Shown: positions 1 to 64,000 of the stretch, piece after piece
How the letters are laid out: every line of letters begins with the position of its first letter
Position numbering within the stretch: position 1 is the stretch's first letter
Source: Candidatus Latescibacterota bacterium
GTDB taxonomy: Bacteria > Latescibacterota > UBA2968 > UBA8231
DNA length: 64,000 nucleotides
Assembly (NCBI GenBank): GCA_965242865.1
Contig: CBDETK010000013.1
Location: 3,392,001 to 3,456,000, forward strand
Direction of reading: 5' to 3'
The notes under the pieces: generated by a model
Database searches by the model: none
The model's input: only the letters and a program-made list of their open reading frames with translations
What the model was told of the DNA's origin: nothing
Program-made: the position numbers and the translations under genes

Positions 1-526
1 CTTGGGCCAGCAGCTGGCCGAGCTGGATCTGGTGTGGTTTGAAGAGCCGGTCAACGCCCAAGACTTGGACGCCTATTTAGAAGTCAAAGCCGCGCTGCCC
101 ATGGCCATTGCCGGCGGCGAAAACCTCCGCACCCGCTACGAATTCAAGCCCTACCTGACGCGCCGCGCCTACGACATTGTCCAGCCCGACGTCATGCACT
201 GTGGCGGCATCACCGAAATGCAGCGGATATGCGCCATGGCCAACGCCTGCGGCATTCAGGTCAATCCCCACGTCTGGGGATCACCCGTTATGATCGCTGC
301 GACGCTGCACGTGGCCGCTACCTTGCCGCCCTGCCCCCCAGCGCACAACGCCCAGCCCTATTTGCAGGAGCCGGTGATGGAGTTCGACCGGACGCCGAAT
401 GCCATTCGCCAAACGATCTGCGCGGTGCCGTTTGATCACGAGGATGGGTTTGTGCGCGTACCGACCGGGCCGGGGTTGGGGATTGAGGTGGATGAAGGGG
501 TCGTCGAGCGGCTGAGGCGAGGTTAG
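1..526 (+). CDS. Mandelate racemase/muconate lactonizing enzyme (enolase superfamily), 5'-partial
   Basis: WFEEP, AGGE and QPD metal-ligand motifs and C-terminal PTGPGLGIEVD; frame is open from the window edge. Confidence 0.9.
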   Translation, partial: LGQQLAELDLVWFEEPVNAQDLDAYLEVKAALPMAIAGGENLRTRYEFKPYLTRRAYDIVQPDVMHCGGITEMQRICAMANACGIQVNPHVWGSPVMIAATLHVAATLPPCPPAHNAQPYLQEPVMEFDRTPNAIRQTICAVPFDHEDGFVRVPTGPGLGIEVDEGVVERLRRG

Positions 527-529
527 GTC

Positions 530-1717
530 ATGGTATTCTCAAGAGTATTCAGTGCGGCTTTGGCTGCGGCCCTTCTAGTCGCGCAGGGCGAACCTGCCGC
601 AGCAACTCCTGAAAGCAGGGCGGCGGCCCTGTTCCTGCTGGTTTCCCCGTCGGCGCGCGTCAACGGGATGGGGCAGGCGGGCGTCGCTCTCTGGGACGAG
701 CCAGCCGGTTACTACAATCCCGGTGCGGCAGCCCTCGCGTCGCCGGCACACACGTTACAGAGCCGCTTCTACCTGAACGCGATGCCGTGGCTTCCGGCGT
801 TGTCTGGTGATATGAGCTACAATTACTTTGCCGGTCAGGCCGCAGTTGAGCGGGTTCTCGACGGGGGGAGGCTTAGGGCAGCATTTTACGGATACCGCAC
901 GAAGCTGAATCTCGGAAAACAAGCCCGTACCGATGAACTGGGCTCTTTCACCAGCGCAGAGTCATCTAACAATCTCGGCGTCAGCTTGGCGTGGAGATCG
1001 GTCGTGGAGATCGGCGTCGGCTACACAACCAAGTGGATTTCGTCCGACCTTGCTGGGGCCGGTCTTGATAGAGGAGAAGCGTGGGGAACCGCCCGAGCAT
1101 ACGACTTTGGTCTCATGGCGGTAGTACCGATGGTTGGAGTCTTGGAGTGCCTTACCGGCAGGGAGCTTACCCTGCGTCAACACCTCCGGCCAAAGCTCGA
1201 CATCGGGATCGGCGTCGCGTGGCAGAACCGTGGCGGTGAAACCATTGCCTATATTGATGCGAGCCAAGCGGATCCTCTACCGGCGAACAGGCGGCACGGA
1301 TGGTCGGGCAGCTTGGGGATGGACTGGCACTCTGACTCCCTCAATCTCGCTATCGGCAGAGTGACATTTTCCACGGAGACGTACCGTCCCCAGATAGAGG
1401 GCGTCCATATCACGAGCCGTGCTGAGGACGACAAGAGCGGGATTGAGATTTCGATTCTGGAAACGGTCTCTATTCGGCGAGGGACGTACGACGACTTTGA
1501 TGGCGACGTTCGTCTGAAAACCTCGGGATGGACCGTTAAGTCCGATGGCCTCTTCAAGTTTCTTGCCTACGACAGTACTCCTTCCAGTTCTGCCGGCGAC
1601 GCACTCCAATTTCTTGCCAAACACCTGTCGATCCGTTGGTCCCGGTTCGACTACGGTGACAGAGGTTCGTCGGTGTTTCGCGGCGTCGGCCACTCCTTTA
1701 TCGGCTTGTCGTTTTGA
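530..1717 (+). CDS. PorV/PorQ-family outer-membrane beta-barrel protein
   Basis: Signal peptide, then FLLVSPSARVNGMGQAGVA..YYNPGA (PorV/FadL-like N-terminal motif); C-terminal aromatic residue (IGLSF). Confidence 0.75.
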   Translation: MVFSRVFSAALAAALLVAQGEPAAATPESRAAALFLLVSPSARVNGMGQAGVALWDEPAGYYNPGAAALASPAHTLQSRFYLNAMPWLPALSGDMSYNYFAGQAAVERVLDGGRLRAAFYGYRTKLNLGKQARTDELGSFTSAESSNNLGVSLAWRSVVEIGVGYTTKWISSDLAGAGLDRGEAWGTARAYDFGLMAVVPMVGVLECLTGRELTLRQHLRPKLDIGIGVAWQNRGGETIAYIDASQADPLPANRRHGWSGSLGMDWHSDSLNLAIGRVTFSTETYRPQIEGVHITSRAEDDKSGIEISILETVSIRRGTYDDFDGDVRLKTSGWTVKSDGLFKFLAYDSTPSSSAGDALQFLAKHLSIRWSRFDYGDRGSSVFRGVGHSFIGLSF

Positions 1718-2090
1718 GTAGCGGATTCTCTGACCGCGCCCTAGATACACGACAGTAAAATCAGTTCATACCGTCGGGCTTGTTTATCGTTCCCAACAGA
1801 AATGCAAATTAGGCTCGACCGCTGAACGCGAGATCGACGACCAAGCAGCACGAACTCGGATCGAGATAGGTCAGGGCCTTGCCCGGGAGGGGAACTTAGA
1901 TGGTGACACTTTTGCCGTGCTTATGGGTTTAATAAGGGAGCACAACGGCGATGGGAAGTGATGCCGACCTAGGACTCAGGGCGATCTGCTTCCTTCGCTG
2001 AGAACCGTGCAACAGGTGGCGTCAGTTTTGATTCCAGCGTACGCCGACCTGCTGTCAAGCTGTCGATGCAACTTTGAGAAAGGACCTTTA

Positions 2091-3494
2091 ATGCAACTCA
2101 CGACCAAAGATGCTGCGGAGGCACGTGCTGCCAGCCAGTCTGATCTATTGTTTATCTCGTTAGATTGGTCGCGGCCCAAAGATCTGCGAAGGCCCCTAGC
2201 CATGGCCTCAATAGAAGCCTATTTCATGAAGATTCAAACCGAAAACCTAAAAGCAGAATTTAGAAGTTTTAATTTGAATGCTCCAAGATTCAATATCCAA
2301 GACGTGCTAAAAACCATAGGCGAAACTCGTCCGATGTTTCTCGCACTTGGAGGCTATATTTGGAATGAAAAATATAGTCCAGATGTGATTCGCTGGACCA
2401 AGACCCACCATCCAGAGACAGCAATTATTATGGGAGGCCCCCAAGTCACTTATGGCGATCACAGCATGGCGATGGAATACCCCGGAGTGGATTATTTTAT
2501 CAGAGGAGAAGGAGAGGTCCCTTTCACGGAATTGATCAATGTGTTATTTCGTCATGGGACACCAGATCAGAGTTTTTTGGATAAATACGCGATTTACACG
2601 CCTAAAACCCTCAAGGAGGGAAAGTGCGAGCGCATTTTTACTACCGGCTTGGATGCGTTAGAATCACCTTATTTGAGTCGCGTCCTTCCAATTGAGCAAA
2701 ACCAAGAATTTGTCCGTTGGGAAACACTGCGCCGGTGTCCGTACAGATGTTCTTTCTGCCAGTTTCGTTTGGCAGGACACAAGATGGAGGAAATCAATCG
2801 GGAGCGGCTCTTTCAAGAGCTAGAGTATTTCAAGGCGAAGGAAGTTCGAGAGATTAACGTACTCGACCCGATATTCAATCTCAAGGCGGATCACTACTTA
2901 AACATTTGTAAAAAAATAGCTGAATTAGAGATGGGTGCTCGCTTCTATTTTCAGTGTCGGCTTGAATTGCTCTGTAGTGAGAACGGGCGGCGGTTTTTGG
3001 AGTTTTGTCAGGGCCTCGACGTTTGGCTCGAATTTGGCGTTCAAACTTTTCAAGAAAAAGAGTCCAAGGCCGTAGATCGAGGAAATAATTATACAAAAAT
3101 CAATGAGGCTATTGAACTTTTGCATAGATTCAATATCCCATTCGACCTTCATCTGATCTTTGGATTGCCATTTCAGTCGTTACGCGACTTTCTGGCGAGT
3201 TACGACAAAGCTAGAGCAGCGCAACCCCGGGGTCTCTACGTTTTTCCGCTCAATGTACTCAAGGGTACGCAGCTCTACTGGAAACGCGATGAGTGGGAGT
3301 ATGAATTCGACACTGAAGACAACAACATATTCCTGCAAAGTAAGTGGATGGAAAAGCACGAAGTCGCATACTTAAAAGAGGTCAGCAAAGGCATAAATCA
3401 AAGCTCAAAGCAGTCCCGATGTAACGGGAAATTGCTCCAACTTCCCGATTTGCGGAAAGAACTGGAAGAGCTCCAATATATCGAGGATAGCTGA
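2091..3494 (+). CDS. B12-binding-domain radical SAM protein
   Basis: CPYRCSFC (CxxxCxxC), YIWN, GGPQ, RGEGE, EFGVQT, LIFGLPFQ; ATG at 2091 follows GAAAGGA; lower GC than flanks. Confidence 0.88.
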   Translation: MQLTTKDAAEARAASQSDLLFISLDWSRPKDLRRPLAMASIEAYFMKIQTENLKAEFRSFNLNAPRFNIQDVLKTIGETRPMFLALGGYIWNEKYSPDVIRWTKTHHPETAIIMGGPQVTYGDHSMAMEYPGVDYFIRGEGEVPFTELINVLFRHGTPDQSFLDKYAIYTPKTLKEGKCERIFTTGLDALESPYLSRVLPIEQNQEFVRWETLRRCPYRCSFCQFRLAGHKMEEINRERLFQELEYFKAKEVREINVLDPIFNLKADHYLNICKKIAELEMGARFYFQCRLELLCSENGRRFLEFCQGLDVWLEFGVQTFQEKESKAVDRGNNYTKINEAIELLHRFNIPFDLHLIFGLPFQSLRDFLASYDKARAAQPRGLYVFPLNVLKGTQLYWKRDEWEYEFDTEDNNIFLQSKWMEKHEVAYLKEVSKGINQSSKQSRCNGKLLQLPDLRKELEELQYIEDS

Positions 3495-3497
3495 GTT

Positions 3498-4649
3498 ATG
3501 ACCGATCTTTTTGAGCGAGTGCGCCACGACTTCCCGCGAGCGCGGACCATGGCGTACTTCGACAATGCCTCGTCGCATCCGATCAGTGTGCATTCGGCGG
3601 CGGCCCTGCATCGGTACGTCGATTGGGTCGCGCACGAGGTGGGAGAGCCGTGGTGGCCGGCTTGGGCGCCGCCGCGAGACCAAGCCAGCGCCCTATTTGC
3701 CCGGCTCATCAACGCCGACCCGGGGGAAATCGCCTTTGCCCGCAGCACGGTGGAAGCGGAGAGCAACATCCTCAACGGCTTACGAGATCATCTGGCGGGC
3801 GGCAACGTGGTGACGTCGGACTTGGCCTTCAATTCCTGCCTGTACAACTACAAGTTTCGGGCGCAGCACGGTCTCGATGTGCGGATCGTCAAGAATCGGA
3901 ACTGGCAAATCGACATGGATGCTATGGCCGCCGCGGTCGACGGCAATACCCGGCTGATTTCGGTGGCATTGGTGTCAAACGTCAATGGGTATGTCGCCGA
4001 TGTCGCGGCCCTGAGCAAGCTGGCGCACGACAATGGCGCGTATCTGTATGCCGACATCATGCAGGCCGCCGGCGGCGTTCCGATCGACGTCAAGGCGATG
4101 GGCATTGACTTTGCGGCTTGTTCGACGTTCAAGTGGCTGATGGGCGTAAAGGGGTTCGGATTTTTGTACGTCCGCGCTGATCTACAGATCGATGTGCTCG
4201 ATCCGTCTCAACCTATGGGTGGGGTGCGCCTCAATTATCCCCCTTGGGTAGAAGAGCCTGATGCGGCGAGTGAGGAGATCGCGTTTTCACCGCCGACCGG
4301 AGTTGGGGCCTACGCGGTCAGTTACCCCTCGTACGAAGGCGTCGTGTGTGCCCAAGAGAGCCTGCTGTACATCCTGCGCCTCGGCGTGGACCGAATCCGC
4401 GACCACGCGAGAGACCTGACCAATCGCCTGCAAGAGGAACTGCCCAAGAGGGGGTACAAATCGATCACGCCGAAGGGAAACGAAAGCCCCATTCTCTCGT
4501 TTGTAGCACCACACCCCGAAGCGGTTCTGGCCCGTTGCAGGAGTGCCAATGTTCAGGTGGCGATGCGCTTCGGCAACAAGATGCGTCTCTCCCCCTCGGT
4601 GTACAACAACCACGCGGACATTGACCGCCTCCTCGAAGCTCTGCCTTAG
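3498..4649 (+). CDS. Class V PLP-dependent aminotransferase (cysteine desulfurase/selenocysteine lyase-like)
   Basis: YFDNAS, DIMQAAG, STFKWLMG (PLP lysine), RLSPSVYN. Confidence 0.88.
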   Translation: MTDLFERVRHDFPRARTMAYFDNASSHPISVHSAAALHRYVDWVAHEVGEPWWPAWAPPRDQASALFARLINADPGEIAFARSTVEAESNILNGLRDHLAGGNVVTSDLAFNSCLYNYKFRAQHGLDVRIVKNRNWQIDMDAMAAAVDGNTRLISVALVSNVNGYVADVAALSKLAHDNGAYLYADIMQAAGGVPIDVKAMGIDFAACSTFKWLMGVKGFGFLYVRADLQIDVLDPSQPMGGVRLNYPPWVEEPDAASEEIAFSPPTGVGAYAVSYPSYEGVVCAQESLLYILRLGVDRIRDHARDLTNRLQEELPKRGYKSITPKGNESPILSFVAPHPEAVLARCRSANVQVAMRFGNKMRLSPSVYNNHADIDRLLEALP

Positions 4650-4907
4650 CAGCGGTCTGAAAACCCTGTGATGTATCGCGTATTTGAGTTGGCGCACTCA
4701 TTGAGCCATCTTCAGGTTTCGCTAAAAGATCGGAACAGAAAGGATCGTCTCGTATTAATGAGTACGCCGAGCGGTCAATATGCCACCGATGTAACCGATG
4801 TACAATGGCCGCCGCTCGAACCGTTGCGGCCGGCTCCGATTTAGCGTCCCACCGGTCTGGGTTGGTCGCCGTGCGAACGTCGCCCGATCGTCAATGCAGA
4901 CAGCTTC
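4649..4907 (+). mobile_element. Internally deleted IS5-family element (MITE-like remnant)
   Basis: Imperfect terminal inverted repeats GCAGCGGTCTG (4649) / CAGACAGCTTC (4897-4907), TA on both flanks; from ATG 4758 it reads MSTPSGQYATDVTDVQWPPLEPLRPAPI*, an IS5 transposase N-terminus (YxTDLTDxQW). Confidence 0.7.
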
Positions 4908-4937
4908 TAAGGGGTTCATGGTGTTATCCTTGTTAGA

Positions 4938-4975
4938 TTTGATAGAACAGGGCTATTTTGATAGAACAGGGCTAT
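4938..4975. repeat. 19-bp direct tandem repeat x2 upstream of pgi
   Basis: TTTGATAGAACAGGGCTAT repeated exactly twice. Confidence 0.85.
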
Positions 4976-5040
4976 TATAAACTCGGGCGCGATCTGGAGA
5001 CGATCCTACGCCTACAACTACCAAACCACGCGATCTATAT

Positions 5041-6723
5041 ATGCAAGTTTCCGCCCTTCAGGCCTCGGCCGATTTTGTCGCCCAAGTGCAGCGGGCCAAC
5101 GAGCGTCTAGCGGCCGAGCGCGTCTATGAGCGCATCCTCGCCCGCGATCACACGGTCTGGCGGCCCGACCCAACCGAGATTGCCAATCGGCTCGGATGGC
5201 TCGACAGCCCGCGCGTCATGCGGGACGCCATCGGCCCCATCGGCCAGTTCATCGACGCAGTCCGCGCCGAGGGCTATACCCACGCCCTGCTGCTGGGCAT
5301 GGGCGGCTCTAGCCTCGCGCCGGAAGTTTTCCGTGCGATTTTTGGCGTGGCCGATGGTTTTCTCGACCTCTCAGTGCTCGACAGCACCCAGCCGGCCGCG
5401 GTCTTGGCCAAGGCGCACGCCCTCGACCCAGCCCGCACCCTGTTTCTCCCGGCCACCAAGTCCGGCGGCACCGTAGAGACGCTGTCCTTGCTCAAGTACT
5501 TCTACAACCGCACGACCGACGCCCTCGGACCAGCCCAAGCCGGGCGGCACTTCGCCGCCATCACCGACCCGGGCAGCGGCCTCGAAGCCCTCGCGCACCG
5601 TCTCGGCTTTCGCCACGTCTTTTGCAACGATCCCGACATCGGCGGGCGCTACTCGGCCCTGTCGCACTATGGCTTGGTCGCGGCCGGAGCCATTGGCGCG
5701 GATCTAGGCCGCCTGCTCGACCGGGCCGAACGCGCCAGGGCCAATCCGCAACCGAGCATCCAACTCGGCTCCTTTCTCGGCGCAGGGGCCCTCGCCGGCC
5801 GCGACAAGCTCACCCTCATCGCTTCGCCCGCCGCCCGCCCGCTGGGCGTTTGGATTGAGCAGCTCATCGCCGAGAGCACCGGCAAAGACGGCAAGGGCCT
5901 GCTGCCGGTCGATCTGGAGCCTGAATGTCCAGCCCACGCCTACGGGGCCGACCGGCTCTTCGTCCATCTGCGGTTGGACGCTGGGGCCGATGCCCGCGCC
6001 CAAGCCATAGCCGCGGCCGGGCATCCCCTCTTGTGCCTCCAGCTAGCGGACGCCTACGATCTCGGCGCGGCCTTTTTTTACTGGGAAATGGCCGCGGCCA
6101 TCGCCGGGTTTTTCCTCGGCATCCATCCCTTTGACCAGCCCGATGTCGAGGCGGCCAAGGAACAGGCCCGTCGGATGGTCGCGGCCTATCAGCTACGCGG
6201 CGCGCTGCCCGCACCCGCGCCCGATCTCGTTGATGGCCTCGCGCTATACGGCCCGGTGCAGGGCACCACCCTGCCCGAGGCTTTGACGCACTTTCTGGCG
6301 TACGGCGAGTACATTGCCCTGCAAGCGCATCTCCCGCCGACCCCAGAGACCACCGCCGCCCTCCAAGACGTGCGCCGCCAGCTCCTCGCACGCACCGGCT
6401 TGGCCACCACTCTCGGCTTTGGCCCGCGCTATTTGCACTCGACCGGCCAACTACACAAGGGCGACGCCGGGCGCGGGCTTTTTATCCAGCTAACGGCCGA
6501 CTCGGTCGCGGACGCGCCGATTCCCGACGAAGCGGGGGCCGCGGCCTCTAGCATCACCTTCGGCGTCCTCGCCCAAGCCCAAGCCCTCGGCGACCGCCAA
6601 GCCCTCCTCGACCGAGGGCGGGCCGTGCTCCGCATCCATCTAGGCGCGGACATCGCGGCGGGCATTGCCCAACTGCGCCGCGCCTTACACCCGAACCACG
6701 ACCTCACCGGAGGAGCTCAATGA
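5041..6723 (+). CDS. pgi: Glucose-6-phosphate isomerase (type found in Tal/Pgi fusions)
   Basis: GMGGSSL, TKSGGTVET, GGRYSALS, EQLIAESTGK, PFDQPDVEAAK, GPRYLHSTGQ. Confidence 0.88.
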   Translation: MQVSALQASADFVAQVQRANERLAAERVYERILARDHTVWRPDPTEIANRLGWLDSPRVMRDAIGPIGQFIDAVRAEGYTHALLLGMGGSSLAPEVFRAIFGVADGFLDLSVLDSTQPAAVLAKAHALDPARTLFLPATKSGGTVETLSLLKYFYNRTTDALGPAQAGRHFAAITDPGSGLEALAHRLGFRHVFCNDPDIGGRYSALSHYGLVAAGAIGADLGRLLDRAERARANPQPSIQLGSFLGAGALAGRDKLTLIASPAARPLGVWIEQLIAESTGKDGKGLLPVDLEPECPAHAYGADRLFVHLRLDAGADARAQAIAAAGHPLLCLQLADAYDLGAAFFYWEMAAAIAGFFLGIHPFDQPDVEAAKEQARRMVAAYQLRGALPAPAPDLVDGLALYGPVQGTTLPEALTHFLAYGEYIALQAHLPPTPETTAALQDVRRQLLARTGLATTLGFGPRYLHSTGQLHKGDAGRGLFIQLTADSVADAPIPDEAGAAASSITFGVLAQAQALGDRQALLDRGRAVLRIHLGADIAAGIAQLRRALHPNHDLTGGAQ

Positions 6724-8174
6724 GCCAAGCAGACATCGGCCTAATCGGCCTCGCCGTGATGGGCGAAAACCTCGTCCTCAACATGGCGAGTCGCGGTTTT
6801 ACCGTGGCGGTGTACAACCGCACCACCGCCAAAGTAGATGCCTTTATGGCCGGCCGCGCCCGCGGTAAATCCATCATCGGCACCCACTCGCCAGCCGAAC
6901 TGCTCGCCCAGCTCAAAAAGCCGCGCCGCGTGATGCTGATGGTTCAAGCCGGCCAAGCGGTTGACCGCGTCATCGCCGAACTCGCGCCCCTGCTCAACCG
7001 CGGCGACATCCTCATCGACGGGGGCAACTCCAACTACCAAGACACGGCCCGCCGCACCCAAGCACTGGCGGCCAAGGGCTTGCTCTACGTGGGCACGGGC
7101 GTCTCCGGGGGCGAGGAGGGCGCGCTCAAAGGCCCGAGCATCATGCCCGGGGGCAACCCGGCCGCTTGGCCCCACCTCAAAGACCTGTTCCAAGCCATTG
7201 CCGCCAAAGTCGCCGATGGCAGCCCGTGTTGCGATTGGGTGGGGCTCGACGGCGCCGGTCACTACGTGAAAATGGTCCACAACGGCATCGAGTACGGCGA
7301 CATGCAGATGATCGCCGAAGCCTACGCCTTGATGCGCGAGGCCCTCGGCATTGAGCCGCAGGCACAGAGCGAAATTTTCAAGCGGTGGAACGAGGGCGAG
7401 CTCGACAGTTACCTCATTGAGATCACCGGCGACATCCTCGCCAAGACCGACGACGAGACCGGCCAGCCGATGATCGATGTAATCCTCGACGCGGCTGGCC
7501 AAAAGGGCACTGGTAAGTGGACCGGCATCGACGCCCTACAATTAGGTGCGCCCGTGACTGCCATTACCGAGGCTGTCTTTAGCCGCGCCCTATCCTTCCT
7601 CAAGGACGAGCGCGTAGCGGCCGCCGAGGTCCTCCGCGGCCCCGACGCTTCGTTTGCCGGCGACAAAGACGCTTTTGTCGAAGACATTCGCCGCGCCCTG
7701 TACGCGGCCAAAATTTGCTCCTATGCCCAAGGCTATCAGTTGCTCGCCCTCGCCGCCCGCGAATACGGCTGGGCGCTCAACTACGGAGGCATTGCCTTGC
7801 TGTGGCGCGGCGGCTGCATTATTCGCGCCCAGTTTTTGGGCCGCATCAAGGAAGCCTTTGACGCGGATCCAACGCTGGCCAATCTGCTACTCGCGCCGTA
7901 CTTCCGCGAAGCACTCGCGCACACCCAAGCGTCTTGGCGCAGAGTCGTGGCTACGGCCGCAACCCTCGGCATCCCCGTGCCGACCTTTTCTAGCGCCCTC
8001 GCGTACTACGATGGCTACCGTTCCGCTCGCTTACCTGCCAACCTGCTCCAAGCCCAGCGCGACTACTTTGGTGCCCATACCTATGAGCGCACTGACAAGC
8101 CGCGCGGCGCGTTCTTCCACACCAACTGGACCGGACGCGGCGGAACGACGGCATCCACGGCGTATAACGCCTAG
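6720..8174 (+). CDS. gndA: NADP-dependent 6-phosphogluconate dehydrogenase
   Basis: GLAVMG, KMVHNGIEYGDMQ, QKGTGKWT, QAQRDYFGAHTY. Confidence 0.97.
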   Translation: MSQADIGLIGLAVMGENLVLNMASRGFTVAVYNRTTAKVDAFMAGRARGKSIIGTHSPAELLAQLKKPRRVMLMVQAGQAVDRVIAELAPLLNRGDILIDGGNSNYQDTARRTQALAAKGLLYVGTGVSGGEEGALKGPSIMPGGNPAAWPHLKDLFQAIAAKVADGSPCCDWVGLDGAGHYVKMVHNGIEYGDMQMIAEAYALMREALGIEPQAQSEIFKRWNEGELDSYLIEITGDILAKTDDETGQPMIDVILDAAGQKGTGKWTGIDALQLGAPVTAITEAVFSRALSFLKDERVAAAEVLRGPDASFAGDKDAFVEDIRRALYAAKICSYAQGYQLLALAAREYGWALNYGGIALLWRGGCIIRAQFLGRIKEAFDADPTLANLLLAPYFREALAHTQASWRRVVATAATLGIPVPTFSSALAYYDGYRSARLPANLLQAQRDYFGAHTYERTDKPRGAFFHTNWTGRGGTTASTAYNA

Positions 8175-8303
8175 CGTACAAGCACTTGGAATGTATCGCA
8201 CTCAGCGGCGTTTTTGTGTGCTAGTGCCGATGCGATTTTCTACCTGTTGCACCGTTTTGCGCTGCATAGCAATAGGGCGAAACGCGCCTTTCCATTCCAA
8301 AAA

Positions 8304-8427
8304 AGGACAGGCACGGAGGTCTGTTCGAGGACAGGCACGGAGGTCTGTTCGAGGACAGGCACGGAGGTCTGTTCGAGGACAGGCACGGAGGTCTGTTCGA
8401 GGACAGGCACGGGGGCCTGTCCTCTAC
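8304..8427 (-). repeat. Array of four 24-bp units plus one full GTAG-type REP-like hairpin
   Basis: AGGACAGGCACGGAGGTCTGTTCG x4 (8304-8399); the minus strand then reads GTAGAGGACAGGCCCCCGTGCCTGTCCTC with a 10-bp perfect stem (8399-8408/8415-8424). Confidence 0.85.
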
Positions 8428-8430
8428 GGT

Positions 8431-8532
8431 TATGACGATTACGACGATTGCCCACGTAAATACGATTATGACGATTACGACGATTGCCCACGTAAATACG
8501 ATTATGACGATTATGACGATTGCCCACGTAAA
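8431..8532. repeat. 36-bp tandem repeat, about 2.8 copies, no spacers
   Basis: TATGACGATTACGACGATTGCCCACGTAAATACGAT units start at 8431, 8467 and 8503. Confidence 0.9.
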
Positions 8533-8777
8533 CGGGAATCCGGTTTGCTATACGACATGCCAAACCAACGCGCCTTTTGTGCGGTCAGTCGGCGTAAATG
8601 TCGTTGAGACCCTATCAGCGGGGGGGCTGGCATTTTTTAACCGGCACGGGCCGCTGGATCGGTTGGGCGCGGCGAATTTGTCGCTAGCGTTTTATCGCGC
8701 ATTTGCTAAATACTCGATCTTTTTTTTAATTTGAAAACATTCGCACCTACACTTACTTAAAGGCGAAAGGATATTTC

Positions 8778-9236
8778 ATGCCTAACCTCGCAACCCTTCT
8801 GAAAGAAGAGATCAGCAAACTCGCTCGCAAAGAAGTGCAAGACCAGTTGCGCGCGGTTGAGAAAACCATCAAAGGGCAGGACGCTCGCATTGCCCGCTTG
8901 GAAAAACAAGACGACCAGCCCAAGGCCAAAACCAAGGCCAAGGCCAAAGCCGACAAGCCCGCCAAGAAAGCCGCGGTAGCTGCGGACGCGCCCAAGCAGA
9001 AGTCCAAAACCCGGTTTTCCCCGGCTGCGCTCAAGAACAACCGCAAGCGCCTCAGCCTCTCGCAAGCCGATGTTGGCGTGTTGCTCGGCACCAGCACCAA
9101 CACCGTTTTGCGTTGGGAAGCGGGCTCGTCCAAGCCGCGGGGTGCCAATCTTCCCAAAATTGCCGAACTCAGCAAGTTGGGCAAAAAGGAAGCCAAGCAG
9201 CGGCTAGAGCAACTCAAGGCACAAGCCGACGAATAG
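8778..9236 (+). CDS. XRE-family HTH protein with N-terminal coiled coil and Lys/Ala-rich linker
   Basis: LSLSQADVGVLLGTSTNTVLRWEAGSSKP HTH; KAKTKAKAKADKPAKK linker; SD AAGGA. Confidence 0.85.
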   Translation: MPNLATLLKEEISKLARKEVQDQLRAVEKTIKGQDARIARLEKQDDQPKAKTKAKAKADKPAKKAAVAADAPKQKSKTRFSPAALKNNRKRLSLSQADVGVLLGTSTNTVLRWEAGSSKPRGANLPKIAELSKLGKKEAKQRLEQLKAQADE

Positions 9237-9334
9237 CCGCGTCCACAATTGGGCGGTACAATAAAACCCTGGTCGAGCGACATTTGTCGTGCCGACTAGG
9301 GTTTTATTTTGCCTCAATCGCAATTCCCACCAAT

Positions 9335-10156
9335 TCACGTCCAGCGTTCCACATAGCCTTCCATCTGCCGCTGCAATGCCGAGTTGTCGCGCTTCGCGGC
9401 GCCGCGCCAGACGATCCGCGCCTTGTGCAATAGCATGGCCCGTGCGGCCGCGGCGCGGGCCGGTGCGAGTTGCGGGGTCTCGCGCAGCAGCTTGTCGAGC
9501 GCATATACTCGAAAGCGATCCATTGCGTGGTGAGCCTGCGATAGTTGGTCGGCGTGGCCGCCGTATTTGCGAATGAGTTTTTCGGCCAAATAGGCCACCT
9601 CATAGCGACAGGCAATCCGCAGCCACAGCTCGTAGTCCTCACAGGCGGGCAGGCTTTCGTCGAACCCACCAACGTCCGCAAAAACCCGGCGGTGAATCGC
9701 AATCGACGATGGCGACATAACACACAAGGGCAAGGCGTGCAAGAAAATGTCGCCGCCGTATTTCTGGTGGTGTTTGTGGGGATTGACCCGTACGCCATTG
9801 CGGATCCAAATCTCATCGGTGTGGCAGACCCACAGGCCGCTTGTGTGCAGGGCGGCGGCTTGTCGCACGAGTTTGTTGGGCAACCACTCGTCGTCCGAAT
9901 CGAGCAGGGCGATCCACTCGCCGGCGGCCTCGGCGATCCCGCGATTGCGCGCCGCAGAAACCCCGCTGTTTTCTCGTTGGATCACCATTTTGACGGCACT
10001 GCCAAATTCCTCGCGCACCTGCTCGGGCGTACCGTCGTCGGAAGCGTCATCGACCACGATCACCTCAAAGTCTGCCGCCTGCTGCGCCAGTGCCGAACGG
10101 ATCGCCCGGCCAACCAACGCCCGGCGATTGTACACCGGAATGACAATTGAGAACAC
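9335..10156 (-). CDS. Glycosyltransferase family 2
   Basis: SIVIPVYNR, VVDDASDD, SAARNRG, LDSDD, CEDYELWLR. Confidence 0.93.
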   Translation of the reverse strand: MFSIVIPVYNRRALVGRAIRSALAQQAADFEVIVVDDASDDGTPEQVREEFGSAVKMVIQRENSGVSAARNRGIAEAAGEWIALLDSDDEWLPNKLVRQAAALHTSGLWVCHTDEIWIRNGVRVNPHKHHQKYGGDIFLHALPLCVMSPSSIAIHRRVFADVGGFDESLPACEDYELWLRIACRYEVAYLAEKLIRKYGGHADQLSQAHHAMDRFRVYALDKLLRETPQLAPARAAAARAMLLHKARIVWRGAAKRDNSALQRQMEGYVERWT

Positions 10157-10163
10157 GGCCGGC

Positions 10164-12284
10164 TCAGTTGTTGCGGGCGAGCGCCGCGGCCGCGTCTAAT
10201 TTTTCGACGACCATCGCTGGCGTAATGATCTCGGGCAACACCAGCGGCTGCTCGATAAGACCGGCGGGAAAGATCACGTACAGGGGTACGCCCGAGCGCC
10301 CAAAGGCGCGCAAAAGCTGGGTGATCTCGGGGTTGCGATGGGTCCAATCGGCTTGGACTAAGGCCACATTGAGCGCGGCAAACCGCTCGCGCACCACAGG
10401 CTGCGCCAACACCGCTTGCTCGTTGACTTTGCACGTCCAGCACCACTCGGCCGTAAAGTCGATAAAGACCATCTGCCCGCTGGCGACCAACTCCTCGACG
10501 CGGGCCGCGCTAAACGGCTGCCAGTCTAGCGCGGACGAGGTAGTCTGCTCGACGGTTAGCAACGGATGGACAAAGAGCGCGTAGCTGCCCACCACCAGCC
10601 CTAGTGCCGCCACTCGGGCCACCCTTTTGGAGCGAGTGGGATGTTGGAAGCTGCCCCACTGACCCCAGACCCAGCAGGCCAGCCCCAACCCCAGCAAAAA
10701 GGCCCCGGTCCACACCACGCCTTCGACCCCGGTCTGCTTGCCTAAGACCCAGAGTAGCCACAGCACCGTGGCCATCAGCAAAAAGCCCATGAGCTGCTTG
10801 AATCGCATCAGCCACGGGCCGGGCTTGGGTAAGCATCCGATCCAAGCGGGCTCAATCGCCAGCACCCCGTACGGCAGGGCCATGCCCACGCCAATCGCCA
10901 AAAAGACCGCGACGACCACCGCGGCCGGTTGGGCAAAGGCAAATCCAAGCGCGGTCCCCAAAAAGGGCGCGGTGCAGGGCGTGGCCAGAATGGTCGCCAA
11001 CGCGCCGTTGAGAAAGGAGCCGGTCAATCCTTCGCGCCCCCCGATCCCCCCCAAGCGACTCGTCCCCGGCAGCAGGATTTCATAGACGCCGAAAAGGCTT
11101 AGGGCCAACGCAAAGACCAAGGCACTCATCGCCACCACAAAACCCGGATACTGGAACTGAAATCCCCAGCCGATCTGCTCGCCGCTGCTTTTGAGCAAGA
11201 GCACGGCTAGCGCCAGCGCCAAAAAAGTGGCCACAATACCGGCGCAAAACGCCCATCCTAGGCGCCGCACCCGCTGGGTTTCTTCGCCGGCTTGATTGAC
11301 AAACCCGAGCACCTTGAGCGAGATGACCGGCAACACGCAGGGCATCAAGTTGAGGATCAACCCCCCCAACGCCGCAAAGGCGATGTAGAACCCCAGCGAC
11401 CGACCGACCGGTCCGCTCGCCGTGCGGTAATCCCGCTGCAAAATCCCCCGGCCTAGGCGCGGCGCGGCGCGCAAATTTAGCGTCAACGTCCCGGCTTGTA
11501 CCGCGCCGTCAAGCCTATAGACGAGTACGCCGCGCAGCGTATCGACTTCGGCCTCGCCGTACGGCTGGATCGCAAGTACGAGGTGATCGGCGGCTAGACG
11601 CCGGGTGGAGAACGCAAAATCGTCGGCCGCCAGCGGATAGAAGTCCGGGGCTTGCTCGCCCTGCTCAAAAGACTGGCCCTCCGCAGCAAGACGCACGTCA
11701 ACCTCCACTGCCTGCTCTCCGCGGGCGCGGACGCCAATATCGACCGCAACGCGCCCGACGCCCTCGCCCGGCACCTGCGCGGCATAGCGGTCAAATTGCG
11801 CCTGCTGGGTACTCGGCGCGCTCGCCGCGGCGACCGGCAGGGCCAACGCCAACGTTGCCTCCCCCGGAATGCACAACTCGCGGCACACCAGCCAAGAGAC
11901 CTCGGCCGCGAGGCGCAGCGTATCCCCGGCTGCCAACGCGCTGGACGCCGCCTCGGCCATGAGCAGGACTTCGTCGGCATACCCATAGACGACCAGCCCC
12001 CCTTCTTCCTCGAACTTGCGCGGCAAGGGCCATTGCAGCGGCCTGACCTCAACCCCGGTTGGGAGCTGCCACTCGACAGCGGTTGGCAAGCCAGCGTCGC
12101 CGCTAACCATCCAATAGGTGTGCCAGCCCGCCGCCATCGTCAGCTCGACCCCCAGCCGAAAGGGCTGGCCGGGCACGGCGGCCTCTACGTCGGCCAACAG
12201 ACGAGCCTGCACTGGGTGATCGCTGGCGTTGAGCCGCCCGCAGAGGAAGGGGACTACGGTGAGAATCAGGAGGAGAGGGTACAT
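10164..12284 (-). CDS. dsbD: DsbD-like protein-disulfide reductase (N-terminal DsbC-like domain, TM domain, thioredoxin domain)
   Basis: GWHTYW, CRELC, LMPCVLP, TPCTAP, WCWTC. Confidence 0.9.
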   Translation of the reverse strand: MYPLLLILTVVPFLCGRLNASDHPVQARLLADVEAAVPGQPFRLGVELTMAAGWHTYWMVSGDAGLPTAVEWQLPTGVEVRPLQWPLPRKFEEEGGLVVYGYADEVLLMAEAASSALAAGDTLRLAAEVSWLVCRELCIPGEATLALALPVAAASAPSTQQAQFDRYAAQVPGEGVGRVAVDIGVRARGEQAVEVDVRLAAEGQSFEQGEQAPDFYPLAADDFAFSTRRLAADHLVLAIQPYGEAEVDTLRGVLVYRLDGAVQAGTLTLNLRAAPRLGRGILQRDYRTASGPVGRSLGFYIAFAALGGLILNLMPCVLPVISLKVLGFVNQAGEETQRVRRLGWAFCAGIVATFLALALAVLLLKSSGEQIGWGFQFQYPGFVVAMSALVFALALSLFGVYEILLPGTSRLGGIGGREGLTGSFLNGALATILATPCTAPFLGTALGFAFAQPAAVVVAVFLAIGVGMALPYGVLAIEPAWIGCLPKPGPWLMRFKQLMGFLLMATVLWLLWVLGKQTGVEGVVWTGAFLLGLGLACWVWGQWGSFQHPTRSKRVARVAALGLVVGSYALFVHPLLTVEQTTSSALDWQPFSAARVEELVASGQMVFIDFTAEWCWTCKVNEQAVLAQPVVRERFAALNVALVQADWTHRNPEITQLLRAFGRSGVPLYVIFPAGLIEQPLVLPEIITPAMVVEKLDAAAALARNN

Positions 12285-12297
12285 GAGCCGCCGGAAG

Positions 12298-12903
12298 TCA
12301 GCTTCTCAGCACCGCTTGGTGGATTTGCTCAATGTCGATTAAGCGGCAGCCGAGGCGGGCGGCAAAGTCCACGAGCTGCTGGCCCTTGGCCATGGTGCCA
12401 TCGGGGGCCATCACCTCGGACATCACCGCGGCCGGAAAGAGCTGGGCTTGGCGGGCCAATTCCACCGCGCCTTCGGTGTGCCCTTGGCGGCGGACCAACC
12501 CCTCGGGGCGGGCGGCCAAGGGAAACACGTGCCCGGGAATGACGATGTCGGCCGGGCCGGTCGCCGGGTCGAGGGCCCGCTGAATGGATGTGGCGCGATC
12601 GGCCGCTGAGACGCCGGTTTCAATGCCCTCTAGCGCGTCAAAGGGCAGCCCAAAGCGCGGCGTCGTCCAGTCGGCATTGTGCGGCTCAATCAGGCCGACG
12701 CCGAGCCGCGCCAGATGCTCCTCGGTCGTGGCCAGATGGAGCATGCCCCGCGCCTCTTTGAGCATTTGATTGATCGCCGCGCCCGAAACGTATTCGGCCG
12801 CCACGATCAGATCGCCTTCGTCTTCCCGGTCGTGTGCATCCACTAAGACCAAGAATTTGCCGGCGCGGAAGTCCGCGACCGCGTCGTCGAGTCGGCAGAA
12901 CAT
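12298..12903 (-). CDS. ribB: 3,4-dihydroxy-2-butanone 4-phosphate synthase-like protein
   Basis: DREDEGD, TGVSAADR, PGHVFPL, RQGHTE. Confidence 0.8.
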   Translation of the reverse strand: MFCRLDDAVADFRAGKFLVLVDAHDREDEGDLIVAAEYVSGAAINQMLKEARGMLHLATTEEHLARLGVGLIEPHNADWTTPRFGLPFDALEGIETGVSAADRATSIQRALDPATGPADIVIPGHVFPLAARPEGLVRRQGHTEGAVELARQAQLFPAAVMSEVMAPDGTMAKGQQLVDFAARLGCRLIDIEQIHQAVLRS

Positions 12904-14024
12904 TATGGCACCCGGTGCGCCATGAGCACCGCTTCGTCGAGCTCAATCCCCAAGCCGGGCGCGTCCGGCACCTGAATGTGACCGTCGCGGATGGTTTCTG
13001 CCGGGCGGATCAATTCGCCGCGCCAATCCACCTCGCCAAACGCATATTCGAGCACCGTGAAGTTGGCGATCGTGGCCGCTAGATGCACCCCGGCCATCGT
13101 CGAGACGGGACCGGCTGGGCTGTGGGGCGCGATCGGCAGCTGCGCGACCTCGGCCAGCGCGGCAATGCGGCGGCATTCGGTAATGCCCCCGGCGTGTTTG
13201 ACATCCGGCATCAGCACATCCACGGCTCCTTGGGCGATGTACGGCCAAAAGCCCTCGCGCCCTACGAGGGACTCGCCGCCGGCAATGGTGTGGCCCGAGT
13301 GCAACCGCAACTGGCGCAGGGCATCGACCTGATCGCGCGGCACTGGCTCCTCAAACCAGTACAGATTGAGCGGGCGCACCGTTTCGGCCACCTTAAACGC
13401 CAAGGCCAAGTCAAAGCGCTGATGGCAATCCACCAACAGCTCAATTTCGTCGCCAATGGCCTCCCGCGTTGCCGTGAGCCGCGCGATCCCTTGGCTTACG
13501 GCGCGCTCGACCCCAGCGCGGTCCAGCCGCCGCCAATGCACCTCGTCAAAGGGCGTGCTCTTGACCGCGCTGAAGCCGGCGTCAACCGCTCGGCGCGCTG
13601 CATCGGCAAACCCCTGTGGGCTGCGGTCGCGGGTGCCGCGATTGAGATTGGCGTACAATCGCACGGCGTCGCGCCGCTTGCCGCCGAGCAGACGCCAAGC
13701 CGGCACCCCAAGTGCCTTGCCGGCCAAATCCCACAGCGCTTGGTCGATCGCGCTCCGCGCCGTGGCCCCCACCCGGCCGGTGTCGCCCGAGAAAATCGCG
13801 CCCCCACGCGCCAGCCGTTCCCACAACGCCTCTACTAAGGTCGGGTCCGCGCCCGCTAACCTCGGTCCCAACTGCTCTAGCGCGGCCACGACCAAGCCAT
13901 CATTGCCGCTCTGGCTCGCTTCGCCCAACCCGCTCAGCCCGGCGTCGGTATGCACTTGGACGAAGAGCCAATTGCCGCGCGGCGACGCCGCCACTGAATG
14001 GAGTTCCAAATGAGTAATTTTCAT
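12903..14024 (-). CDS. Galactonate dehydratase-like enolase-superfamily enzyme
   Basis: WLFVQVHTDAGLSGLGE, DQALWDLAGK, DCH, WFEEP, GGE, PDVKHAGG. Confidence 0.9.
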   Translation of the reverse strand: MKITHLELHSVAASPRGNWLFVQVHTDAGLSGLGEASQSGNDGLVVAALEQLGPRLAGADPTLVEALWERLARGGAIFSGDTGRVGATARSAIDQALWDLAGKALGVPAWRLLGGKRRDAVRLYANLNRGTRDRSPQGFADAARRAVDAGFSAVKSTPFDEVHWRRLDRAGVERAVSQGIARLTATREAIGDEIELLVDCHQRFDLALAFKVAETVRPLNLYWFEEPVPRDQVDALRQLRLHSGHTIAGGESLVGREGFWPYIAQGAVDVLMPDVKHAGGITECRRIAALAEVAQLPIAPHSPAGPVSTMAGVHLAATIANFTVLEYAFGEVDWRGELIRPAETIRDGHIQVPDAPGLGIELDEAVLMAHRVP

Positions 14025-14174
14025 AGCCTCTCCTGCGTAAACCTGCGCTCTTGAAAAACATAAAGAACAGATGGCCTAGCCGCTACGAGCCAAGGGGTTC
14101 GCACGGTTCAACAGAGTCGTTATGTTCTCTATGTTCTCTGCTAGTCTGCGCCTTCTTGCCCCGGAGGTACGAGC

Positions 14175-16409
14175 ATGGATCTCTTCGACGCCGGACTTAG
14201 GGATCGCCAAGCGGCCGACCAACCCCTCGCCGCTCGCCTGCGACCGCGCACCTTGGACGAATACGTCGGCCAAGACCACATTCTCGGCCCGGGCCGCCTG
14301 CTGCGGCGCGCCATTGAGGCCGACCAGCTCTCCTCGCTGATTTTCTACGGCCCGCCCGGCACGGGCAAAACCACGCTCGCGGCCGTCATCGCCCACACCA
14401 CCCGCGCCCATTTTATTTCCATCAACGCCGTCTTGGCCGGGGTTGCCGACATTCGCCAAGCCGTGGATGAGGCCGGCCAGTTGCGCAAGCTGCACAGCCG
14501 CAAAACCATCCTCTTCATCGACGAGGTCCACCGCTTCAACAAGGCCCAGCAAGACGCGCTCCTGCCTTGGGTCGAAAACGGCACCATCATCCTCATCGGC
14601 GCGACCACGGAGAACCCGTACTTTTCGGTCAACCGCCCCCTGCTCTCGCGGAGCCGGGTTTTTCAGCTCCAGGGCCTTAGCCCCCAAGCCCTCGCGCACA
14701 TTGCCCAACAGGCGCTTGCCGACGAGCGCGGGTACGGTCAGCGCCGCGTCGAGCTACACCCCGACGCCTGCGCCCACCTGATCGATGTGGCCAACGGCGA
14801 CGCCCGCGCCCTGCTCAACGCCTTAGAGCTGGCAGTCGAAACCACCGAGCGCGACACCCAAGGGCGAATTGCCATTACCCTAGCGGTGGCCGAAGAGTCC
14901 ATCCAGCGGCGCGCCCTGCTCTACGACAAGGAGGGCGACTACCACTTCGACGCCATCAGCGCCTTTATCAAGTCCATGCGCGGGTCCGATCCAGACGCCA
15001 CCCTCTACTGGCTGGCGCGGATGGTGTACGCTGGCGAAGACCCGCGCTTTCTCTTTCGCCGCATGCTCATCTTTGCCAGCGAGGACATTGGCCTCGCCGA
15101 CGAGCGCGCCCTCCAAGTCGTCATTGCCGCGGCCGAATCCTTCGACCGCATTGGGTTGCCCGAGGGGCGTTTTCCCCTCGCCCACGCGGCCTTGTACTTA
15201 GCCACCGCGCCCAAGAGCAACTCGACGATGGCCTTTTTCGACGCGCTGGCGGTCGTGGAAAAAGAACGCGAAGGCGAGGTGCCCACGCACCTCAAAGACG
15301 CCAGCCGCGACAGCGAGGGCTTTGGCCACGGCGCCGGCTATCTCTACCCCCACGCGTACCGCGAGCACTGGGTGGCCCAGCAGTACCTGCCGGCCGGCCT
15401 GCAGGGCCGCATCTTTTACCAGCCTTCGGACCAAGGCCGCGAAAGGGCCGCGGGCGACCGCGTCCGCCAACGCCGCGAGCTCCAGCTCGCCGCCATGCGC
15501 GAAGAAGCCGCCCCGGCCGAAGTGCTGTCCCTGTCGCCGCCGGACCAAGTGCGCGACCAATGGCTCAAGCGCGTCAGCGGCGATGTGGCCCCCCAACTGG
15601 AGCACACGCGCCAACGCCTCTTCGCGCCGCTGGCGCTGGCGCGCCACCACCTCGTCCTCGACTTGGAGGCTGGCACCGGCCTGCTCACTTGGGAAGCTCT
15701 GCGGCGCGTGCCCGAAGGCGGGGTCTGGGCCCACGTCAGCGACAAAATCGCGGCCGTAGCCCTGCACGAAACCGCTGCCCATCTAGCCGAGATCGAGCGG
15801 CCCCAAGTGCTGCAAGGCCCGCTCGCCACCCTCGCCGACCAGATTGCCGCCCACGACCCCGACATCCTGTTTGACGCTGTCGTGGGACGCCATGCCCTCG
15901 GCGGGCTAGCGCACAAAGCCCAAGTACTAGCGGCCCTGTATCGCTACCTCGCCCCACAGGGCCGCGTCAGCTTGGTCGAGGTCCTCTCTCGCCGGTCGCA
16001 GCGCTTGTACCAGCTAATCGACTTGCAGCCTCTCGGCGCGTTGGGCGAGCGTCTCGTCGCGGCCGAAGAGGCCATCTACGCCGCGCCCGACAACCCGCGC
16101 GTCAACTGGGATGCCGCGGATCTCAAACAACTGTTCGCGGCCGCGGGCTTTGGCTCGGTGCAGGTGCGGGTGGAAGCGGTCCAGTCGCAGCGGCACATTG
16201 AGCCGCGCCATCTCGCGCATTGGTTCAATCCCGGCGGCGAGAAGCGGCACACGTACGCCCACCACCTGATCCAGCACCTCGACGAAGACGAGCTGCGGCA
16301 GGTGCGCAAGCTCTTTGAGCAGAGCTTGGCCCACCGCGCGGTGACGTGGACGACGCCTCGGATATTTATCGTCGCGGCCGGGCGGCCGGATGCAGCCCCT
16401 GAGCATTGA
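14175..16409 (+). CDS. rarA: Replication-associated recombination protein RarA/MgsA with C-terminal SAM-methyltransferase-like domain
   Basis: [47 protein letters not shown]; C-terminal VLDLEAGTG. Confidence 0.92.
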
Positions 16410-16480
16410 TTTATGGCCTCTCACCGCGTACCTTATCCGCACTTGCCCACCCCTAACCCGCCTAACCCGCCGCCCTAGCC

Positions 16481-17695
16481 ATGATCGCCAAGCACGTATC
16501 CTGTCTGCTGCTGGCTGGCCTCACGGCCTGTAGCACCACCGAAGAGCAAGTCGTTGAGCTCCTAGAACAGATGGCCGCAAACCCAGTGGATTCGCCGGCC
16601 TATCAGCAATCCATCGACGAATTGGCCGCCATTGGTCGGCCGGCCGCCCGCCAGCTCATCGCCCGCCTCAACCCCGACCTGTACCGCGGCGAAAACTACC
16701 GCGAGTTCCGCGCCGAGCGGGAAAAACTCCGCATTGGTTGCGCCCGCGTGCTGGGCCGCATCAAGCCGCGCGGGGCTACGGCCGCCCTCAAGGATCGAAT
16801 CTCAACCGCGTACACCGATCGCGAGCGCATCGCCTGCCTGTGGGCCATGGGGCAAGTCGGCTACGTCCAAGCCGGCGTGGATGCGGCCAAAGCCCAGCTC
16901 GGAGATTCCAACCCCATCATCCGCATTCACGCGGCCATTGCCTTGCTCAAGATGGACGACGACCGCGGCACCAGCGAAATCGAAGCGGCTCTGGCCAGCA
17001 GCGACCCCCAGCTAACCCAAACGGCCCTGCAAGGACTGGAAGAATCCGGCTACTTCGGCGTCCCCCTGCTCGTGGACCTGCGCGCTCGCCCTGGCCCTCA
17101 TCGCGACGCACTGCGCTCGGTGATCGCCGAGGTCAAAGACCAACTCGTCGTCCAACTGGCGGACGAAGGCCCGGTCCACCGCCAGCGCGCCGCGCAAGCC
17201 CTCGGCTACATCGGCGACGAGGGCACCGCAGCCTCCTTGGCCGACCTGCTGGCCGACCCCAGCAATCAAGTGCGCTTTAGCGCGGCCGCGGCCCTAGCCA
17301 CCATGGGGCGCAGTCAGGGCATTGAATTCCTCTTTGAGGCCCTGCGCCATACCGACGCCATTCTCCGCGCCAATGCCGTCAAGTTTCTCACCGATGTCCA
17401 GCGACAATCCGGTGCCGTCGAAGCGCAGCTCATCGCGGCCCTTAGCGATGAGGATTCGCTCGCCCGGGCGGGTGCGGCCCAAGTCTTGGGCCAAGCGCGC
17501 GTTCAGTCCGCCTTTAGCGCCCTGCTCGCGGCCACCCTAGACGAGGTCGCCGATGTGCGGGCCAATGCCGCCATGGCCCTCGGGCACCTCGGCGGCGACC
17601 AAGGCCGCGCCCAACTCGAAAAGTTGCGCTACGACAGCGACGCCACTGTTTCCTACTACGCCGAGTGGGCCTTGGGCCAGCTCGGCCCGAGTTGA
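16481..17695 (+). CDS. HEAT-repeat lipoprotein
   Basis: Lipobox LTAC; repeated D.xxVRxxAAxALG units. Confidence 0.85.
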   Translation: MIAKHVSCLLLAGLTACSTTEEQVVELLEQMAANPVDSPAYQQSIDELAAIGRPAARQLIARLNPDLYRGENYREFRAEREKLRIGCARVLGRIKPRGATAALKDRISTAYTDRERIACLWAMGQVGYVQAGVDAAKAQLGDSNPIIRIHAAIALLKMDDDRGTSEIEAALASSDPQLTQTALQGLEESGYFGVPLLVDLRARPGPHRDALRSVIAEVKDQLVVQLADEGPVHRQRAAQALGYIGDEGTAASLADLLADPSNQVRFSAAAALATMGRSQGIEFLFEALRHTDAILRANAVKFLTDVQRQSGAVEAQLIAALSDEDSLARAGAAQVLGQARVQSAFSALLAATLDEVADVRANAAMALGHLGGDQGRAQLEKLRYDSDATVSYYAEWALGQLGPS

Positions 17696-17717
17696 CCCTA
17701 ACCCCCGTTCTCGCGCC

Positions 17718-18626
17718 ATGCAAAATGCAATCTGCCTGTTGTTCGTCCTCTTGGCCCTGCCGCTGGTTGCCGTCCCCAGCCGCGCCGGCGAAACGCCCGA
17801 GACCCTCCTCATCCGCCAAGCCCTCGCCAACGACATTGCCGGGTATCGCCGGGCCGATGGCGAGCTGGCCCTCAAGGCGTACCACCCGCACTTCGTAGCC
17901 TATCAGGGCCATGCCAACGCGGACCCGCGCGCTTGGACGGTCCTGCACGAAAACCGCGATGCGTTTGAAAGCCAGCTAGCGGCCGACCTCAAAGCCCAGC
18001 GCTACGAGGTGGTGCGCTCGGTTCCCTTTATCGCGGTGCGCACCACCCACGCCATTGCCACCAGCTTAGACTCCGGGCGCGTCGTCGATCGCCAGACGAG
18101 CGAGCCGACGCCGGTTGCCGTCCACCGCTTTTGGACCTTTCTCAAGGAAGAGGACGACTGGCTGGCCACGGCCATGGTCGCGGATTTGGGCGACTCGCTC
18201 TTGCCCGTAGCGGGCGCACCGGCCAACGGCGAGATCGCCGAGTTGTTGCAGCGCGAAAGCCAAGCGTGGGAAACCGGCAGCGGCATCCTCGGCTTCTTCG
18301 ACGCACATTTCACGGGCTACGACGCCTTGGGCGCTTTTAAGCCGGCCTCCTACAAAATCGCCTTCAGCGGCAGCGAGGAGCTGGAAAAGTGGCTCGACAA
18401 GCGGCTGCCGTACGTGCAGTACGACCTCGACCGCAACGTGCTCCACACGGCCATCGGCCCGGCCGGCGACGAAGCCTTGGCCGTCACGCGCGAAACCGTG
18501 GCCGTTGAGCACGTCAAAGGCCCGGCCAAACACGCCAAAGAACGCTACGTGTTCTGGACGCTGAGCCGCCGCTCCGGCTCGTGGAAGATCACCAACATGC
18601 TCTTCGACGTGGGGCTTTCCGACTAG
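17718..18626 (+). CDS. Secreted protein with two NTF2/DUF4440-like domains
   Basis: Signal peptide from ATG 17718; two similar halves ending WTFLKEEDDWLAT and WTLSRRSGSWKIT. Confidence 0.6.
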   Translation: MQNAICLLFVLLALPLVAVPSRAGETPETLLIRQALANDIAGYRRADGELALKAYHPHFVAYQGHANADPRAWTVLHENRDAFESQLAADLKAQRYEVVRSVPFIAVRTTHAIATSLDSGRVVDRQTSEPTPVAVHRFWTFLKEEDDWLATAMVADLGDSLLPVAGAPANGEIAELLQRESQAWETGSGILGFFDAHFTGYDALGAFKPASYKIAFSGSEELEKWLDKRLPYVQYDLDRNVLHTAIGPAGDEALAVTRETVAVEHVKGPAKHAKERYVFWTLSRRSGSWKITNMLFDVGLSD

Positions 18627-18641
18627 CGCGGGCGCGAGTAC

Positions 18642-20516
18642 ATGGAAAAACTGGTCTGGCTACTGGTCTTTACCGTCGGCTATTGGTCGTACTGCGTCTT
18701 CTGGGGGATCAAAGGCGCCCGCCGGGCCAAGACGGCCTCGGATTACTTTATCGCCGGCCGTGGGATCGGCCTGTGGGTCTTTGTGTTGGCCGCGACCGCC
18801 ACCTCCTTTAGCGGCTGGACCTTCGTCGGTCACCCCGGCACCATCTACAATGTGGGCCTGCCCTACGCCTTTGCCTCGTTCTACGCCATCACCATCCCCT
18901 TCACCGGGGTGTTGTTCCTCAAGCGACAGTGGCTGTTGGGCCAACGCTTTGGCTATATCACCCCGGGCGAGATGTTCAGCGACTACTACCGCACCGATGC
19001 GATGCGCTTCCTCACCGTCATCGTCGCTTTCGTCTTCAGCGTGCCCTATCTCGGCCTCCAGCTCAAGGCGTCGGGCCTGCTCTTCAACCGCTTGACGACC
19101 GGCACGCCGCTGGAGGGCAGCTTCATCGGCTCGGTTGAAGGCGGGGCGATTGTGCTTTCGGTGATCGTTTTTATCTACGTGGCATCCGGTGGGTTGCGCT
19201 CGGTCGCTTACGTCGATTGCGCCCAGTGCGTCCTCTTGGCGTTCGGCATCGTCGTCCTCGGGTTTGTCGCCCTCGACTTGGTCGGCGGCTGGTCGGCCTT
19301 CAAGGGGGGGTTGACCGCCCTCGCCCAGCAAAAACCCGACATGGTCGCCATTCCGACGCGGCCGGAGTCCGACTCCTTCCTCGAGCGGGTTGGCACCCTG
19401 TTTTTTGACGCCCAAGGCGGCCCTTGGACCGGCCTGATGATCCTGTCCTATATGTTCGCCTTGATGGGCATTCAGTCGGCCCCGGCGTTTTCGATGTGGG
19501 CCTTTGCCAACCGCGACCCGCGGCCTTTCCCTTGGCAACAGGTGGTCGCCTCTGCCCTCGTCATCGGCGGCATCATGTTCTTTTTCACCGCCTTTCAGGG
19601 GCTGGGTGCCCGGCTCCTCGATATGGAACTGATCCCGGGGACTACCCCCCTCGGCTTGCCAGCATCCGACCACTTGGTTCCCTACCTAATCGACACCTTG
19701 GCCGACCGCTTCCCGTTCCTCTTGGGGCTTTTGGCCGTCTGCGCGCTCGCCGCAATGCAATCGACCGGGGCCGCTTACATGTCCACGGCCAGCGGCATTG
19801 TCACCCGCGACCTCTACCGCCATTTCTTCAATAAAGAGGCCTCGCATTCGGCCCAAGTCTTCGTCGGCCGCTTGAGCGTGGCCATCGTCGTCAGCTTGGC
19901 CCTGTTGGTCGGCCTCGCTTCCGGCGACCTGCTCGTCTTGCTGGGGGGGGCGGCCGTTTCTTACGGATTTCAGATGTGGCCGGCCCTGCTGGGCATCTGC
20001 TACATTCGCTTCTTCACGCCTCAAGGAATCGTCGCTGGCCTCATCGTTGGCCTCGTCGCCGTTACCTTCACCTACATAACCGAGCTGGGCGGGCTCATCG
20101 GCATTGGCCGCTATCCGCTCACGCTCCACAGCGCTGGGTGGGGCATTCTCTTTAACCTGAGTACGGTCGTCGTCGTCAGCTTTTTCACCCAGCCCAAGCA
20201 AGCCAACCACCTCGCCCACCGCGATCGCTTCCACCGCTTCCTCAAAGCGCACACGGCCTTGCCCGAGGCCAAAAAGAAATGGAAAACGCCGGTCTGGATT
20301 CTGACGGTCGTTTGGTTTCTCTGTGCCATCGGCCCCTTTGCCGTCCTCGGCAATCAGACCGATCCCGCCCGTTGGCCCTGGGGCATCCCCTCGCTGTGGC
20401 TGTGGCAGATCGCTTGGTGGATCATCGGCTGTTTTATGATGTATTTGCTCGCCTTTAAGCTGGAGATGTCCACCGTCCCCGCCCGCAAAGTCGAATCCTC
20501 GCCGCAAGACGACTGA
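18642..20516 (+). CDS. Sodium:solute symporter family protein
   Basis: DYFIAGR, ATSFSGWTFVGHPG, GGLRSVAYVD, AAMQST; many TM helices. Confidence 0.92.
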   Translation: MEKLVWLLVFTVGYWSYCVFWGIKGARRAKTASDYFIAGRGIGLWVFVLAATATSFSGWTFVGHPGTIYNVGLPYAFASFYAITIPFTGVLFLKRQWLLGQRFGYITPGEMFSDYYRTDAMRFLTVIVAFVFSVPYLGLQLKASGLLFNRLTTGTPLEGSFIGSVEGGAIVLSVIVFIYVASGGLRSVAYVDCAQCVLLAFGIVVLGFVALDLVGGWSAFKGGLTALAQQKPDMVAIPTRPESDSFLERVGTLFFDAQGGPWTGLMILSYMFALMGIQSAPAFSMWAFANRDPRPFPWQQVVASALVIGGIMFFFTAFQGLGARLLDMELIPGTTPLGLPASDHLVPYLIDTLADRFPFLLGLLAVCALAAMQSTGAAYMSTASGIVTRDLYRHFFNKEASHSAQVFVGRLSVAIVVSLALLVGLASGDLLVLLGGAAVSYGFQMWPALLGICYIRFFTPQGIVAGLIVGLVAVTFTYITELGGLIGIGRYPLTLHSAGWGILFNLSTVVVVSFFTQPKQANHLAHRDRFHRFLKAHTALPEAKKKWKTPVWILTVVWFLCAIGPFAVLGNQTDPARWPWGIPSLWLWQIAWWIIGCFMMYLLAFKLEMSTVPARKVESSPQDD

Positions 20517-20554
20517 GTTGACGCGCTTGGCGGGCGAGATGACCGCCGAATAAA
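20515..20554 (+). repeat. 40-bp imperfect direct repeat of the Rpn gene 3' end (second copy at 21581-21620)
   Basis: GAGTTGACGCGCTTGGCGGGCGAGATGACCGCCGAATAAA vs GAGTTCACGCGCTTGTTGGACGAGATGACCGCCGAATAAA, 36/40 identical. Confidence 0.85.
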
Positions 20555-20650
20555 ATGGCTAGCCGCGCGTGAAGCGGCGATGTCCTTTGTCTTGGGACGC
20601 CCAGCGGATATATTTCTCTCCAACCGATTCCCCTTAGACGAAAGGCACCG

Positions 20651-21619
20651 ATGGCCGAATTCGATAGTGTACCCAAATCGCTTTTGAACGCCCATCCGCA
20701 AGGGTTTTTGGCCTTTCTCTTGGGGCACTCAACAGGGCAGTGGATCGAGACGCTCAACCCGGAGCAACCCACCGTCAAGACCCAGATGATGGACAGCTTG
20801 CTTCGCGTCCGGCTCGACGGCAAGGAAGCGTTAGTTCACTGCGAGTTTCAAACCACCGACAGCACTCAGACGCCCATGCCCCAGCGGATGGCTGGCTACA
20901 TGGGACGCTGCATTGCCGAGCATGGCTTGCCCCTGTTGTCTTATGTGCTCTACTTGCGTCCTGACGCTGGCCGGCGCGACCCGGGAGAGTACGTGCAGGA
21001 CATCGTCGGCCATGAGGTGGTGCTGCGCTACAAGGTGCTGCGGTTGAGCGCGTTGGATGGGGTGGCGTATTTGTCGTCGGGCAATGTGGGGGCGCTGCCG
21101 TTTACGCCGCTGATGGGTCGTCCGTCGGGGGTGGGGGTGGAAGCGTGGTTGGGTCGGTGTGTGGCGGCGACCGAGGGGTTGGAGGTGTCGCGTGAAGTTA
21201 AGCACAGCGTGTTGGCGCACATGGGGGTGTTGAGTTCGTTGGTGTGCGAGGAGTCAACCATTTTTTCTTTCATCTCGGAGGATATTATGACAGAGTTTCC
21301 GATGTTTGAGTGGGTGCGCAAGCGCACGTTGGAGCAGGGGTTGAAGCAAGGGATCGAGCAAGGGATCGAGCAAGGGATCGAGCAAGGGATCGAGCAAGGG
21401 ATCGAGCAAGGGATCGAGCAAGGGATCGAGCAGGGGATTCGGCAAAGTATCCAAGAAGCCTTGACGATTCGATTTTCGGAGGATGCCGCGCAGGCGGTGG
21501 CCGACCGCTTGGCGGCGATTGAGCAGGAGGATCAACTGCAAGCCTTGCTGCGCACAGCCATACAGGAGGACCAACTGGCCGAGTTCACGCGCTTGTTGGA
21601 CGAGATGACCGCCGAATAA
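20651..21619 (+). CDS. Rpn/YhgA-like PD-(D/E)XK nuclease (putative transposase)
   Basis: MDSLL..LVHCEFQT, RMAGY, VLYL; C-terminal GIEQ 12-bp repeats and DUF4351-like tail. Confidence 0.85.
   Translation: MAEFDSVPKSLLNAHPQGFLAFLLGHSTGQWIETLNPEQPTVKTQMMDSLLRVRLDGKEALVHCEFQTTDSTQTPMPQRMAGYMGRCIAEHGLPLLSYVLYLRPDAGRRDPGEYVQDIVGHEVVLRYKVLRLSALDGVAYLSSGNVGALPFTPLMGRPSGVGVEAWLGRCVAATEGLEVSREVKHSVLAHMGVLSSLVCEESTIFSFISEDIMTEFPMFEWVRKRTLEQGLKQGIEQGIEQGIEQGIEQGIEQGIEQGIEQGIRQSIQEALTIRFSEDAAQAVADRLAAIEQEDQLQALLRTAIQEDQLAEFTRLLDEMTAE
21287..21619 (+). CDS. Candidate internally translated small Rpn (RpnS-like antitoxin), 110 aa
   Basis: GGAGGA at 21277-21282 precedes an in-frame ATG at 21287, after an AT-rich patch. 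Confidence 0.55.
   Translation: MTEFPMFEWVRKRTLEQGLKQGIEQGIEQGIEQGIEQGIEQGIEQGIEQGIRQSIQEALTIRFSEDAAQAVADRLAAIEQEDQLQALLRTAIQEDQLAEFTRLLDEMTAE
21349..21439 (+). repeat. 12-bp coding VNTR (GGGATCGAGCAA, Gly-Ile-Glu-Gln)
   Basis: About seven tandem units within the Rpn gene. Confidence 0.9.
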
Positions 21620-21620
21620 A

Positions 21621-23315
21621 GTGCGCTCGGCCTTTCCCTTGCTCCGCCTCGCGCTAGCACTCGGCGCGGCCGCGCTCGGCACGTTGCTCTTGCCTGATCG
21701 AGGCGCGACGAGCGGGCTGAGCCTTTTTCCGCCGGCCACGGCCATCCTCGTCGCCATCGCCACGGGCCGCCTAATTTTGGGACTAGGGCTGGCCATCGTC
21801 GGCGGGGCGCTCGTTTCCCTGCCAGCCGACGTCCCGCTCTACGCGCTCCCGTTCCGCAGCGTAGAGAAAGCCCTCCTGAGTTTTGTCTGGCCGCCGTTGC
21901 GCGACTCCTTCCAACTCTTCATCCTCGGCTTTACGGCCGCACTAATCGGCATGATCCGCGTCATCTCGCTGGCCGGCGGCACCCGCGGCATCGCCGAGCT
22001 GTTGGTCGCCCGAGCCGCCGGGGTGCGCTCGGCCCGGTTGGCCACCGCGCTCTTGGGGCTGGCCGTTTTCTTCGACGACTACGCCAACACACTCGTCGTC
22101 GGCACCACCATGCGCCCCATTGCCGATGGCTTCCGCATCTCGCGCGAAAAACTGGCCTTTCTGGTCGATTCCACCGCCGCCCCCGTGGCCGGTATCGCCG
22201 TTATCAGCACTTGGATCGGCTTTGAGGTGGGCCTGTTCGACAGCGCGATGGAGCAAGTCGGCGCGGGGATCTCTGGGTACGAACTGTTCTTCCGCGCCCT
22301 GCCAGCCCGCTTCTACTGCCTGCTAACCCTTGCCTTCGTGCTGTGCTCAACCGTGGCTGGCCGCGATTTCGGCCCCATGCTCAAAGCCGAGCGCCGCGCC
22401 CGCCAAACCGGCCAAGTCATCGCGCCGGGCGACCGCCCGATGACCGGGGACGCATCCGAACTCCCCGAGCACCCCGGCCTCCGCGCCCATTGGGCCGTGG
22501 CCGCAAGCCCCGTCCTTCTCGTCGTCGCCGGCGTACTCGGGGGAATGCACCTAGACGCCAGCCAAGCACCGGCCGTGGTGGCCGCCCGCGCCGACCACGG
22601 CTTTTTCGCCCGGCTCTACTGGATCCAAGTGTTCTCCCACGCCGACAGCGCCAAAGTGATGTTCCTATCCGCCCTCGCCGGTTCGGCCCTCGCCGTGGTC
22701 TTAGCCCTGACCCGCCGCGAAAAAGCAAGCCCAAGACGCCCTCTCGGCCTAGCGGAAGTAGGCAAAACATACATGAGCGGCATTACGGGCTTTTCTTATG
22801 CGCTGGTGATATTGATCTTGGCGTGGGCACTCAAGGAAACCTGCGAGGCGGTCGAGACTTCGGCCTATATCGTCGGGGCGCTTTCCGGCTTCCTCAACCC
22901 GCACTTTTTCCCCCTCCTCGTCTTCCTGCTGGCCGCGGTGGTCGCCTTCTCCATCGGCACCTCGTGGACGACGATGGCCGTCCTCCTGCCGACCCTGATC
23001 CCCGTAGCCTACGACCTAGGCGGTCTGCCGCTGACGGTCCTCGCGGCGGCCGCGGTATTGGACGGCGCGATCTTCGGCGACCATTGCTCGCCGATCAGCG
23101 ATACCACCGTCCTCTCCAGCATTGCCGCGGCCTGCGACCACTTAGCCCACGTGCGCACCCAGATACCCTACGCCCTGACGACGATGGCGATCGCCGGGCT
23201 GTGCGGCTACTTGGGCAGCACCCTGCTGTGGTCGCCGACTACGGGCTTGGCCGTGGGGCTGTGCTTAATTGTCGTGGTGATTTTTGTCGTGGGAAGAAAA
23301 ACGGACGCCGATTGA
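21621..23315 (+). CDS. Na+/H+ antiporter NhaC-family protein
   Basis: FFDDYAN, DSTAAP, GTSW, GAIFGDHCSPISDTT, HVRTQIPY. Confidence 0.9.
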   Translation: MRSAFPLLRLALALGAAALGTLLLPDRGATSGLSLFPPATAILVAIATGRLILGLGLAIVGGALVSLPADVPLYALPFRSVEKALLSFVWPPLRDSFQLFILGFTAALIGMIRVISLAGGTRGIAELLVARAAGVRSARLATALLGLAVFFDDYANTLVVGTTMRPIADGFRISREKLAFLVDSTAAPVAGIAVISTWIGFEVGLFDSAMEQVGAGISGYELFFRALPARFYCLLTLAFVLCSTVAGRDFGPMLKAERRARQTGQVIAPGDRPMTGDASELPEHPGLRAHWAVAASPVLLVVAGVLGGMHLDASQAPAVVAARADHGFFARLYWIQVFSHADSAKVMFLSALAGSALAVVLALTRREKASPRRPLGLAEVGKTYMSGITGFSYALVILILAWALKETCEAVETSAYIVGALSGFLNPHFFPLLVFLLAAVVAFSIGTSWTTMAVLLPTLIPVAYDLGGLPLTVLAAAAVLDGAIFGDHCSPISDTTVLSSIAAACDHLAHVRTQIPYALTTMAIAGLCGYLGSTLLWSPTTGLAVGLCLIVVVIFVVGRKTDAD

Positions 23316-23316
23316 G

Positions 23317-23817
23317 CTACCACCCGGCCGTCGTCCGGTCCACCAATTCCTCTAGCACCATGTTCAGGGCCCGCTCCACCGCCGGCTCCCGCCCCGCTTC
23401 CTCTTCCAATGCGGCATCGTACGTTCCCCATCCTTCGAGCTCGGCCAACGCCAACAACACCTCCCCATCCTCCACCCGCACCAGCTCGGCCGCCACCAAG
23501 ACCGCAAACCGATACTGCTCGGTCTGCTCGGCCGTCGTATAGGTGTGGGGGCGGTCCTCGATTGAGAGCACGTTGAGTTGCAACAGGGCATCGGCGCTCT
23601 CTTCATCTACTACCCGCAACTGGCCGTCTTCGCCATAGACATCGATGGCGCGTTCGGTCAGGAGCTCGGCCACGGCAAACTCCGAGGTCTGGTTGTCGGC
23701 CACCGGGATGCCAATGCTGCGGATGCCGCCCAGCAAGCCGCCGGAAGTCGAGTAATAAGCGCATCCCCCGATGCAGAGGGCAACGAGCGCGGCTCTAATC
23801 GGCGGGATCGCGCTCAT
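23317..23817 (-). CDS. LptE-like lipoprotein
   Basis: Signal with IGGC lipobox from ATG 23817; SIGIPVADNQTSE, ADALLQ, C-terminal W. Confidence 0.7.
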   Translation of the reverse strand: MSAIPPIRAALVALCIGGCAYYSTSGGLLGGIRSIGIPVADNQTSEFAVAELLTERAIDVYGEDGQLRVVDEESADALLQLNVLSIEDRPHTYTTAEQTEQYRFAVLVAAELVRVEDGEVLLALAELEGWGTYDAALEEEAGREPAVERALNMVLEELVDRTTAGW

Positions 23818-24253
23818 CGTCCTCGGCCGCGTCGGCCGCGGCCAGCGACCGCGCTCCATCGCCCACGGCAATGGGCTGATTTTGCGGCCGTCCCCGGACA
23901 TCGGTCCCCCGCACCTCCAGCTTTTGCCACTGCTCTTGGCCTGAGCCGCGAGCCACCGAGTGCTCAACCATCACCGCGCTCAAGGGCCGAGTATCGCCGA
24001 CCACCGGGGGATCGCCGACCACCGGAGCGCGCACCGTACACAGACGTTCCTGCACGTGGGTGGCTACTACGCGCGCCTTAACCACTTCCCAACGGCCCAG
24101 CGGCTGCCCGCTGTCGGGGTCCTCGATCTCGCCGTGCGGGGCGAAAATGGCAAAGGCCATGCCCTCTTGGACGCCCTGCTCGCTACCGATGTTGAGCACT
24201 AGGGTGGTGTCGTCGATAATGGCGGCGACCTTGCCTTCAATGGGGGTGCTCAT
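23795..24253 (-). CDS. Hypothetical protein (FlgT C-terminal-like beta domain)
   Basis: GKVAAI..LVLNIGSEQGVQEGMAF..EIEDPDSGQPLG; SD GAGGAG. Confidence 0.65.
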   Translation of the reverse strand: MSTPIEGKVAAIIDDTTLVLNIGSEQGVQEGMAFAIFAPHGEIEDPDSGQPLGRWEVVKARVVATHVQERLCTVRAPVVGDPPVVGDTRPLSAVMVEHSVARGSGQEQWQKLEVRGTDVRGRPQNQPIAVGDGARSLAAADAAEDDERDPAD

Positions 24254-24270
24254 GCGGGGGTGCTCCTCGT

Positions 24271-24308
24271 AAAAAAAGAGACCGGCCCGCGCTCGCCGGA
24301 CCGGTCTC
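24271..24308 (-). terminator. Rho-independent terminator after the M23 gene
   Basis: GAGACCGG/CCGGTCTC stem followed by T7 on the minus strand. Confidence 0.6.
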
Positions 24309-24331
24309 GCTGTGCCTAAGTGGAATTTAAT

Positions 24332-25342
24332 TCACTTGCCGGCGGCCCACCTATCGTCCTCGCTCTTGTCGAAGATGAAGTCTTCTGGATTTTTGTAGCC
24401 CCGGTGCTTGCTCAACTCGCGATCCCGCAAGCGCACCCCGTAGTGCAAGTGGGGGCCGGTTGAGCGGCCCGTGCTGCCCATCGTTCCGATCCGATCCCCG
24501 CGCTTGACCGGCTGGCCCTGCTCGACCAACACCTTGTCCAAGTGGCCGTATTCGGTCTGGTAGCCGCCGCGATGAGCATAAGGCTGGCCCTGCTCGTCGA
24601 ATTCCTTTTTCCGATGGTCGAGAATAATCGTGTTGCCGAGGTATTTATCCGTTCCGGCGTAGCTCACAAAGCCATCGGCCGTCGCGTAGATGGGCATTCC
24701 CTTGCGGCCGGCAAAATCGACGCCGCTGTGGAAGGCCCGCCGCCCGGTAAAGGGGTCAATGCGCCACCCAAAGGGCGACGACCGCCACGTCCGCCCCTCG
24801 TGAACCGGCGAAATCGTGGGCAAGTATTGGACGTTGGTCTCTTCAAATTTGCGCTCGATTTCCTCAAAGCTCTTTGCTTGCAGATTGGTCATCCGCTTGA
24901 GATAGTCGATGCGCACACTCAACTCGCGCATCCGCTGCTTTTGCGGCGGCAAGGCCGTGAACTCCTCGGACAAATCCTCCACGCCCCCGACGCCGCCCGG
25001 CTCTTGCTCCGCAGCGAGCGGTGCCATCTCGTGGTGAGCGCGCAATCGGTCTTCGGTGGCCTTGAGCTGGGCCATGGCCTCTCCGAGCTGCTGTACTTCC
25101 TCGCGGGTCTGCTCTAAGGTGTGAAGGAGGATTTTGTTTTCGTCCTGCAAGGCCAGCAGGGCCTTTTGCTCGCCCGTTTGATAAAGACCCTCGGTGTAGA
25201 TGTAGTACCCAAGCCCCCCCGCAAAACCAAGCCCCCCCAGCAGGATCAGCCCCAAGAGGCGAGGGAAAAAACCGCACTCGCGCATCCGACCGTCTTGGGA
25301 GGAAATGACGATAAAGGTACGGCGTTGGCCTAGTATGTTCAC
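24332..25342 (-). CDS. M23 family metallopeptidase with TM helix and coiled coil
   Basis: HSGVDF, YGHL, GSTGRSTGPHLHY. Confidence 0.92.
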   Translation of the reverse strand: MNILGQRRTFIVISSQDGRMRECGFFPRLLGLILLGGLGFAGGLGYYIYTEGLYQTGEQKALLALQDENKILLHTLEQTREEVQQLGEAMAQLKATEDRLRAHHEMAPLAAEQEPGGVGGVEDLSEEFTALPPQKQRMRELSVRIDYLKRMTNLQAKSFEEIERKFEETNVQYLPTISPVHEGRTWRSSPFGWRIDPFTGRRAFHSGVDFAGRKGMPIYATADGFVSYAGTDKYLGNTIILDHRKKEFDEQGQPYAHRGGYQTEYGHLDKVLVEQGQPVKRGDRIGTMGSTGRSTGPHLHYGVRLRDRELSKHRGYKNPEDFIFDKSEDDRWAAGK

Positions 25343-25476
25343 AATGATTCCCTGTCTGCTAGTCTGCTAGCAACTGTTTGAGGCGTCCGGTAGATACTGT
25401 ATTATTGGATATTGGTTGACTTGAGTTTACCTAAGATATAGACGCCGCAACAGAAGGTCAATCGCCAAATTTCTCC

Positions 25477-26220
25477 ATGCTCTTGGCCATCGACATCGGC
25501 AACACCTGCATCGACATCGGGCTTTTGGCCGGCGACGACCCGGTCTTTCGCTACAAATGCGCCACGGCTGCTCCGGCCGATGTCGGCTTACAACGCCTGC
25601 TCGCCTTGCTCGACGCGCCCCCGCTCGGCGCGGTCGTTGGGTCGGTCGTCGCGGAACTGGGGGCTGCGTACGCCGAGGCGTGTCGCGCCCTTGCGGCCGG
25701 CCCGGTTCTCCAAGCGAGCAGCGCGTGGGATTGGGGCCTGCACATCGCCTACGACGACCCCGCTCAGCTCGGCGTTGATCGCCTCGCCGCGGCCGCGGCC
25801 GCCCATCGCACCGCTCCGGGCGCGGCCGTAGTCGTCGATGCCGGCACCGCGCTCACGGTCGATGCCATTGACGCCGAGGGCACCTTCCGCGGCGGCGCGA
25901 TGGCCCCGGGATTGCGCCTCGGATTAAACGCCCTCAGCGCGGGCACCAGCCTGTTGCCGCAAGTTGAGTTCGCGGGGGTGCCGCCCCTGCTGGGCCGGAA
26001 CACGGCGGATGGCTTGCGCTCGGGGGCCTTGCACGGATCGGCCGCTCTCGTCGAGGGCCTTTGCTCGCGCATGGCTGCGGCCTTAGACAGCCGCGTCACA
26101 GTCTTTCTCACCGGGGGCGACGGCCCCCTGCTCCAGCCGCACATCGCCGCGATCCACACCTGCGATCCAGACCTCGTACTCCGCGGCTTGGCCCTCGCGT
26201 ACAGGCGGCGCACTGCTTGA
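25477..26220 (+). CDS. coaX: Type III pantothenate kinase
   Basis: IDIGNT, LGVDR, VDAGTALTVD, TGGD, LVLRGL. Confidence 0.93.
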   Translation: MLLAIDIGNTCIDIGLLAGDDPVFRYKCATAAPADVGLQRLLALLDAPPLGAVVGSVVAELGAAYAEACRALAAGPVLQASSAWDWGLHIAYDDPAQLGVDRLAAAAAAHRTAPGAAVVVDAGTALTVDAIDAEGTFRGGAMAPGLRLGLNALSAGTSLLPQVEFAGVPPLLGRNTADGLRSGALHGSAALVEGLCSRMAAALDSRVTVFLTGGDGPLLQPHIAAIHTCDPDLVLRGLALAYRRRTA

Positions 26221-26286
26221 CGCGATACCAGCACGTCCATAGTATCCTTAAACAGCAACTCAGTCCCACAGACCAAGGAGTATCGC

Positions 26287-28164
26287 TTGTCCATTTTGCG
26301 CGTTTTGCTACTGCTCGCCCTCGTCGCGTCCACCTCCGAGTTGCGAGCCGAGCGCTCGGTTGAAGCCGAATACAAAGCCCTGTTGGTAAAGACGGCCCGG
26401 ATCGTTCATCAACACTACGTGGAAGAAGTGCATCCCGATTCCCTCGTGCAGGCGGCTGCGCGCGGGATATTCAACGCCTTAGATCCAGCCTCGGAATACA
26501 CGTTCAAGGCCCGCACCCCATTCGACGACGAGGGGGCCGCCAAGCGGCTAAACCACCGCCTCTACACCCTCATGCAGATGGCCCAAGCCATTGACGCGAA
26601 TTCCTTTTATCCGGTGGCCGCGGACACCCTAATCCGCTTTGGCATCGCCGGGATGATGGAGATTCTCGACCCCTACTCGGTGTTTTTGGAAAAGCGCAAC
26701 CTCGATAATTTTAACATCCAGACCCAAGGCAAATACGGAGGGCTGGGCTTTCGCATCCAAGTCGTCTATCCCGACAGCGCGATTGCCGTGTGGAACCTCC
26801 TGCACGACCAGACGCCCGCGGCCCTAGCCGGCGTCCAGTCGGGCGACCTGATCACCGCGATCAACAACACTTCCACCAAGGGCATGTCGGCCAGCGTGGC
26901 CGCCGACAGCATGCGCGGCCGGCCGGGCACCGCCGTGACCCTGACCCTCGCACGCGCCGATCGCCCCACTCCCTTCGATCTGACGATCGAACGCCAAGAA
27001 GTGCAGGTCAACAGCGTCTCCCTAGCCACCCTCTTTCCCGGCTACACCGGCTACATCAAGCTCGACAGCTTCCAAAAGGGGGCGAGCCGGGAAATGTTCA
27101 AGGCCATCGTCGAGCTAGAGGAACAAGGGATGCAGCGGCTGATCTTTGACCTGCGCAATAACGGCGGCGGGTATCTCGAAGAAGCCGTGCAGATCGCGGA
27201 CCTCTTCCTGCCCCGCGATCACCTCGTGGTTTTTACCGCGGGCCGCGCCTTCAAGGATACCTCCAAGTACTTCACCCGCGAGGACGCCCTGCTTGACGAC
27301 ACGCCCCTGATCGTCTTGGTCAATCGCCTGTCCGCTTCGGCGTCCGAGATCGTCGCCGGGGCCATCCAAGACTGGGACCGCGGGCTGGTGCTGGGGACTA
27401 CGACCGTGGGCAAAGGCTCGGTGCAGCAGGTCGTCCCCATCGACGACCGCGCCGAGCTCAAGTTGACCATGGCCGCTTGGCACACGCCTTCGGGCCGCTC
27501 CATTGACAAGCGCATGCGCAAGGACTCCACCCTCGTCCGCGGCCACGACGAGGAGTTCAAAACCCTCCGGCTCGAGCGCATCGTCCGCGGCCGTGGCGGC
27601 GTCGCCCCAGACATTGAGGTGCTCGGGCGCAGCGGCAGCCGCCTCTACGGGCAGCTCAGAGGCTTCTACAACCTCAACAACCAATTCTTCTACTACGCCC
27701 GCGCGCATCGGCTCAACTACCCCAACCTAACGCCCGACTTCGTCGTCGGCCCAGCGGACTTGGCGGCCTTTCGCGCCTTTGCCGAACACCGCGGGTTCAA
27801 CTACGTCAGCGAGCTCGAAGCCCAAGTCGAGGAATTGGACGAGATCGCCGAAGACGACGAGGAGTACAACCAACTCGCCCAGCCGCTCAGCCACCTGATC
27901 GACGAAATCGACAAGATCGAGGAAAAGCACTGGCAGGAAAACGAAGAGCGCATCGCTTGGCAGCTCACCTTCGACATCCTCGAAAAAGCATTCGGGTTGC
28001 CAGCGGCCGAAGCGTACAACGTCACCGTGGATCCCCAAGTGCTAGCGGCGCGCCGCATCATCGACGACCCGGACGAGTACCAGACGTGGTTCGCCAAAGA
28101 GGAAATAGGCGTGCGCGAAGAGGACTCCATCGCCCAAGAAGGCAGCAGCGGTGATCTCCAATAG
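26287..28164 (+). CDS. S41 carboxy-terminal processing protease with PDZ domain
   Basis: GGLG, DLRNNGGG, SASASEIVAGA, GKGSVQ, TPSGRSI. Confidence 0.92.
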   Translation: MSILRVLLLLALVASTSELRAERSVEAEYKALLVKTARIVHQHYVEEVHPDSLVQAAARGIFNALDPASEYTFKARTPFDDEGAAKRLNHRLYTLMQMAQAIDANSFYPVAADTLIRFGIAGMMEILDPYSVFLEKRNLDNFNIQTQGKYGGLGFRIQVVYPDSAIAVWNLLHDQTPAALAGVQSGDLITAINNTSTKGMSASVAADSMRGRPGTAVTLTLARADRPTPFDLTIERQEVQVNSVSLATLFPGYTGYIKLDSFQKGASREMFKAIVELEEQGMQRLIFDLRNNGGGYLEEAVQIADLFLPRDHLVVFTAGRAFKDTSKYFTREDALLDDTPLIVLVNRLSASASEIVAGAIQDWDRGLVLGTTTVGKGSVQQVVPIDDRAELKLTMAAWHTPSGRSIDKRMRKDSTLVRGHDEEFKTLRLERIVRGRGGVAPDIEVLGRSGSRLYGQLRGFYNLNNQFFYYARAHRLNYPNLTPDFVVGPADLAAFRAFAEHRGFNYVSELEAQVEELDEIAEDDEEYNQLAQPLSHLIDEIDKIEEKHWQENEERIAWQLTFDILEKAFGLPAAEAYNVTVDPQVLAARRIIDDPDEYQTWFAKEEIGVREEDSIAQEGSSGDLQ

Positions 28165-28170
28165 GAGTTT

Positions 28171-28478
28171 GTGGACTTTGAGGTGATTTCACGCCAACTG
28201 GACCTGATCATCAAGCTGCTCAGGGTGCAAGTCAAGATGAACATGATGAGCACTCTCATGGAGCACGAAGATCGGGTTCCCCCGAAGACATGGAGAAGGA
28301 ACAGGCGGACCTCGTAACGTTGATCAACAGCTATGACGACGCGCACGAGATTTACCGCGAGAAGACCAAAGGAATGTTCCTGGATGACAAAGAGGACTCT
28401 CCTGAGCCGCCGGTTATTGGCAGTGAGGGCTTTAAGCAGCTTTTTAGCCCTTCCGGTGGGAGAACCTCTCCCCCATAG
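28171..28478 (+). pseudogene. Small hypothetical gene split by a frameshift at a C5 run
   Basis: SD AGGAG + GTG 28171 gives MDFEVISRQLDLIIKLL..EDRVP; continues in another frame as EDMEKEQADLVTLINSY.. to stop 28478. Confidence 0.5.
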
Positions 28479-28563
28479 TCGGCGGAGCGACACCCCCAAC
28501 GGCACGGCGGAGGCAGCTCGGCTTGCGTCCGTGCCTTGGGGTAATCACAACGAACAGGCCGAG

Positions 28564-29456
28564 ATGAATTGAGTTGAACTGTTTTGCCCTGTCGATGATT
28601 TTTGCCCAGGCTTTGAGCCCTCGTGGATACGCACCCCATTCACGGCGGGACGGCGTCAGCGTCGGCGGGCGGGTTCCCTTTGTTTGAGCGAGATCATGAC
28701 CTTGTTGATTTGGTTTCACCCGTCTCAGTATCGCACGTTCAAGGCGTTCTACCAGCAGCAGGTCTGTCGGCCTCTACGCGGGGCGTTTCCGGGGTTAGTC
28801 CGCTATGGGCGTTTTGTCGAGTTAATGCCTTCGGCTCTTATTCCGTTAGGCGTCTATCTGCGTCCATGCCAAGGCTCCTGCACGGGGATTTCGTTTATCG
28901 ACTCCACGCCGTTGGAGGTCTATGCGGCAGCGCGCCAGCACCAGCACCGTCTGTTTGCCGGCCTTGCCCAATGGGGCAAACGCTCGACCGGGTGGTTTTT
29001 CGGCTTCAAGCTCCATCTGGTCTGTAATGATCAAGGCCAAGTGCTCAACTGGGGGCTGACCCCCGGCAACGTCGATGATCGCCGACCCGTGGTCGGCTTG
29101 GTGCGCGACCTGTTTGGCACGTTGGTCGCCGACCGAGGGTATATTTCCAGTACGCTAGGCCACCAACTGAACGCACAGAGCACTCTCCGCTTGAGTACCA
29201 AGCCCCGATCCAACATGAAAAAGCACCCCCTGTCCCGCGCAGACCAACGCCTGCTACATAAACGAACCCTCATCGAAACCATCATCAACCAACTCAACAA
29301 TATCGCCCAGATTGAGCATACCAGACATCGAAGCCCAATCAATTTTATGGTCCATCTCATCAGCGGATTAATTGCCTATGCCCACCAACCCAAAAAACCT
29401 ACCTTAAAAACCAACGGGCCCAGCCAAGCAGAGGCCGGTTAACCCGAACTCACGTT
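28564..29456 (+). mobile_element. IS982-family transposase, inactivated by TGA at codon 3, with right terminal repeat
   Basis: ATG AAT TGA then ELFCPVDDFC, SEIMT, FIDSTPL, GWFFGFKLHL, ADRGYIS, IETIINQL, HTRHRS; right end ACCCGAACTCACGTT; no matching left end seen. Confidence 0.88.
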
Positions 29457-30031
29457 CCTTTAGGGAGGACTTCAGCGATGACGTGTCTTGGGACAAAAGA
29501 GGGTCTGGAACTTGGCGAGTACAAGGAGGGAGGCTAATTGGACGGGGTAGTGATGACAACTTCTTGACGAGTTTGACCACAGACAAAATTTTCGACTATG
29601 GGGAACCACTCTACAACTTTGGGGGACCACTCTACGTCTCAGTCACGACCCAATGGCTTCGTGGTGTTAAGAACTATGGGTACGGTATCACCTTTTATCG
29701 TAAGGTGAACAATTTCTCTGGGGACAGTTTCTACGGATTTCGCATAAGTGCCAATGAGCGTAGCGTTTTGCATTAAGCCGATGGGATAGCGGGGGTTCCC
29801 CCATATCACTGGTTTATTGGACTTATAGCTCGTCCATCAATGGAGAGGGAACCAATACGTTAAGTGTTCTTATTGAAGATAGCTGGATAGAGGCATCCAT
29901 CAATGGAACTCTCGTCGCTACGGTCTTTGACGACACTTACACCGAAGGGAGGAGTAGGTCTCACGATAGGTGGCGACCAAGAAGTGGCCTTCGACAATCT
30001 GACCGTAGGAGCGATCACTCCGTTGGATTGA
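29457..30031 (+). pseudogene. Decayed DUF1080/lectin-like beta-sandwich gene truncated by IS982
   Basis: GTWRVQGGRL, YGYGITF, INGTLVATVFDDTYTEG, VGLTIGG, VAFDNLTV spread over frames with stops. Confidence 0.55.
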
Positions 30032-30089
30032 GCAATGCCGTTTGGAATAGTGCTCTTGGGAGCGAGGGCATCTCGCCCTCGTCTAAGGC

Positions 30090-30596
30090 TCAGCTAGCGG
30101 CGACGAGATCCCCGTAGGAGCCTTTGACTAGCTGGTCGCTGGTGATTTCCAACGCCCGCATCAGGGCCTCGACGCGATGGTGCGACTCCTCAATGCCCTT
30201 TTCTTCGGTCACGGCCTCTAGCTCGACGAATGGGCCGATGCCCTTTACGTCGTCGAGGTGGATGCGCACGTTTTCCCACAGCCAGACTTGGCGCGTCTTC
30301 TCCACCTCCACCCAGACGCCGTGGATGCCGCTGAGAATGGTACGCAAGCCCTCGGGGTCTTCGGTCTTGGCAATCTCGTAGTCGCTGCGCTTGGGGCCGG
30401 CTAGGTCTTCGCGCTGGTAGAAAATCAGATGGCCTTCATCTACGCTCAACTCGCGCAGCTTGAGCCGCCCTTGATCAATGCTGAAATAGGTGTCCTTCTG
30501 GTGGAAGGTCCCGGCCAACCCCGCGCCGAGGGCGTTGAGGTTTTCTTCGGCGCGCTTGACGTCTGGATAGTGCGCTTTGATTTCGATGTTGGTCAT
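30090..30596 (-). CDS. CYTH-domain protein (class IV adenylate cyclase-like)
   Basis: NIEIKA, QKDTYF, RLKLRE, KTR, HLDDV, FVELE; start ATG 30596. Confidence 0.9.
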   Translation of the reverse strand: MTNIEIKAHYPDVKRAEENLNALGAGLAGTFHQKDTYFSIDQGRLKLRELSVDEGHLIFYQREDLAGPKRSDYEIAKTEDPEGLRTILSGIHGVWVEVEKTRQVWLWENVRIHLDDVKGIGPFVELEAVTEEKGIEESHHRVEALMRALEITSDQLVKGSYGDLVAAS

Positions 30597-30692
30597 GTTG
30601 GTTCGGTTTTGTTGAAAGCGGCTTGAAATGTACGCCTGCCCCGCGCTCGGTGCAACTTGCGCTCCACCGCCCGATGCGTCAAAGTATGGGCT

Positions 30693-31667
30693 ATGAAAGC
30701 GATAACCATAACCAACGACGCGGATCGCGCGCTCTGCTGGCAAGAGGTCCCCGATCCCACCTGTGGCCCAAGCGAAGTCCTCGTCGATATTCACGCCACG
30801 GCCGTCAACCGCGCCGATCTCCTCCAACGCGCGGGCCACTACCCGCCGCCGCCGGGCGCATCCCCGTACCTGGGCTTGGAAATGGCGGGCGTGGTCGCTG
30901 CTACGGGCGCGGCTGTGACGCAGTGGCGGCCCGGCGACCGCGTCCTCGGCCTGCTCTCTGGCGGCGGGTACGCCGAGCGCGTGGCCGTTCCCGCCACCCA
31001 TCTGCTGCCCCTGCCCGGCGACCGCAACTTCACTTGGGGCGCGGTCATCTGCGAGGTTTTTCTCACCGCTTTTGTCAACTTGTTTTGCGAAGCCGGCTTG
31101 CGCGCCGGCGAGACCGCCCTCATCCACGGCGGGGGCAGCGGCGTGGGAACGGCCGCGGTGCAGTTGTGTCGCCAAGCCGCGGCCAAGGCGATCGTCACGG
31201 CCGGCACGGACGCCAAGGTGGCGCGTTGCCTCGCGCTGGGCGCGGAGTTTGGGGTCAACTACAAGGAGCGGGACTTTGCCGAGGCCATTCTCGCCCACAC
31301 CGACGGGGTCGATGTGATCCTCGACATGGCCGGGGCTGCCTACTTGGAGCGCAACGTGCGGCTGCTCAAGTCCGGGGGCCGCCTCGTGGTGATCGCCGTC
31401 CTGACCGGCGCTGAAGCCCAAATAGACCTCTTGGAACTCCAGAGAAAGCGCCTGCGCCTGATCGGCTCGGTGTTGCGCAGCCGCTCGGACGCGGAGAAAA
31501 CCGCAATCGTCGCGGCCTTCAAGGAGCGGTTCTGGCCGCTGCTGATCGACGGGCGCGTGCGGCCTGTGATCGAGGAGGTGCTGCCCATTGAGCGCGCAGC
31601 CCAAGCCCAAGCCATCCTCCGGCAAAACCGCAACATCGGCAAGGTCGTGCTGCAAGTGCGGCCCTGA
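30693..31667 (+). CDS. NAD(P)H-quinone oxidoreductase (PIG3/zeta-crystallin family)
   Basis: VNRADLLQRAGHYPPPPGAS, GGGYAE, HGGGSGVG, NIGKVVL. Confidence 0.92.
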   Translation: MKAITITNDADRALCWQEVPDPTCGPSEVLVDIHATAVNRADLLQRAGHYPPPPGASPYLGLEMAGVVAATGAAVTQWRPGDRVLGLLSGGGYAERVAVPATHLLPLPGDRNFTWGAVICEVFLTAFVNLFCEAGLRAGETALIHGGGSGVGTAAVQLCRQAAAKAIVTAGTDAKVARCLALGAEFGVNYKERDFAEAILAHTDGVDVILDMAGAAYLERNVRLLKSGGRLVVIAVLTGAEAQIDLLELQRKRLRLIGSVLRSRSDAEKTAIVAAFKERFWPLLIDGRVRPVIEEVLPIERAAQAQAILRQNRNIGKVVLQVRP

Positions 31668-31682
31668 GCCAAAGGAGCGAAT

Positions 31683-32732
31683 ATGAGCACCCGGTATCGC
31701 CACATTGAAGTCAGCGGCTCGCCGCACGAGTTGGGCCGCCAGCTCGGCGAGGCCGCCCGCGACGAAATCCGCGGCTTTGCCGCCATCGCCCTAGCGCGCG
31801 TCAACAAGACCGTGTGCGTCTCGCGCGCCCGCGCCTTGGACATAAGCCGCCGGAGCATGGCCTGCGCGGCCGCGTACGCGCCCGACCTGCTCGACGAGTT
31901 GCGCGGCATGAGCGAAGGCGCCGGCGTCGCGCTCGACGAGCTGATGCTCCTACAGGTGCGCAACCAGCTTTGCCCGGAGGAAGACGCGGCCTGCACGGCC
32001 TTGGCCATCGCGCCCCAGCGCAGCGCGGAGGGCCGGGCGATTGCCGCGCAAAACTGGGACAACGACCCCGCGCTGGACCCCTTTACGATCGTGCTGACGC
32101 GCCGGCCGGCCGGCAAGCCCGCGCTGCTGAACATCACCCAAGCGGGCCTCATCGCGTACATCGGATGCAACGACGCCGGTATGGGCGTCTGCATGAACAC
32201 GCTGCCGGCCCCCAGCCGCCCGGTCGGCGTCCCGCACTACTTTGCCGTGCGCACCATCTACGAACAGACCTCGCTCAGCGGCGCGGTTGCTGCGGTGCGC
32301 CGGGCCGACCGCGCCATTCCCGGCAACATCCTCCTCGCCACCCCGCAGGGGCCGGCCGATCTCGAACTCACCGTGGGCCGCGTCCACGTCTTGCGCGATG
32401 ACGAGCTCGTGGTCCACACCAATCACTGCCTACACCCGGAGCTCGCGCCGATCAACCGCGAATTTCCCGAGCTGATCGAGTCCGGTCCGCGCTACGACCG
32501 CGTCGAAGAATTGCTCGGTGCGGAACGGCGGGTCAGCATGGCGCAAGTACAAGCGGTCCTGCGCGACCACGACCGCCACCCCTACTCCATCTGCCGCCAC
32601 GCCAACGACCATCCGCAGACCGGCTTTTGGACGAGCGTATTTTCGGTGGTGATCGAGGCCGATCGAGGCCGCATGCACATCAGCCGCGGCAACCCGTGCG
32701 CGGCCCCGTACGAAACGTATTCGCTCAACTGA
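31683..32732 (+). CDS. C45 autoproteolytic acyltransferase/hydrolase
   Basis: ACT nucleophile site, QNWD, HTNH, SICRH. Confidence 0.88.
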   Translation: MSTRYRHIEVSGSPHELGRQLGEAARDEIRGFAAIALARVNKTVCVSRARALDISRRSMACAAAYAPDLLDELRGMSEGAGVALDELMLLQVRNQLCPEEDAACTALAIAPQRSAEGRAIAAQNWDNDPALDPFTIVLTRRPAGKPALLNITQAGLIAYIGCNDAGMGVCMNTLPAPSRPVGVPHYFAVRTIYEQTSLSGAVAAVRRADRAIPGNILLATPQGPADLELTVGRVHVLRDDELVVHTNHCLHPELAPINREFPELIESGPRYDRVEELLGAERRVSMAQVQAVLRDHDRHPYSICRHANDHPQTGFWTSVFSVVIEADRGRMHISRGNPCAAPYETYSLN

Positions 32733-32743
32733 CAGGAGGCACT

Positions 32744-34195
32744 ATGGGCACGCTGCACGGCACCATTATCGACGAAGTCTCGGGCGAATCGCTCGACGCC
32801 AAAGTCCACATCCTCACGGCCTCGGGCACCTTTTCCCACCCCCCGAACTCCATGCTCAAGCGCGGCCCGGGCACGCCGTTTTTCTTTTGCGATGGGGCGT
32901 TTGCCGTTGAGGGCAGCCGGGGGCGCACGGATGTGCTCGTCGAGCGCGGCACCGAGTACGAACCCCATCGCACGACCGTGGAACTGCCGGTCAAGGGCCG
33001 CGTCGAGCTGGAGATTCCGCTGCGCCGCTGGTATCGCCCCCAAGCAGAGGCTTGGTATCCGGGCAACACGCACATTCACTACGACGAGAAGGAGACCCGG
33101 CCCGACGAGCGGCTGGGGATTGATTGCAGCGTCGAAGGGTATAGTGTGACCTGCGTCAGCGTACTCGACCGCCGCCAGTTGCCCTACGCATCCAACAAGT
33201 ATCCCATTGGCGTGATGAACGAGTTTACCACCGCCCATCACGTCCTCGACATCGGCGAGGAAAACCGCCACTACGGCGACAACTCGCCGTGGGGCTTTGG
33301 CTACGGCCACGTGATGTTGCTCAACATCCGCAACCTCGTGCAGCCCGTCAGCCGCGGCCACACCCTCGCCGGGCAATTCGACCCGGATTACCCGCCCTTG
33401 TGCTTTTGCTGCGACGACGCCCGCGAGCAGGGCGGCTTGGTCATCTGGTGCCACAACGGGCGCGGCATGGAGGCCCCGGTGGCTGCGGCGCTCGGCAAGC
33501 TAGACGCCTTCAACCTGTTCGACCCCTTTTGGATGGATCCAGAATACGACCTCTGGTACAAGCTCCTCAACTGCGGCTTACGGCTGCCGGCCTCGACCGG
33601 CACGGATTGGTTTGTGTGCTCCAACAATCGCGTGTACGTGCAAGTGGCTGGGGAATTTTCGTACTCGCGCTGGATTGAGGGGATGAAGCAGGGGCGGACC
33701 TTCATCACCAACGGCCCGGCCCTCCAGCTCGCACTCAACGGCCAGCCGATGGGCGATACGGTGGAATGCAGCCGCGGCGCGGAGTTAGAGGCCGAAGTGA
33801 CCTTTAGCTCGTTTTATCCGCTGGAGCGCGCCGAGTTGGTGGTCAACGGCGCGGTCGTCCAGCGCTGGGACTGGCCGGCCGGCCGGCGCGAGGGCGCATT
33901 GCGCCACGGCTTCAGGGCCGAGCGCGACGGGTGGGTTGCCGCCCGCCTGTGGGGCGACTCACGCGACAGCTTTGGCCAGTCCATATACGCGCATTCGAGC
34001 CCGACCTACTTCTGCTGCGGCGCACCGCCGGCCGAGCGCGCGGCCGACGCCACCTTCTTCGCCCGCTCGATTGACGAATCGCTCCAGTGGATCGACGGGT
34101 ATGGTCGCTATAACGACGACCGGCAGCGCGAGGAGGTGCGCGAACTGTTCAGGAGGGGGCGCGAGGTGTACGCGGGGCTGGCCGGCCGAGCCTAA
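32744..34195 (+). CDS. CehA/McbA-family metallohydrolase
   Basis: [39 protein letters not shown]; SD AGGAGG. Confidence 0.85.
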
Positions 34196-35127
34196 TGGGC
34201 CAAAAACCGCTCGGCCTCAATCGCCGCCATACACCCGGTGCCGGCTGCGGTGACGGCTTGGCGGTACACGGAGTCTTGCACGTCGCCGCAGGCAAAAACC
34301 CCGGGGATGGTGGTCGCGGTCAAATCCGGCTCGGTGCGGATGTAGCCCTGCTCGTTCATGGCCAACGCGCCCGCGAAAAGCTGGGAATTGGGCACGTGGC
34401 CGATGGCGACGAAGACGCCGTCGCAGGCAAACTCGCGCGTCTGGCCGGTGTGGGTGTCGCGCAGCAGCACCCCGCGCACGGCCAATTCGTCATCCGCCTG
34501 TAAAATTTCCTCGACCGTGGCGTTCACCGCGAAGTCGATCTTGTCGTTGTCTTGGGCGCGCTTGAGCATGATTTTGGAGGCGCGAAACTCGGCGCGGCGG
34601 TGGACGATGGTGACCTTGGAGGCGAATTTCGTCAGGTAAGTCCCTTCCTCCATGGCCGAGTCGCCGCCGCCGACGACGACGAGCTCCTTGTCGCGAAAGA
34701 AAAAGCCGTCGCAGGTGGCGCAGGCCGAGACCCCGTGCCCCATCAGCCGCCGCTCGGATTCCAAGCCGAGCAGGCGCGCGGACGCGCCCGTGGCAATGAT
34801 CAGCGCGTCGCAGGTGTACTGGGTGCCATCGCTTTTGACCGCCAAGGGTCGCTCGGACAAATCAACCGCGGCCACCGTCTCGAACTTGCACTCGGCGCCA
34901 AAGCGCTGCGCCTGCTGGCGCATCAGATCGACCAGTTCGGGCCCCATGATGCCGTCGGGAAAGCCCGGGTAGTTTTCTACGTCCGTGGTAATGGTTAGCT
35001 GGCCGCCCGGCTGCGCGCCTTCTAGGACCAGCGGCGCGAGGTCGGCGCGGGCTGCGTACAGGGCGGCGGTCAGCCCGGCCGGCCCCGAGCCGACGATGAC
35101 GACCTTATAGTGGTGATTCGCGTTCAT
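34192..35127 (-). CDS. trxB: Thioredoxin-disulfide reductase
   Basis: [37 protein letters not shown]. Confidence 0.96.
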
Positions 35128-35140
35128 TGTTCTCCTTTGC

Positions 35141-36097
35141 TTAAACGATGCGGCTCAGAAGTTGTCGGCCCTCCAGCCCGGCCAGCAGGTTGCCCACCGA
35201 CCGCTCGGCCATGGCTTGGCGCGTCTGGTGGGTCGCGCTGCCCAAGTGGGGTATGACGACGAGGTTGTCCAGCGCGAGGAGGGGGTGATCGCGGGGCAGG
35301 GGTTCGGGTTCGGTCACGTCGAGGGCGGCTGCGTGGAGCTTGCCGCTTTGCAAGGCGGCCAGCAGCGCGTCGTGATCGACAACGCCCCCGCGCGCCGCGT
35401 TGACCAGCACGGCCGATGGCTTCATCAGGCCCAACTCGCGCCGGCCAATCATGCCCCGCGTCTGCTCGGTCAGTGGCATGTTCAAGGTCACGAAGTCTGC
35501 CTGTTGGAGTAGCTCGTCGAGCCCGACGTAGCGCACTTTGAGATCGGCTTCGGCTTTGGGGTTGCGGCGACGGTTGTGGTACAAGACGGTCATGTCAAAG
35601 GCCCGGGCGCGGCGCGCTACTTGGTAGCCGATGCTGCCCAGCCCGATGATTCCGAGGACTTGGTGGTGAACCTCCTGCCCCAGCATGAAGCTCGGATCGT
35701 AGGCCACAAAGTCCGGGCCGCGCGCAAAGCGGTCGCCTTGGATGAGGTTGCGTGCACCGGCTAAGAGGAGGGCAAAGGTCATATCGGCCGTCGCGCCGTC
35801 GAGGACGTTGGGCGTGTTGCCTACGGGGATGCCGCGCTCTTGGGCCGCTTGGAGGTCAATGTGATCTACGCCCACGCCGAAGTTGCTGATGACGCGAAGT
35901 TCGGGTATGAGGTCCATGTATTCGGCTGTGAAGGCGTAGTGGCCGTAGTTGTACACTCCTTCGATGGTGCGAAGGAGGGCGGCTGGCGGCTGCGGGTGCA
36001 ACGGATTCCAGCGCACGAGCTCGGCGTGGGCCTCGATCATGGGAATGATGGTGTGATACGGTTCGATTTCCGAGCGGATTAAGACTTTGTAGGGCAT
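35141..36097 (-). CDS. D-2-hydroxyacid dehydrogenase (glyoxylate/hydroxypyruvate reductase-like)
   Basis: [36 protein letters not shown]; start ATG 36097. Confidence 0.92.
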
Positions 36098-36113
36098 TTT
36101 TATTCTCGAGTAA

Positions 36114-36299
36114 TCACAAGTGCAGTCTGAAAGTCCCGGGGACCGAGGCGCGGTCGAAGTGGCACAGCACGGCATCTTGGACCATTCGCTTCAGATCTTC
36201 CCACGAGTCAGCTTGAGTGATGATGTCGCATCCTACAGCCTCGGCGTAGTAGCCCCCTTCCTTTGCTTCGTGGACTTCAAAAACTATTTCGTTTGGCAT
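36114..36299 (-). CDS. HicB-like antitoxin, no adjacent toxin
   Basis: EIVFEVHEAKEGGYYAEA..IITQADSWEDLKRMVQDAVLCHF. Confidence 0.7.
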   Translation of the reverse strand: MPNEIVFEVHEAKEGGYYAEAVGCDIITQADSWEDLKRMVQDAVLCHFDRASVPGTFRLHL

Positions 36300-36484
36300 A
36301 ATCTAACGTCCTATACACGTATCACGCATAAAATCGGCAGCAACGCACCAGTGGAGAGTAAAATACCAAGACCTTCTGAGCAAGCCCTCCACGGCAGGAT
36401 AGAGGCAAGCGCGAAAGAAGTCTTGACGCAAGGCCCTCGGTGGCCGACGTTGAAACCCTTTCCGGCCCCTTTCAAGACGAAATT

Positions 36485-37234
36485 ATGCTGATCGCACATC
36501 CCCAAGGACACTATCGCTTTCTCCGGGGCATTGACCCCTACTCCTGCGGCGTCGTGGCCGAGCCGGGCTGGGAGATCGTCCGCGTCGTACTCGCTGAGCC
36601 GTTGCCTTGGCGCGAGGGCTTTGAGCGGGTGGAAGCGCATCTGGCGGCAGAAGGCCGCGACCGCGTCGCGCTCTGTGCAATGGAACTGCGCTCGCCCGCG
36701 CCCTTTACCATGCAGGGATTTATCGACTTCAACCGCGACTATTGCGCTGTCCTGCAGGCGTGGGGTTTGTACGTAGAAGAGCTCAATCCGGTGGCCCGCA
36801 CAAATGTCGCGCCGGCCTGCGACCCGCCAGCGGAGCCTTCGCTGCACGCCTTTTCCTACGCGGTTCCCAACGACCGCATCGACCGCAAAACCCTGATCGT
36901 GGCCGGGGCCGGCGAGTTGCGGGCCGGTCGCCTCGCGTCCGAGGGGATTATCCGCCCGGGCGATACATCGCCCGCGGCCATGCGCGAGAAGGCCGCTTAT
37001 GTGGCGCAGGTCATGGGCGAGCGGCTCGCCGGGCTTGGCGGGACGTGGGATTTAATCGACGAGGTTGGCGTGTACACCATCTATCCCCTCGCGGAAATTC
37101 TCGCGGAAATTCTCCTGCCGACGATGGACGCGGCGCGGCGATGCGGCGTCTGTTGGCACTACGCCCGGCCGCCGATTGTGGACATTGACTTTGAGATGGA
37201 TCTGCACGGCGTAGTCTCGCAGCGGATCGTCTAA
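36485..37234 (+). CDS. CnbZ-like/RidA-related putative deaminase
   Basis: YRFLRGIDPYSCGV, LCAMELRSPAPF, NPVARTNV, RPPIVDIDFEMD. Confidence 0.7.
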   Translation: MLIAHPQGHYRFLRGIDPYSCGVVAEPGWEIVRVVLAEPLPWREGFERVEAHLAAEGRDRVALCAMELRSPAPFTMQGFIDFNRDYCAVLQAWGLYVEELNPVARTNVAPACDPPAEPSLHAFSYAVPNDRIDRKTLIVAGAGELRAGRLASEGIIRPGDTSPAAMREKAAYVAQVMGERLAGLGGTWDLIDEVGVYTIYPLAEILAEILLPTMDAARRCGVCWHYARPPIVDIDFEMDLHGVVSQRIV

Positions 37235-37350
37235 GGCCGCCAGTGCCAGCCCCGCATTTGCTCCCAGTGGACATACTTGGTGTTGCTGCCCGGCCTGTCT
37301 CTCGTGTGCTGTTCGTGATGCGACAGGTCAATAAGTCCGCAAAAATTACT

Positions 37351-38703
37351 TCAAGTTTGTTCCCACACGGCGTCTTGCTCTCGCCGCAGTTGCAACGCCA
37401 GCGAATCCGGCACATCGACCATGGCGTAGGCAATGGCGTCGCCTTGCCGCACGTCTTGGTTGAGCACGGCCCCACCGGACAATCCCAACGGCAACAGCCC
37501 CTCTTGGCGGGCCACAGTGGCCTTTTCGCTCTGTCCCACCACGGTGTAGCCGCCTCCGCCGTCGAGCGTCTCTCCGGCTTTGAGATCGCGCTTGGCCACG
37601 GCGACCACCTCGGCTGTGGGCACCGGGCGTGGGGCGCCGGTCGGCAGGCCGTAGAGCGCGACTTTGGCGATGGTGATCGGGGCCTCAACCGCCACCAAGT
37701 GATAGGGGCGGTAGAGGAGGAAGTTTTTGCCGTCGCCGCCCGGATGCAGGTGATAGGTGGCGAGGTCTTCTACCGTAAAGGCGTGCTCGCTGCGGGCGAC
37801 GACAAAGACGCCCATCCGCAGCGGATCGGCGAGCAGGGTTTTGCCGTCCTCGGCGACGCTGTTGGCCAGCTCGACGACCCCGCGTTGGCTCAACAGCCCC
37901 CCTTCTTCGGCCAAGCTGAACTTTTGCGGAATGTCCGCCAAATTGCACGACGGCTCGTGCATGCCCCTTATGTCGGGGACTAGCCCGGCCATGTTGGCGA
38001 TGGCCGTGGCCTCGACTTGGGCTTTGGTGCCGTCGCGGAAGGAGTTGTACATCTTCAAGCTGATGTTGCGCCGTTGCAAGGTTTCTGCGTCAAAGCCAAA
38101 CCGCGCCGCTGCATTGTCCGGGGTGCCTTGGGGATCGTCGGCCAAGAGCACGGTGCCGCGCCCCGCAGCCACCACCTCCAAGCCGAGGGACCGCGCCCAT
38201 TCGATCATGTTCATGGCCACCCCAGGCTGATCGCCATCGACGAGCGAGTACACCACGCCGGCCCGGTCGGCCTTGCGCTTGAGCAGCGCCCCGATCGTCA
38301 CATCCGTTTCGACGTTGACCATCACGAGGTGGTGGCCGCTGGCAATCGCCGCGCTGGCCATGCTGGCCCCGACCGCGGTCAAGCCCGTCGCTTCCACCAC
38401 CACGTCCAACCCCTCGGCTTGTGCGACCAACAGCCCGTCTTCAACGACGGTGAATTTCCCCGCGTGTATGGCCGCGGCCACCGCCGACGGGCTGTCCGCC
38501 GTTTCGACCGCAACATCCCCGTACCCCGCCGTATATGCGTAGCGGGCACGCGCTAAGTTGATGTCGGCAATGGCCGAGACGACCATGCCCTGCATCTGGG
38601 CAATCTGCGCGACCAGCCCCCCGCCGAATTTTCCCGCGCCGATGAGGCCGACGCGAATCGGTTTGCCTTGCCGCTCGCGGTCGGCGAGCAATGCGCTAAG
38701 CAT
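37351..38703 (-). CDS. NAD(P)-dependent oxidoreductase (homoserine dehydrogenase-like) with C-terminal SAF domain
   Basis: GAGKFG, NVETD, GDQP, DGTK, RPYHL, AKRDLKAGETLDG. Confidence 0.88.
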   Translation of the reverse strand: MLSALLADRERQGKPIRVGLIGAGKFGGGLVAQIAQMQGMVVSAIADINLARARYAYTAGYGDVAVETADSPSAVAAAIHAGKFTVVEDGLLVAQAEGLDVVVEATGLTAVGASMASAAIASGHHLVMVNVETDVTIGALLKRKADRAGVVYSLVDGDQPGVAMNMIEWARSLGLEVVAAGRGTVLLADDPQGTPDNAAARFGFDAETLQRRNISLKMYNSFRDGTKAQVEATAIANMAGLVPDIRGMHEPSCNLADIPQKFSLAEEGGLLSQRGVVELANSVAEDGKTLLADPLRMGVFVVARSEHAFTVEDLATYHLHPGGDGKNFLLYRPYHLVAVEAPITIAKVALYGLPTGAPRPVPTAEVVAVAKRDLKAGETLDGGGGYTVVGQSEKATVARQEGLLPLGLSGGAVLNQDVRQGDAIAYAMVDVPDSLALQLRREQDAVWEQT

Positions 38704-38722
38704 GTATTCCTCCTTGCGTTGT

Positions 38723-40399
38723 TTAGCAGAAATCCAAATCCGCCCCCAAGTTCGCCTGCAAGACGCGCTCGGCGTACAGCCGCGGCCATCCCCGGGCGGG
38801 CGCGGCCGGCGCGGTCCATTCGGCCCGCCGGCGGGCGAGGATTTCCTCCGGGACGAGCAAATCCAAGCGGCCGGCTTCTACGTCCAACTCGATTAGATCG
38901 CCGTCGCGGACCAGCGCCAACGGCCCCCCAATGGCCGCTTCCGGGGCCACGTGCAAAGCGACCGTCCCATACGCCGTGCCGCTCATCCGCCCATCGGAAA
39001 CGCGCACCATGTCCTCGACCCCTTGGGCGGCGAGGTACTTGGGCAAGGGCATGGAGCCCGCTTCGGGCATGCCCAAGGCCACCGGCCCGGCCCCGCGCAA
39101 CACTAGTACGTGCGCCGGCGTAATGCTCAAGGCGGGGTCGTCAACGCCCGCGGCTGCGTCCGGTCCGTCGAACACGACAGCCGGCCCTCGGTGCTTGTGC
39201 AGGTGGGGGGACGAGGTGGCCTTCTTTAAGACCGCTCCATCGGGCGCGAGCGAGCCTTTTAGCACCACGAGGGAGGACGCTGGCCCCAGCGGCGCGGCCA
39301 AGGTGCGGACCGCGGTCTGCCACGCGCCGGGTGCGGCCACCTCCTGCAAGAGTGCGCCGAGCGGTTGGCCGGTGACTCCCACCGCATCGAGGTCGAGCAT
39401 CGGCGTCAGTGCCTTGAGCAGGACGGGTACGCCGCCGGCCTTGTCAAAATCCTCCATGTACCCAGTGCCCGCTGGCTTGCAATCGACCAGCAGGGGCACT
39501 TGTTGGGCGGCCGCGTGAAAGTCGTCGAGCGACAAGCTCACGCCGACCCGGCGCGCAATCGCGAGCAGATGCACGACCGCATTTGTGGAGCCGCTCAGCG
39601 CGGCCAGCACCTTGAGCGCGTTGGCAAAGGCCGCGGGCGTTAGGATGTCTCGCGCCGAGCGTCCCTCGGCGGCTAAGGCTACGGCCCGGCGCCCCGTGGC
39701 TACCCCGAGTCGCAAACGCTGACCTGAGACCGCCGCGGGGGTGGCCGCGCCCGGCAGCATCAGCCCGAGGGTTTCGGCCACGCAGGCCATGGTTGAGGCC
39801 GTGCCCATGACCATGCAGGTCCCGGCCGTTGGGCACAGGCTCTGCTCGACCGCGGCGATTTCTTCGGCGCTGAGTGCGCCGGCCCGGTGCTGCGCCCAGT
39901 AGCGGCGGCAATCCGTACACGCGCCCAACCGCTCGCCCCGCCAGTCCCCGGCCAGCATCGGCCCGGCCACGAGGTGGATGGCGGGCACGGGCGCGGCAGC
40001 CGAGGCCATGAGTTGGGCTGGCAGGGTTTTGTCGCAGCCGCCGAGCAGCACGACCGCGTCCATGGGCTGGGCGGCGATCATTTCCTCGGTCGCCATGGCC
40101 ATGAGGTTGCGGTAGAGCATGGCGGTTGGCGACAGGAGGATTTCGCCGAGGGAAAGGGTTGGAAAGACCAAGGGCAGCCCGCCCGCTTCCAACACGCCCC
40201 GTTTGACCGCTTCCACGAGCTGGGGCATGGCGCGATGGCAGGTGGTGTAGTCGGACGAAGTATCGGCGATGCCGACGACGGGCCGCTGCAAATCCGCCTC
40301 GTCGTAGCCAGCCGAAGCGAGAAAAGCGCGGCGCAAGTAGCGGCTAAACCCTGGGTCGGCGTAGTGGGTTAGGTTGCGGTCGATTCCGGTGGGAGGCAT
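38723..40399 (-). CDS. IlvD/Edd-family dehydratase (probable sugar-acid dehydratase)
   Basis: CH, GGCDKT, GTCMVMGTASTM, SGSTNA, GMPE, DGRMSGT, HVAPE. Confidence 0.92.
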   Translation of the reverse strand: MPPTGIDRNLTHYADPGFSRYLRRAFLASAGYDEADLQRPVVGIADTSSDYTTCHRAMPQLVEAVKRGVLEAGGLPLVFPTLSLGEILLSPTAMLYRNLMAMATEEMIAAQPMDAVVLLGGCDKTLPAQLMASAAAPVPAIHLVAGPMLAGDWRGERLGACTDCRRYWAQHRAGALSAEEIAAVEQSLCPTAGTCMVMGTASTMACVAETLGLMLPGAATPAAVSGQRLRLGVATGRRAVALAAEGRSARDILTPAAFANALKVLAALSGSTNAVVHLLAIARRVGVSLSLDDFHAAAQQVPLLVDCKPAGTGYMEDFDKAGGVPVLLKALTPMLDLDAVGVTGQPLGALLQEVAAPGAWQTAVRTLAAPLGPASSLVVLKGSLAPDGAVLKKATSSPHLHKHRGPAVVFDGPDAAAGVDDPALSITPAHVLVLRGAGPVALGMPEAGSMPLPKYLAAQGVEDMVRVSDGRMSGTAYGTVALHVAPEAAIGGPLALVRDGDLIELDVEAGRLDLLVPEEILARRRAEWTAPAAPARGWPRLYAERVLQANLGADLDFC

Positions 40400-40423
40400 G
40401 GGTTCCTTATTCTGTGGAGCGGA

Positions 40424-43400
40424 TTACGTCAATAGTTGCTTTACCAACGTCTCTACTTGCTTACCTTCGCCCGATTGGGCGAGCCACCCGCGCAATTCGC
40501 GGCGGGCTACGGTCGTGCTGACCGTATCGCCGCGTTGCTTGTATAGGTTTTGCAACTGCTGCGCGGCCTCGCTTGCCGCCGCTTGGCCGGCGGTCGCAAT
40601 GTTCTGATGCAAACGGTTCGCTGCATCGTATTCCGGTATCGACAATTTCCACAGGTGCTTTTGCAAATGGCGCGCTCCAAACTGCCCCTTGGCCATCAAC
40701 GGTTTCGCCGTTTCATACAGGGTGCGGCTATTGATGATGGCGAGTACGTAATGGGCCTCTTGAAGGTCCTTGCAAGGTGCCCAGAATAACGTGTAGTCAA
40801 TTATAGCATCATGGGTATCTATAATCGCAGCCGTAGGTTGTCCTGAAGCAGTGTACACCACGCGAATGGGAACGCCCTTGTCATTCTTTCGCCATTCGAG
40901 TTGCGCCGAGAGTTTGCCATGATAGTCCAACCACTGTAGCAAGTTCTTGGGGTTGTTAGCCCCCTTATTCTGTTCCCATAGCATACTGACCTGCTGCCAC
41001 CGTCCCCGCATCCGCTGTTCCAACCCACCGAGATGAATGCCTCCCGTTCCATTAGCGTCCACAGGCAGTTCAGCGTCGTTTCGTTTTAAGGGCAAAAGGG
41101 CTTTCAGCGGTGTCAATGTCGCGTAGGGAACGACCGTCTCTCCCAAGTGAACGTCAAACAAGTGTGCTTTCTCTATGGTCTGCCCGGTGATGGCGGTCAG
41201 ATCGAGAGCCTTCCACGGTGCTTTGTCATTGCTACCTCGGCGCGGCTCCACCTTAACGGTTTGCGCGGCGCGAACAAGAGTGGTGCTCTCGACCTCATGT
41301 ACAAAGAAAAGACAGCGCGGCACAATGGAAGCTCCCTGCCGAAAGCGGTCCGCATAAGGCGATGTTCCACTGAGCGACGTGTCGGTAATAGCGATTTGCT
41401 CCCGCCGCACATCCTCCGCTCCGGTCGTCCCCTGCCATTGCTCAACCTCGTCGCTCAAGGGCGTCGCTTTGCCATTTTCACCCATCCACTCGGCAAACGC
41501 GACACAAGACGCAACCGGAAAAAACGTGTTGGGGTCGAGTTTTTCCAGATCCCACGCCGGTTTATAGCCAAAATTCACCGCCAAATCGCCCCATTGTCCC
41601 GTGCGCCACTTGGCGTACTGCCCAGTTTGCAGCGCACTGTGCGGCAACACCATGGCGATGACGCCGCCAATTCTCAGGTAGAGCGCGACGCTACGGGCAA
41701 AGAAAAGCCCGGCGACATCTTGATGCGTTGCGTAGCGACCTCCCTGCCAGATGTGATATAGCTCCTTGCTCTGCTGCACCAGCTTATCGCGCAACACGCT
41801 AGCGGTATTGCGATAATTCAGCCACGGCGGGTTGCCGACAATCACATCGACCTTGCGGCGGCTCAACGCCACCGGACGAACCAAGTTGCGCGTGTAATAC
41901 GCCCAGATGTGATTGCGCCCTTCGGCGTGTAAATCCTGCATGATCCCAATCGTCGTCGTTAACGTCTGTCGCTGGGCCGGGTCCATAATCCCATGATCGT
42001 CCAACGCAACGAGTGGATCATGGCCGCGCTCAATCGCATCGGCAATGTCGCTCATCAGCCGGTCAAACGTGTCGGCTTGCTCCACCAAGCGAATCGGGAA
42101 AATCAGCTTTTTGTCGAACTCATCGCCTTCCACCTCAATGCCTATATCGCCGCTGATAAACAAGTCGCCGGTTTGGTAGTGCAACTGCAAGGCGTCTCCC
42201 AAATACACGGGTATCGCTACGTTTCCCGCATACCCAGCGTTGGTAGCCGCTTCGAGGAGGGGCCGCGCGGCCATCACCCAAGCCGTGCGAGCGAGCCGCA
42301 CCGCCACCGGATGCACGTCAATACCCATCACCGCCTCGCGCAGCCGCTTCAATGCCTCTTTGGGATCCAGCGCCGCTTCTGTGGCCGCTTCGACAAAGTG
42401 GCGCACCGCCACGGCGACAAACGTGCCAGAGCCACAAGACGGGTCGAGAACCCGCTGGCCGAGCGGGTCTGTCACCACCTCCTGCACCATCGCCTGCGCC
42501 AGCCATTCCGGGGTATAATACTCGCCCAACTGGCGGCGTTCATCGGGCGGAATAATCGCTTCATACAAGGTTGCGGCGATGTCGGCCGGGGCTTCCTGCC
42601 AGTTAAAGCGGGCGACGTGCTCAGCCATCCGCGCAACGAGCCGCTCCCCACCCACTTCGGCCGGCCATGCAAAAAAATCGGACTCAATAATGTCTTGCAG
42701 GCCGGTGTCGTCGCGGAACTGCCGGCCGTAGAGCAAATCCGTTGGATCATTAGCGGCTCGTTCCCGAATATCGATGCCAAAGTACGCCTGTACCACCATG
42801 CCGATAACCATGCTCAGGTACGTGTGCCGGACAAACAGATCGTCTAGCTCGTCGGGCGTCCGAGCGATCTCGCCCAACGCCGCACGCAACAAGGTTTCCC
42901 ACAGACGGCACTTGACGCGGACGGTTTCGCGGTCTTTCGCCCCTTGGTAGAGCACGTTAAGGGCGTCAATATCCCGCCGATACAACGGGCTGTTCGGCCC
43001 AAAATTCTGCTCGACCTCAGTGCGCCGCGCTGGAATGTCGTCCTGCGTACCGATGACCTTGTCGCGCAGCCACTCGTACAAAAGCAGCCAGTCAGCCGCC
43101 GATTCTAGGGTAAAGCAATATGGCTTAGTCGCTTTGACCTCGCCGGCATTCGGCCAGCGCAGGAGCCAGTACCGCCCGTCTGTGAGAACGCCCATCCGCG
43201 CGCTCCGCTCATACGTCATGGATTCCGCCAAGTATTTATCCAACTGCTTCACATAGATTTCATTGGGACTAAAGCCGCCGGTCGTGCTGATGCGCTTCTT
43301 GATTTCGATAAACGTGTTGGACGCCTTCAAATCCACAGCGCGCACCGAGTGGCCCGATGGCGACACTTCCTCGGCGACTTCGTTTGCATCAACCAATCCC

Positions 43401-43531
43401 GTGCAGAGCAAAAAGTCCCGCACCGCACTCGTGATATTCGCCTCGGGTTCATTGTTGTCGTGCCGTTGCAGAATCGCCGCCGCTGCGTTCTCGTATCTCG
43501 GATCGTTGTAATCTAGTTGAGGCATAGTCAA
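40424..43531 (-). CDS. Type IIG-like fused restriction endonuclease-methyltransferase
   Basis: N-terminal VDL..FIEIK nuclease and LTDG motif; GEYYTP, LDPSCGSGTF (motif I), GNPPW (motif IV); long C-terminal TRD. Confidence 0.88.
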   Translation of the reverse strand: MTMPQLDYNDPRYENAAAAILQRHDNNEPEANITSAVRDFLLCTGLVDANEVAEEVSPSGHSVRAVDLKASNTFIEIKKRISTTGGFSPNEIYVKQLDKYLAESMTYERSARMGVLTDGRYWLLRWPNAGEVKATKPYCFTLESAADWLLLYEWLRDKVIGTQDDIPARRTEVEQNFGPNSPLYRRDIDALNVLYQGAKDRETVRVKCRLWETLLRAALGEIARTPDELDDLFVRHTYLSMVIGMVVQAYFGIDIRERAANDPTDLLYGRQFRDDTGLQDIIESDFFAWPAEVGGERLVARMAEHVARFNWQEAPADIAATLYEAIIPPDERRQLGEYYTPEWLAQAMVQEVVTDPLGQRVLDPSCGSGTFVAVAVRHFVEAATEAALDPKEALKRLREAVMGIDVHPVAVRLARTAWVMAARPLLEAATNAGYAGNVAIPVYLGDALQLHYQTGDLFISGDIGIEVEGDEFDKKLIFPIRLVEQADTFDRLMSDIADAIERGHDPLVALDDHGIMDPAQRQTLTTTIGIMQDLHAEGRNHIWAYYTRNLVRPVALSRRKVDVIVGNPPWLNYRNTASVLRDKLVQQSKELYHIWQGGRYATHQDVAGLFFARSVALYLRIGGVIAMVLPHSALQTGQYAKWRTGQWGDLAVNFGYKPAWDLEKLDPNTFFPVASCVAFAEWMGENGKATPLSDEVEQWQGTTGAEDVRREQIAITDTSLSGTSPYADRFRQGASIVPRCLFFVHEVESTTLVRAAQTVKVEPRRGSNDKAPWKALDLTAITGQTIEKAHLFDVHLGETVVPYATLTPLKALLPLKRNDAELPVDANGTGGIHLGGLEQRMRGRWQQVSMLWEQNKGANNPKNLLQWLDYHGKLSAQLEWRKNDKGVPIRVVYTASGQPTAAIIDTHDAIIDYTLFWAPCKDLQEAHYVLAIINSRTLYETAKPLMAKGQFGARHLQKHLWKLSIPEYDAANRLHQNIATAGQAAASEAAQQLQNLYKQRGDTVSTTVARRELRGWLAQSGEGKQVETLVKQLLT

Positions 43532-43540
43532 CCGCCGCCC

Positions 43541-43897
43541 CTAAAGGCTGCTTTTGCGAAATACCGCCGCCCGCTCGGCGTCCACGATTTCAGCGATCTG
43601 CTCCATCATCTCCACGTCATGCTCGTCGTACGATCCCTTTCCAAGTCGCACGCTTAGTTCTTGCCAAGCCTGCTGTTGCTCTCCTAGCTCATCTCGAAGG
43701 ATCAAGCGCAGGAATGCAGTCGAGAGATCGCGGTGCTCTTCGCTAGCCGCTACTTCCAACATCTTGGAGACCTTTTCGACCGCTGACGAGGGTGAGTCGC
43801 CCCGTGCGAGCTTGATCTGCATCAAGGCCTCATCTAAAAGCTCGGCGAGGTAGCTGATCGTGTTGTAGTAGCCCGATTGTAAACTTCGGTCGCTCAT
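43541..43897 (-). CDS. Hypothetical all-helical protein
   Basis: 118-aa ORF with SD AAGGAG, 9 bp upstream of the type IIG gene. Confidence 0.7.
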   Translation of the reverse strand: MSDRSLQSGYYNTISYLAELLDEALMQIKLARGDSPSSAVEKVSKMLEVAASEEHRDLSTAFLRLILRDELGEQQQAWQELSVRLGKGSYDEHDVEMMEQIAEIVDAERAAVFRKSSL

Positions 43898-43926
43898 AAA
43901 ATCTCCTTGGGAGGCTATCGCCTTTA

Positions 43927-44540
43927 GAAAGCTGTCTTAAAATCCGTTTTTCTTTCGATCAGCCTTGAAAGGACATACCCATGAATCGACCTTTAGGTTT
44001 CACCACAAAGCCTGAAAGGTGCGATATAATGAGTATGTCCCTCAATGAATATGCAATGGATTGGAAGGATGGACAATGACCGTTGCGGTCTCCCCTGCTG
44101 CTGGCTCGTGTTTGGCATCGGGGAGGCCAAGTCGTCCGTCATGCGATGTCCGCTTGATGGTCCATGGCCTTATGTACCGGGCTAAAACCGGCCGTGGCGG
44201 CTTTTGCCAGCCTCGTTTGGCTGTTGGAAGACGGGGTATGGTTACTTCAACCGTTGGCGACAACAAGGGCATTGGGAGCGGATATTGTATGCACTGATCC
44301 AGTAGGATTGAACCGACCCAGGCCGCCTTGCCACTCCGTCGGCGGGCATCGTGGATGCACAGAGTGTCAAAACGGCAATCCAAGGAAAAACCACTGGATA
44401 CGATAAAAAAAGATCAAGGGACGCAAACGGCATCTGCTAGTGGATACCCACGCCCCCCCCCTTGCATGTGTGGTAACCTTCGCATCGACCGCACCGACGT
44501 CGGGGGCCGACAGCTTGAAGGCCCTGTTGAGAAGCATTCT
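43927..44540 (+). mobile_element. IS5-family transposase pseudogene (3'-truncated)
   Basis: Left end GAAAGCTGTCTTAAAA; ATG 44029; across frames LMYRAKTG, WRLLPASFG.W...YGYFNRW, SAGIVDAQSVK, KIKGRKRHLLVDT. Confidence 0.85.
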
Positions 44541-44567
44541 TAAAATACAGCAACTGATGAATGTCGC

Positions 44568-44972
44568 CTATCGCCCGGCTATCCGTCTGATCCACTTGGG
44601 AACGAACCGCCAGAGGGACTTCCGTGCTTCGCCAAATTGCTGCGCTTTTTGGAAGCGGTCACGGGCTCGACCCTTCTCGATTTCGTCTTTGGAAAGGCGT
44701 CGAGCCCACCTCACTTGGTTACGATGAATCCAGTAATGAGATTGACAGTCGAAGTTCCAGTTTCCTATTGATGGATAGAGAGAAACGGACTTGCCATCGA
44801 ATGTCATTTGCCAGTCGGTTGGGTCCAGCGGCGTGACGACCTCACTCCCACATCCGCAGCAGCACCTATGTACAGCCGTAGCGAAGGGTATTGACACGTA
44901 CAATACTCCATCATCCAAGACATCTGGGATGTAGTCAACGAATTCGTGCTCAAGCGAGTTGACGCGAGTCAC
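44568..44972 (-). CDS. DUF6527-family Cys/His-rich protein
   Basis: FVDYIP..LDDGVLYVS, HRCCCGCGSEVVTPL, SLYPSIGNW, CQSHYWI. Confidence 0.85.
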   Translation of the reverse strand: MTRVNSLEHEFVDYIPDVLDDGVLYVSIPFATAVHRCCCGCGSEVVTPLDPTDWQMTFDGKSVSLYPSIGNWNFDCQSHYWIHRNQVRWARRLSKDEIEKGRARDRFQKAQQFGEARKSLWRFVPKWIRRIAGR

Positions 44973-46141
44973 GCTTGGTCCTGGTTGATCAGATTATTCC
45001 CGTCGATCTGGTAGTAACTCTCATTCTCTTTCTCAATATCGACGTAGAACCCGAGAAGTTTCTTCCACTTAATCACGGCTAGGGCCGCATTCAGTGCGTT
45101 AAGTTCAGCAATCTGGATGTTGCGTGAGTAGTCGTCTTCGCCATCGCCATCTGAAAGCGGGAGTGTTGAGTGGACATGGCCTCGTGCCTGCTCCGTACTC
45201 ACGGTTACTCTCAACTGGCCGAACAGCGAACCGTCAGTTTCGTCCACACCCATCCCCACATCGATGAATGGTACGCCGAACTCTTCCAGTTTCTCTACTA
45301 CAAGTTTCCTACTGTGCCCTTTGTCGACTGCTATGAACACGAAGTCCATTTGACGCAGGACATCAACCGTCGATTCATCGATATATTCGTGGACGGAGAT
45401 GTTACGCCGTATCTCAGAATAGATGTTTCCGAAATAGGCTGCTTTCAGCGGTGCGGTCTCCAGCGTCTCGACGGACGGCGCACCCGGCGAGCGGAACGCG
45501 TTATGCTGCCCAAACCTGTCACCGTCGAACAAGTGGATCTCCCTCACCGGGGTTTTTGCTACCAAGTCGAGTATGTATGAGCCAGTGCCACCCAGCCCAA
45601 CGATGGCGACTGCACCGACTTCTAGTTTTTCTGTGACAGCACCAATGCCAGCACGGCTTGATGCCGTATCGATGTACCTGAAGATCGAATCTTCATCCTG
45701 AGCTTCAGAGACGGCAAAGGTCCGAGCAGTGACGTTCGGGTCGATCGACTGGGCCGGCTCAGAAATAATGCCCTCGTAAGTGGTCATCTTGTCGTAGTAA
45801 TCAGAGTAGCCTCCCGATGGTTTACTCGAAAATTCGTGGTCGACTACCAATCCGGCTCCTAACTCCTGGCGTCCACTGGAAAGATGAATCTTTGTGAGTG
45901 GACGGCCTTCTTGGTTGCAAGGCATATCTCCAGTGAACATCACAACATGAGAGTCCGGCCTCACTGTGACATCACCTGCCAGAGTCAACTTTGAAACCAG
46001 AGTGCCGTACTTGATGATCCTACTTTCCGTAACGTACGGGATGTGCTTTAGAAGGAGATGGAGGGACCGCACCTCAACTTCGTAGCCATCGTCTTGGAGC
46101 CGCTTGAGGTCAGGGCTACGACTTATCAGTTGGTGTGACAT
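44969..46141 (-). CDS. DUF6791 (E2-like) - ThiF/E1-like adenylyltransferase fusion
   Basis: N-terminal DLKRLQDDGYEV..HIPYV, FSSKP, YYDKMTTY; ThiF motifs IVGLGGTGS, FDGD, HNAFR, AVD, FIDVGMG. Confidence 0.88.
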   Translation of the reverse strand: MSHQLISRSPDLKRLQDDGYEVEVRSLHLLLKHIPYVTESRIIKYGTLVSKLTLAGDVTVRPDSHVVMFTGDMPCNQEGRPLTKIHLSSGRQELGAGLVVDHEFSSKPSGGYSDYYDKMTTYEGIISEPAQSIDPNVTARTFAVSEAQDEDSIFRYIDTASSRAGIGAVTEKLEVGAVAIVGLGGTGSYILDLVAKTPVREIHLFDGDRFGQHNAFRSPGAPSVETLETAPLKAAYFGNIYSEIRRNISVHEYIDESTVDVLRQMDFVFIAVDKGHSRKLVVEKLEEFGVPFIDVGMGVDETDGSLFGQLRVTVSTEQARGHVHSTLPLSDGDGEDDYSRNIQIAELNALNAALAVIKWKKLLGFYVDIEKENESYYQIDGNNLINQDQA

Positions 46142-46382
46142 TGAATATCGTCCCGTCTTGGACTTTCACGCTCTCGCCCGCTTTGAGTCTTCCTTCTAGT
46201 GGCCGCCCTGCACCGTTCCTGTAGGTGACAGTTATGATGATATCTGGGCCCGAGGGAGGTGGGTCAAAAGCGATCCTCACCACCTGATCGAAGGAGAGTT
46301 CGTCATTAAGGGAGAGTTCGCTTGACGTGACGGTTTTCTCTCGTCCGTTCACGATTATCGTGATGGTACTCTTGTCTGTCAT
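46116..46382 (-). CDS. Multi-ubiquitin-domain (beta-grasp) protein, single domain, 88 aa
   Basis: IIVNGREKTV, LSFDQVV, TVTY, GESVKVQDGTIFNV, ends TDKS; SD AAGGAG. Confidence 0.85.
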   Translation of the reverse strand: MTDKSTITIIVNGREKTVTSSELSLNDELSFDQVVRIAFDPPPSGPDIIITVTYRNGAGRPLEGRLKAGESVKVQDGTIFNVTPTDKS

Positions 46383-46420
46383 CGTCAGACTCCTTTCGAT
46401 TGTTTCACAAGATGTTGACA

Positions 46421-46486
46421 GTACCAACTCCGGTACGTTTATATAGGATAACCTATTGCCCACCTCTTGTCAATAGATGGTACAAT
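46421..46486. promoter_or_regulatory. Overlapping divergent promoters between the Ubl operon and HTH-ImmA genes
   Basis: Minus: TTGACA (46473-46468) - 17 bp - TATCCT (46450-46445); plus: extended -10 TGGTACAAT (46478-46486); palindrome GTACC-N6-GGTAC at 46421-46436. Confidence 0.6.
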
Positions 46487-46513
46487 GTTTCGTTTCTAAT
46501 ACAGGAGAAGGAC

Positions 46514-46984
46514 ATGAACAGAGGCAAACTTGAGCTCAGCGACCTAGGACGCCTTGTCTTGGACGAGCGGAATCGGCGAGGGATGAGTCTCCGTGAAGCG
46601 GCATCTGAAACCGGAATCCCCTTCAACACCTTGGCGCGCGTCGAGAAGGGGCATGTCCCCGACCTTCCTAAGTTCAAGAGACTCGTTGAGTGGTGTGGGG
46701 CCGACATCAAGCAATTCTTTGAACTCCAAGAAAAGGTGGCGGCTACCACGGACCTGATTGCAGAGCATCTTCAGGCCGACCGCAACCTCCCTCCTGAAGC
46801 AGCCGAACAGATAGCAGGTATCGTCCGAGAGCTCTATCAGGTGCTGGTACGCCCCCAAGAAGTCTGTGCGGCACATCTGCGAGCCGCGAAGACATTCCGG
46901 CCAGACGCGGCTCGCGCTCTAGGGACGCTGCTCAACGATCTGAATAAAGCACTGATAGAGGAAATCACTGATGGCCCTGCGTAG
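46514..46984 (+). CDS. XRE-family HTH transcriptional regulator
   Basis: MSLREAASETGIPFNTLARVEKGHVPD; SD AGGAG; ATG 46514. Confidence 0.88.
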   Translation: MNRGKLELSDLGRLVLDERNRRGMSLREAASETGIPFNTLARVEKGHVPDLPKFKRLVEWCGADIKQFFELQEKVAATTDLIAEHLQADRNLPPEAAEQIAGIVRELYQVLVRPQEVCAAHLRAAKTFRPDAARALGTLLNDLNKALIEEITDGPA

Positions 46985-47549
46985 AGGGTTTAAGTCCGAA
47001 GCCGAGGAAATCGCGAAACGCGTACGAGCAGAACTTGGAATGAGTGCCGCTCAGTCGGTCGCACCAGAAGTGCTCGCCGAGCTACTAGGCATTGAGATCC
47101 GAGCGGGAGACGAGTTGATCGCACGCGAAAGATTCGTCGAACTCAAACAGATTCAGCACGATGCCTTCTCGGCGTGTACGTTTCGGCCTTCGGCTGATCG
47201 TGTGGTCGTTGTATACAACCCTCTTTCCGCCAAGTCGCGCCGAAGGAGCGATCTAGCGCATGAGATTGCACATATCCTTCTTGACCACGAATTAAGCCGG
47301 ATTGAAACGCTTGGTGATGTTACGTTCCTCTCGTGTGATGCGATTCAGGAGGAAGAAGCTGTCTGGCTGTCCGGCTGCCTCCTCCTACCCCGGGCATTGC
47401 TCTTGGCGGAAGTCCGTAGGGGGTCAAACGAGAAAGAAATCGCAAGGAAATGTGGAGTTAGCGAAAACATGGCTCGGTACAGGTTGAACGTCACTGGCGT
47501 GGTCAAACAGAATCAGGCATTCCTGAAGAAGAGCCGCTCCCCACGATAG
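46971..47549 (+). CDS. ImmA/IrrE-family metallopeptidase
   Basis: RRGFKSEAE, RRRSDLAHEIAH (HExxH), QEEEA..LSGCLLLP. Confidence 0.92.
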   Translation: MALRRGFKSEAEEIAKRVRAELGMSAAQSVAPEVLAELLGIEIRAGDELIARERFVELKQIQHDAFSACTFRPSADRVVVVYNPLSAKSRRRSDLAHEIAHILLDHELSRIETLGDVTFLSCDAIQEEEAVWLSGCLLLPRALLLAEVRRGSNEKEIARKCGVSENMARYRLNVTGVVKQNQAFLKKSRSPR

Positions 47550-47718
47550 CGAGGTGTCGGTGGAGACCCCTCGGTGCTTAGAGCGCAGCGTAGGAATGTT
47601 CCTATAGCCGGCCTCGTTCCTCGGTTGCGAACCAACTCCACCAAGGCGGCCCGCCGATGCTTTCTATCCCAAGCTGCGTCCGGTCATCAGCTTCCAAGTT
47701 GCGCGGCAAGGTCATGGA

Positions 47719-47753
47719 GGTACAAATTTCAAGTGTAATTTGAAATCTGTACC
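47719..47753. promoter_or_regulatory. 14-bp-arm inverted repeat, candidate operator of the AAA_14 gene
   Basis: GGTACAAATTTCAA-N7-TTGAAATCTGTACC, one mismatch. Confidence 0.6.
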
Positions 47754-47790
47754 AATTCTTTTATCTTGTCCCCAAGTGGCATCGACGCGA

Positions 47791-48966
47791 ATGGAGCCTA
47801 AAACCGTGATTTTGCGACAAATCGTCCGAGAATTGGCCGCGACGGCAGCCGAATTTCCCGTGGTGACCATCATCGGCCCGCGGCAAGCGGGAAAAACCAC
47901 GTTGGCGCGGATGCAGTTTCCCAACCACGCGTACGCGAACCTCGAAGCACCCGAGGTGCGCCGGCTGGCGGTAAGCGATCCCCACGCTTTCTTCTCGCAA
48001 TTTCCCCCGCCCGTTATCATCGACGAAATTCAGCGCGTACCCGAGCTGCTCTCAACCATCCAAGTCCTCGCGGACAGCAGCCGGCAACGCGGGCAATACA
48101 TTCTCACCGGCAGCCACCAATTGCGTCTGCAAGAAGCCGTTGCCCAATCCCTCGCCGGACGCACGGCTCTCTTGCGCCTGCTGCCCTTGTCGATAGCAGA
48201 ACTCAAAGCAGCCCGCATCACCCACACGCGCGACGAATTGATCTATCAGGGCTTTATGCCGCGCCTGTACAGCGAAAAAGTCAATCCGACGCGCCTGTAC
48301 CGAAATTACTGTCAAACCTATATCGAGCGCGACATTAGGCAAATGATCCACCTCAGGAGCCTGACCGACTTTGAGCACTTCACGCGCCTGCTCGCCGGAC
48401 GCGTCGGTCAGGTTTTGAATCTGAGTTCGCTGGCCAACGACGTGGGGGTGTCGAGCACCACGCTCAAAGAATGGCTCTCGGTGCTCGAAGCGTCGCACAC
48501 CATTTTTAGGTTGAAGCCCTATTTTGAAAACTTTGGCAAACGCATCGTCAAATCGCCAAAAATCTATTTTACCGAGGTCGGGCTGGCGTCCTACTTGCTC
48601 GGCATTGAATCGCCCGCGCTGGCGGCCCGCGATCCCCTGATCGGCAATCTCTTTGAAAACATGGTCGTCATCGAAGCCTTGAAAGCCAGACTCAACGCAG
48701 GAAAAGAGCCTGAACTCTACTTTTACCGCGACAACAAAGGCCACGAAGTGGATCTGTTGTTCCGGCAAAACAGGCAGTTAATCCCCATTGAAATCAAATC
48801 GGCCATGACGTTTAATCCAGAATTTGCCCAAGGAATCGCCCAGTTCCAGAAAATCGCGTCCTCCACGCAGCAAGGCTACGTCCTTTACGCCGGCCAGCTC
48901 ACCCCGGAACTGTCCCATGCCAGCGTGCGGCATTTTACCGACGTGGATACCATCTTTCCCCGCTGA
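47791..48966 (+). CDS. AAA_14 ATPase with DUF4143 (PD-(D/E)XK-like) domain
   Basis: GPRQAGKTT, IDEIQR, LTGS, SLAGR, YIERD, KSPKIY, LFEN, EVD, IEIKS. Confidence 0.9.
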   Translation: MEPKTVILRQIVRELAATAAEFPVVTIIGPRQAGKTTLARMQFPNHAYANLEAPEVRRLAVSDPHAFFSQFPPPVIIDEIQRVPELLSTIQVLADSSRQRGQYILTGSHQLRLQEAVAQSLAGRTALLRLLPLSIAELKAARITHTRDELIYQGFMPRLYSEKVNPTRLYRNYCQTYIERDIRQMIHLRSLTDFEHFTRLLAGRVGQVLNLSSLANDVGVSSTTLKEWLSVLEASHTIFRLKPYFENFGKRIVKSPKIYFTEVGLASYLLGIESPALAARDPLIGNLFENMVVIEALKARLNAGKEPELYFYRDNKGHEVDLLFRQNRQLIPIEIKSAMTFNPEFAQGIAQFQKIASSTQQGYVLYAGQLTPELSHASVRHFTDVDTIFPR

Positions 48967-49050
48967 CGCCGCCTTGCCCCATCCCAACGGCTTCGCTATT
49001 CTCATCTTTGCCCCGCTCGTTTTCGTCACCTTGCCTCAGGAAGCCAAGCC

Positions 49051-51975
49051 TTGATCTGCGACGCCGAGGGTATCGCCGAGCACATCCGCTTTCTCAAACG
49101 CCGCATCTTGGGCCATGAGGTCGTCCATCACCAGACCTTGCCGGCGCGGCCGGCGCGCCTAGTCCGCGACGTATCGAGCCTGCCGCCGGCCCTAGCCCGC
49201 ATCCTCGAAATCGCCCGCATTCCCGCGCTCTATACGCACCAAGCCGAGGGCATCCAAAAAGTGCTCGCCGGCCAGCACTTGGCCATGGCCACGCCCACGG
49301 CTTCGGGTAAGACCTTGGTGTACAACGCACCCGTACTGACCACATTGCTCGACGACCCAGCCGCGCACGCGCTCTACATCTTCCCGCTCAAGGCCCTAGA
49401 GCAGGATCAGTTCGACGAGTTAAGCGGCCTAATGCAGGGCTTGGGCGGCGCGTTGCAAGCGGCTATTTACGATGGCGACACCCCCGCCCACCGCCGTCGG
49501 CAAATTCGCACCAAGCCGCCGCAGGTGCTCTTCACCACGCCGGACATGCTGCACTCGGGCATCCTCGCCTTCCACGAGGCTTGGGCCGGTTTTTTCGCTC
49601 GCCTGCGCTTTGTGGTCATCGACGAATTGCACGCGTACAGCGGCGTCTTTGGCTCCCACGTGCTGCACCTTTTTCGCCGCTTGAACCGCATCTGCGCCCA
49701 CTACGGGGCCGATCCCGTGTACATCACCAGCTCGGCGACGATGGGCAATCCCCGCGAGCTGGCGGGCGAGCTGCTCAACCGCTCCTTTTGCGCGATTGAG
49801 GACCACGGCGCGCCGGCCGCAGCGCGCCACTTCGTGTTCGTCAACCCAAGCGAAAGCCCCAACACCCTCGCGGCGCACGTGTTGCGGGCCAGCGTGCTCA
49901 GGGACTACCGCACGATAGTCTTTACCCGCGCCCGCATCACCACCGAGCTCGTGTACCGCTGGGCCACCCAGAGCCGCCCAGACTTGCGGGAGCAAATCTC
50001 CTCGTATCGCGCTGGCTATTTGCCCGGCGAGCGCCGCCAGATTGAGCAGGCTCTCAACGCCGGCGAGCTCAAGGGCGTGGTGGCCACGTCGGCCTTGGAG
50101 TTGGGCATTGACATCGGCGGCTTGGATATTTGCGTGTTGGTTGGGTATCCCGGGTCGATCATCAACACTTGGCAGCGCGCCGGCCGCGTGGGGCGGGCGG
50201 GCCGCGAGTCCCTAATCCTCCTCATCGCGTCGCCCGACGCGCTCGACCAGTATTTTATGCGGCACCCGAGGGAATTTTTTGCCCGCGATTTAGAGGACGC
50301 CGTAGTGGACCCGACGAATCAGTACATCCTCAAAAACCACCTCGCGTGTGCCGCGCGCGAGCTGCCCCTCGCGGCCGGCGAACCCGAGTACGCGCTGCCC
50401 AACTATCGGGCGACCATTGACGCGCTAACCGAGGAAGGGGTGCTGCTGCAGAATGCCGAGGGCGACGCTTGGTTTGCCGCCCGCAAGCAGCCGCACCGCT
50501 TGGTCAACATGCGCACCATCGGGGAGTCGTATCGCATCGTCGATCGCGACCACAACCCGATCGGCACGGTCAGCGGCGGCCAAGTGTATGGCGAGTGCTA
50601 CAAGGGCGCGATTTACCTGCATCGCGGCCGCCAGTACGAGATCGGCGATCGCCATCCCCAGCAGGGCCAGATTTACGCCGAGGAAGTACACGTGACGTAC
50701 TTTACCCGCGCCCGCACGGAAAAGGACACCGAGATATTAGAGGAATTGCGCTCGCGGCCGTTGCCGGGCTTTATGGCGCGGCTGGGCCGGCTCAAGGTCA
50801 GCTCGCAAGTGGTGGGCTACGAAAAGATCCGCGTCGGCGACCAAGTCGTCCTCAGCAAACACCCCCTAGAGTCGCCGGTGGAGCACGTTGAGACCGTCGG
50901 CTTCTGGATCGAACTCGACGCCCACTTCAAGGCCGACCTCAGCCGCCACCAATACCACTACATGGGCTCGATCCACGCCATTGAACACGCCGTGAAGTCG
51001 CTTTTCCCGCTGCTGGCCTTGTGCGACCGCACGGATGTCGGCGGAATTTGCTATCCCCAGCACCCCCAGCTCGGCAAGGGCGCGATTTTCGTGTACGACT
51101 ATCACCCCGGCGGCATTGGCCTCGCAGAAAAGGGCTTTGCCCAGCTCGACCGCCTCTTGGACCTGACGCGGGCCCTGGTCGAAACCTGCGATTGCCCGCT
51201 CGGCTGCCCCTCTTGCATTCACTTTCCCACCTGCGGCGCGGGCAACGTTCCCCTCGACAAGGCCGGCGCGATCCACCTGCTCGGCGTGCTCACGGGCCGC
51301 CGGGCCATTGAGCACGCGCCGGCCCCAGCCGAGGTCGCAGACGCCCCGCCGCTGTTCGCCGCGTGGGAAGAACGAGAAAGCGCGGCCGACGAGCCGCCCG
51401 AGCAAGGCCCGCACGTGGTCGTGTTCGACCTCGAAACCCAGCGCTCGGCCGCCGAAGTCGGCGGCTGGAACAAAGCCTACATGATGGGCATGTCGGTCGG
51501 CGTGGTGTGGGACAGCCGCGAGCAGGTTTGCACCTCGTATTTTGAGCAAGACATGGACCGGCTCTTAGCACACTTACAGGCGGCCGATTTGATCGTCGGC
51601 TTCAACATCGTGGGCTTTGACTATTCGGTCTTGCGCGGGTACAGCCCATTCGACTTCCGCCAGCTCAACACGCTCGATATTCTGCGCGAGGTTCACCAGC
51701 GGCTGCGCTACCGAGTGAGCCTCGACGCACTCGGCCGGGCCACGCTCGACGCGCCGAAGAGCGCCGATGGGCTCGACGCGCTTAGGTGGTTCAAACAGGG
51801 GCGGCTGGACTTGATTGCCGAGTACTGCCAAAAGGACGTAGAACTGACCCGCGACCTGTTCTACTTTGGGCTGCGCGAAAACTACCTGCTCTTCGACCGC
51901 AAAAACGAGGGCCGAATGCGCATTCCGATCGCGTGGAAGTTGGAGGAGCTGGTGCGCCGAGGGCAGGCACTCTGA
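49051..51975 (+). CDS. DEAD/DEAH helicase with DUF1998 Zn domain fused to an RNase H-like DEDDy exonuclease (MrfA-MrfB/SftH-like)
   Basis: TASGKT, DELH, SAT, ALELGIDIG, QRAGRVGR, CDCPLGCPSC; C-terminal FDLET, FNIVGFD, YCQKDV. Confidence 0.92.
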   Translation: MICDAEGIAEHIRFLKRRILGHEVVHHQTLPARPARLVRDVSSLPPALARILEIARIPALYTHQAEGIQKVLAGQHLAMATPTASGKTLVYNAPVLTTLLDDPAAHALYIFPLKALEQDQFDELSGLMQGLGGALQAAIYDGDTPAHRRRQIRTKPPQVLFTTPDMLHSGILAFHEAWAGFFARLRFVVIDELHAYSGVFGSHVLHLFRRLNRICAHYGADPVYITSSATMGNPRELAGELLNRSFCAIEDHGAPAAARHFVFVNPSESPNTLAAHVLRASVLRDYRTIVFTRARITTELVYRWATQSRPDLREQISSYRAGYLPGERRQIEQALNAGELKGVVATSALELGIDIGGLDICVLVGYPGSIINTWQRAGRVGRAGRESLILLIASPDALDQYFMRHPREFFARDLEDAVVDPTNQYILKNHLACAARELPLAAGEPEYALPNYRATIDALTEEGVLLQNAEGDAWFAARKQPHRLVNMRTIGESYRIVDRDHNPIGTVSGGQVYGECYKGAIYLHRGRQYEIGDRHPQQGQIYAEEVHVTYFTRARTEKDTEILEELRSRPLPGFMARLGRLKVSSQVVGYEKIRVGDQVVLSKHPLESPVEHVETVGFWIELDAHFKADLSRHQYHYMGSIHAIEHAVKSLFPLLALCDRTDVGGICYPQHPQLGKGAIFVYDYHPGGIGLAEKGFAQLDRLLDLTRALVETCDCPLGCPSCIHFPTCGAGNVPLDKAGAIHLLGVLTGRRAIEHAPAPAEVADAPPLFAAWEERESAADEPPEQGPHVVVFDLETQRSAAEVGGWNKAYMMGMSVGVVWDSREQVCTSYFEQDMDRLLAHLQAADLIVGFNIVGFDYSVLRGYSPFDFRQLNTLDILREVHQRLRYRVSLDALGRATLDAPKSADGLDALRWFKQGRLDLIAEYCQKDVELTRDLFYFGLRENYLLFDRKNEGRMRIPIAWKLEELVRRGQAL

Positions 51976-52015
51976 CCTACCGAAGGAAATTGTTACCATT
52001 AAGCAGGAGGAAGAT

Positions 52016-52258
52016 ATGGAAGCTCTTATACAGAAATGGGGCAATAGTTTGGCTCTGCGTATTCCTCAATCGCTCGCTACCCAGATTGGGATTGAACCCA
52101 ATTCACCAGTCGAATTGTCGCTTCGCGGTGCAGAATTGATCATTGCGCCTGTGAGTACGCCCGGTTTGAAACTGGACGACCTTTTAGCTCAAGTAACCGA
52201 GGACAACTTGCACGGCGAAATAGATACCGGACAGGCGGTGGGTGCGGCGATCCATTAA
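52016..52258 (+). CDS. MazE/AbrB-family antitoxin, no adjacent toxin
   Basis: IQKWGNSLALRIP, LDDLLAQVTEDNLHGEIDTG; SD AGGAGG. Confidence 0.88.
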   Translation: MEALIQKWGNSLALRIPQSLATQIGIEPNSPVELSLRGAELIIAPVSTPGLKLDDLLAQVTEDNLHGEIDTGQAVGAAIH

Positions 52259-52308
52259 ACAGGCCATGAATTCCCAATTCCCAATTCCCAATTTAGAAAG
52301 GCGTTTAG

Positions 52309-53526
52309 ATGAAAATCACGGATCTCAAATGCGCGGTTATCGGCAACAACCCGGTCGTGCGCATCAATACCGACGAGGGCCTCTACGGGCTCGGGCAAGT
52401 CGAGGCGAGCAAGCCTTACCTCAAGCCCCACGTGCTGTTCTACAAGGACTTTATCCTCGGCCAAGACCCAACTGATGTCGAGCGAGTGATGCTCAACATC
52501 CGGCGCTTGGGCAGCTTCAAGCCTTGGGGCAGCGCGGTCAGCGCGATTGAAATGGCGTTGTGGGACATTGCCGGTAAGGCCGTAGGAGTGCCGGTGTACA
52601 AGCTGCTCGGCGGCAAAATCCGCGACCAAGTGCGGGTGTACAACGGCGCAGTGCGCTTCCCCATGCCGGGCGGACAGCCACCTGCGGCGGGCGGACGGCC
52701 GCCCGAGGACTACGCGGCCAACATGCAGCGCATGATCGACGCGCCGCAGAAGTTCAGCATCATCAAGCAAGGGCTCGCCTTCCACGGCGGGCGGATCTCC
52801 GAGGTGCCCAAGCATTTCTACGGCACCCACCAAGCCGGCCCGTTCCACGCCAATCGCGGCCCCTTGAGCGAACGCGGCCTCAACCACATCGTCGATTGCA
52901 TCCGGGCGATGAAGGAAGTCTGCGGCGACGCGATCGGCTTGGCGCTCGACCTAGGACCGGGCTTTCTCGTGCCCGACGCGCTGCGCTTGGCTCGGGCGGT
53001 TGAAGACCTCAACGTGGCTTGGCTGGAGGACATGCTCACCGGCGATTACGTCCCGTACGTTTCGGCCGATCACTACCGAGAGGTCACCCAGAGCACCTCG
53101 ACCCCGATCCACACCGGCGAGCAGATTTACTTGCGGCACAATTTTCAGGAGCTGATCGAGAAGCGCACCGTTGACATCATCGGCCCGGACCCCTGCGACA
53201 TCGGCGGGATTGCCGAGCTCAAGTGGGTGGCCGAATACGCCGACCTGCACGGCATTCTCATGGCCCCGCACGGCACGGGCGACGGCCTGTTGGGCTTGGC
53301 GGCCTTGGTGCAGGTGGCGGCAACGCTGCCGCAAAACTACCTCGCGTTTGAATACCCGACCGGCCAGCCCGAGTGGTGGTACGACATCGTCGAGGGCTTG
53401 CCCGACCCGATTGTGGTCGATAGCCACATCGCCGTTTGGGACGCGCCCGGGATGGGCGTCGATCTAATCGCCGAAGAAGCGCGCCGCTACCTGCGCGAGG
53501 AAGACGCCGACTTTTTTGACTTATAA
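52309..53526 (+). CDS. Mandelate racemase/muconate lactonizing enzyme family protein
   Basis: TDEGLYGLG, EMALWDIAGK, WLED, TGE, GPD, PGMGV. Confidence 0.9.
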   Translation: MKITDLKCAVIGNNPVVRINTDEGLYGLGQVEASKPYLKPHVLFYKDFILGQDPTDVERVMLNIRRLGSFKPWGSAVSAIEMALWDIAGKAVGVPVYKLLGGKIRDQVRVYNGAVRFPMPGGQPPAAGGRPPEDYAANMQRMIDAPQKFSIIKQGLAFHGGRISEVPKHFYGTHQAGPFHANRGPLSERGLNHIVDCIRAMKEVCGDAIGLALDLGPGFLVPDALRLARAVEDLNVAWLEDMLTGDYVPYVSADHYREVTQSTSTPIHTGEQIYLRHNFQELIEKRTVDIIGPDPCDIGGIAELKWVAEYADLHGILMAPHGTGDGLLGLAALVQVAATLPQNYLAFEYPTGQPEWWYDIVEGLPDPIVVDSHIAVWDAPGMGVDLIAEEARRYLREEDADFFDL

Positions 53527-53542
53527 ACTAGAAAGGAAAGGC

Positions 53543-54511
53543 ATGCGTGCGGCCCAGTTAGTCGCCCCGCGTCAGTGGGAACTCATCGAGACGGCCAAAC
53601 CCCAGCCGGCCGCCGACCAGATGCTCGTAAAAATGGAGCGGGTCGCGGTCTGCGGCAGCGACAAGCCGCCGTTTTGCGGCGTCCACAAGCACTATCCGCA
53701 GCCGCCCGGGGCCACCGGGCACGAAGGCTTGGGCGTGGTTGAAGCCTGCCCCTCGGGTCGCTATCGGGAGGGCGAGCGGGTGCTGTTGTGGGGATTTGAC
53801 CGCGGGCTTTTCCAAGAATACGTCCTCGCCAAGGACGACGGCAACTGCATCCGGCTGCCCGGCGACCTGCCGGCGGAAAAGGTGCTGATGAGCCAGCTTT
53901 TGGGCACGGTGATTCACAGCTTTTACAAGCTGGGCAACATCATCAACCGCGATGTGGTCGTGCTGGGCCAAGGGCCGGTGGGACTGCTGTTCAACGCGGT
54001 GCTGCGCAACCTCGGCGCCCGGCGCATCGTGGCGATCGATCTGCTGCCCTATCGCTTGGCGGTGGGCCAGCGAATGGGGGCCACGCACGCGATTTGCTCG
54101 GCGTCTCAGGACCCAATAGCGGCGGTGGCCGAGATCACCGGCGGCGCCATGGCCGGTCTCGCCGTTGAGGCCGTGGGCGTTGCCGAGAGCCTCGGCCTCG
54201 TGCCGGCCCTCTGCCAACGCAATGCCGAGGTGATCTGCTTTGGCGTCCCAGACAAGGAGGACGCCGAGGGCCTGATGTCCGTCAAGATGTTGGACCTGTT
54301 GCGCCAAGAGCTGCGCTTGGTTTTTTCCATTGGCCCCAATCCCGACCGCGACTACCGGCCCGCGCTCGACTGGATCGTCCAAGGACGCATTGACGTCGCT
54401 CCGATTGTCAGCCACGTCTTGCCCTTTGCCGCGATCCAGCAAGCCTTTGCCATGGCCTTTGACGATCCCGAGCCGCACCAAGCCCTGAAGGTCGTGCTCA
54501 AATTCCCCTAA
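53543..54511 (+). CDS. Zinc-binding (MDR) dehydrogenase
   Basis: CGSD, GHE, GQGPVG, EAVG, KVVL; ATG 53543 after AAGGA. Confidence 0.9.
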   Translation: MRAAQLVAPRQWELIETAKPQPAADQMLVKMERVAVCGSDKPPFCGVHKHYPQPPGATGHEGLGVVEACPSGRYREGERVLLWGFDRGLFQEYVLAKDDGNCIRLPGDLPAEKVLMSQLLGTVIHSFYKLGNIINRDVVVLGQGPVGLLFNAVLRNLGARRIVAIDLLPYRLAVGQRMGATHAICSASQDPIAAVAEITGGAMAGLAVEAVGVAESLGLVPALCQRNAEVICFGVPDKEDAEGLMSVKMLDLLRQELRLVFSIGPNPDRDYRPALDWIVQGRIDVAPIVSHVLPFAAIQQAFAMAFDDPEPHQALKVVLKFP

Positions 54512-54607
54512 TTCTGAGCGGAAACTGGATCGGCGATCTCCATCGATCACGCCTTAGTCGAATACCGCTGAAAACCCGCCAAGTTGGTTTTTGGCCCTAA
54601 TTGGGGC

Positions 54608-54787
54608 TTAATAAAGTGATTGGTTCCACTCTCTACCAAGACGTTCAGCAAATGTCCCGTCTTTCTCGTCGCCCCCCATCGCTCTCACTGCCGCGGCGAT
54701 ACCTAACACTAGAAAAAGGATCGCCACTGGTGGTAGTGGTAGTGTCGCGAAGGCGAGTATGACAAGAATAATAGTGAGGCATCCCAT
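54608..54787 (-). CDS. Small membrane protein, 59 aa (absent from the ORF track)
   Basis: GGAGG SD; MGCLTIILVILAFATLPLPPVAILFLVLGIAAAVRAMGGDEKDGTFAERLGREWNQSLY*. Confidence 0.65.
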   Translation of the reverse strand: MGCLTIILVILAFATLPLPPVAILFLVLGIAAAVRAMGGDEKDGTFAERLGREWNQSLY

Positions 54788-54826
54788 TGATTTGCCTCCG
54801 AATTTTCGGAGCTATTTAACAAGGTA

Positions 54827-55654
54827 TCAAAACGCTTCGTTCACCATCAGTTTGTAGAAACGCGCCTCCACGGCCCTCAAACGATCTTGGTAAAGCTTTT
54901 TGTCCGTTGGGCCGGTTGAATCAAAAACTCTCACGAAAAATCGGCACTTTTTCGATTTAGACCACTCAAACAATTCAGATGTTGAAGAAAGAAAAAGTTG
55001 TTCTGAGACGTCCTGATCCAAGACGATGTTTTGCACGGGTAGCGTCTGCCGTTCGTCCGCTCGCTGCGGCAGGTCGGTCTCCCGCACGACGAGGCCGGCG
55101 GGCGTCAGGTTCACGTCGTATATGTATTCAATGGTTCCGTCGTCGAGCGTCCAGCAGGATGGCACTTCGGTCCCTTTGCCGGCTGAGTATTCCCGCACCA
55201 GTTCCAACAGCTTTTCTACATTCCTCTCGCCAGCCGGTAGAAGCTCCCGAATGGTTGAGTACTCGTGTCCCATTTCTAGCGTGTTTATTATGGCTTCTGG
55301 CTCGGACAAGAATCCGGCCGCTTCTGCGGTACTCTGAAGATTTGCAAGCTGTTGCTTTGTATCGCGGAGAAGTACTAGCTCCCGCTGTAATTCATCAATG
55401 TTCTTACCACCATCTGGCAGTATTTCTTGGATGGCGGCAAACTGCGCCTCAAGTTGCGTCTCAAGTAGGGTGATTGTTTCTTGGCGTTCTTCTGCGACGC
55501 GCTCGGCTTCTTTCTGCTTCTCTTGTTGGCGCACCAGCAAGGCGGCAAAAGCGAGTAGTAGAACGAAGATGATGAGAATGGCGATCTCAGCCATGGTGAG
55601 GCCGAGAATAAGACCTCGCCGATAGGCGGAGGTCTGCTTTTCAAGGTTTGCCAT
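54827..55654 (-). CDS. Single-pass membrane protein, MotB/ExbD/ZorB-like architecture
   Basis: GLTMAEIAILIIFVLLL TM helix with an acidic residue, coiled coil, C-terminal domain with PSCW and KCRF. Confidence 0.6.
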   Translation of the reverse strand: MANLEKQTSAYRRGLILGLTMAEIAILIIFVLLLAFAALLVRQQEKQKEAERVAEERQETITLLETQLEAQFAAIQEILPDGGKNIDELQRELVLLRDTKQQLANLQSTAEAAGFLSEPEAIINTLEMGHEYSTIRELLPAGERNVEKLLELVREYSAGKGTEVPSCWTLDDGTIEYIYDVNLTPAGLVVRETDLPQRADERQTLPVQNIVLDQDVSEQLFLSSTSELFEWSKSKKCRFFVRVFDSTGPTDKKLYQDRLRAVEARFYKLMVNEAF

Positions 55655-56069
55655 CTTGACGGGCTAGCCATCCCCCAAAACGCGAGGAACTGGCGTGTAG
55701 TTCTTGTTTGTTCATGCTTGTCTCTGGGGATAGTATTTCTGTCGGAACCTGCACATTGTTGAGTCGGTTGGCGAGATTTTCTCCGGCCTTGCTGATTTGT
55801 TCGGCTCCGATTTCAAGGCTCTGTATGGAGGGACGTAGAAGTTGTTCAAGGAGGTCTTCGGGCACTTGCAAATGGTTGATTTTATCAACGAGGTCGCTCG
55901 CGGCCACTGACTCCGAAATAGCTTGTATCGCACCTACGCTAGCAGATACTGCGTCCGAACTGGCTTTTAATGCACTGTCGAGATTCGACACTTGTGCGTT
56001 GAGATCGGATACGGTATTGACGAAACTATCGAGGTTGACCTGCAACTGCTCGCCGTTATTTCTCGATAA
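55641..56069 (-). pseudogene. 3' fragment of a long helical-tail protein (MotA/ZorA-tail-like), 5' part deleted
   Basis: Heptad-rich LSRNNGEQLQVNLDSFVNTVSDLN..; no SD or credible start; stop overlaps the next start. Confidence 0.5.
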
Positions 56070-56070
56070 A

Positions 56071-56180
56071 TAGCCCTAGTTCGTTGCCCTTTGCCAGAAA
56101 GGATGCATTGCCTAAGGTCTCAATGAGAAAGAGCACGGCGAGGATACCTCCCCAAAATACCTTGTGTTCCTTGCCATGCC
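56071..56180 (-). pseudogene. Internal fragment of a polytopic membrane protein gene
   Basis: KVFWGGILAVLFLIETLGNASFLAKGNELGL, ends abruptly at a frame junction. Confidence 0.45.
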
Positions 56181-56225
56181 TACTCGCGTCTCGGTGCAGT
56201 GAATATAGTATAGCGAGCACCTCAA

Positions 56226-57182
56226 CTAACTGGTATCGCAACACTCAGTTCTTGAATTACCAGATGCTATTTGTATGGCACCGTTTTTCTTTTGATACTC
56301 AAAAGTATCAAGCAAGAATTTACATATTGTAGATACTGAATTTACCGCTAGCTCGGCATGATGCTTCGCCGGTTTATATGATCTTGGATGAGCATCGCTC
56401 ATTTTATTACGTATAGATGCTATACCTGAAACAATTGTTACTATTCCTCTTAGTAACTGTTTCAGGCTATCAGAAATATCTTTACGATCTGGGTCTAAGT
56501 TTAGCAATCTCTGAACTCGCTTGTATAGTTGGTTTATGTTACCATCATATTTTTGACTATCAGATGTAATTTGAAGCTCAATATACTGTAAAACTGACTC
56601 TAATAGAGACCTAGAATTTGTAATTGCACCATCATAGTCAGATGACTCAATTTTGCTTTTACACTTAGAAATCTGCTCTCTTATAAAATCGATATTAGGT
56701 GCATTGTTATTAAGAATTGCATGTTCAATTACTATAATGTCTTTATCTAAAGAAATTAGTCTATACTTATTTGACTCTAAAGTTAATTTATATCCATCGT
56801 ACTCTAAGTACTGGTTTATATAATCAACAGCTTCCTCAACAGAAAAATCTGTACCGAAGAAATTCCTTGGGTCAACGGCATTTTCAATTAGGTCCTTAAA
56901 GACTGTTTTGCCGTTCAGTTCAGCTAATCGATGTTGCGTGTACTGCCATCTGGAAGGAAATCCTTGACCATATTCATCATATTCACCATGCTGATTAAAG
57001 TAGTCAACCAAGTCTGGGCCAGAACGATAAGGTGCAAAGGATCGCCCAGAAGGAATTTTATCACCAGTGATTAGTTTCTCGAGAGCTTCTATCGTCTCAC
57101 GAACTACTTTAACGTTATTCAATTTCGCATCCTTTGTCTCTGTGACACATAACTCTAACAAGGAATTATACTGCGTACTCAC
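56226..57182 (-). CDS. Abortive infection protein (AbiJ-like N-terminal domain + Abi_C domain)
   Basis: YRSGPDLVDYFN, GFPSRWQY, YDGAITNSRSLLE, IRNKMSDAH (HEPN-like RxxxxxH); start may be TTG 57122; AT-rich. Confidence 0.82.
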   Translation of the reverse strand: MSTQYNSLLELCVTETKDAKLNNVKVVRETIEALEKLITGDKIPSGRSFAPYRSGPDLVDYFNQHGEYDEYGQGFPSRWQYTQHRLAELNGKTVFKDLIENAVDPRNFFGTDFSVEEAVDYINQYLEYDGYKLTLESNKYRLISLDKDIIVIEHAILNNNAPNIDFIREQISKCKSKIESSDYDGAITNSRSLLESVLQYIELQITSDSQKYDGNINQLYKRVQRLLNLDPDRKDISDSLKQLLRGIVTIVSGIASIRNKMSDAHPRSYKPAKHHAELAVNSVSTICKFLLDTFEYQKKNGAIQIASGNSRTECCDTS

Positions 57183-57256
57183 TAGCGTAGCAGATTCTTA
57201 GTTTTTTTCATAATATACTTTGATTTATAAAGAGTGGACAAGATCTCTAAACCAAA

Positions 57257-58336
57257 TCATATAAATTCCCGCAGATTAATCTTCTTCATTTCTTTCTTAA
57301 TGTATGTCAAGCTCTGACTATTGGATAAATCCAGTATGGGATGCTTAAAGCCAATTTTTTCCTTTAATATCTCTGCTACTTCTTTAGTCCAGTGAGTCAT
57401 ACTCATTTGAACGATATCACCATTAATTTTTTTGGCCATTTCGGATATTCGACTGCCTTCGCCGATTCTATCTACTAGAATGATTGTTGACATATAATGT
57501 AATTGTCTGCCAAATTCCATTTCTTTTTCAAATCTAGATACTTTATCCAATGAGATTTCCGTATTTCCTGGTCCAATAAAGCCAATATCGAATCGTACAC
57601 CAACTCCTGGCTTGTATAAAAGAGTAGCATCACTCTCTCGTTTTTCTCCTCTGTCAGATAGCCAGAAAACTTTGTTGATCTCGTCAGTGTTTTTGGAATC
57701 AATTTTTTGAAATCCTAATAATGACAGCAAAGACCCCAATAGAAGTTTCTCGAATAACTTACCGTACATTGATTTTTCTGATCCTCTGATTGCTAGAGTT
57801 TGAGTACCAATCGCAGCAAAAAGATAAAGAATGAAGAGCCAACTTACTTTACAATCTATGTCTCGAATCTTCAAATAGCCTTCGAGTTCTCCATAGTCAA
57901 CCTTACATTTATTCGCAGATTGTTTAAGGGATTCCTCAAGATCATTGAGGTAATTATCAAACTCGTCACTTTCACTTCTCAGCACATTCTGGATACTTTT
58001 TTCCGTTAGTCCAATACACCATTGCAAAAATAATTTCTTTTCATTTGAAATGTCTGAGTTTAGCTCCATTTTTACAATCTCTGGAAGTTTATCGACAAAA
58101 TTCTCGATACCGTGACTGGATTTAAGAAATGTTGTAAATAGTGCTGCGTTTGAAAGCGTCAACCTTCTCCTAGTCAATCCTTCAGTTAGGGAACGGATGT
58201 TTCCTCCGCATAGTACAGAGGTGACAACTTCCTTGATTATATCCTCGCCAATCCTATCAATTACTTCAACTCCTTTGTATTTGGCGAGTGCCTCACCTAT
58301 ACGGGGGATATTTTTCGATATTTTCTCGTAGGTCAT
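57257..58336 (-). CDS. CfrBI-family type II restriction endonuclease
   Basis: IRGSEKSMYGKLFEK, RESDATL, VRFDIGFIGPGNTEISLDKVSRF; AT-rich; ATG 58336. Confidence 0.8.
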   Translation of the reverse strand: MTYEKISKNIPRIGEALAKYKGVEVIDRIGEDIIKEVVTSVLCGGNIRSLTEGLTRRRLTLSNAALFTTFLKSSHGIENFVDKLPEIVKMELNSDISNEKKLFLQWCIGLTEKSIQNVLRSESDEFDNYLNDLEESLKQSANKCKVDYGELEGYLKIRDIDCKVSWLFILYLFAAIGTQTLAIRGSEKSMYGKLFEKLLLGSLLSLLGFQKIDSKNTDEINKVFWLSDRGEKRESDATLLYKPGVGVRFDIGFIGPGNTEISLDKVSRFEKEMEFGRQLHYMSTIILVDRIGEGSRISEMAKKINGDIVQMSMTHWTKEVAEILKEKIGFKHPILDLSNSQSLTYIKKEMKKINLREFI

Positions 58337-58349
58337 TTGTCTTTCCAGT

Positions 58350-59540
58350 TCAGAATTCGATGTAATACTTGACGGATGAGACTGGTTCACAGTTTATCCA
58401 ATTCACGTCTTCAATTTCTCTCTGTAGCCAACTCTCGATATTCCTCTTAATTTCATCAATATAGTCTTCATTGATCTCAAATAATGCAAACCGTCTGTTT
58501 AGTTTAGCAGCCGCTTCCCCTACTGTGCCAATGCCGGCAAAAGGATCGAGGATAACATCGTTCTTGAATGAATAGTATCGAATCACTTTCTCTGCAAGTT
58601 CTAGCGGGAATATCGCGGGATGCTTTTTACTATGAGCAGGATGTATTTTCCAGATATTCGTCACTTCATAGCCATCTTCAACTCGAGATTCGTCAACTAT
58701 GTTTTGATCCGGGTGTTTTCTGATATGCCAATCTATCAATTTATTCGTTTTTTTTCGATAGACTAAAACATATTCTGTTACAGGTACGGCCTTGTACTGT
58801 AACGGATTCCTATCAGCCGCAAACCTTCTGCCCCGCCCCGTTGCCCAACCAGCCCCTTCCGGTTTCACCCATATAATGTCATCAATAAACTCAAATCCTT
58901 CCTCAACAAAAATTCTGTGAAAATCAAAAGGGACGGCTATTCTTTTAGAAGACTCACTTCGGCTTGCACGACGAATCAACACTGGTGATATATTTATGAC
59001 AAAAAATCTACCTTCGCTTAAAACTCTATGGCACTGGTGTATTATTTTTTTCATCTTGAGCAAATATTCATCGTATTGAATATAATCAGAATACTCGGGC
59101 CGGGCGTTATAGTAGGGTGGAGAAGTAAAGACAAGATCTATAGATTCAGAAGGTGTCTGCAAAAGCAACTCCTCACTGTCTCCCCAACCAACCGTATTTC
59201 TCAATTTTGAAACTTTGGGTACTTCTGTTTTTTTTCGCTTCTTAGTTGTACCATTTGTACGGCCGAGCAACCTCGCCTCTAAAATATCCCTTTGCGTTGT
59301 CTTTTTTTCTTGTATCAAGCTCGTATAAGCATCAATCACAATTTCGCCTACCTTATAGCTATCTTTACCTTTCAGGGGCACTCGCCAGATATGATAGCGA
59401 TCATCTACTTCTGGAAGTCCAAACTGAATCGCATTGTCGAGATCAATATCTTTTAGATAATTCACAGAAACTCTCTTCGCGTCCTCGACATTTTTTACGC
59501 GATAATTTCGTCTATCATAGACTGTCGATTTCTGTAGCAT
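58350..59540 (-). CDS. Beta-class N4-cytosine DNA methyltransferase
   Basis: TSPPY (motif IV) before HPAIFP and DPFAGIGT (motif I); about 110-aa N-terminal extension. Confidence 0.92.
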   Translation of the reverse strand: MLQKSTVYDRRNYRVKNVEDAKRVSVNYLKDIDLDNAIQFGLPEVDDRYHIWRVPLKGKDSYKVGEIVIDAYTSLIQEKKTTQRDILEARLLGRTNGTTKKRKKTEVPKVSKLRNTVGWGDSEELLLQTPSESIDLVFTSPPYYNARPEYSDYIQYDEYLLKMKKIIHQCHRVLSEGRFFVINISPVLIRRASRSESSKRIAVPFDFHRIFVEEGFEFIDDIIWVKPEGAGWATGRGRRFAADRNPLQYKAVPVTEYVLVYRKKTNKLIDWHIRKHPDQNIVDESRVEDGYEVTNIWKIHPAHSKKHPAIFPLELAEKVIRYYSFKNDVILDPFAGIGTVGEAAAKLNRRFALFEINEDYIDEIKRNIESWLQREIEDVNWINCEPVSSVKYYIEF

Positions 59541-59623
59541 AATATCTCCAATAAATCTAGATGCTAACCCTGAATAGAGCCAATGGCGTGTTTTATTGGG
59601 GTAGCCAAGCTCGAATAATTAGG

Positions 59624-59651
59624 AATATACTCACAGAGAAATATAAGTCAA
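59624..59651 (-). promoter_or_regulatory. Candidate sigma70 promoter for the M-R-Abi genes
   Basis: TTGACT - 16 bp - TATATT on the minus strand. Confidence 0.45.
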
Positions 59652-59749
59652 TTTTGGGCCGACGAGATGGTGGTGCTGGGGTGCGCGAAGGGAGCGGCCT
59701 AGCAGGTGAAAGACGCGATTGCCCACTTCAAAGAGCAATACCGCGAGGT

Positions 59750-60505
59750 TCACTCCACGTCGAGGATGTAGCGCGCCAGCGGCGAGAGCCGCTCGGCGGT
59801 TGCCGGCCGCAAGTACGCACGCTGGTCAGTCTGCTGCGGATGCTCGCGGGCGATAAAGGCGCAGTGCAGGGTGCGGCGGGTCTTGGGGCTGAGGTTGCGA
59901 TACGAACTGTGCCAGAGGCTGCCATTGAACACGGCCACCGAGCCCGCGCGGCCCGTCAGATGCACTTGCTCTGGATGATCGGCTAGGGGATCGGCCACGT
60001 GGTCCACTACCCTGCCGGGTGTGAGGTGGCTGCCCGGAACGCAGCGGGTCGCGCCGTTGGCTCGGGCGAAATCGTCGAGCATCCACATGGAGTTGACCAC
60101 GTGATACGCGCCGGGCGCGTTGGGCTGCCCCCAATCCATGTGCAGGGACTGCAAGCCGCCGCCGATCCGTGGATCGTGCCCGTTGAGCGAGTGCAGCTTA
60201 AACGGCCGCTGCAGCACGTGGAAAACCGCCATCAGCAGGGTCGGTTGCAGGTACACCGCGTCGAAGACAGCCCCCTTGTTGACTAGATCGGCGAGGCGGC
60301 GCACCCCCGCCATTTGGGCGACCTCTATGCCGGCTTCGTCGCCTTCGCGGGCAAAGATCGCTTCAAAAGCGCGGCGCAACTCGGCCAGCCAGTCGGGCGC
60401 GATGACCTCTTCTAAGATGATGAAGCCGTGGGTGTCCAGCGCGCTGCATTGCGCGGGCGTTAGCGGCTGGGGGACGAAGCCCCGTTGCAATAATTCGCGG
60501 TCCAT
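59750..60505 (-). CDS. Phytanoyl-CoA dioxygenase (PhyH) family protein
   Basis: QSLHMD, NGATRCVPGSH, LWH, RR. Confidence 0.9.
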   Translation of the reverse strand: MDRELLQRGFVPQPLTPAQCSALDTHGFIILEEVIAPDWLAELRRAFEAIFAREGDEAGIEVAQMAGVRRLADLVNKGAVFDAVYLQPTLLMAVFHVLQRPFKLHSLNGHDPRIGGGLQSLHMDWGQPNAPGAYHVVNSMWMLDDFARANGATRCVPGSHLTPGRVVDHVADPLADHPEQVHLTGRAGSVAVFNGSLWHSSYRNLSPKTRRTLHCAFIAREHPQQTDQRAYLRPATAERLSPLARYILDVE

Positions 60506-60509
60506 TTGC

Positions 60510-61673
60510 TTAACTACCGGCTCGTCGTGTGAATTTGCACAGGGCGGTCACGCCGCGGCGGATGTGCTCTTCCGAGGCGGCGATGGAGACGCGCACGTGG
60601 TCGCGGCACATCTGGCCGAAGGTGCGGCCCGGCGCCACGGCCACGCGCTGCTCTTTGAGGAGCCGGACGGCAAATTCGCCGGAGTCCATGCCCGCCGCAG
60701 CAATGTCGATCATGAGGTAAATCGCGCCGCCTGGGGTATAGCGGTACAAGTCGTATTCTCTCAGGATATCGAGGGCCAAGTCGCGGCGGCGGCCATAGAT
60801 GCGGCGCATGTCGGCCACGGCGTCTTGCAGGCTGTCGAGCGCATCGGCGGCCGCGAGTTGGGAAAAGCCCGTGCCGCACGAGACAAAAGGCTCTTGCAGC
60901 TTGGCGGCCAGTTCAATGTACTCGGGGTGGGCGCGGGTGAAGCCCACTCGGTAGCCGGTCATGGCGTAGCTTTTGGACATGCCGGAGACGATGATGGCGC
61001 GTCCGTCGGCGTCGTTGAGCAGAGCGCTGTGATGCGGTTGATCAAAGACGATTTGGCCGTAGATCTCGTCGGACAGCACCCACAAGTCGCGGCGCTGGGC
61101 CCACTGCATAAGCTGGCGCATGAGCGTCGCGTCGTACACTTGGCCGGTCGGGTTGGAGGGCGTACAGAGCAAGAGGAGCTTGGTGCGCGGGCTGACGAGG
61201 CGGTCCATCTCGTTGAGGTCGGGCAGAAAGTGGTTTTCCGCTCGCAAATTGTAAAAGACCGGCTGGCCGTGAGCCATGGCGACGGCCATCTCGTAGTTGG
61301 GCCAGCCCGGGTCGGGCAACAGGACCTCGTCGCCCGGGTCGAGCAGAGCGAGAAAAGCGGTCGCCACGCTCATGACGGCCCCGGGGGTGACGAGGATGTT
61401 TTCGGCGGTGGTCGGTACGCCGGTGCTGCGCTCAAAGTAGCGAGCCGCGGCCGCGCGCAACGCATCGACGCCGGCATTGGGGACGTACTTGGTGTGGCCG
61501 GCGCGCACGTAGCGGCAGGTGGCTTCGACAATGGGCGCGGGCGTGGCAAAATCGGGTTGGCCTACTTCGAGGTGGATGACCTCGCCCGTTTTCTCGACCG
61601 CCCAAGCCAAGTCCATGATCTCGCGGATGCCCGAGCGAGGGAGCGACGCGGGGATGCGGGCGAAAGGCTTCAT
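60510..61673 (-). CDS. Class I/II PLP aminotransferase (aspartate aminotransferase-like)
   Basis: GQPDF, PSNPTG, SDEIY, SKSYAMTGYRVG. Confidence 0.93.
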   Translation of the reverse strand: MKPFARIPASLPRSGIREIMDLAWAVEKTGEVIHLEVGQPDFATPAPIVEATCRYVRAGHTKYVPNAGVDALRAAAARYFERSTGVPTTAENILVTPGAVMSVATAFLALLDPGDEVLLPDPGWPNYEMAVAMAHGQPVFYNLRAENHFLPDLNEMDRLVSPRTKLLLLCTPSNPTGQVYDATLMRQLMQWAQRRDLWVLSDEIYGQIVFDQPHHSALLNDADGRAIIVSGMSKSYAMTGYRVGFTRAHPEYIELAAKLQEPFVSCGTGFSQLAAADALDSLQDAVADMRRIYGRRRDLALDILREYDLYRYTPGGAIYLMIDIAAAGMDSGEFAVRLLKEQRVAVAPGRTFGQMCRDHVRVSIAASEEHIRRGVTALCKFTRRAGS

Positions 61674-62467
61674 CGGATGTGGATGCCCGGGCCGGTCGCG
61701 CCGATCATCTGCACGGTGTTGTAAATAGACGCGGGCGTTGAGGCGCCGGTGACGCCGGTGATGCCTTCGCTGCGCGCGACCTTGAGGTCAATGCCCGGGC
61801 CTTGGGCGTGGATTTCGACGATGGCTTCGCTCCATGCGGGGCTTACCAGCAACAGCGAGTGGGTGCGGTCGAAGCCAATGCCGGCGTACGCAATGGCGGC
61901 GTGGGTATTGACGTTGCGCGGGAAGAGCGGGCAAATGCCGCGCGTCGGGCCGTCGTAGAGGACGGTTTCCTCCTCGATGTCGTCGGGGCTGAGGCCAGTG
62001 GCCGCGCAATCGACGTTGTGCGGGGGCTTTTTCATCACCACATCGACCGACTCCCACACGTCGCGGTTTTCCAACAGCGCGTCCATGCCGACCACGCCGC
62101 CGTGCGGGACAAAGGCGCGGGTGCCGGCGCGGTGGGTCGTCTCTTCAAGGGTGGATTCGATGGCTGGGTCGGCCAGGGCGGTCACCGAAATGAACATGTA
62201 GTTGGTTTTTTCGAGGATGGTGCGTCCCCACCGGCGGGTGACCTCGGGGTGGGCCATCTCAACGACGAGGTCGGGCTGGCGCGCGGCAAAGTCGCCCAAA
62301 TCCGCTAGGCAGAGGTCGCCGGGGAGGTCTTGGACGGCCGCGGCTAGCTGATCGTGAACGAAGACGACTTCCATGCCGTTGTCTGGGTCGGCGTCTATCA
62401 TCGCGTGGACGGCTTGGCCGATCTGACCGTAGCCGATCAGGCCGATGCGAGTCGGGTTTTGGCGCAT
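61670..62467 (-). CDS. Aspartate dehydrogenase-like (DUF108) protein
   Basis: GYGQIG, GGVVGMD, KPP, FPRNVN; start ATG 62467. Confidence 0.8.
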   Translation of the reverse strand: MRQNPTRIGLIGYGQIGQAVHAMIDADPDNGMEVVFVHDQLAAAVQDLPGDLCLADLGDFAARQPDLVVEMAHPEVTRRWGRTILEKTNYMFISVTALADPAIESTLEETTHRAGTRAFVPHGGVVGMDALLENRDVWESVDVVMKKPPHNVDCAATGLSPDDIEEETVLYDGPTRGICPLFPRNVNTHAAIAYAGIGFDRTHSLLLVSPAWSEAIVEIHAQGPGIDLKVARSEGITGVTGASTPASIYNTVQMIGATGPGIHIR

Positions 62468-62516
62468 GGTTTGGCTCCTCAAAACGGGTGAATCGGGAGA
62501 AGCGAATATAGGCACT

Positions 62517-64000
62517 CTATTTGCGCTCGGCCATTTTGCAGACCCAGATGCTGATTTCGTACAGCAGGAGCAAGGGCAGGGCCATTAGGAGCTGGGAGAC
62601 CGGGTCCGGCGGCGTGAAGATCGCGCCGAGGACGAAGATGCCGATGACGGCATAGCGGCGGATACGGCGCATCCGCGCCGCGGTCAGCACCCCGACCTTG
62701 GCCAAAAAGAGCGCCAGCACCGGCATTTCAAAGACGATGCCAAAGCCCGCGATGAGCCGCAGCACAAAGCCGATGTACTCGTCGGCCGCCCATTGCGAGG
62801 TCATGTCGGGCGGCTCTAGGGCGAGGAAAAAGCGCAGCCCGAGCGGGAGGACGATGGAGTACGCGATCAGCGCGCCGACCGAGAAGCAGAGGACGCTCAG
62901 CGAGATAATGGGCACCATGAGCTGTTTCTCGCGCTGCAAAAGCCCCGGGGCCACAAACCGCCAGACTTGGTAAAAGACCACCGGCAGCGCGAGCAACAGC
63001 CCCCCGACAAAGGCGATTTGCAGGCTGATGAAAAAGTACGTCATGGGCCGGAGGGCTTGCAGGCGGCGCGCTGGGGGCAGATCAGCCGGGCGCGCGTCCG
63101 GGGTGGGCGCAGCGTCGGGCAGGCCCAACCACTGGCGCACCAGTTTTTCAACGGCCCGCACCGCGCCCGAGGATTGCTGGCTCTCCAAGCTGAAGACGGC
63201 TTCTTCGTAAGGCCGGGTCAAGATCTGCATGATCGAGTCCGAGAAGGCAAAGCAGAGTACCGCGCCCACAGTGAGTGCGCCGAGGGCCTTGAGAATGCGC
63301 CAGCGGAGTTCTTCGAGGTGGTCGAGAAAGGGCATGTTGGCTTCCCGGGGCGGTTCTGGGTCGGGGAGGGGTTCGGGTTCTGCTGCTGGTTCGGGTTCGG
63401 GTCGCGGCTTGCGGAAGCGGGCGACGAACGCGCCGAGGGCGACGAGCAGGCAGCCGTAAGCGAATAGGTCGCCGTGCCGCGTGTAAAAGGTCGCCGGCTG
63501 GCCGACCGGCACTGTGGCGACCGCGACGGCTGGCGTGAAGAGGTCCGTTGCCTCGTAGGTGCGGCCAAACGGGTCGATGAACAGGGAAATGCCGGTGGTG
63601 GCTGCGCGGGCGATGGCCGTGCGGTTTTCAATGGCGCGCATGGCGTTGATGAGCGCGTGTTGGTAAGGCCCGGCGCTGCGGCCAAACCACGAGTCATTGG
63701 TGATGTTGACCAACACGCGCGCCCCGGCCGCCACGTGCTGGCGCACGAGCGCGGGAAAGATGGACTCAAAGCATATTAGCACGGCAAAGGGATGCCGGGG
63801 ATGGGCAAAAACCGCGCGTTCTGTGCCGCGAGCGAATTCGGCCGGGCCGAGGTCGCCGGTCAGGCGGGTCCAGTCGATGGCGCGCAGCAGGGGGATGGCG
63901 TCGCGGTAGGGCGTCCGCTCGCCAAAGGGCACTAAGTGCATCTTGGCGTACCAAGGCAGGGCGGTGGCCCCGGGCTGGACGAAGAAGGCCGCGTTGTAGT
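62517..64000 (-). CDS. lnt-tatC: Apolipoprotein N-acyltransferase (Lnt) fused in frame to twin-arginine translocase TatC; 5'-partial
   Basis: YNAA, YAKMHLVPFGE, ICFES, ITNDSWF, RAIENR, Pro/Glu linker, then MPFLDHLEELRWRI, FVAPGL..E, FEMP, TPPD in one ORF. Confidence 0.88.
   Translation of the reverse strand, partial: YNAAFFVQPGATALPWYAKMHLVPFGERTPYRDAIPLLRAIDWTRLTGDLGPAEFARGTERAVFAHPRHPFAVLICFESIFPALVRQHVAAGARVLVNITNDSWFGRSAGPYQHALINAMRAIENRTAIARAATTGISLFIDPFGRTYEATDLFTPAVAVATVPVGQPATFYTRHGDLFAYGCLLVALGAFVARFRKPRPEPEPAAEPEPLPDPEPPREANMPFLDHLEELRWRILKALGALTVGAVLCFAFSDSIMQILTRPYEEAVFSLESQQSSGAVRAVEKLVRQWLGLPDAAPTPDARPADLPPARRLQALRPMTYFFISLQIAFVGGLLLALPVVFYQVWRFVAPGLLQREKQLMVPIISLSVLCFSVGALIAYSIVLPLGLRFFLALEPPDMTSQWAADEYIGFVLRLIAGFGIVFEMPVLALFLAKVGVLTAARMRRIRRYAVIGIFVLGAIFTPPDPVSQLLMALPLLLLYEISIWVCKMAERK

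Follow-up and report, generated by a model that had tools for sequence, protein, structure and literature searches.

A horizontally acquired five-gene cassette in a Latescibacterota genome is very probably a Type II Bub operon with an HTH repressor/peptidase switch

The window analyzed here, the whole stretch of 64 kb, carries a ubiquitin-like conjugation operon that faces genes for an HTH protein and a metallopeptidase, which raises the question of whether this locus is an undescribed conjugation-based immunity system or a further copy of one already described. The initial annotation had read it as an E1/E2/Ubl conjugation operon facing an HTH gene and an IrrE-like protease beside an R-M gene, a reading borne out by Pfam and by the gene layout. 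The features of the locus and its flank are as follows.

40424–43531: type IIG R-M gene (PADLOC REase_MTase_IIG, 3e-66)
about 44047–44565, plus strand: relic of an IS5-family transposase, abutting the 3' end of bubE
44568–44972, minus strand: bubE, 134 aa, GTG start
44969–46141, minus strand: bubBD, 390 aa
46116–46382, minus strand: bubA, 88 aa from the ATG after an AAAGGAG Shine-Dalgarno sequence
46383–46513: divergent control region, 131 bp between the divergent start codons
46514–46984, plus strand: HTH (capH-like) gene, 156 aa
46971–47549, plus strand: M78 peptidase (capP-like) gene, 192 aa

As seen, the five open reading frames of the cassette are intact and without interruption at these coordinates, and together with the Pfam matches they uphold the earlier description of three overlapping minus-strand genes (Ubl, DUF6791-ThiF and DUF6527) and of a 131-bp gap between the divergent start codons. 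The overlaps are 26 nt for bubA/bubBD, 4 nt (GTGA) for bubBD/bubE, and 14 nt for the HTH and peptidase genes. The Shine-Dalgarno sequence lies 7 nt upstream of the bubA ATG, and the mechanically called bubA frame of 115 aa, starting from a GTG at 46463, is probably too long. The GC content of the cassette is 0.529, versus 0.652 and 0.638 in its flanks. Its neighbors by Pfam and PADLOC are the R-M gene, the IS relic, and an ATPase, the first two of which had also been correctly recognized beforehand: PADLOC recovered the R-M gene, and the relic proved to be a degraded copy of a transposase found intact elsewhere in the genome. By tblastn, the relic contains in-frame stops and frameshifts and spans approximately residues 30 to 204 of that 295-aa DUF4096+DDE_Tnp_1 protein, with 64 to 67% DNA identity to six other sites in the genome; it marks the cassette boundary and is outside the system. 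Neither an integrase nor a tRNA gene was found within the 64-kb window, so that the locus is not the immunity region of an ICE or a prophage.

Type II Bub operons (formerly 6E.2/DUF6527) have been defined as BubA, BubBD, and BubE without a JAB peptidase (Ye, Gong, Chambers, Corbett, bioRxiv 10.1101/2024.11.21.623953). The same gene set and order were found by Pfam on the minus strand of this locus, with Multi_ubiq in BubA (7.3e-13), DUF6791 plus ThiF in BubBD, and DUF6527 in BubE (1.6e-26), and the Prok-JAB domain was absent from all nine proteins scanned. All published Bub catalytic residues are present and conserved at the locus. Among 80 fetched loci, BubA stands beside BubBD in 79 and BubE in all 80. 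Overall, the locus is very likely a Type II Bub operon with an HTH repressor/peptidase switch, and the operon is a further, intact, horizontally acquired copy of a described tagging system, not a new system. The initial annotation had stated that no function was demonstrated for DUF6527 operons, which is outdated, these being the Bub pathways (bioRxiv 10.1101/2024.11.21.623953), and it had noted the absence of a JAB peptidase, which is normal for Type II since DUF6527 (BubE) is already the deconjugating Ser/His protease.

That the locus might nevertheless be an undescribed conjugation-based immunity system could be argued from the annotation tools, as PADLOC v2.0.0 (2023) holds no BubA or BubE model and gives weak E1-E2 matches alone for BubBD (E1-E2 [Cap2] models matching the adenylation domain only, best 2.6e-7), and the NCBIfam label for BubBD is "hypothetical protein." However, the Bub family has been named and biochemically characterized with the same gene order and catalytic residues, a homologous BubA structure is already in the PDB, and the published description already refutes such a reading, to which we give very little credence. 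An exact match to a characterized system had been set beforehand as the result that refutes novelty, and Type II Bub is such a match; the claim of novelty therefore falls.

In BubBD of this operon, the E2 domain (DUF6791, residues 10 to 159, 4.9e-60) is followed by the ThiF domain (2e-12, residues 170 to 301 matched), and the protein scores 569 bits against NCBIfam NF004805 (cut-off, 352). We aligned 144 sequences, namely, the window protein and 143 of 150 listed cluster representatives, leaving out the 7 that fall outside 370 to 420 aa. The E2 serine S105, in an F-S-x-K-P motif, is kept in 142 of the 144 and replaced by Cys in the remaining two; its companions K107 and H65 are kept in 130 and 144, respectively. 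The adenylation arginine R217 is invariant (144/144), and the crossover-loop tyrosine Y338 is found in 141, with a Tyr one column off in two of the three exceptions. The sole cysteine of the window protein, C75, is kept in 99 of the 144 sequences, so that there is no conserved catalytic cysteine. The residues mutated in E. coli BubBD are S106, R219, and Y342 (bioRxiv 10.1101/2024.11.21.623953), and two representatives carry S, R, and Y at exactly these positions; the equivalence to the E. coli residues rests on family-wide conservation and on the matching numbering of these two representatives.

BubA consists of a single beta-grasp domain (Ubl_1) of 88 aa with the C-terminal sequence NVTPTDKS. 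It can be aligned to the crystallized Ubl of E. coli ZDHYS365 (PDB 9cd2), both ending in TDKS, and Ser is the C-terminal residue in 77 of 79 homologues. We found no discussion of the terminal Ser of Type II BubA in the main text consulted on Bub. With BubA ending in Ser and not Gly, the E1 and BubE of Type II systems may recognize a different C-terminal chemistry. These same features bear on whether the proteins could be a ThiF/MoeB-type sulfur-carrier or cofactor pair, the beta-grasp protein being a thiocarboxylate carrier and not a modifier. In favor of such a pair, the E1 domain is a ThiF-family member and gives weak ThiF matches in NCBIfam (approximately 27 to 30 bits, far below the cut-offs); however, this E1 is joined to an E2-like domain in which a Ser/Lys/His site is conserved, the C-terminal residue of the Ubl is Ser (TDKS) instead of Gly-Gly, no rhodanese domain and no conserved Cys are found, and a biosynthetic gene context is missing as well as a persulfide Cys. 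Moreover, the cassette is low in GC and mobile, only 2 of the 24 other genomes in the genus have full-length relatives, and the homologues from E. coli conjugate to proteins in vitro, which leaves a sulfur-carrier function hardly credible.

From its sequence, BubE of this Type II operon is predicted to be a protease that has a Ser/His dyad and a C4 zinc site. In the alignment, S68, C76, and H79 are kept in 78 of 78 sequences and C37, C39, and C41 in 77 of 78, and the features of the published BubE (C4 zinc site, Ser/His dyad, and a hydrophobic terminal extension) were all found. The AF2 model (pLDDT, 93.6) has eight strands and a C-terminal amphipathic helix at residues 95 to 132, and it gave no PDB fold match at an E value of ≤0.001; a fold without match was also reported for the published BubE (bioRxiv 10.1101/2024.11.21.623953), whose activity in vitro is very weak.

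The analysis establishes the gene content, the conserved residues, the operator, the joint inheritance of the five genes, and a predicted interface between peptidase and repressor, whereas all of the chemistry, the way in which regulation runs, the signal for induction, and the biological role are inferred. The mechanism proposed here follows that of the homologous systems of E. coli ZDHYS365 and Citrobacter. The E1 half of BubBD would adenylate the C-terminal carboxylate of BubA (a Ser here) via R217, and BubA would pass as an oxyester to Y338 of the crossover loop, then as a second oxyester to S105 of the E2 half, flanked by K107 and H65, and finally to lysines of target proteins, with no cysteine taking part. 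BubE (S68/H79; zinc site, C37/C39/C41/C76) would bind the BubA C terminus, cleave the conjugates, and thereby restrain the pathway. On the regulatory side, a dimer of the HTH protein would bind a GTACC-N6-GGTAC site overlapping the predicted bub start site and repress the bub operon, and probably also its own gene, until the zinc peptidase binds and cleaves the C-terminal helices of the repressor, causing derepression. Experimental demonstrations of ATP-dependent BubA conjugation through oxyesters, and of deconjugation by BubE, come solely from the proteins of E. coli and Citrobacter. The role of the pathway is probably in an antiphage or stress response. Ye et al. could identify no Bub operon conferring phage protection on E. 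coli (bioRxiv 10.1101/2024.11.21.623953), and the consulted part of PMC13373217 records no phage-protective Bub operon as of June 2026; the damage-inducible immunity proposed in the initial annotation is thus a conjecture.

The extent of the transferred DNA was delimited by comparison with relatives. The nine closest cassettes have exactly these five genes in common with the window and nothing else in 37 to 55 kb, and the unit of transfer is the 3-kb five-gene cassette. These relatives show 62 to 77% BubBD identity and are spread over widely differing phyla (Dehalococcoidia, Acidimicrobiia, and other Chloroflexota MAGs); the full-length relatives in the genus itself have 48% identity, and a blastn comparison with 5,426 complete E. 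coli genomes detected no similar DNA. An IS relic directly abutting the cassette might indicate silent or decaying cargo, its genes intact by chance and nonfunctional in this host. Against this, all five frames are full length relative to those of the relatives, all conserved catalytic, zinc, and operator positions are retained, and the C-terminal helix of BubE ends as in the relatives, so that we regard decay as very improbable.

Beyond its intact genes, the Type II Bub cassette has a conserved control region. The predicted bub promoter on the minus strand comprises TTGACA (46473–46468), a 17-nt spacer, and TATCCT (46450–46445), with 10 of 12 consensus matches, and its TTGACA is retained in 9 of 10 aligned cassettes. 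Immediately downstream of the −10 hexamer lies an operator candidate at 46421 to 46436, the palindrome GTACCAACTCCGGTAC (GTACC-N6-GGTAC), which adjoins a plus-strand TTGACA (46415–46420). The palindrome occurs once in the 64-kb window and at the same place in all nine loci with a close HTH homologue (10 of 10 cassettes with the window included), and a single further match was found in the 1,104,029 bases of the 80 loci. A second, partly degenerate operator-like inverted repeat spans 46479 to 46491; its GGTAC half alone is intact here, and the relatives carry GGTACA-n-GTACC at this site in the alignment of the 10 intergenic regions. Across the window and the nine related cassettes, the only conserved intergenic blocks are the −35 hexamer, the palindromes, and the Shine-Dalgarno sequences. 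No plus-strand promoter that could serve the HTH gene emerged from the consensus scan of this region. The conserved operator lends itself directly to reporter and binding assays.

The two genes on the other side of the control region encode an XRE-type HTH protein with a helical C-terminal region (Pfam HTH_3, 2.3e-6) and a Peptidase_M78 protein (1.7e-18) in which H97-E98-x-x-H101 and E127 are conserved. As in CapH+CapP pairs, an HTH gene and an HExxH peptidase gene lie together at an operon promoter, here divergent from the operon, and CapH+CapP has been reported beside 168 of 544 Bub operons (bioRxiv 10.1101/2024.11.21.623953). The pair could instead be a generic ImmR/ImmA-type mobile module or a repressor/antitoxin that merely adjoins the operon: the peptidase is short and has no GAF domain, an NCBIfam "spr1629 family repressor/antitoxin" match falls below its cut-off (2.6e-7, 30 bits versus 335), PADLOC RmrA matches were obtained, and with the queries used an M78 peptidase was detectable in 22 and an HTH homologue in 15 of the 80 related loci. 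However, the pair travels with bubA-BD-E in all nine close cassettes, in which the five genes are the sole shared DNA; the HTH gene is present in every one, with homologues of 74 to 83% identity in the same divergent position in the eight that were aligned. The predicted bub promoter carries the conserved palindrome, the best fold match of the peptidase is CapP, and the pairing with Bub operons is already published. A generic module is thus very unlikely, and we take the pair to be the switch of the Bub operon.

The peptidase matches the PADLOC capP profile at 3.6e-10 over profile positions 11 to 149 of 242 only. Its AF2 model (pLDDT, 91.6) contains an HTH-like helical domain and is all-helical after residue 124, with Thauera CapP 7t5t as the best fold match (E, 2e-4; TMq, 0.52; TMt, 0.38) and IrrE 3dti as the second best (E, 5e-4). 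Twenty-one of 21 aligned homologues have 165 to 218 aa, and by its length (192 aa), the capP profile match, the model, and the homologue lengths, a GAF domain is absent from the peptidase. The published ssDNA groove lies between peptidase and GAF domains; in CapP and IrrE, the GAF domain forms one wall of it and supplies three of the five residues whose part in ssDNA binding was tested. As the GAF domain is absent, the groove cannot form as published, and the DNA-damage signal cannot simply be carried over from CapP. From H101 to E127, a 25-residue loop folds into a hairpin and contains C122-D123, its Cys being kept in the 10 close sequences only; a third of CBASS CapPs have a cysteine-switch loop over the active site.

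The repressor carries a C-terminal extension, with a conserved T-F-R-P, that is missing in more distant homologues. A predicted peptidase-repressor complex scored an ipSAE of 0.69, compared with 0.01 for the best of three controls, which supports binding of the repressor by the peptidase. Scores this high were obtained for 58 of 80 solved complexes and for 2 of 110 mismatched pairs in a calibration that is approximate (own alignments); the score is a model confidence, not a measurement. At least 87% of contacts agreed between runs, with a partner pLDDT of at least 74, and the predicted interface involves residues 44 to 81 and the HExxH residues of the peptidase and residues 120 to 151 of the repressor. 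Within the latter, F128-R129 appears to resemble the F82|R83 cleavage site of E. coli CapH, as mapped in the consulted part of the Lau et al. 2022 preprint. It is possible, if rather doubtful, that the GAF-less peptidase and the long repressor form a separate CapH/CapP-like switch class with a trigger other than groove-bound ssDNA, in which case a widely transferred Bub cassette would respond to a cue new to Bub operons.

Regarding known switches, the CBASS CapH+CapP pairs of E. coli MS115-1 and Thauera sp. K11 (7t5t) likewise place an HTH repressor and an HExxH peptidase beside an immune-type operon (Lau et al. 2022 preprint; Calloji et al. 2026 preprint). The E. coli CapP active site has the same numbering as ours (H97/E98/H101), and the predicted docking of the repressor on the peptidase upper surface (44 to 81) and active site is as proposed for CapP. 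[quoted passage not shown] ImmR/ImmA (ICEBs1) and DdrO/IrrE (Deinococcus) likewise pair a repressor with the M78-family peptidase that cleaves it. IrrE differs from the window peptidase in its GAF domain; ImmA is short, lacks a GAF domain, and is controlled through RecA or RapI.

As for the conjugation genes, Bil (BilABCD) and Type II CBASS Cap2/Cap3 also use bacterial E1/E2 conjugation in defense contexts, but both have catalytic cysteines and a JAB peptidase; moreover, E1 and E2 are separate proteins in Bil and fused here, and what Cap2 conjugates is a cyclase instead of a Ubl, whereas the locus described here has no cyclase. The operon of E. coli ZDHYS365 is alike in its three genes and their order, the lack of JAB, the catalytic residues, the BubE sites, and the TDKS end, whereas its BubA has three beta-grasp domains in 222 aa. 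The operon type, its chemistry, and the CapH+CapP association are already published, and the locus therefore carries little weight as a discovery; what is added is the five-gene transfer unit, the conserved palindrome, the GAF-less peptidase, and a second Bub operon, of Type I, in the same genome. The cassette is of modest value as a clean, minimal example, with a one-domain Ubl in a five-gene 3-kb unit, and could serve questions on the targets of BubA, on phage defense, and on the signal of a GAF-less CapP-type peptidase. Type I Bub (6E.1), known from BubAB-BubCD-BubE of Citrobacter sp. RHBSTW-00271 (PDB 9ea4 and others), shares the cysteine-free E1/E2 and BubE with the window but differs in its Ubl-E2 and JAB-E1 fusions, the terminal Gly of BubA, and the His and Asp beside the E2 Ser; its BubCD has weak similarity to the window E1 domain (E, 6.5e-4). 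The Type I operon of this genome lies at a locus separate from the cassette.

The open reading frame list and a direct reading of the starts, stops and junctions agree on the five-gene arrangement proposed in the initial annotation, with three genes on the minus strand facing two on the plus strand, as listed below.

44568-44972, minus: bubE, 134 aa, GTG start; Pfam DUF6527 (1.6e-26)
44969-46141, minus: bubBD, 390 aa; Pfam DUF6791 (4.9e-60), then ThiF (2e-12)
46116-46382, minus: bubA, 88 aa from an ATG behind an AAAGGAG ribosome-binding site; Pfam Multi_ubiq (7.3e-13)
46514-46984, plus: HTH repressor gene, 156 aa; Pfam HTH_3 (2.3e-6)
46971-47549, plus: peptidase gene, 192 aa; Pfam Peptidase_M78 (1.7e-18)

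The minus-strand genes overlap by 26 and 4 nt and the plus-strand genes by 14 nt, and the divergent start codons of bubA and the HTH gene lie 131 bp apart. The GC content of the cassette is 0.529, versus 0.65 and 0.64 in the metabolic genes on either side. By gene set and order, this locus is a Type II operon of the bacterial ubiquitin-like tagging (Bub) family, the name given to the "6E/DUF6527" operons by Ye, Gong, Chambers and Corbett (10.1101/2024.11.21.623953). As they describe it, Type II (6E.2) consists of BubA (Ubl), BubBD (an E2-E1 fusion) and BubE (DUF6527), with the JAB peptidase "typically" absent. Their results show that conjugation does without cysteines: the intermediates are oxyesters of the Ubl, one with a tyrosine of the E1 crossover loop and one with a serine of the E2. 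Conjugates between BubA and its targets are removed by BubE, a serine protease that has a Ser/His dyad and a C4 zinc site. Every testable defining feature of Type II Bub is present in the window operon. The first interpretation, a protein-conjugation immunity system built on DUF6527 operons of no demonstrated function, was right in kind, but the system is not novel, its gene set being that of the published Type II. Ye et al. also located CapH and CapP, the HTH repressor and zinc peptidase pair of CBASS, beside 168 of 544 Bub operons and CapW/BrxR beside 43, and reported no success in finding a Bub operon that protects E. coli from phage. The literature searched yielded no phage phenotype or target for any Bub operon, a full-text search did not return the name DUF6791, and the cassette operon DNA had no blastn match in 5,426 complete E. 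coli genomes. What we add here is small, namely a GAF-less switch, a conserved operator and the serine with which nearly all Type II BubA proteins end.

Among 1.84 billion cluster representatives, BubBD had 2,092 matches with E≤0.001, of which 574 reached E≤1e-30. The window protein was aligned with 143 of the best 150 representatives of the 2,092, the seven outside 370 to 420 aa being dropped. H65 and R217 were invariant across the 144 sequences, S105 was serine in 142 and cysteine in 2, K107 was lysine in 130, and Y338 was tyrosine in 141; in two of the remaining three, a tyrosine stands one column off. The E. coli equivalents were assigned by family conservation and numbering, and in two representatives the catalytic residues fall exactly at the published E. 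coli positions 106, 219 and 342. In the Type II system of E. coli ZDHYS365, R219A, Y342F and S106A each abolished the BubA-BubA conjugate in vitro (Ye et al., 10.1101/2024.11.21.623953). The sole cysteine of the window BubBD, C75, is kept in 99 of the 144 aligned sequences. As a separate observation, the two sequences whose E2 catalytic serine is replaced by cysteine (P0170 and P0197) retain the histidine, arginine and tyrosine, and may represent naturally occurring variants that use a thioester in a pathway otherwise based on oxyesters.

For BubE, we aligned 78 sequences, comprising the window protein and those of 77 of 80 related loci (three over-long open frames were dropped). S68, C76 and H79 were invariant (78/78) and C37, C39 and C41 were kept in 77 of 78, a pattern seen also in a second alignment. 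The AlphaFold2 model (pLDDT 93.6) consists of eight strands and a long C-terminal helix; it had no fold match in the PDB at E≤0.001, and the sequence had no PDB match at E≤10. Ye et al. (10.1101/2024.11.21.623953) likewise describe BubE as a fold of eight strands that has a hydrophobic extension and lacks structural homologues. The 3' ends of bubA at the 80 related Type II loci (L004-L083) encode a conserved C-terminal motif, N-V-T-x-T-D/N-K/R-S, whose last residue is serine in 77 of 79 and alanine in 2, and never glycine. The crystallised E. coli Ubl has this same ending, and the phrase "C-terminal serine" is absent from the main text of Ye et al.

The peptidase residues H97-E98-x-x-H101 and E127 are conserved throughout 21 aligned homologues, all of 165 to 218 residues. 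The peptidase sequence had no PDB match at E≤0.1 and the repressor sequence only two weak HTH matches; the peptidase model (pLDDT 91.6) gave Thauera CapP as its best fold match (7t5t, E 2e-4, TMq 0.52, TMt 0.38), followed by IrrE. Canonical CapP has 288 residues, with a peptidase domain (1-141), an HTH-like region (142-182) and a GAF domain (182-288), and binds ssDNA in the groove between peptidase and GAF; of the five residues probed for a part in this binding, three lie in the GAF domain (Calloji et al. 2026 preprint). The window peptidase is alike in outline, but ends after the HTH-like helices, and the PADLOC capP profile matched it only to position 149 of 242; because it stops there, the GAF domain, one defining feature of CapP, is absent, so the enzyme works like CapP in outline only. 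The term "damage-inducible" in the initial annotation is accordingly not secured, since the domain that forms one side of the CapP ssDNA groove is missing.

A structure prediction of the peptidase with the repressor supports binding between the two, with an ipSAE of 0.69 against 0.01 for the best of three controls. Of 80 solved complexes, 58 scored at this level, as did 2 of 110 mismatched pairs; because our own alignments were used, these counts are only approximate. No solved structure of CapP with CapH is known to us; should there be one, the score could in part reflect the predictor's prior exposure to it. Contacts agreed by at least 87% between runs, the partner pLDDT was at least 74, and the predicted interface involves peptidase residues 44 to 81 together with the HExxH residues, and repressor residues 120 to 151. 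Within this repressor stretch lies T-F128-R129-P, kept in 8 of 9 aligned close-clade sequences, the window included. It recalls the cut mapped in E. coli CapH, F82|R83 (Lau et al. 2022 preprint), and by this analogy F128-R129 would be the putative cut site here.

The 131-bp divergent region contains the following putative regulatory elements.

46473-46468 (TTGACA), 17 nt, 46450-46445 (TATCCT), minus: predicted bub promoter, from a consensus scan
46421-46436: candidate operator palindrome GTACCAACTCCGGTAC, directly downstream of the bub promoter, over the expected start site
46479-46491: second operator-like site, GGTACA-n-GTACC in relatives, one half degenerate in the window

The 64-kb window holds a single copy of the pattern GTACC-N6-GGTAC. 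All nine loci with a close repressor homologue have it at the same position, and there is one further occurrence in the 1.10 Mb of the 80 loci. On the plus strand, a TTGACA (46415-46420) immediately precedes the palindrome. Autoregulation of the HTH repressor is only likely, because no plus-strand promoter in the 131-bp region passed the rules of the scan.

A word-index search for relatives returned at least 8,000 at E≤1e-5 (8,000 of 8,000 scored candidates), the best with 97% identity. When each species was represented by a single genome, a relative was encoded in 467 stretches, of which 80 loci were kept. Using the window proteins, phmmer detected BubE in 80 of the 80, BubA in 79, the M78 peptidase in 22 and the HTH protein in 15. 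BubBD identity in the nine closest cassettes is 62-77%, their sources being Dehalococcoidia, Acidimicrobiia and other Chloroflexota MAGs. Within the window's own genus a full-length BubBD was found in only 2 of 24 other genomes searched, at 48% identity. The window and these nine cassettes have in common exactly five genes (44571-47546) and nothing else in 37-55 kb; therefore, the 3-kb cassette is the unit of transfer. No tRNA gene was found in the 64-kb window, and the three tyrosine integrase matches in the genome all lie outside it.

A Type I Bub operon is located at a separate locus of the same genome (L003, C13:1116000-1134000, with its own coordinates; 8559-11409, minus), encoding a Multi_ubiq Ubl (241 aa), Prok-E2_E, a JAB+ThiF fusion (464 aa) and DUF6527 (120 aa). 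In this operon BubA and BubB are separate proteins, the E2 ATG overlapping the BubA stop (ATGGTTAA). Because ...QQGHG runs straight into the stop, the terminal glycine of this BubA is directly encoded, the JAB domain being present nonetheless. About 2.7 kb upstream of this operon, after a Sigma70_r4-containing ORF, L003 also encodes (14109-17537, plus) a protein of 1,142 aa in which a Peptidase_M78 (IrrE-like) domain at the N-terminus is fused to a UvrD helicase and, at the C-terminus, a PD-(D/E)XK nuclease.

In the window, the Bub cassette sits inside a lower-GC stretch of about 12 kb (0.573) between metabolic genes, which also holds a type IIG R-M gene, an AAA_14+DUF4143 ATPase, a DEAD/MZB helicase and a MazE-like ORF. 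The R-M and IS5 neighbours named in the initial annotation were both borne out, and "defence island" is a fair label for the neighbourhood, but none of these neighbouring genes, nor those of the separate islet at 56.2-59.5 kb, travels with the cassette.

40424-43531: type IIG R-M gene (PADLOC, 3e-66)
about 44047-44565: broken IS5-family transposase, ending three bases from bubE
47740-48966, plus: AAA_14+DUF4143 ATPase (PADLOC candidate PDC-S01, 5e-99)
L003 7120-8331, minus: AAA_14+DUF4143 ATPase, adjoining the Type I Bub operon

An ATPase of this kind stands next to both Bub loci of a genome with 27 DUF4143 matches. As a hidden Bub partner it was rejected, since no homologue was present in the fetched flanks of any of the 80 related loci, and its placement therefore looks like island clustering rather than partnership. 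Also rejected as a cassette gene was orf118 (43541-43897, minus, 118 aa), with no family at E≤0.01 and found in none of the 80 loci; it shares its strand with the type IIG R-M gene, which begins 9 nt downstream, and could act as a small partner of that gene or control it.

Further along, 49051-51975 (plus) encodes a helicase of the DEAD/DEAH type (974 aa) that carries an MrfA zinc-binding (MZB) domain and ends in a domain resembling RNase_H and exonucleases (RNase_H_2, 3.4e-4, narrowly short of the cut-off). The protein resembles a fusion of the MrfA helicase and an exonuclease of the MrfB type, and scored 679 bits against NCBIfam TIGR03817, under the cut-off of 874. A MazE/AbrB-type antitoxin domain (8.8e-11) is encoded at 51866-52258 (plus); no toxin gene was recognisable after it, the next ORF (77 aa) having no family match. 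Finally, the window has a second defence islet (56226-59540, minus; GC 0.37-0.44), which lies 9 kb away from the Bub cassette and encodes an Abi_C abortive-infection protein, a CfrBI-like restriction endonuclease and an N4/N6 DNA methylase.

Follow-up and report, generated by a model that had tools for sequence, protein, structure and literature searches.

A recurrent in-frame fusion of apolipoprotein N-acyltransferase and TatC in Candidatus Latescibacterota

The fused reading frame and its surroundings

The window, meaning the whole stretch of DNA analyzed here, covers 64,000 nt of a Candidatus Latescibacterota genome (G000:C13:3392001-3456000). At one end of it a single frame on the minus strand (62517..63998, 493 codons in the ORF listing) carries parts of apolipoprotein N-acyltransferase (Lnt) and of the Tat translocase subunit TatC, with its 5' end open at the window edge. 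The full ORF in the genome extends beyond the window (G000:C13:3454517-3456976) and has 819 codons if counted from a TTG and 801 from the first ATG, the latter being the length in residues of the public gene model (P0002). This ATG, at L003:4922, is the likely start of the gene, since strain variants have 1- or 2-base indels just 5' of it.

Read from the 5' side, the frame has the YAKMHLVPFGE and ICFES motifs, then a final hydrophobic helix with the basic residues RFRK after it, the linker RKPRPEPEPAAEPEPLPDPEPPREAN, the block MPFLDHLEELRWRIL and the remainder of TatC. The sequence-only reading of this DNA had described one ORF with the Lnt Lys and Cys motifs, the last transmembrane helix, a linker and a complete TatC from an ATG at 63335, and the ORF reading and the Pfam and NCBIfam matches all bear this out, on the minus strand. 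It had also called the linker free of stops and of alternative ATG codons; the codons at 63336..63413 (minus strand) indeed include no in-frame stop and no in-frame ATG, nor any in-frame GTG or TTG. The features are as follows.

63414..64000, minus strand: Lnt domain, its C-terminal part with the periplasmic CN-hydrolase domain and the final transmembrane helix, from Pfam CN_hydrolase, NCBIfam lnt and solved Lnt structures; continues upstream to the ATG at L003:4922
63942..63944, minus strand: catalytic Lys codon (K in YAKMHLVPFGE; K327 in P0002), invariant in 50/50 aligned fused proteins
63771..63773, minus strand: catalytic Cys codon (C in ICFES; C384 in P0002), invariant in 50/50 aligned fused proteins
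63414..63467, minus strand: last Lnt transmembrane helix, then basic RFRK, from AlphaFold2 helix 486-503 (P0002 numbering) and the sequence
63336..63413, minus strand: linker RKPRPEPEPAAEPEPLPDPEPPREAN, 26 residues, acidic and proline-rich; stop-free, without in-frame start codon, pLDDT <50 at 507-530
63333..63335, minus strand: conserved Met codon opening the TatC domain and possible internal start; Met in 93/94 distinct junctions
62520..63335, minus strand: complete TatC domain, 272 residues, from Pfam TatC (1-208/208), NCBIfam tatC and PDB TatC chains
63039..63170, minus strand: insertion of ~40 residues, at about this place, in the first periplasmic TatC loop, from a match of 250 residues on a 208-position profile
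62517..62519, minus strand: stop codon of the fused ORF, from the ORF reading

The neighboring genes are none of them related to Tat or to lipoprotein biogenesis. On the 3' side and on the same strand (window 59750-62515, minus strand) are an aspartate-dehydrogenase-like gene, a class I/II aminotransferase and a PhyH-family dioxygenase; on the 5' side, divergently oriented (L003:5080-6581, plus strand), are RadC and a bifunctional-nuclease/UVR-domain gene.

State of the two halves

Both domains are complete. Within the window, Pfam places CN_hydrolase at residues 1-165 of the translated part (E 4.3e-22) and TatC (PF00902) at residues 226-475, over the whole of its profile (positions 1-208/208, E 6e-70, 235.7 bits against a cut-off of 25.1), while the NCBIfam models lnt (TIGR00546) and tatC (TIGR00945) score 155.6 and 209.6 bits (cut-offs 132.9 and 132.7). 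For the full gene the TIGR00546 score is 316.5 bits (cut-off 132.9), covering profile positions 2-395/395, and the precomputed annotation of P0002 includes LNT_N (PF20154), the N-terminal multi-helix membrane domain.

Individual residues were followed in 50 aligned fused proteins, which share 40-94% identity with the protein of the window. E272, K327 and C384 (P0002 numbering), which we take to be E267, K335 and C387 of E. coli Lnt, are invariant in all 50, in the contexts WPE, K.HLVPFGE and CF[ED]S. The N-terminal HLxELRxR block of TatC is present (in MPFLDHLEELRWRIL), with H535, L536 and L539 invariant and E537, E538 and R540 nearly so; its acidic residue (Glu) is presumably the one implicated in signal-peptide binding by work on E. 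coli.

Comparison with solved structures gives a similar picture. Query residues 29-519 align end to end with Lnt chains (5N6H, 5VRG, 5XHQ, 6NWR; E about 1e-30), and query residues 548-591 and 638-819 with TatC of Aquifex aeolicus (4B4A, 4HTS; E 4e-43); the conserved Met at 63335 aligns with Met1 of the Aquifex protein (4b4a). An AlphaFold2 model made on the 50-protein alignment has a mean pLDDT of 77.3 and a pTM of 0.62, with the Lnt domain confident and the TatC domain moderately so. It has long helices through residues 12-217, the membrane part of Lnt, and the expected series of long helices at residues 531-800 in the TatC part. The linker (residues 507-530) falls below a pLDDT of 50, and pLDDT is also low at residues 585-589 and 605-628 in the TatC part, the insertion in the first periplasmic loop. 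This insertion of ~40 residues is absent from the shorter TatC domains of two sister families, f2 and f4; the TatC match is 750 bases long in the window's gene against 633 in f2.

Both ends of Lnt and the N-terminus of TatC face the cytoplasm. The basic RFRK after the last Lnt helix fits a cytoplasmic Lnt C-terminus, and TatC begins at the residue aligned with Aquifex Met1, so the compatible topology proposed in the sequence-only reading agrees with what is seen here. The join is presumably tolerated because both of the joined ends lie on this side of the membrane. On these grounds the protein would consist of a complete N-terminal apolipoprotein N-acyltransferase, a flexible, acidic and proline-rich linker on the cytoplasmic side, and a complete TatC, all in the inner membrane, and the Lnt half and the TatC half are both probably active.

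Integrity of the junction

Such fusions are rare in general, and the genome is a MAG with an estimated contamination of 6.84%; both points lend something to the reading that a sequencing or assembly error lost the lnt stop, or that one half is a pseudogene remnant. Contigs from several runs argue against it. One from another study (P2, run X4) is identical across the lnt-tatC junction, and one from run X1, which may be the source sample, matches the whole stretch without difference. An indel or stop in the linker had been named as evidence that would count against a fusion, and two contigs from other studies do have indels there, but both are in frame: a 9-base deletion in X10 and a 3-base insertion in X5. 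Frameshifting indels in the strain contigs are found only upstream of the ATG at L003:4922 and past the stop. The 45 distinct fused junctions described below come from many assemblies, several of them single-contig chromosomes. As to decay, both domains match full-length profiles above curated cut-offs, the catalytic residues are invariant and the gene is the only TatC of its genome. With 45 in-frame junctions of very different linker length and independent contigs in agreement, an assembly error or a pseudogene is ruled out as far as sequence allows, and we regard this explanation as extremely improbable.

Contigs from X1 and X5 also match two short pieces of tatC (L003:2544-2564 and 3287-3336; window 62544-62564 and 63287-63336), with unrelated sequence between and beyond them. 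They probably stem from another organism in these samples, with a related tatC of its own.

Distribution among relatives

Among the 24 other genomes of the same genus, the frame is stop-free over both parts in 19 and interrupted by one in-frame stop in four; the remaining one, 58% complete, gave no match. In a search of relatives all 12 genomes of family f2 were fused, as was one f4 genome. None of the three genomes of family f3 was, and in two of these lnt lies directly upstream of tatC.

A TatC profile search of the phylum found matches in 162 of 168 genomes. Among the 150 TatC matches listed, 84 are fused: 83 in open frames of at least 713 aa, and one (G006) in which a contig end cuts the gene, counted because the junction itself is fused. 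By group, again among the TatC matches listed, the fused form accounts for 31/31 in f2, 21/22 in f4, 25/29 in the window's genus, 2/2 in g21 and 5/8 in g22. Of these 84, 45 distinct junctions were read directly and the others are assigned by the length of the frame. After removal of duplicates the junction set comprises 94 distinct sequences. A hydrophobicity filter put the window's own junction in the wrong state; read directly, it is fused. The four states are:

Fused: 45 distinct junctions
Adjacent genes with an in-frame stop: 7 distinct junctions
Adjacent genes out of frame: 25 distinct junctions
No Lnt motif within 700 bases upstream: 17 distinct junctions

The fusion is thus not obligatory, since 32 distinct junctions in related genomes are between adjacent but separate genes (seven with an in-frame stop, 25 out of frame). 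The sequence-only reading had offered the finding of separate lnt and tatC genes in all relatives as grounds for giving up the fusion; what was found is a mixture, with many relatives fused and some separate.

In the 45 fused junctions the TatC Met lies 108 to 408 bases past the end of the Lnt motif, in frame every time. Many different lengths occur within the genus. The linkers of many genus members (e.g., L023, L026, L027, L045) include six-residue HDPExD-like repeats (18 bases), in copy numbers that vary between genomes. Such repeats are missing from the short linker of the window's gene.

Fused sequences are already present in public databases, where more than 100 clusters have LNT_N, CN_hydrolase and TatC domains together; they come from MAGs labelled Gemmatimonadota or Candidatus Latescibacterota. 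Where these clusters have been given a name it is mostly apolipoprotein N-acyltransferase, once TatC and twice hypothetical protein. Among the best 150 matches from 1.84 billion representatives, P0018 and P0070 are clear Lnt-TatC fusions, the others being Lnt or TatC of the usual form, or Lnt with a different tail.

Some of these other tails, and some other extended forms of TatC, may be recorded here. Four further Lnt proteins with C-terminal extensions (P0211, P0203, P0150, P0182) comprise an Lnt-CbiQ of 757 aa, an Lnt-LEA_2 of 622 aa, and two Lnt of 826 and 842 aa with ~340 extra residues that have no Pfam match. In genome G065 (L079:296-1954, minus strand), an RnfB-like iron-sulfur protein with FeS and several 4Fe-4S dicluster domains continues in frame into a complete TatC, for a stop-free 553 aa. 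This arrangement was seen in that one genome only, which is 57% complete; in four further genomes of the same genus the open frame is 282-291 aa long. In family f10, TatC lies in open frames of 406-464 aa (L083:2235-3524 and L084:2297-3514, both plus strand), in which the ~170-200 residues 5' of the conserved Met have no Pfam match. Judging from the frames, this upstream stretch may be a lineage-specific N-terminal extension or an open non-coding frame.

Origin of the fusion and number of events

Adjacency of lnt and tatC is a trait of this class. In its unfused members lnt lies directly upstream of tatC, and TatC seems to start at an upstream Met; there MPFLDHL is preceded by an acidic tail, about 20-40 residues long, at the position held by the linker in the fused form. 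Eleven of the 17 junctions without an upstream Lnt motif (L077-L087) are fetched loci from other classes of the phylum, and the other six (L043, L048, L049, L058, L060, L139) are from this class or unassigned. Farther afield, at 20 distant Lnt loci in other phyla, no TatC lies within 1.5 kb.

The genus members that have a stop, four in number, suggest how the fused form could arise. In each, one codon separates the lnt stop from an ATG; the acidic tail and MPFLDHL come next, all in the lnt frame, so that a single stop-codon substitution would give the fused form, with the former TatC tail as linker. Most likely, then, the fusion came about by loss of the lnt stop codon in an ancestrally adjacent, tightly spaced lnt-tatC pair, and the linker would correspond to the acidic N-terminal tail of the stand-alone TatC in sister lineages.

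A gene tree was made from the Lnt and TatC parts with the linker left out (73 rows, a quick LG+G4 run with midpoint root; the short rows L047, L050, L055 and L125 were dropped). The fused rows form four separate groups on it: f2 with f4 (13 rows), g21 (2), part of g22 (5) and the main clade of the window's genus (24). The state has changed at least four times, a number forced by strongly supported branches, and an AU test rejects a single fused clade (delta lnL 512.7, p-AU 2e-7). Four fusions would be the most parsimonious reading of the midpoint-rooted gene tree. A single old fusion and then about a dozen fissions would be a less parsimonious history, but it has to be kept in view because fission may be the easier event.

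One product or two

The Met codon at 63333..63335 could in principle serve as a start of its own. Under this alternative TatC would also, or mainly, be made alone from the ATG at 63335, free TatC would run the Tat pathway, and the fused protein would be a by-product of the lost lnt stop. The Met is kept in 93 of the 94 distinct junctions and in 44 of the 45 fused ones, its alignment with Met1 of Aquifex TatC fits a genuine start, and the sister genomes with a stop show TatC working as a separate protein. However, the single exception, an ATA at the Met codon in L068, is in a fused genome, and MPFLDHLEELRWRIL is invariant throughout, which means that the Met may persist as a residue rather than as a start.

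The ribosome binding site is of limited help in deciding. For the region -20..-4 upstream of ATG 63335, the predicted pairing with the 3' end of the 16S rRNA is -4.3 kcal/mol. In the window's genome, 45% of 92 well-defined starts pair at least as well as this, as do 24% of 1500 internal ATGs, which accords with the earlier description of this site as lacking a strong Shine-Dalgarno sequence. Even at -6 kcal/mol or below the figures are just 29% of the 92 well-defined starts against 11% of the 1500 internal ATGs; the genome uses Shine-Dalgarno pairing weakly, so that the absence of a strong site leaves a start here possible. Against this, the pairing is weak not only here but in most fused members of the genus (-0.5 to -4.3 kcal/mol), and does not set the site apart from internal ATGs.

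The linkers are Glu-rich, and stops would be expected to be common in them if only free TatC mattered, yet stops are absent in all f2 and nearly all f4 genomes. Taking these points together, we consider separate production of TatC from the internal ATG rather unlikely.

Complement of the genome and possible function

The fused gene is the only TatC profile match in the window's genome and one of two lnt matches above the cut-off. The other is a stand-alone Lnt outside the window (G000:C13:1075879-1077066, plus strand, ORF of 538 codons) with ~38% identity to the fused Lnt, and most genomes of the window's genus have such a second, stand-alone copy. The TatA family (PF02416) has one match in the genome (75 bits, C13:1450650-1450802). 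In five of five f2 and f4 genomes that are 95-100% complete, there is no lnt match above the cut-off and no TatC besides the fused gene, so there the protein must serve all lipoproteins and all Tat substrates.

A crude regex scan of crude ORFs from the window's genome gave 151 lipobox candidates, 10 of them with a twin-arginine-like motif and ~2 of those convincing by eye. At least one convincing twin-arginine lipobox signal peptide, on contig C8, is among these crude-scan candidates. The count of twin-arginine lipoproteins suggested in the sequence-only reading, in this rough form, points to few of them.

The picture that we consider probable is of one 801-residue polytopic protein, with complete Lnt, flexible linker and complete TatC, as a maintained arrangement for co-production and co-localization, of unproven adaptive value. 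The tether would hold one Lnt beside each TatC, in equal numbers. A stronger proposal is that of functional coupling, in which the tether puts Lnt at the Tat translocon for on-the-spot N-acylation of folded Tat lipoproteins, or Lnt modulates the Tat receptor. Several observations are in its favor: across the class lnt is directly upstream of tatC even when the genes are separate, which is not so at 20/20 distant Lnt loci of other phyla; the fused state recurs at least four times; among the TatC matches listed it is kept stop-free in 31/31 f2 and 21/22 f4 genomes; the stand-alone second Lnt in the window's genome means that the fused copy could be specialized; and the signal peptide on C8 belongs to the kind of substrate that the proposal calls for. 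On the other hand, the twin-arginine-like candidates are few, and in f2 and f4 the fusion, as the sole Lnt, cannot be dedicated to Tat substrates. The wide variation in linker length and sequence argues against a fixed geometry, and close relatives do without the join. At least four gains or losses of the join are as compatible with a fusion that is tolerated or mildly useful as they are with a coupling device, and on balance we think functional coupling unlikely. We are equally doubtful that the tether is adaptive in the sense of a translocon-associated maturation site, with each Tat receptor subunit carrying its own N-acyltransferase.

Comparison with known systems

The nearest parallel met with comes from Mycobacterium tuberculosis and M. 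bovis BCG. In Ppm1 of M. tuberculosis (Rv2051c) and its BCG counterpart BCG_2070c, an Lnt domain is fused to a polyprenol-monophosphomannose synthase domain (PMC3850990); the same account has Lnt and Ppm synthase as adjacent separate genes in M. smegmatis (MSMEG_3860/3859) and Corynebacterium glutamicum (ppm2/ppm1) (PMC3850990). The two cases are alike in having an N-terminal Lnt with a second protein on its C-terminus, fused in some species and encoded by adjacent genes in others. They differ in the partner: the fusion with Ppm synthase links two lipoprotein modifications, whereas Lnt-TatC has a polytopic translocase subunit as partner and so combines a modification enzyme with an export machine. 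Compared to stand-alone Lnt and TatC, the protein studied here is one polypeptide with a 26-residue linker, and its TatC has ~40 extra loop residues. The separate lnt-tatC pairs of the sister lineages agree with the fused form in gene order and orientation, have a short gap between the genes, and differ from it by a stop (seven junctions) or a change of frame (25).

Literature searches, full-text search included and with paper supplements outside their scope, found no description of an Lnt-TatC fusion, in agreement with the sequence-only reading, which knew of none. In the available portion of a 2013 survey of TatC diversity, one Gemmatimonadetes genome is given as having tatC and tatA apart, and the words "fused" and "fusion" do not occur (PMC3827258). 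What is new here is thus an undescribed, recurrent and sometimes exclusive architecture of two well-known proteins, the sequences of which were already in public databases as apolipoprotein N-acyltransferase. This is also an annotation trap: with the public records naming the protein in that way, the genome's only TatC goes unnamed.

Significance

A fusion that reappears and is retained is one of the few hints, from sequence alone, that two membrane machines work side by side, and Lnt-TatC links the final step in lipoprotein maturation with the receptor of the pathway that exports folded proteins. It provides a natural test of how much bulk is tolerated at the TatC N-terminus, beside the signal-peptide binding site, and a handle on whether lipoprotein-modifying enzymes sit at translocons. 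If it represents only a tolerated loss of a stop codon, it is still a clean case of repeated fusion and fission between membrane-protein genes whose products have their ends on the same side. If the tether should prove to be adaptive, TatC oligomers would be able to bear a bulky eight-helix enzyme on each N-terminus, beside the site of signal-peptide binding, which would constrain models of the Tat receptor; and repeated independent fusion would then reflect convergent selection for coupling export to lipoprotein maturation.
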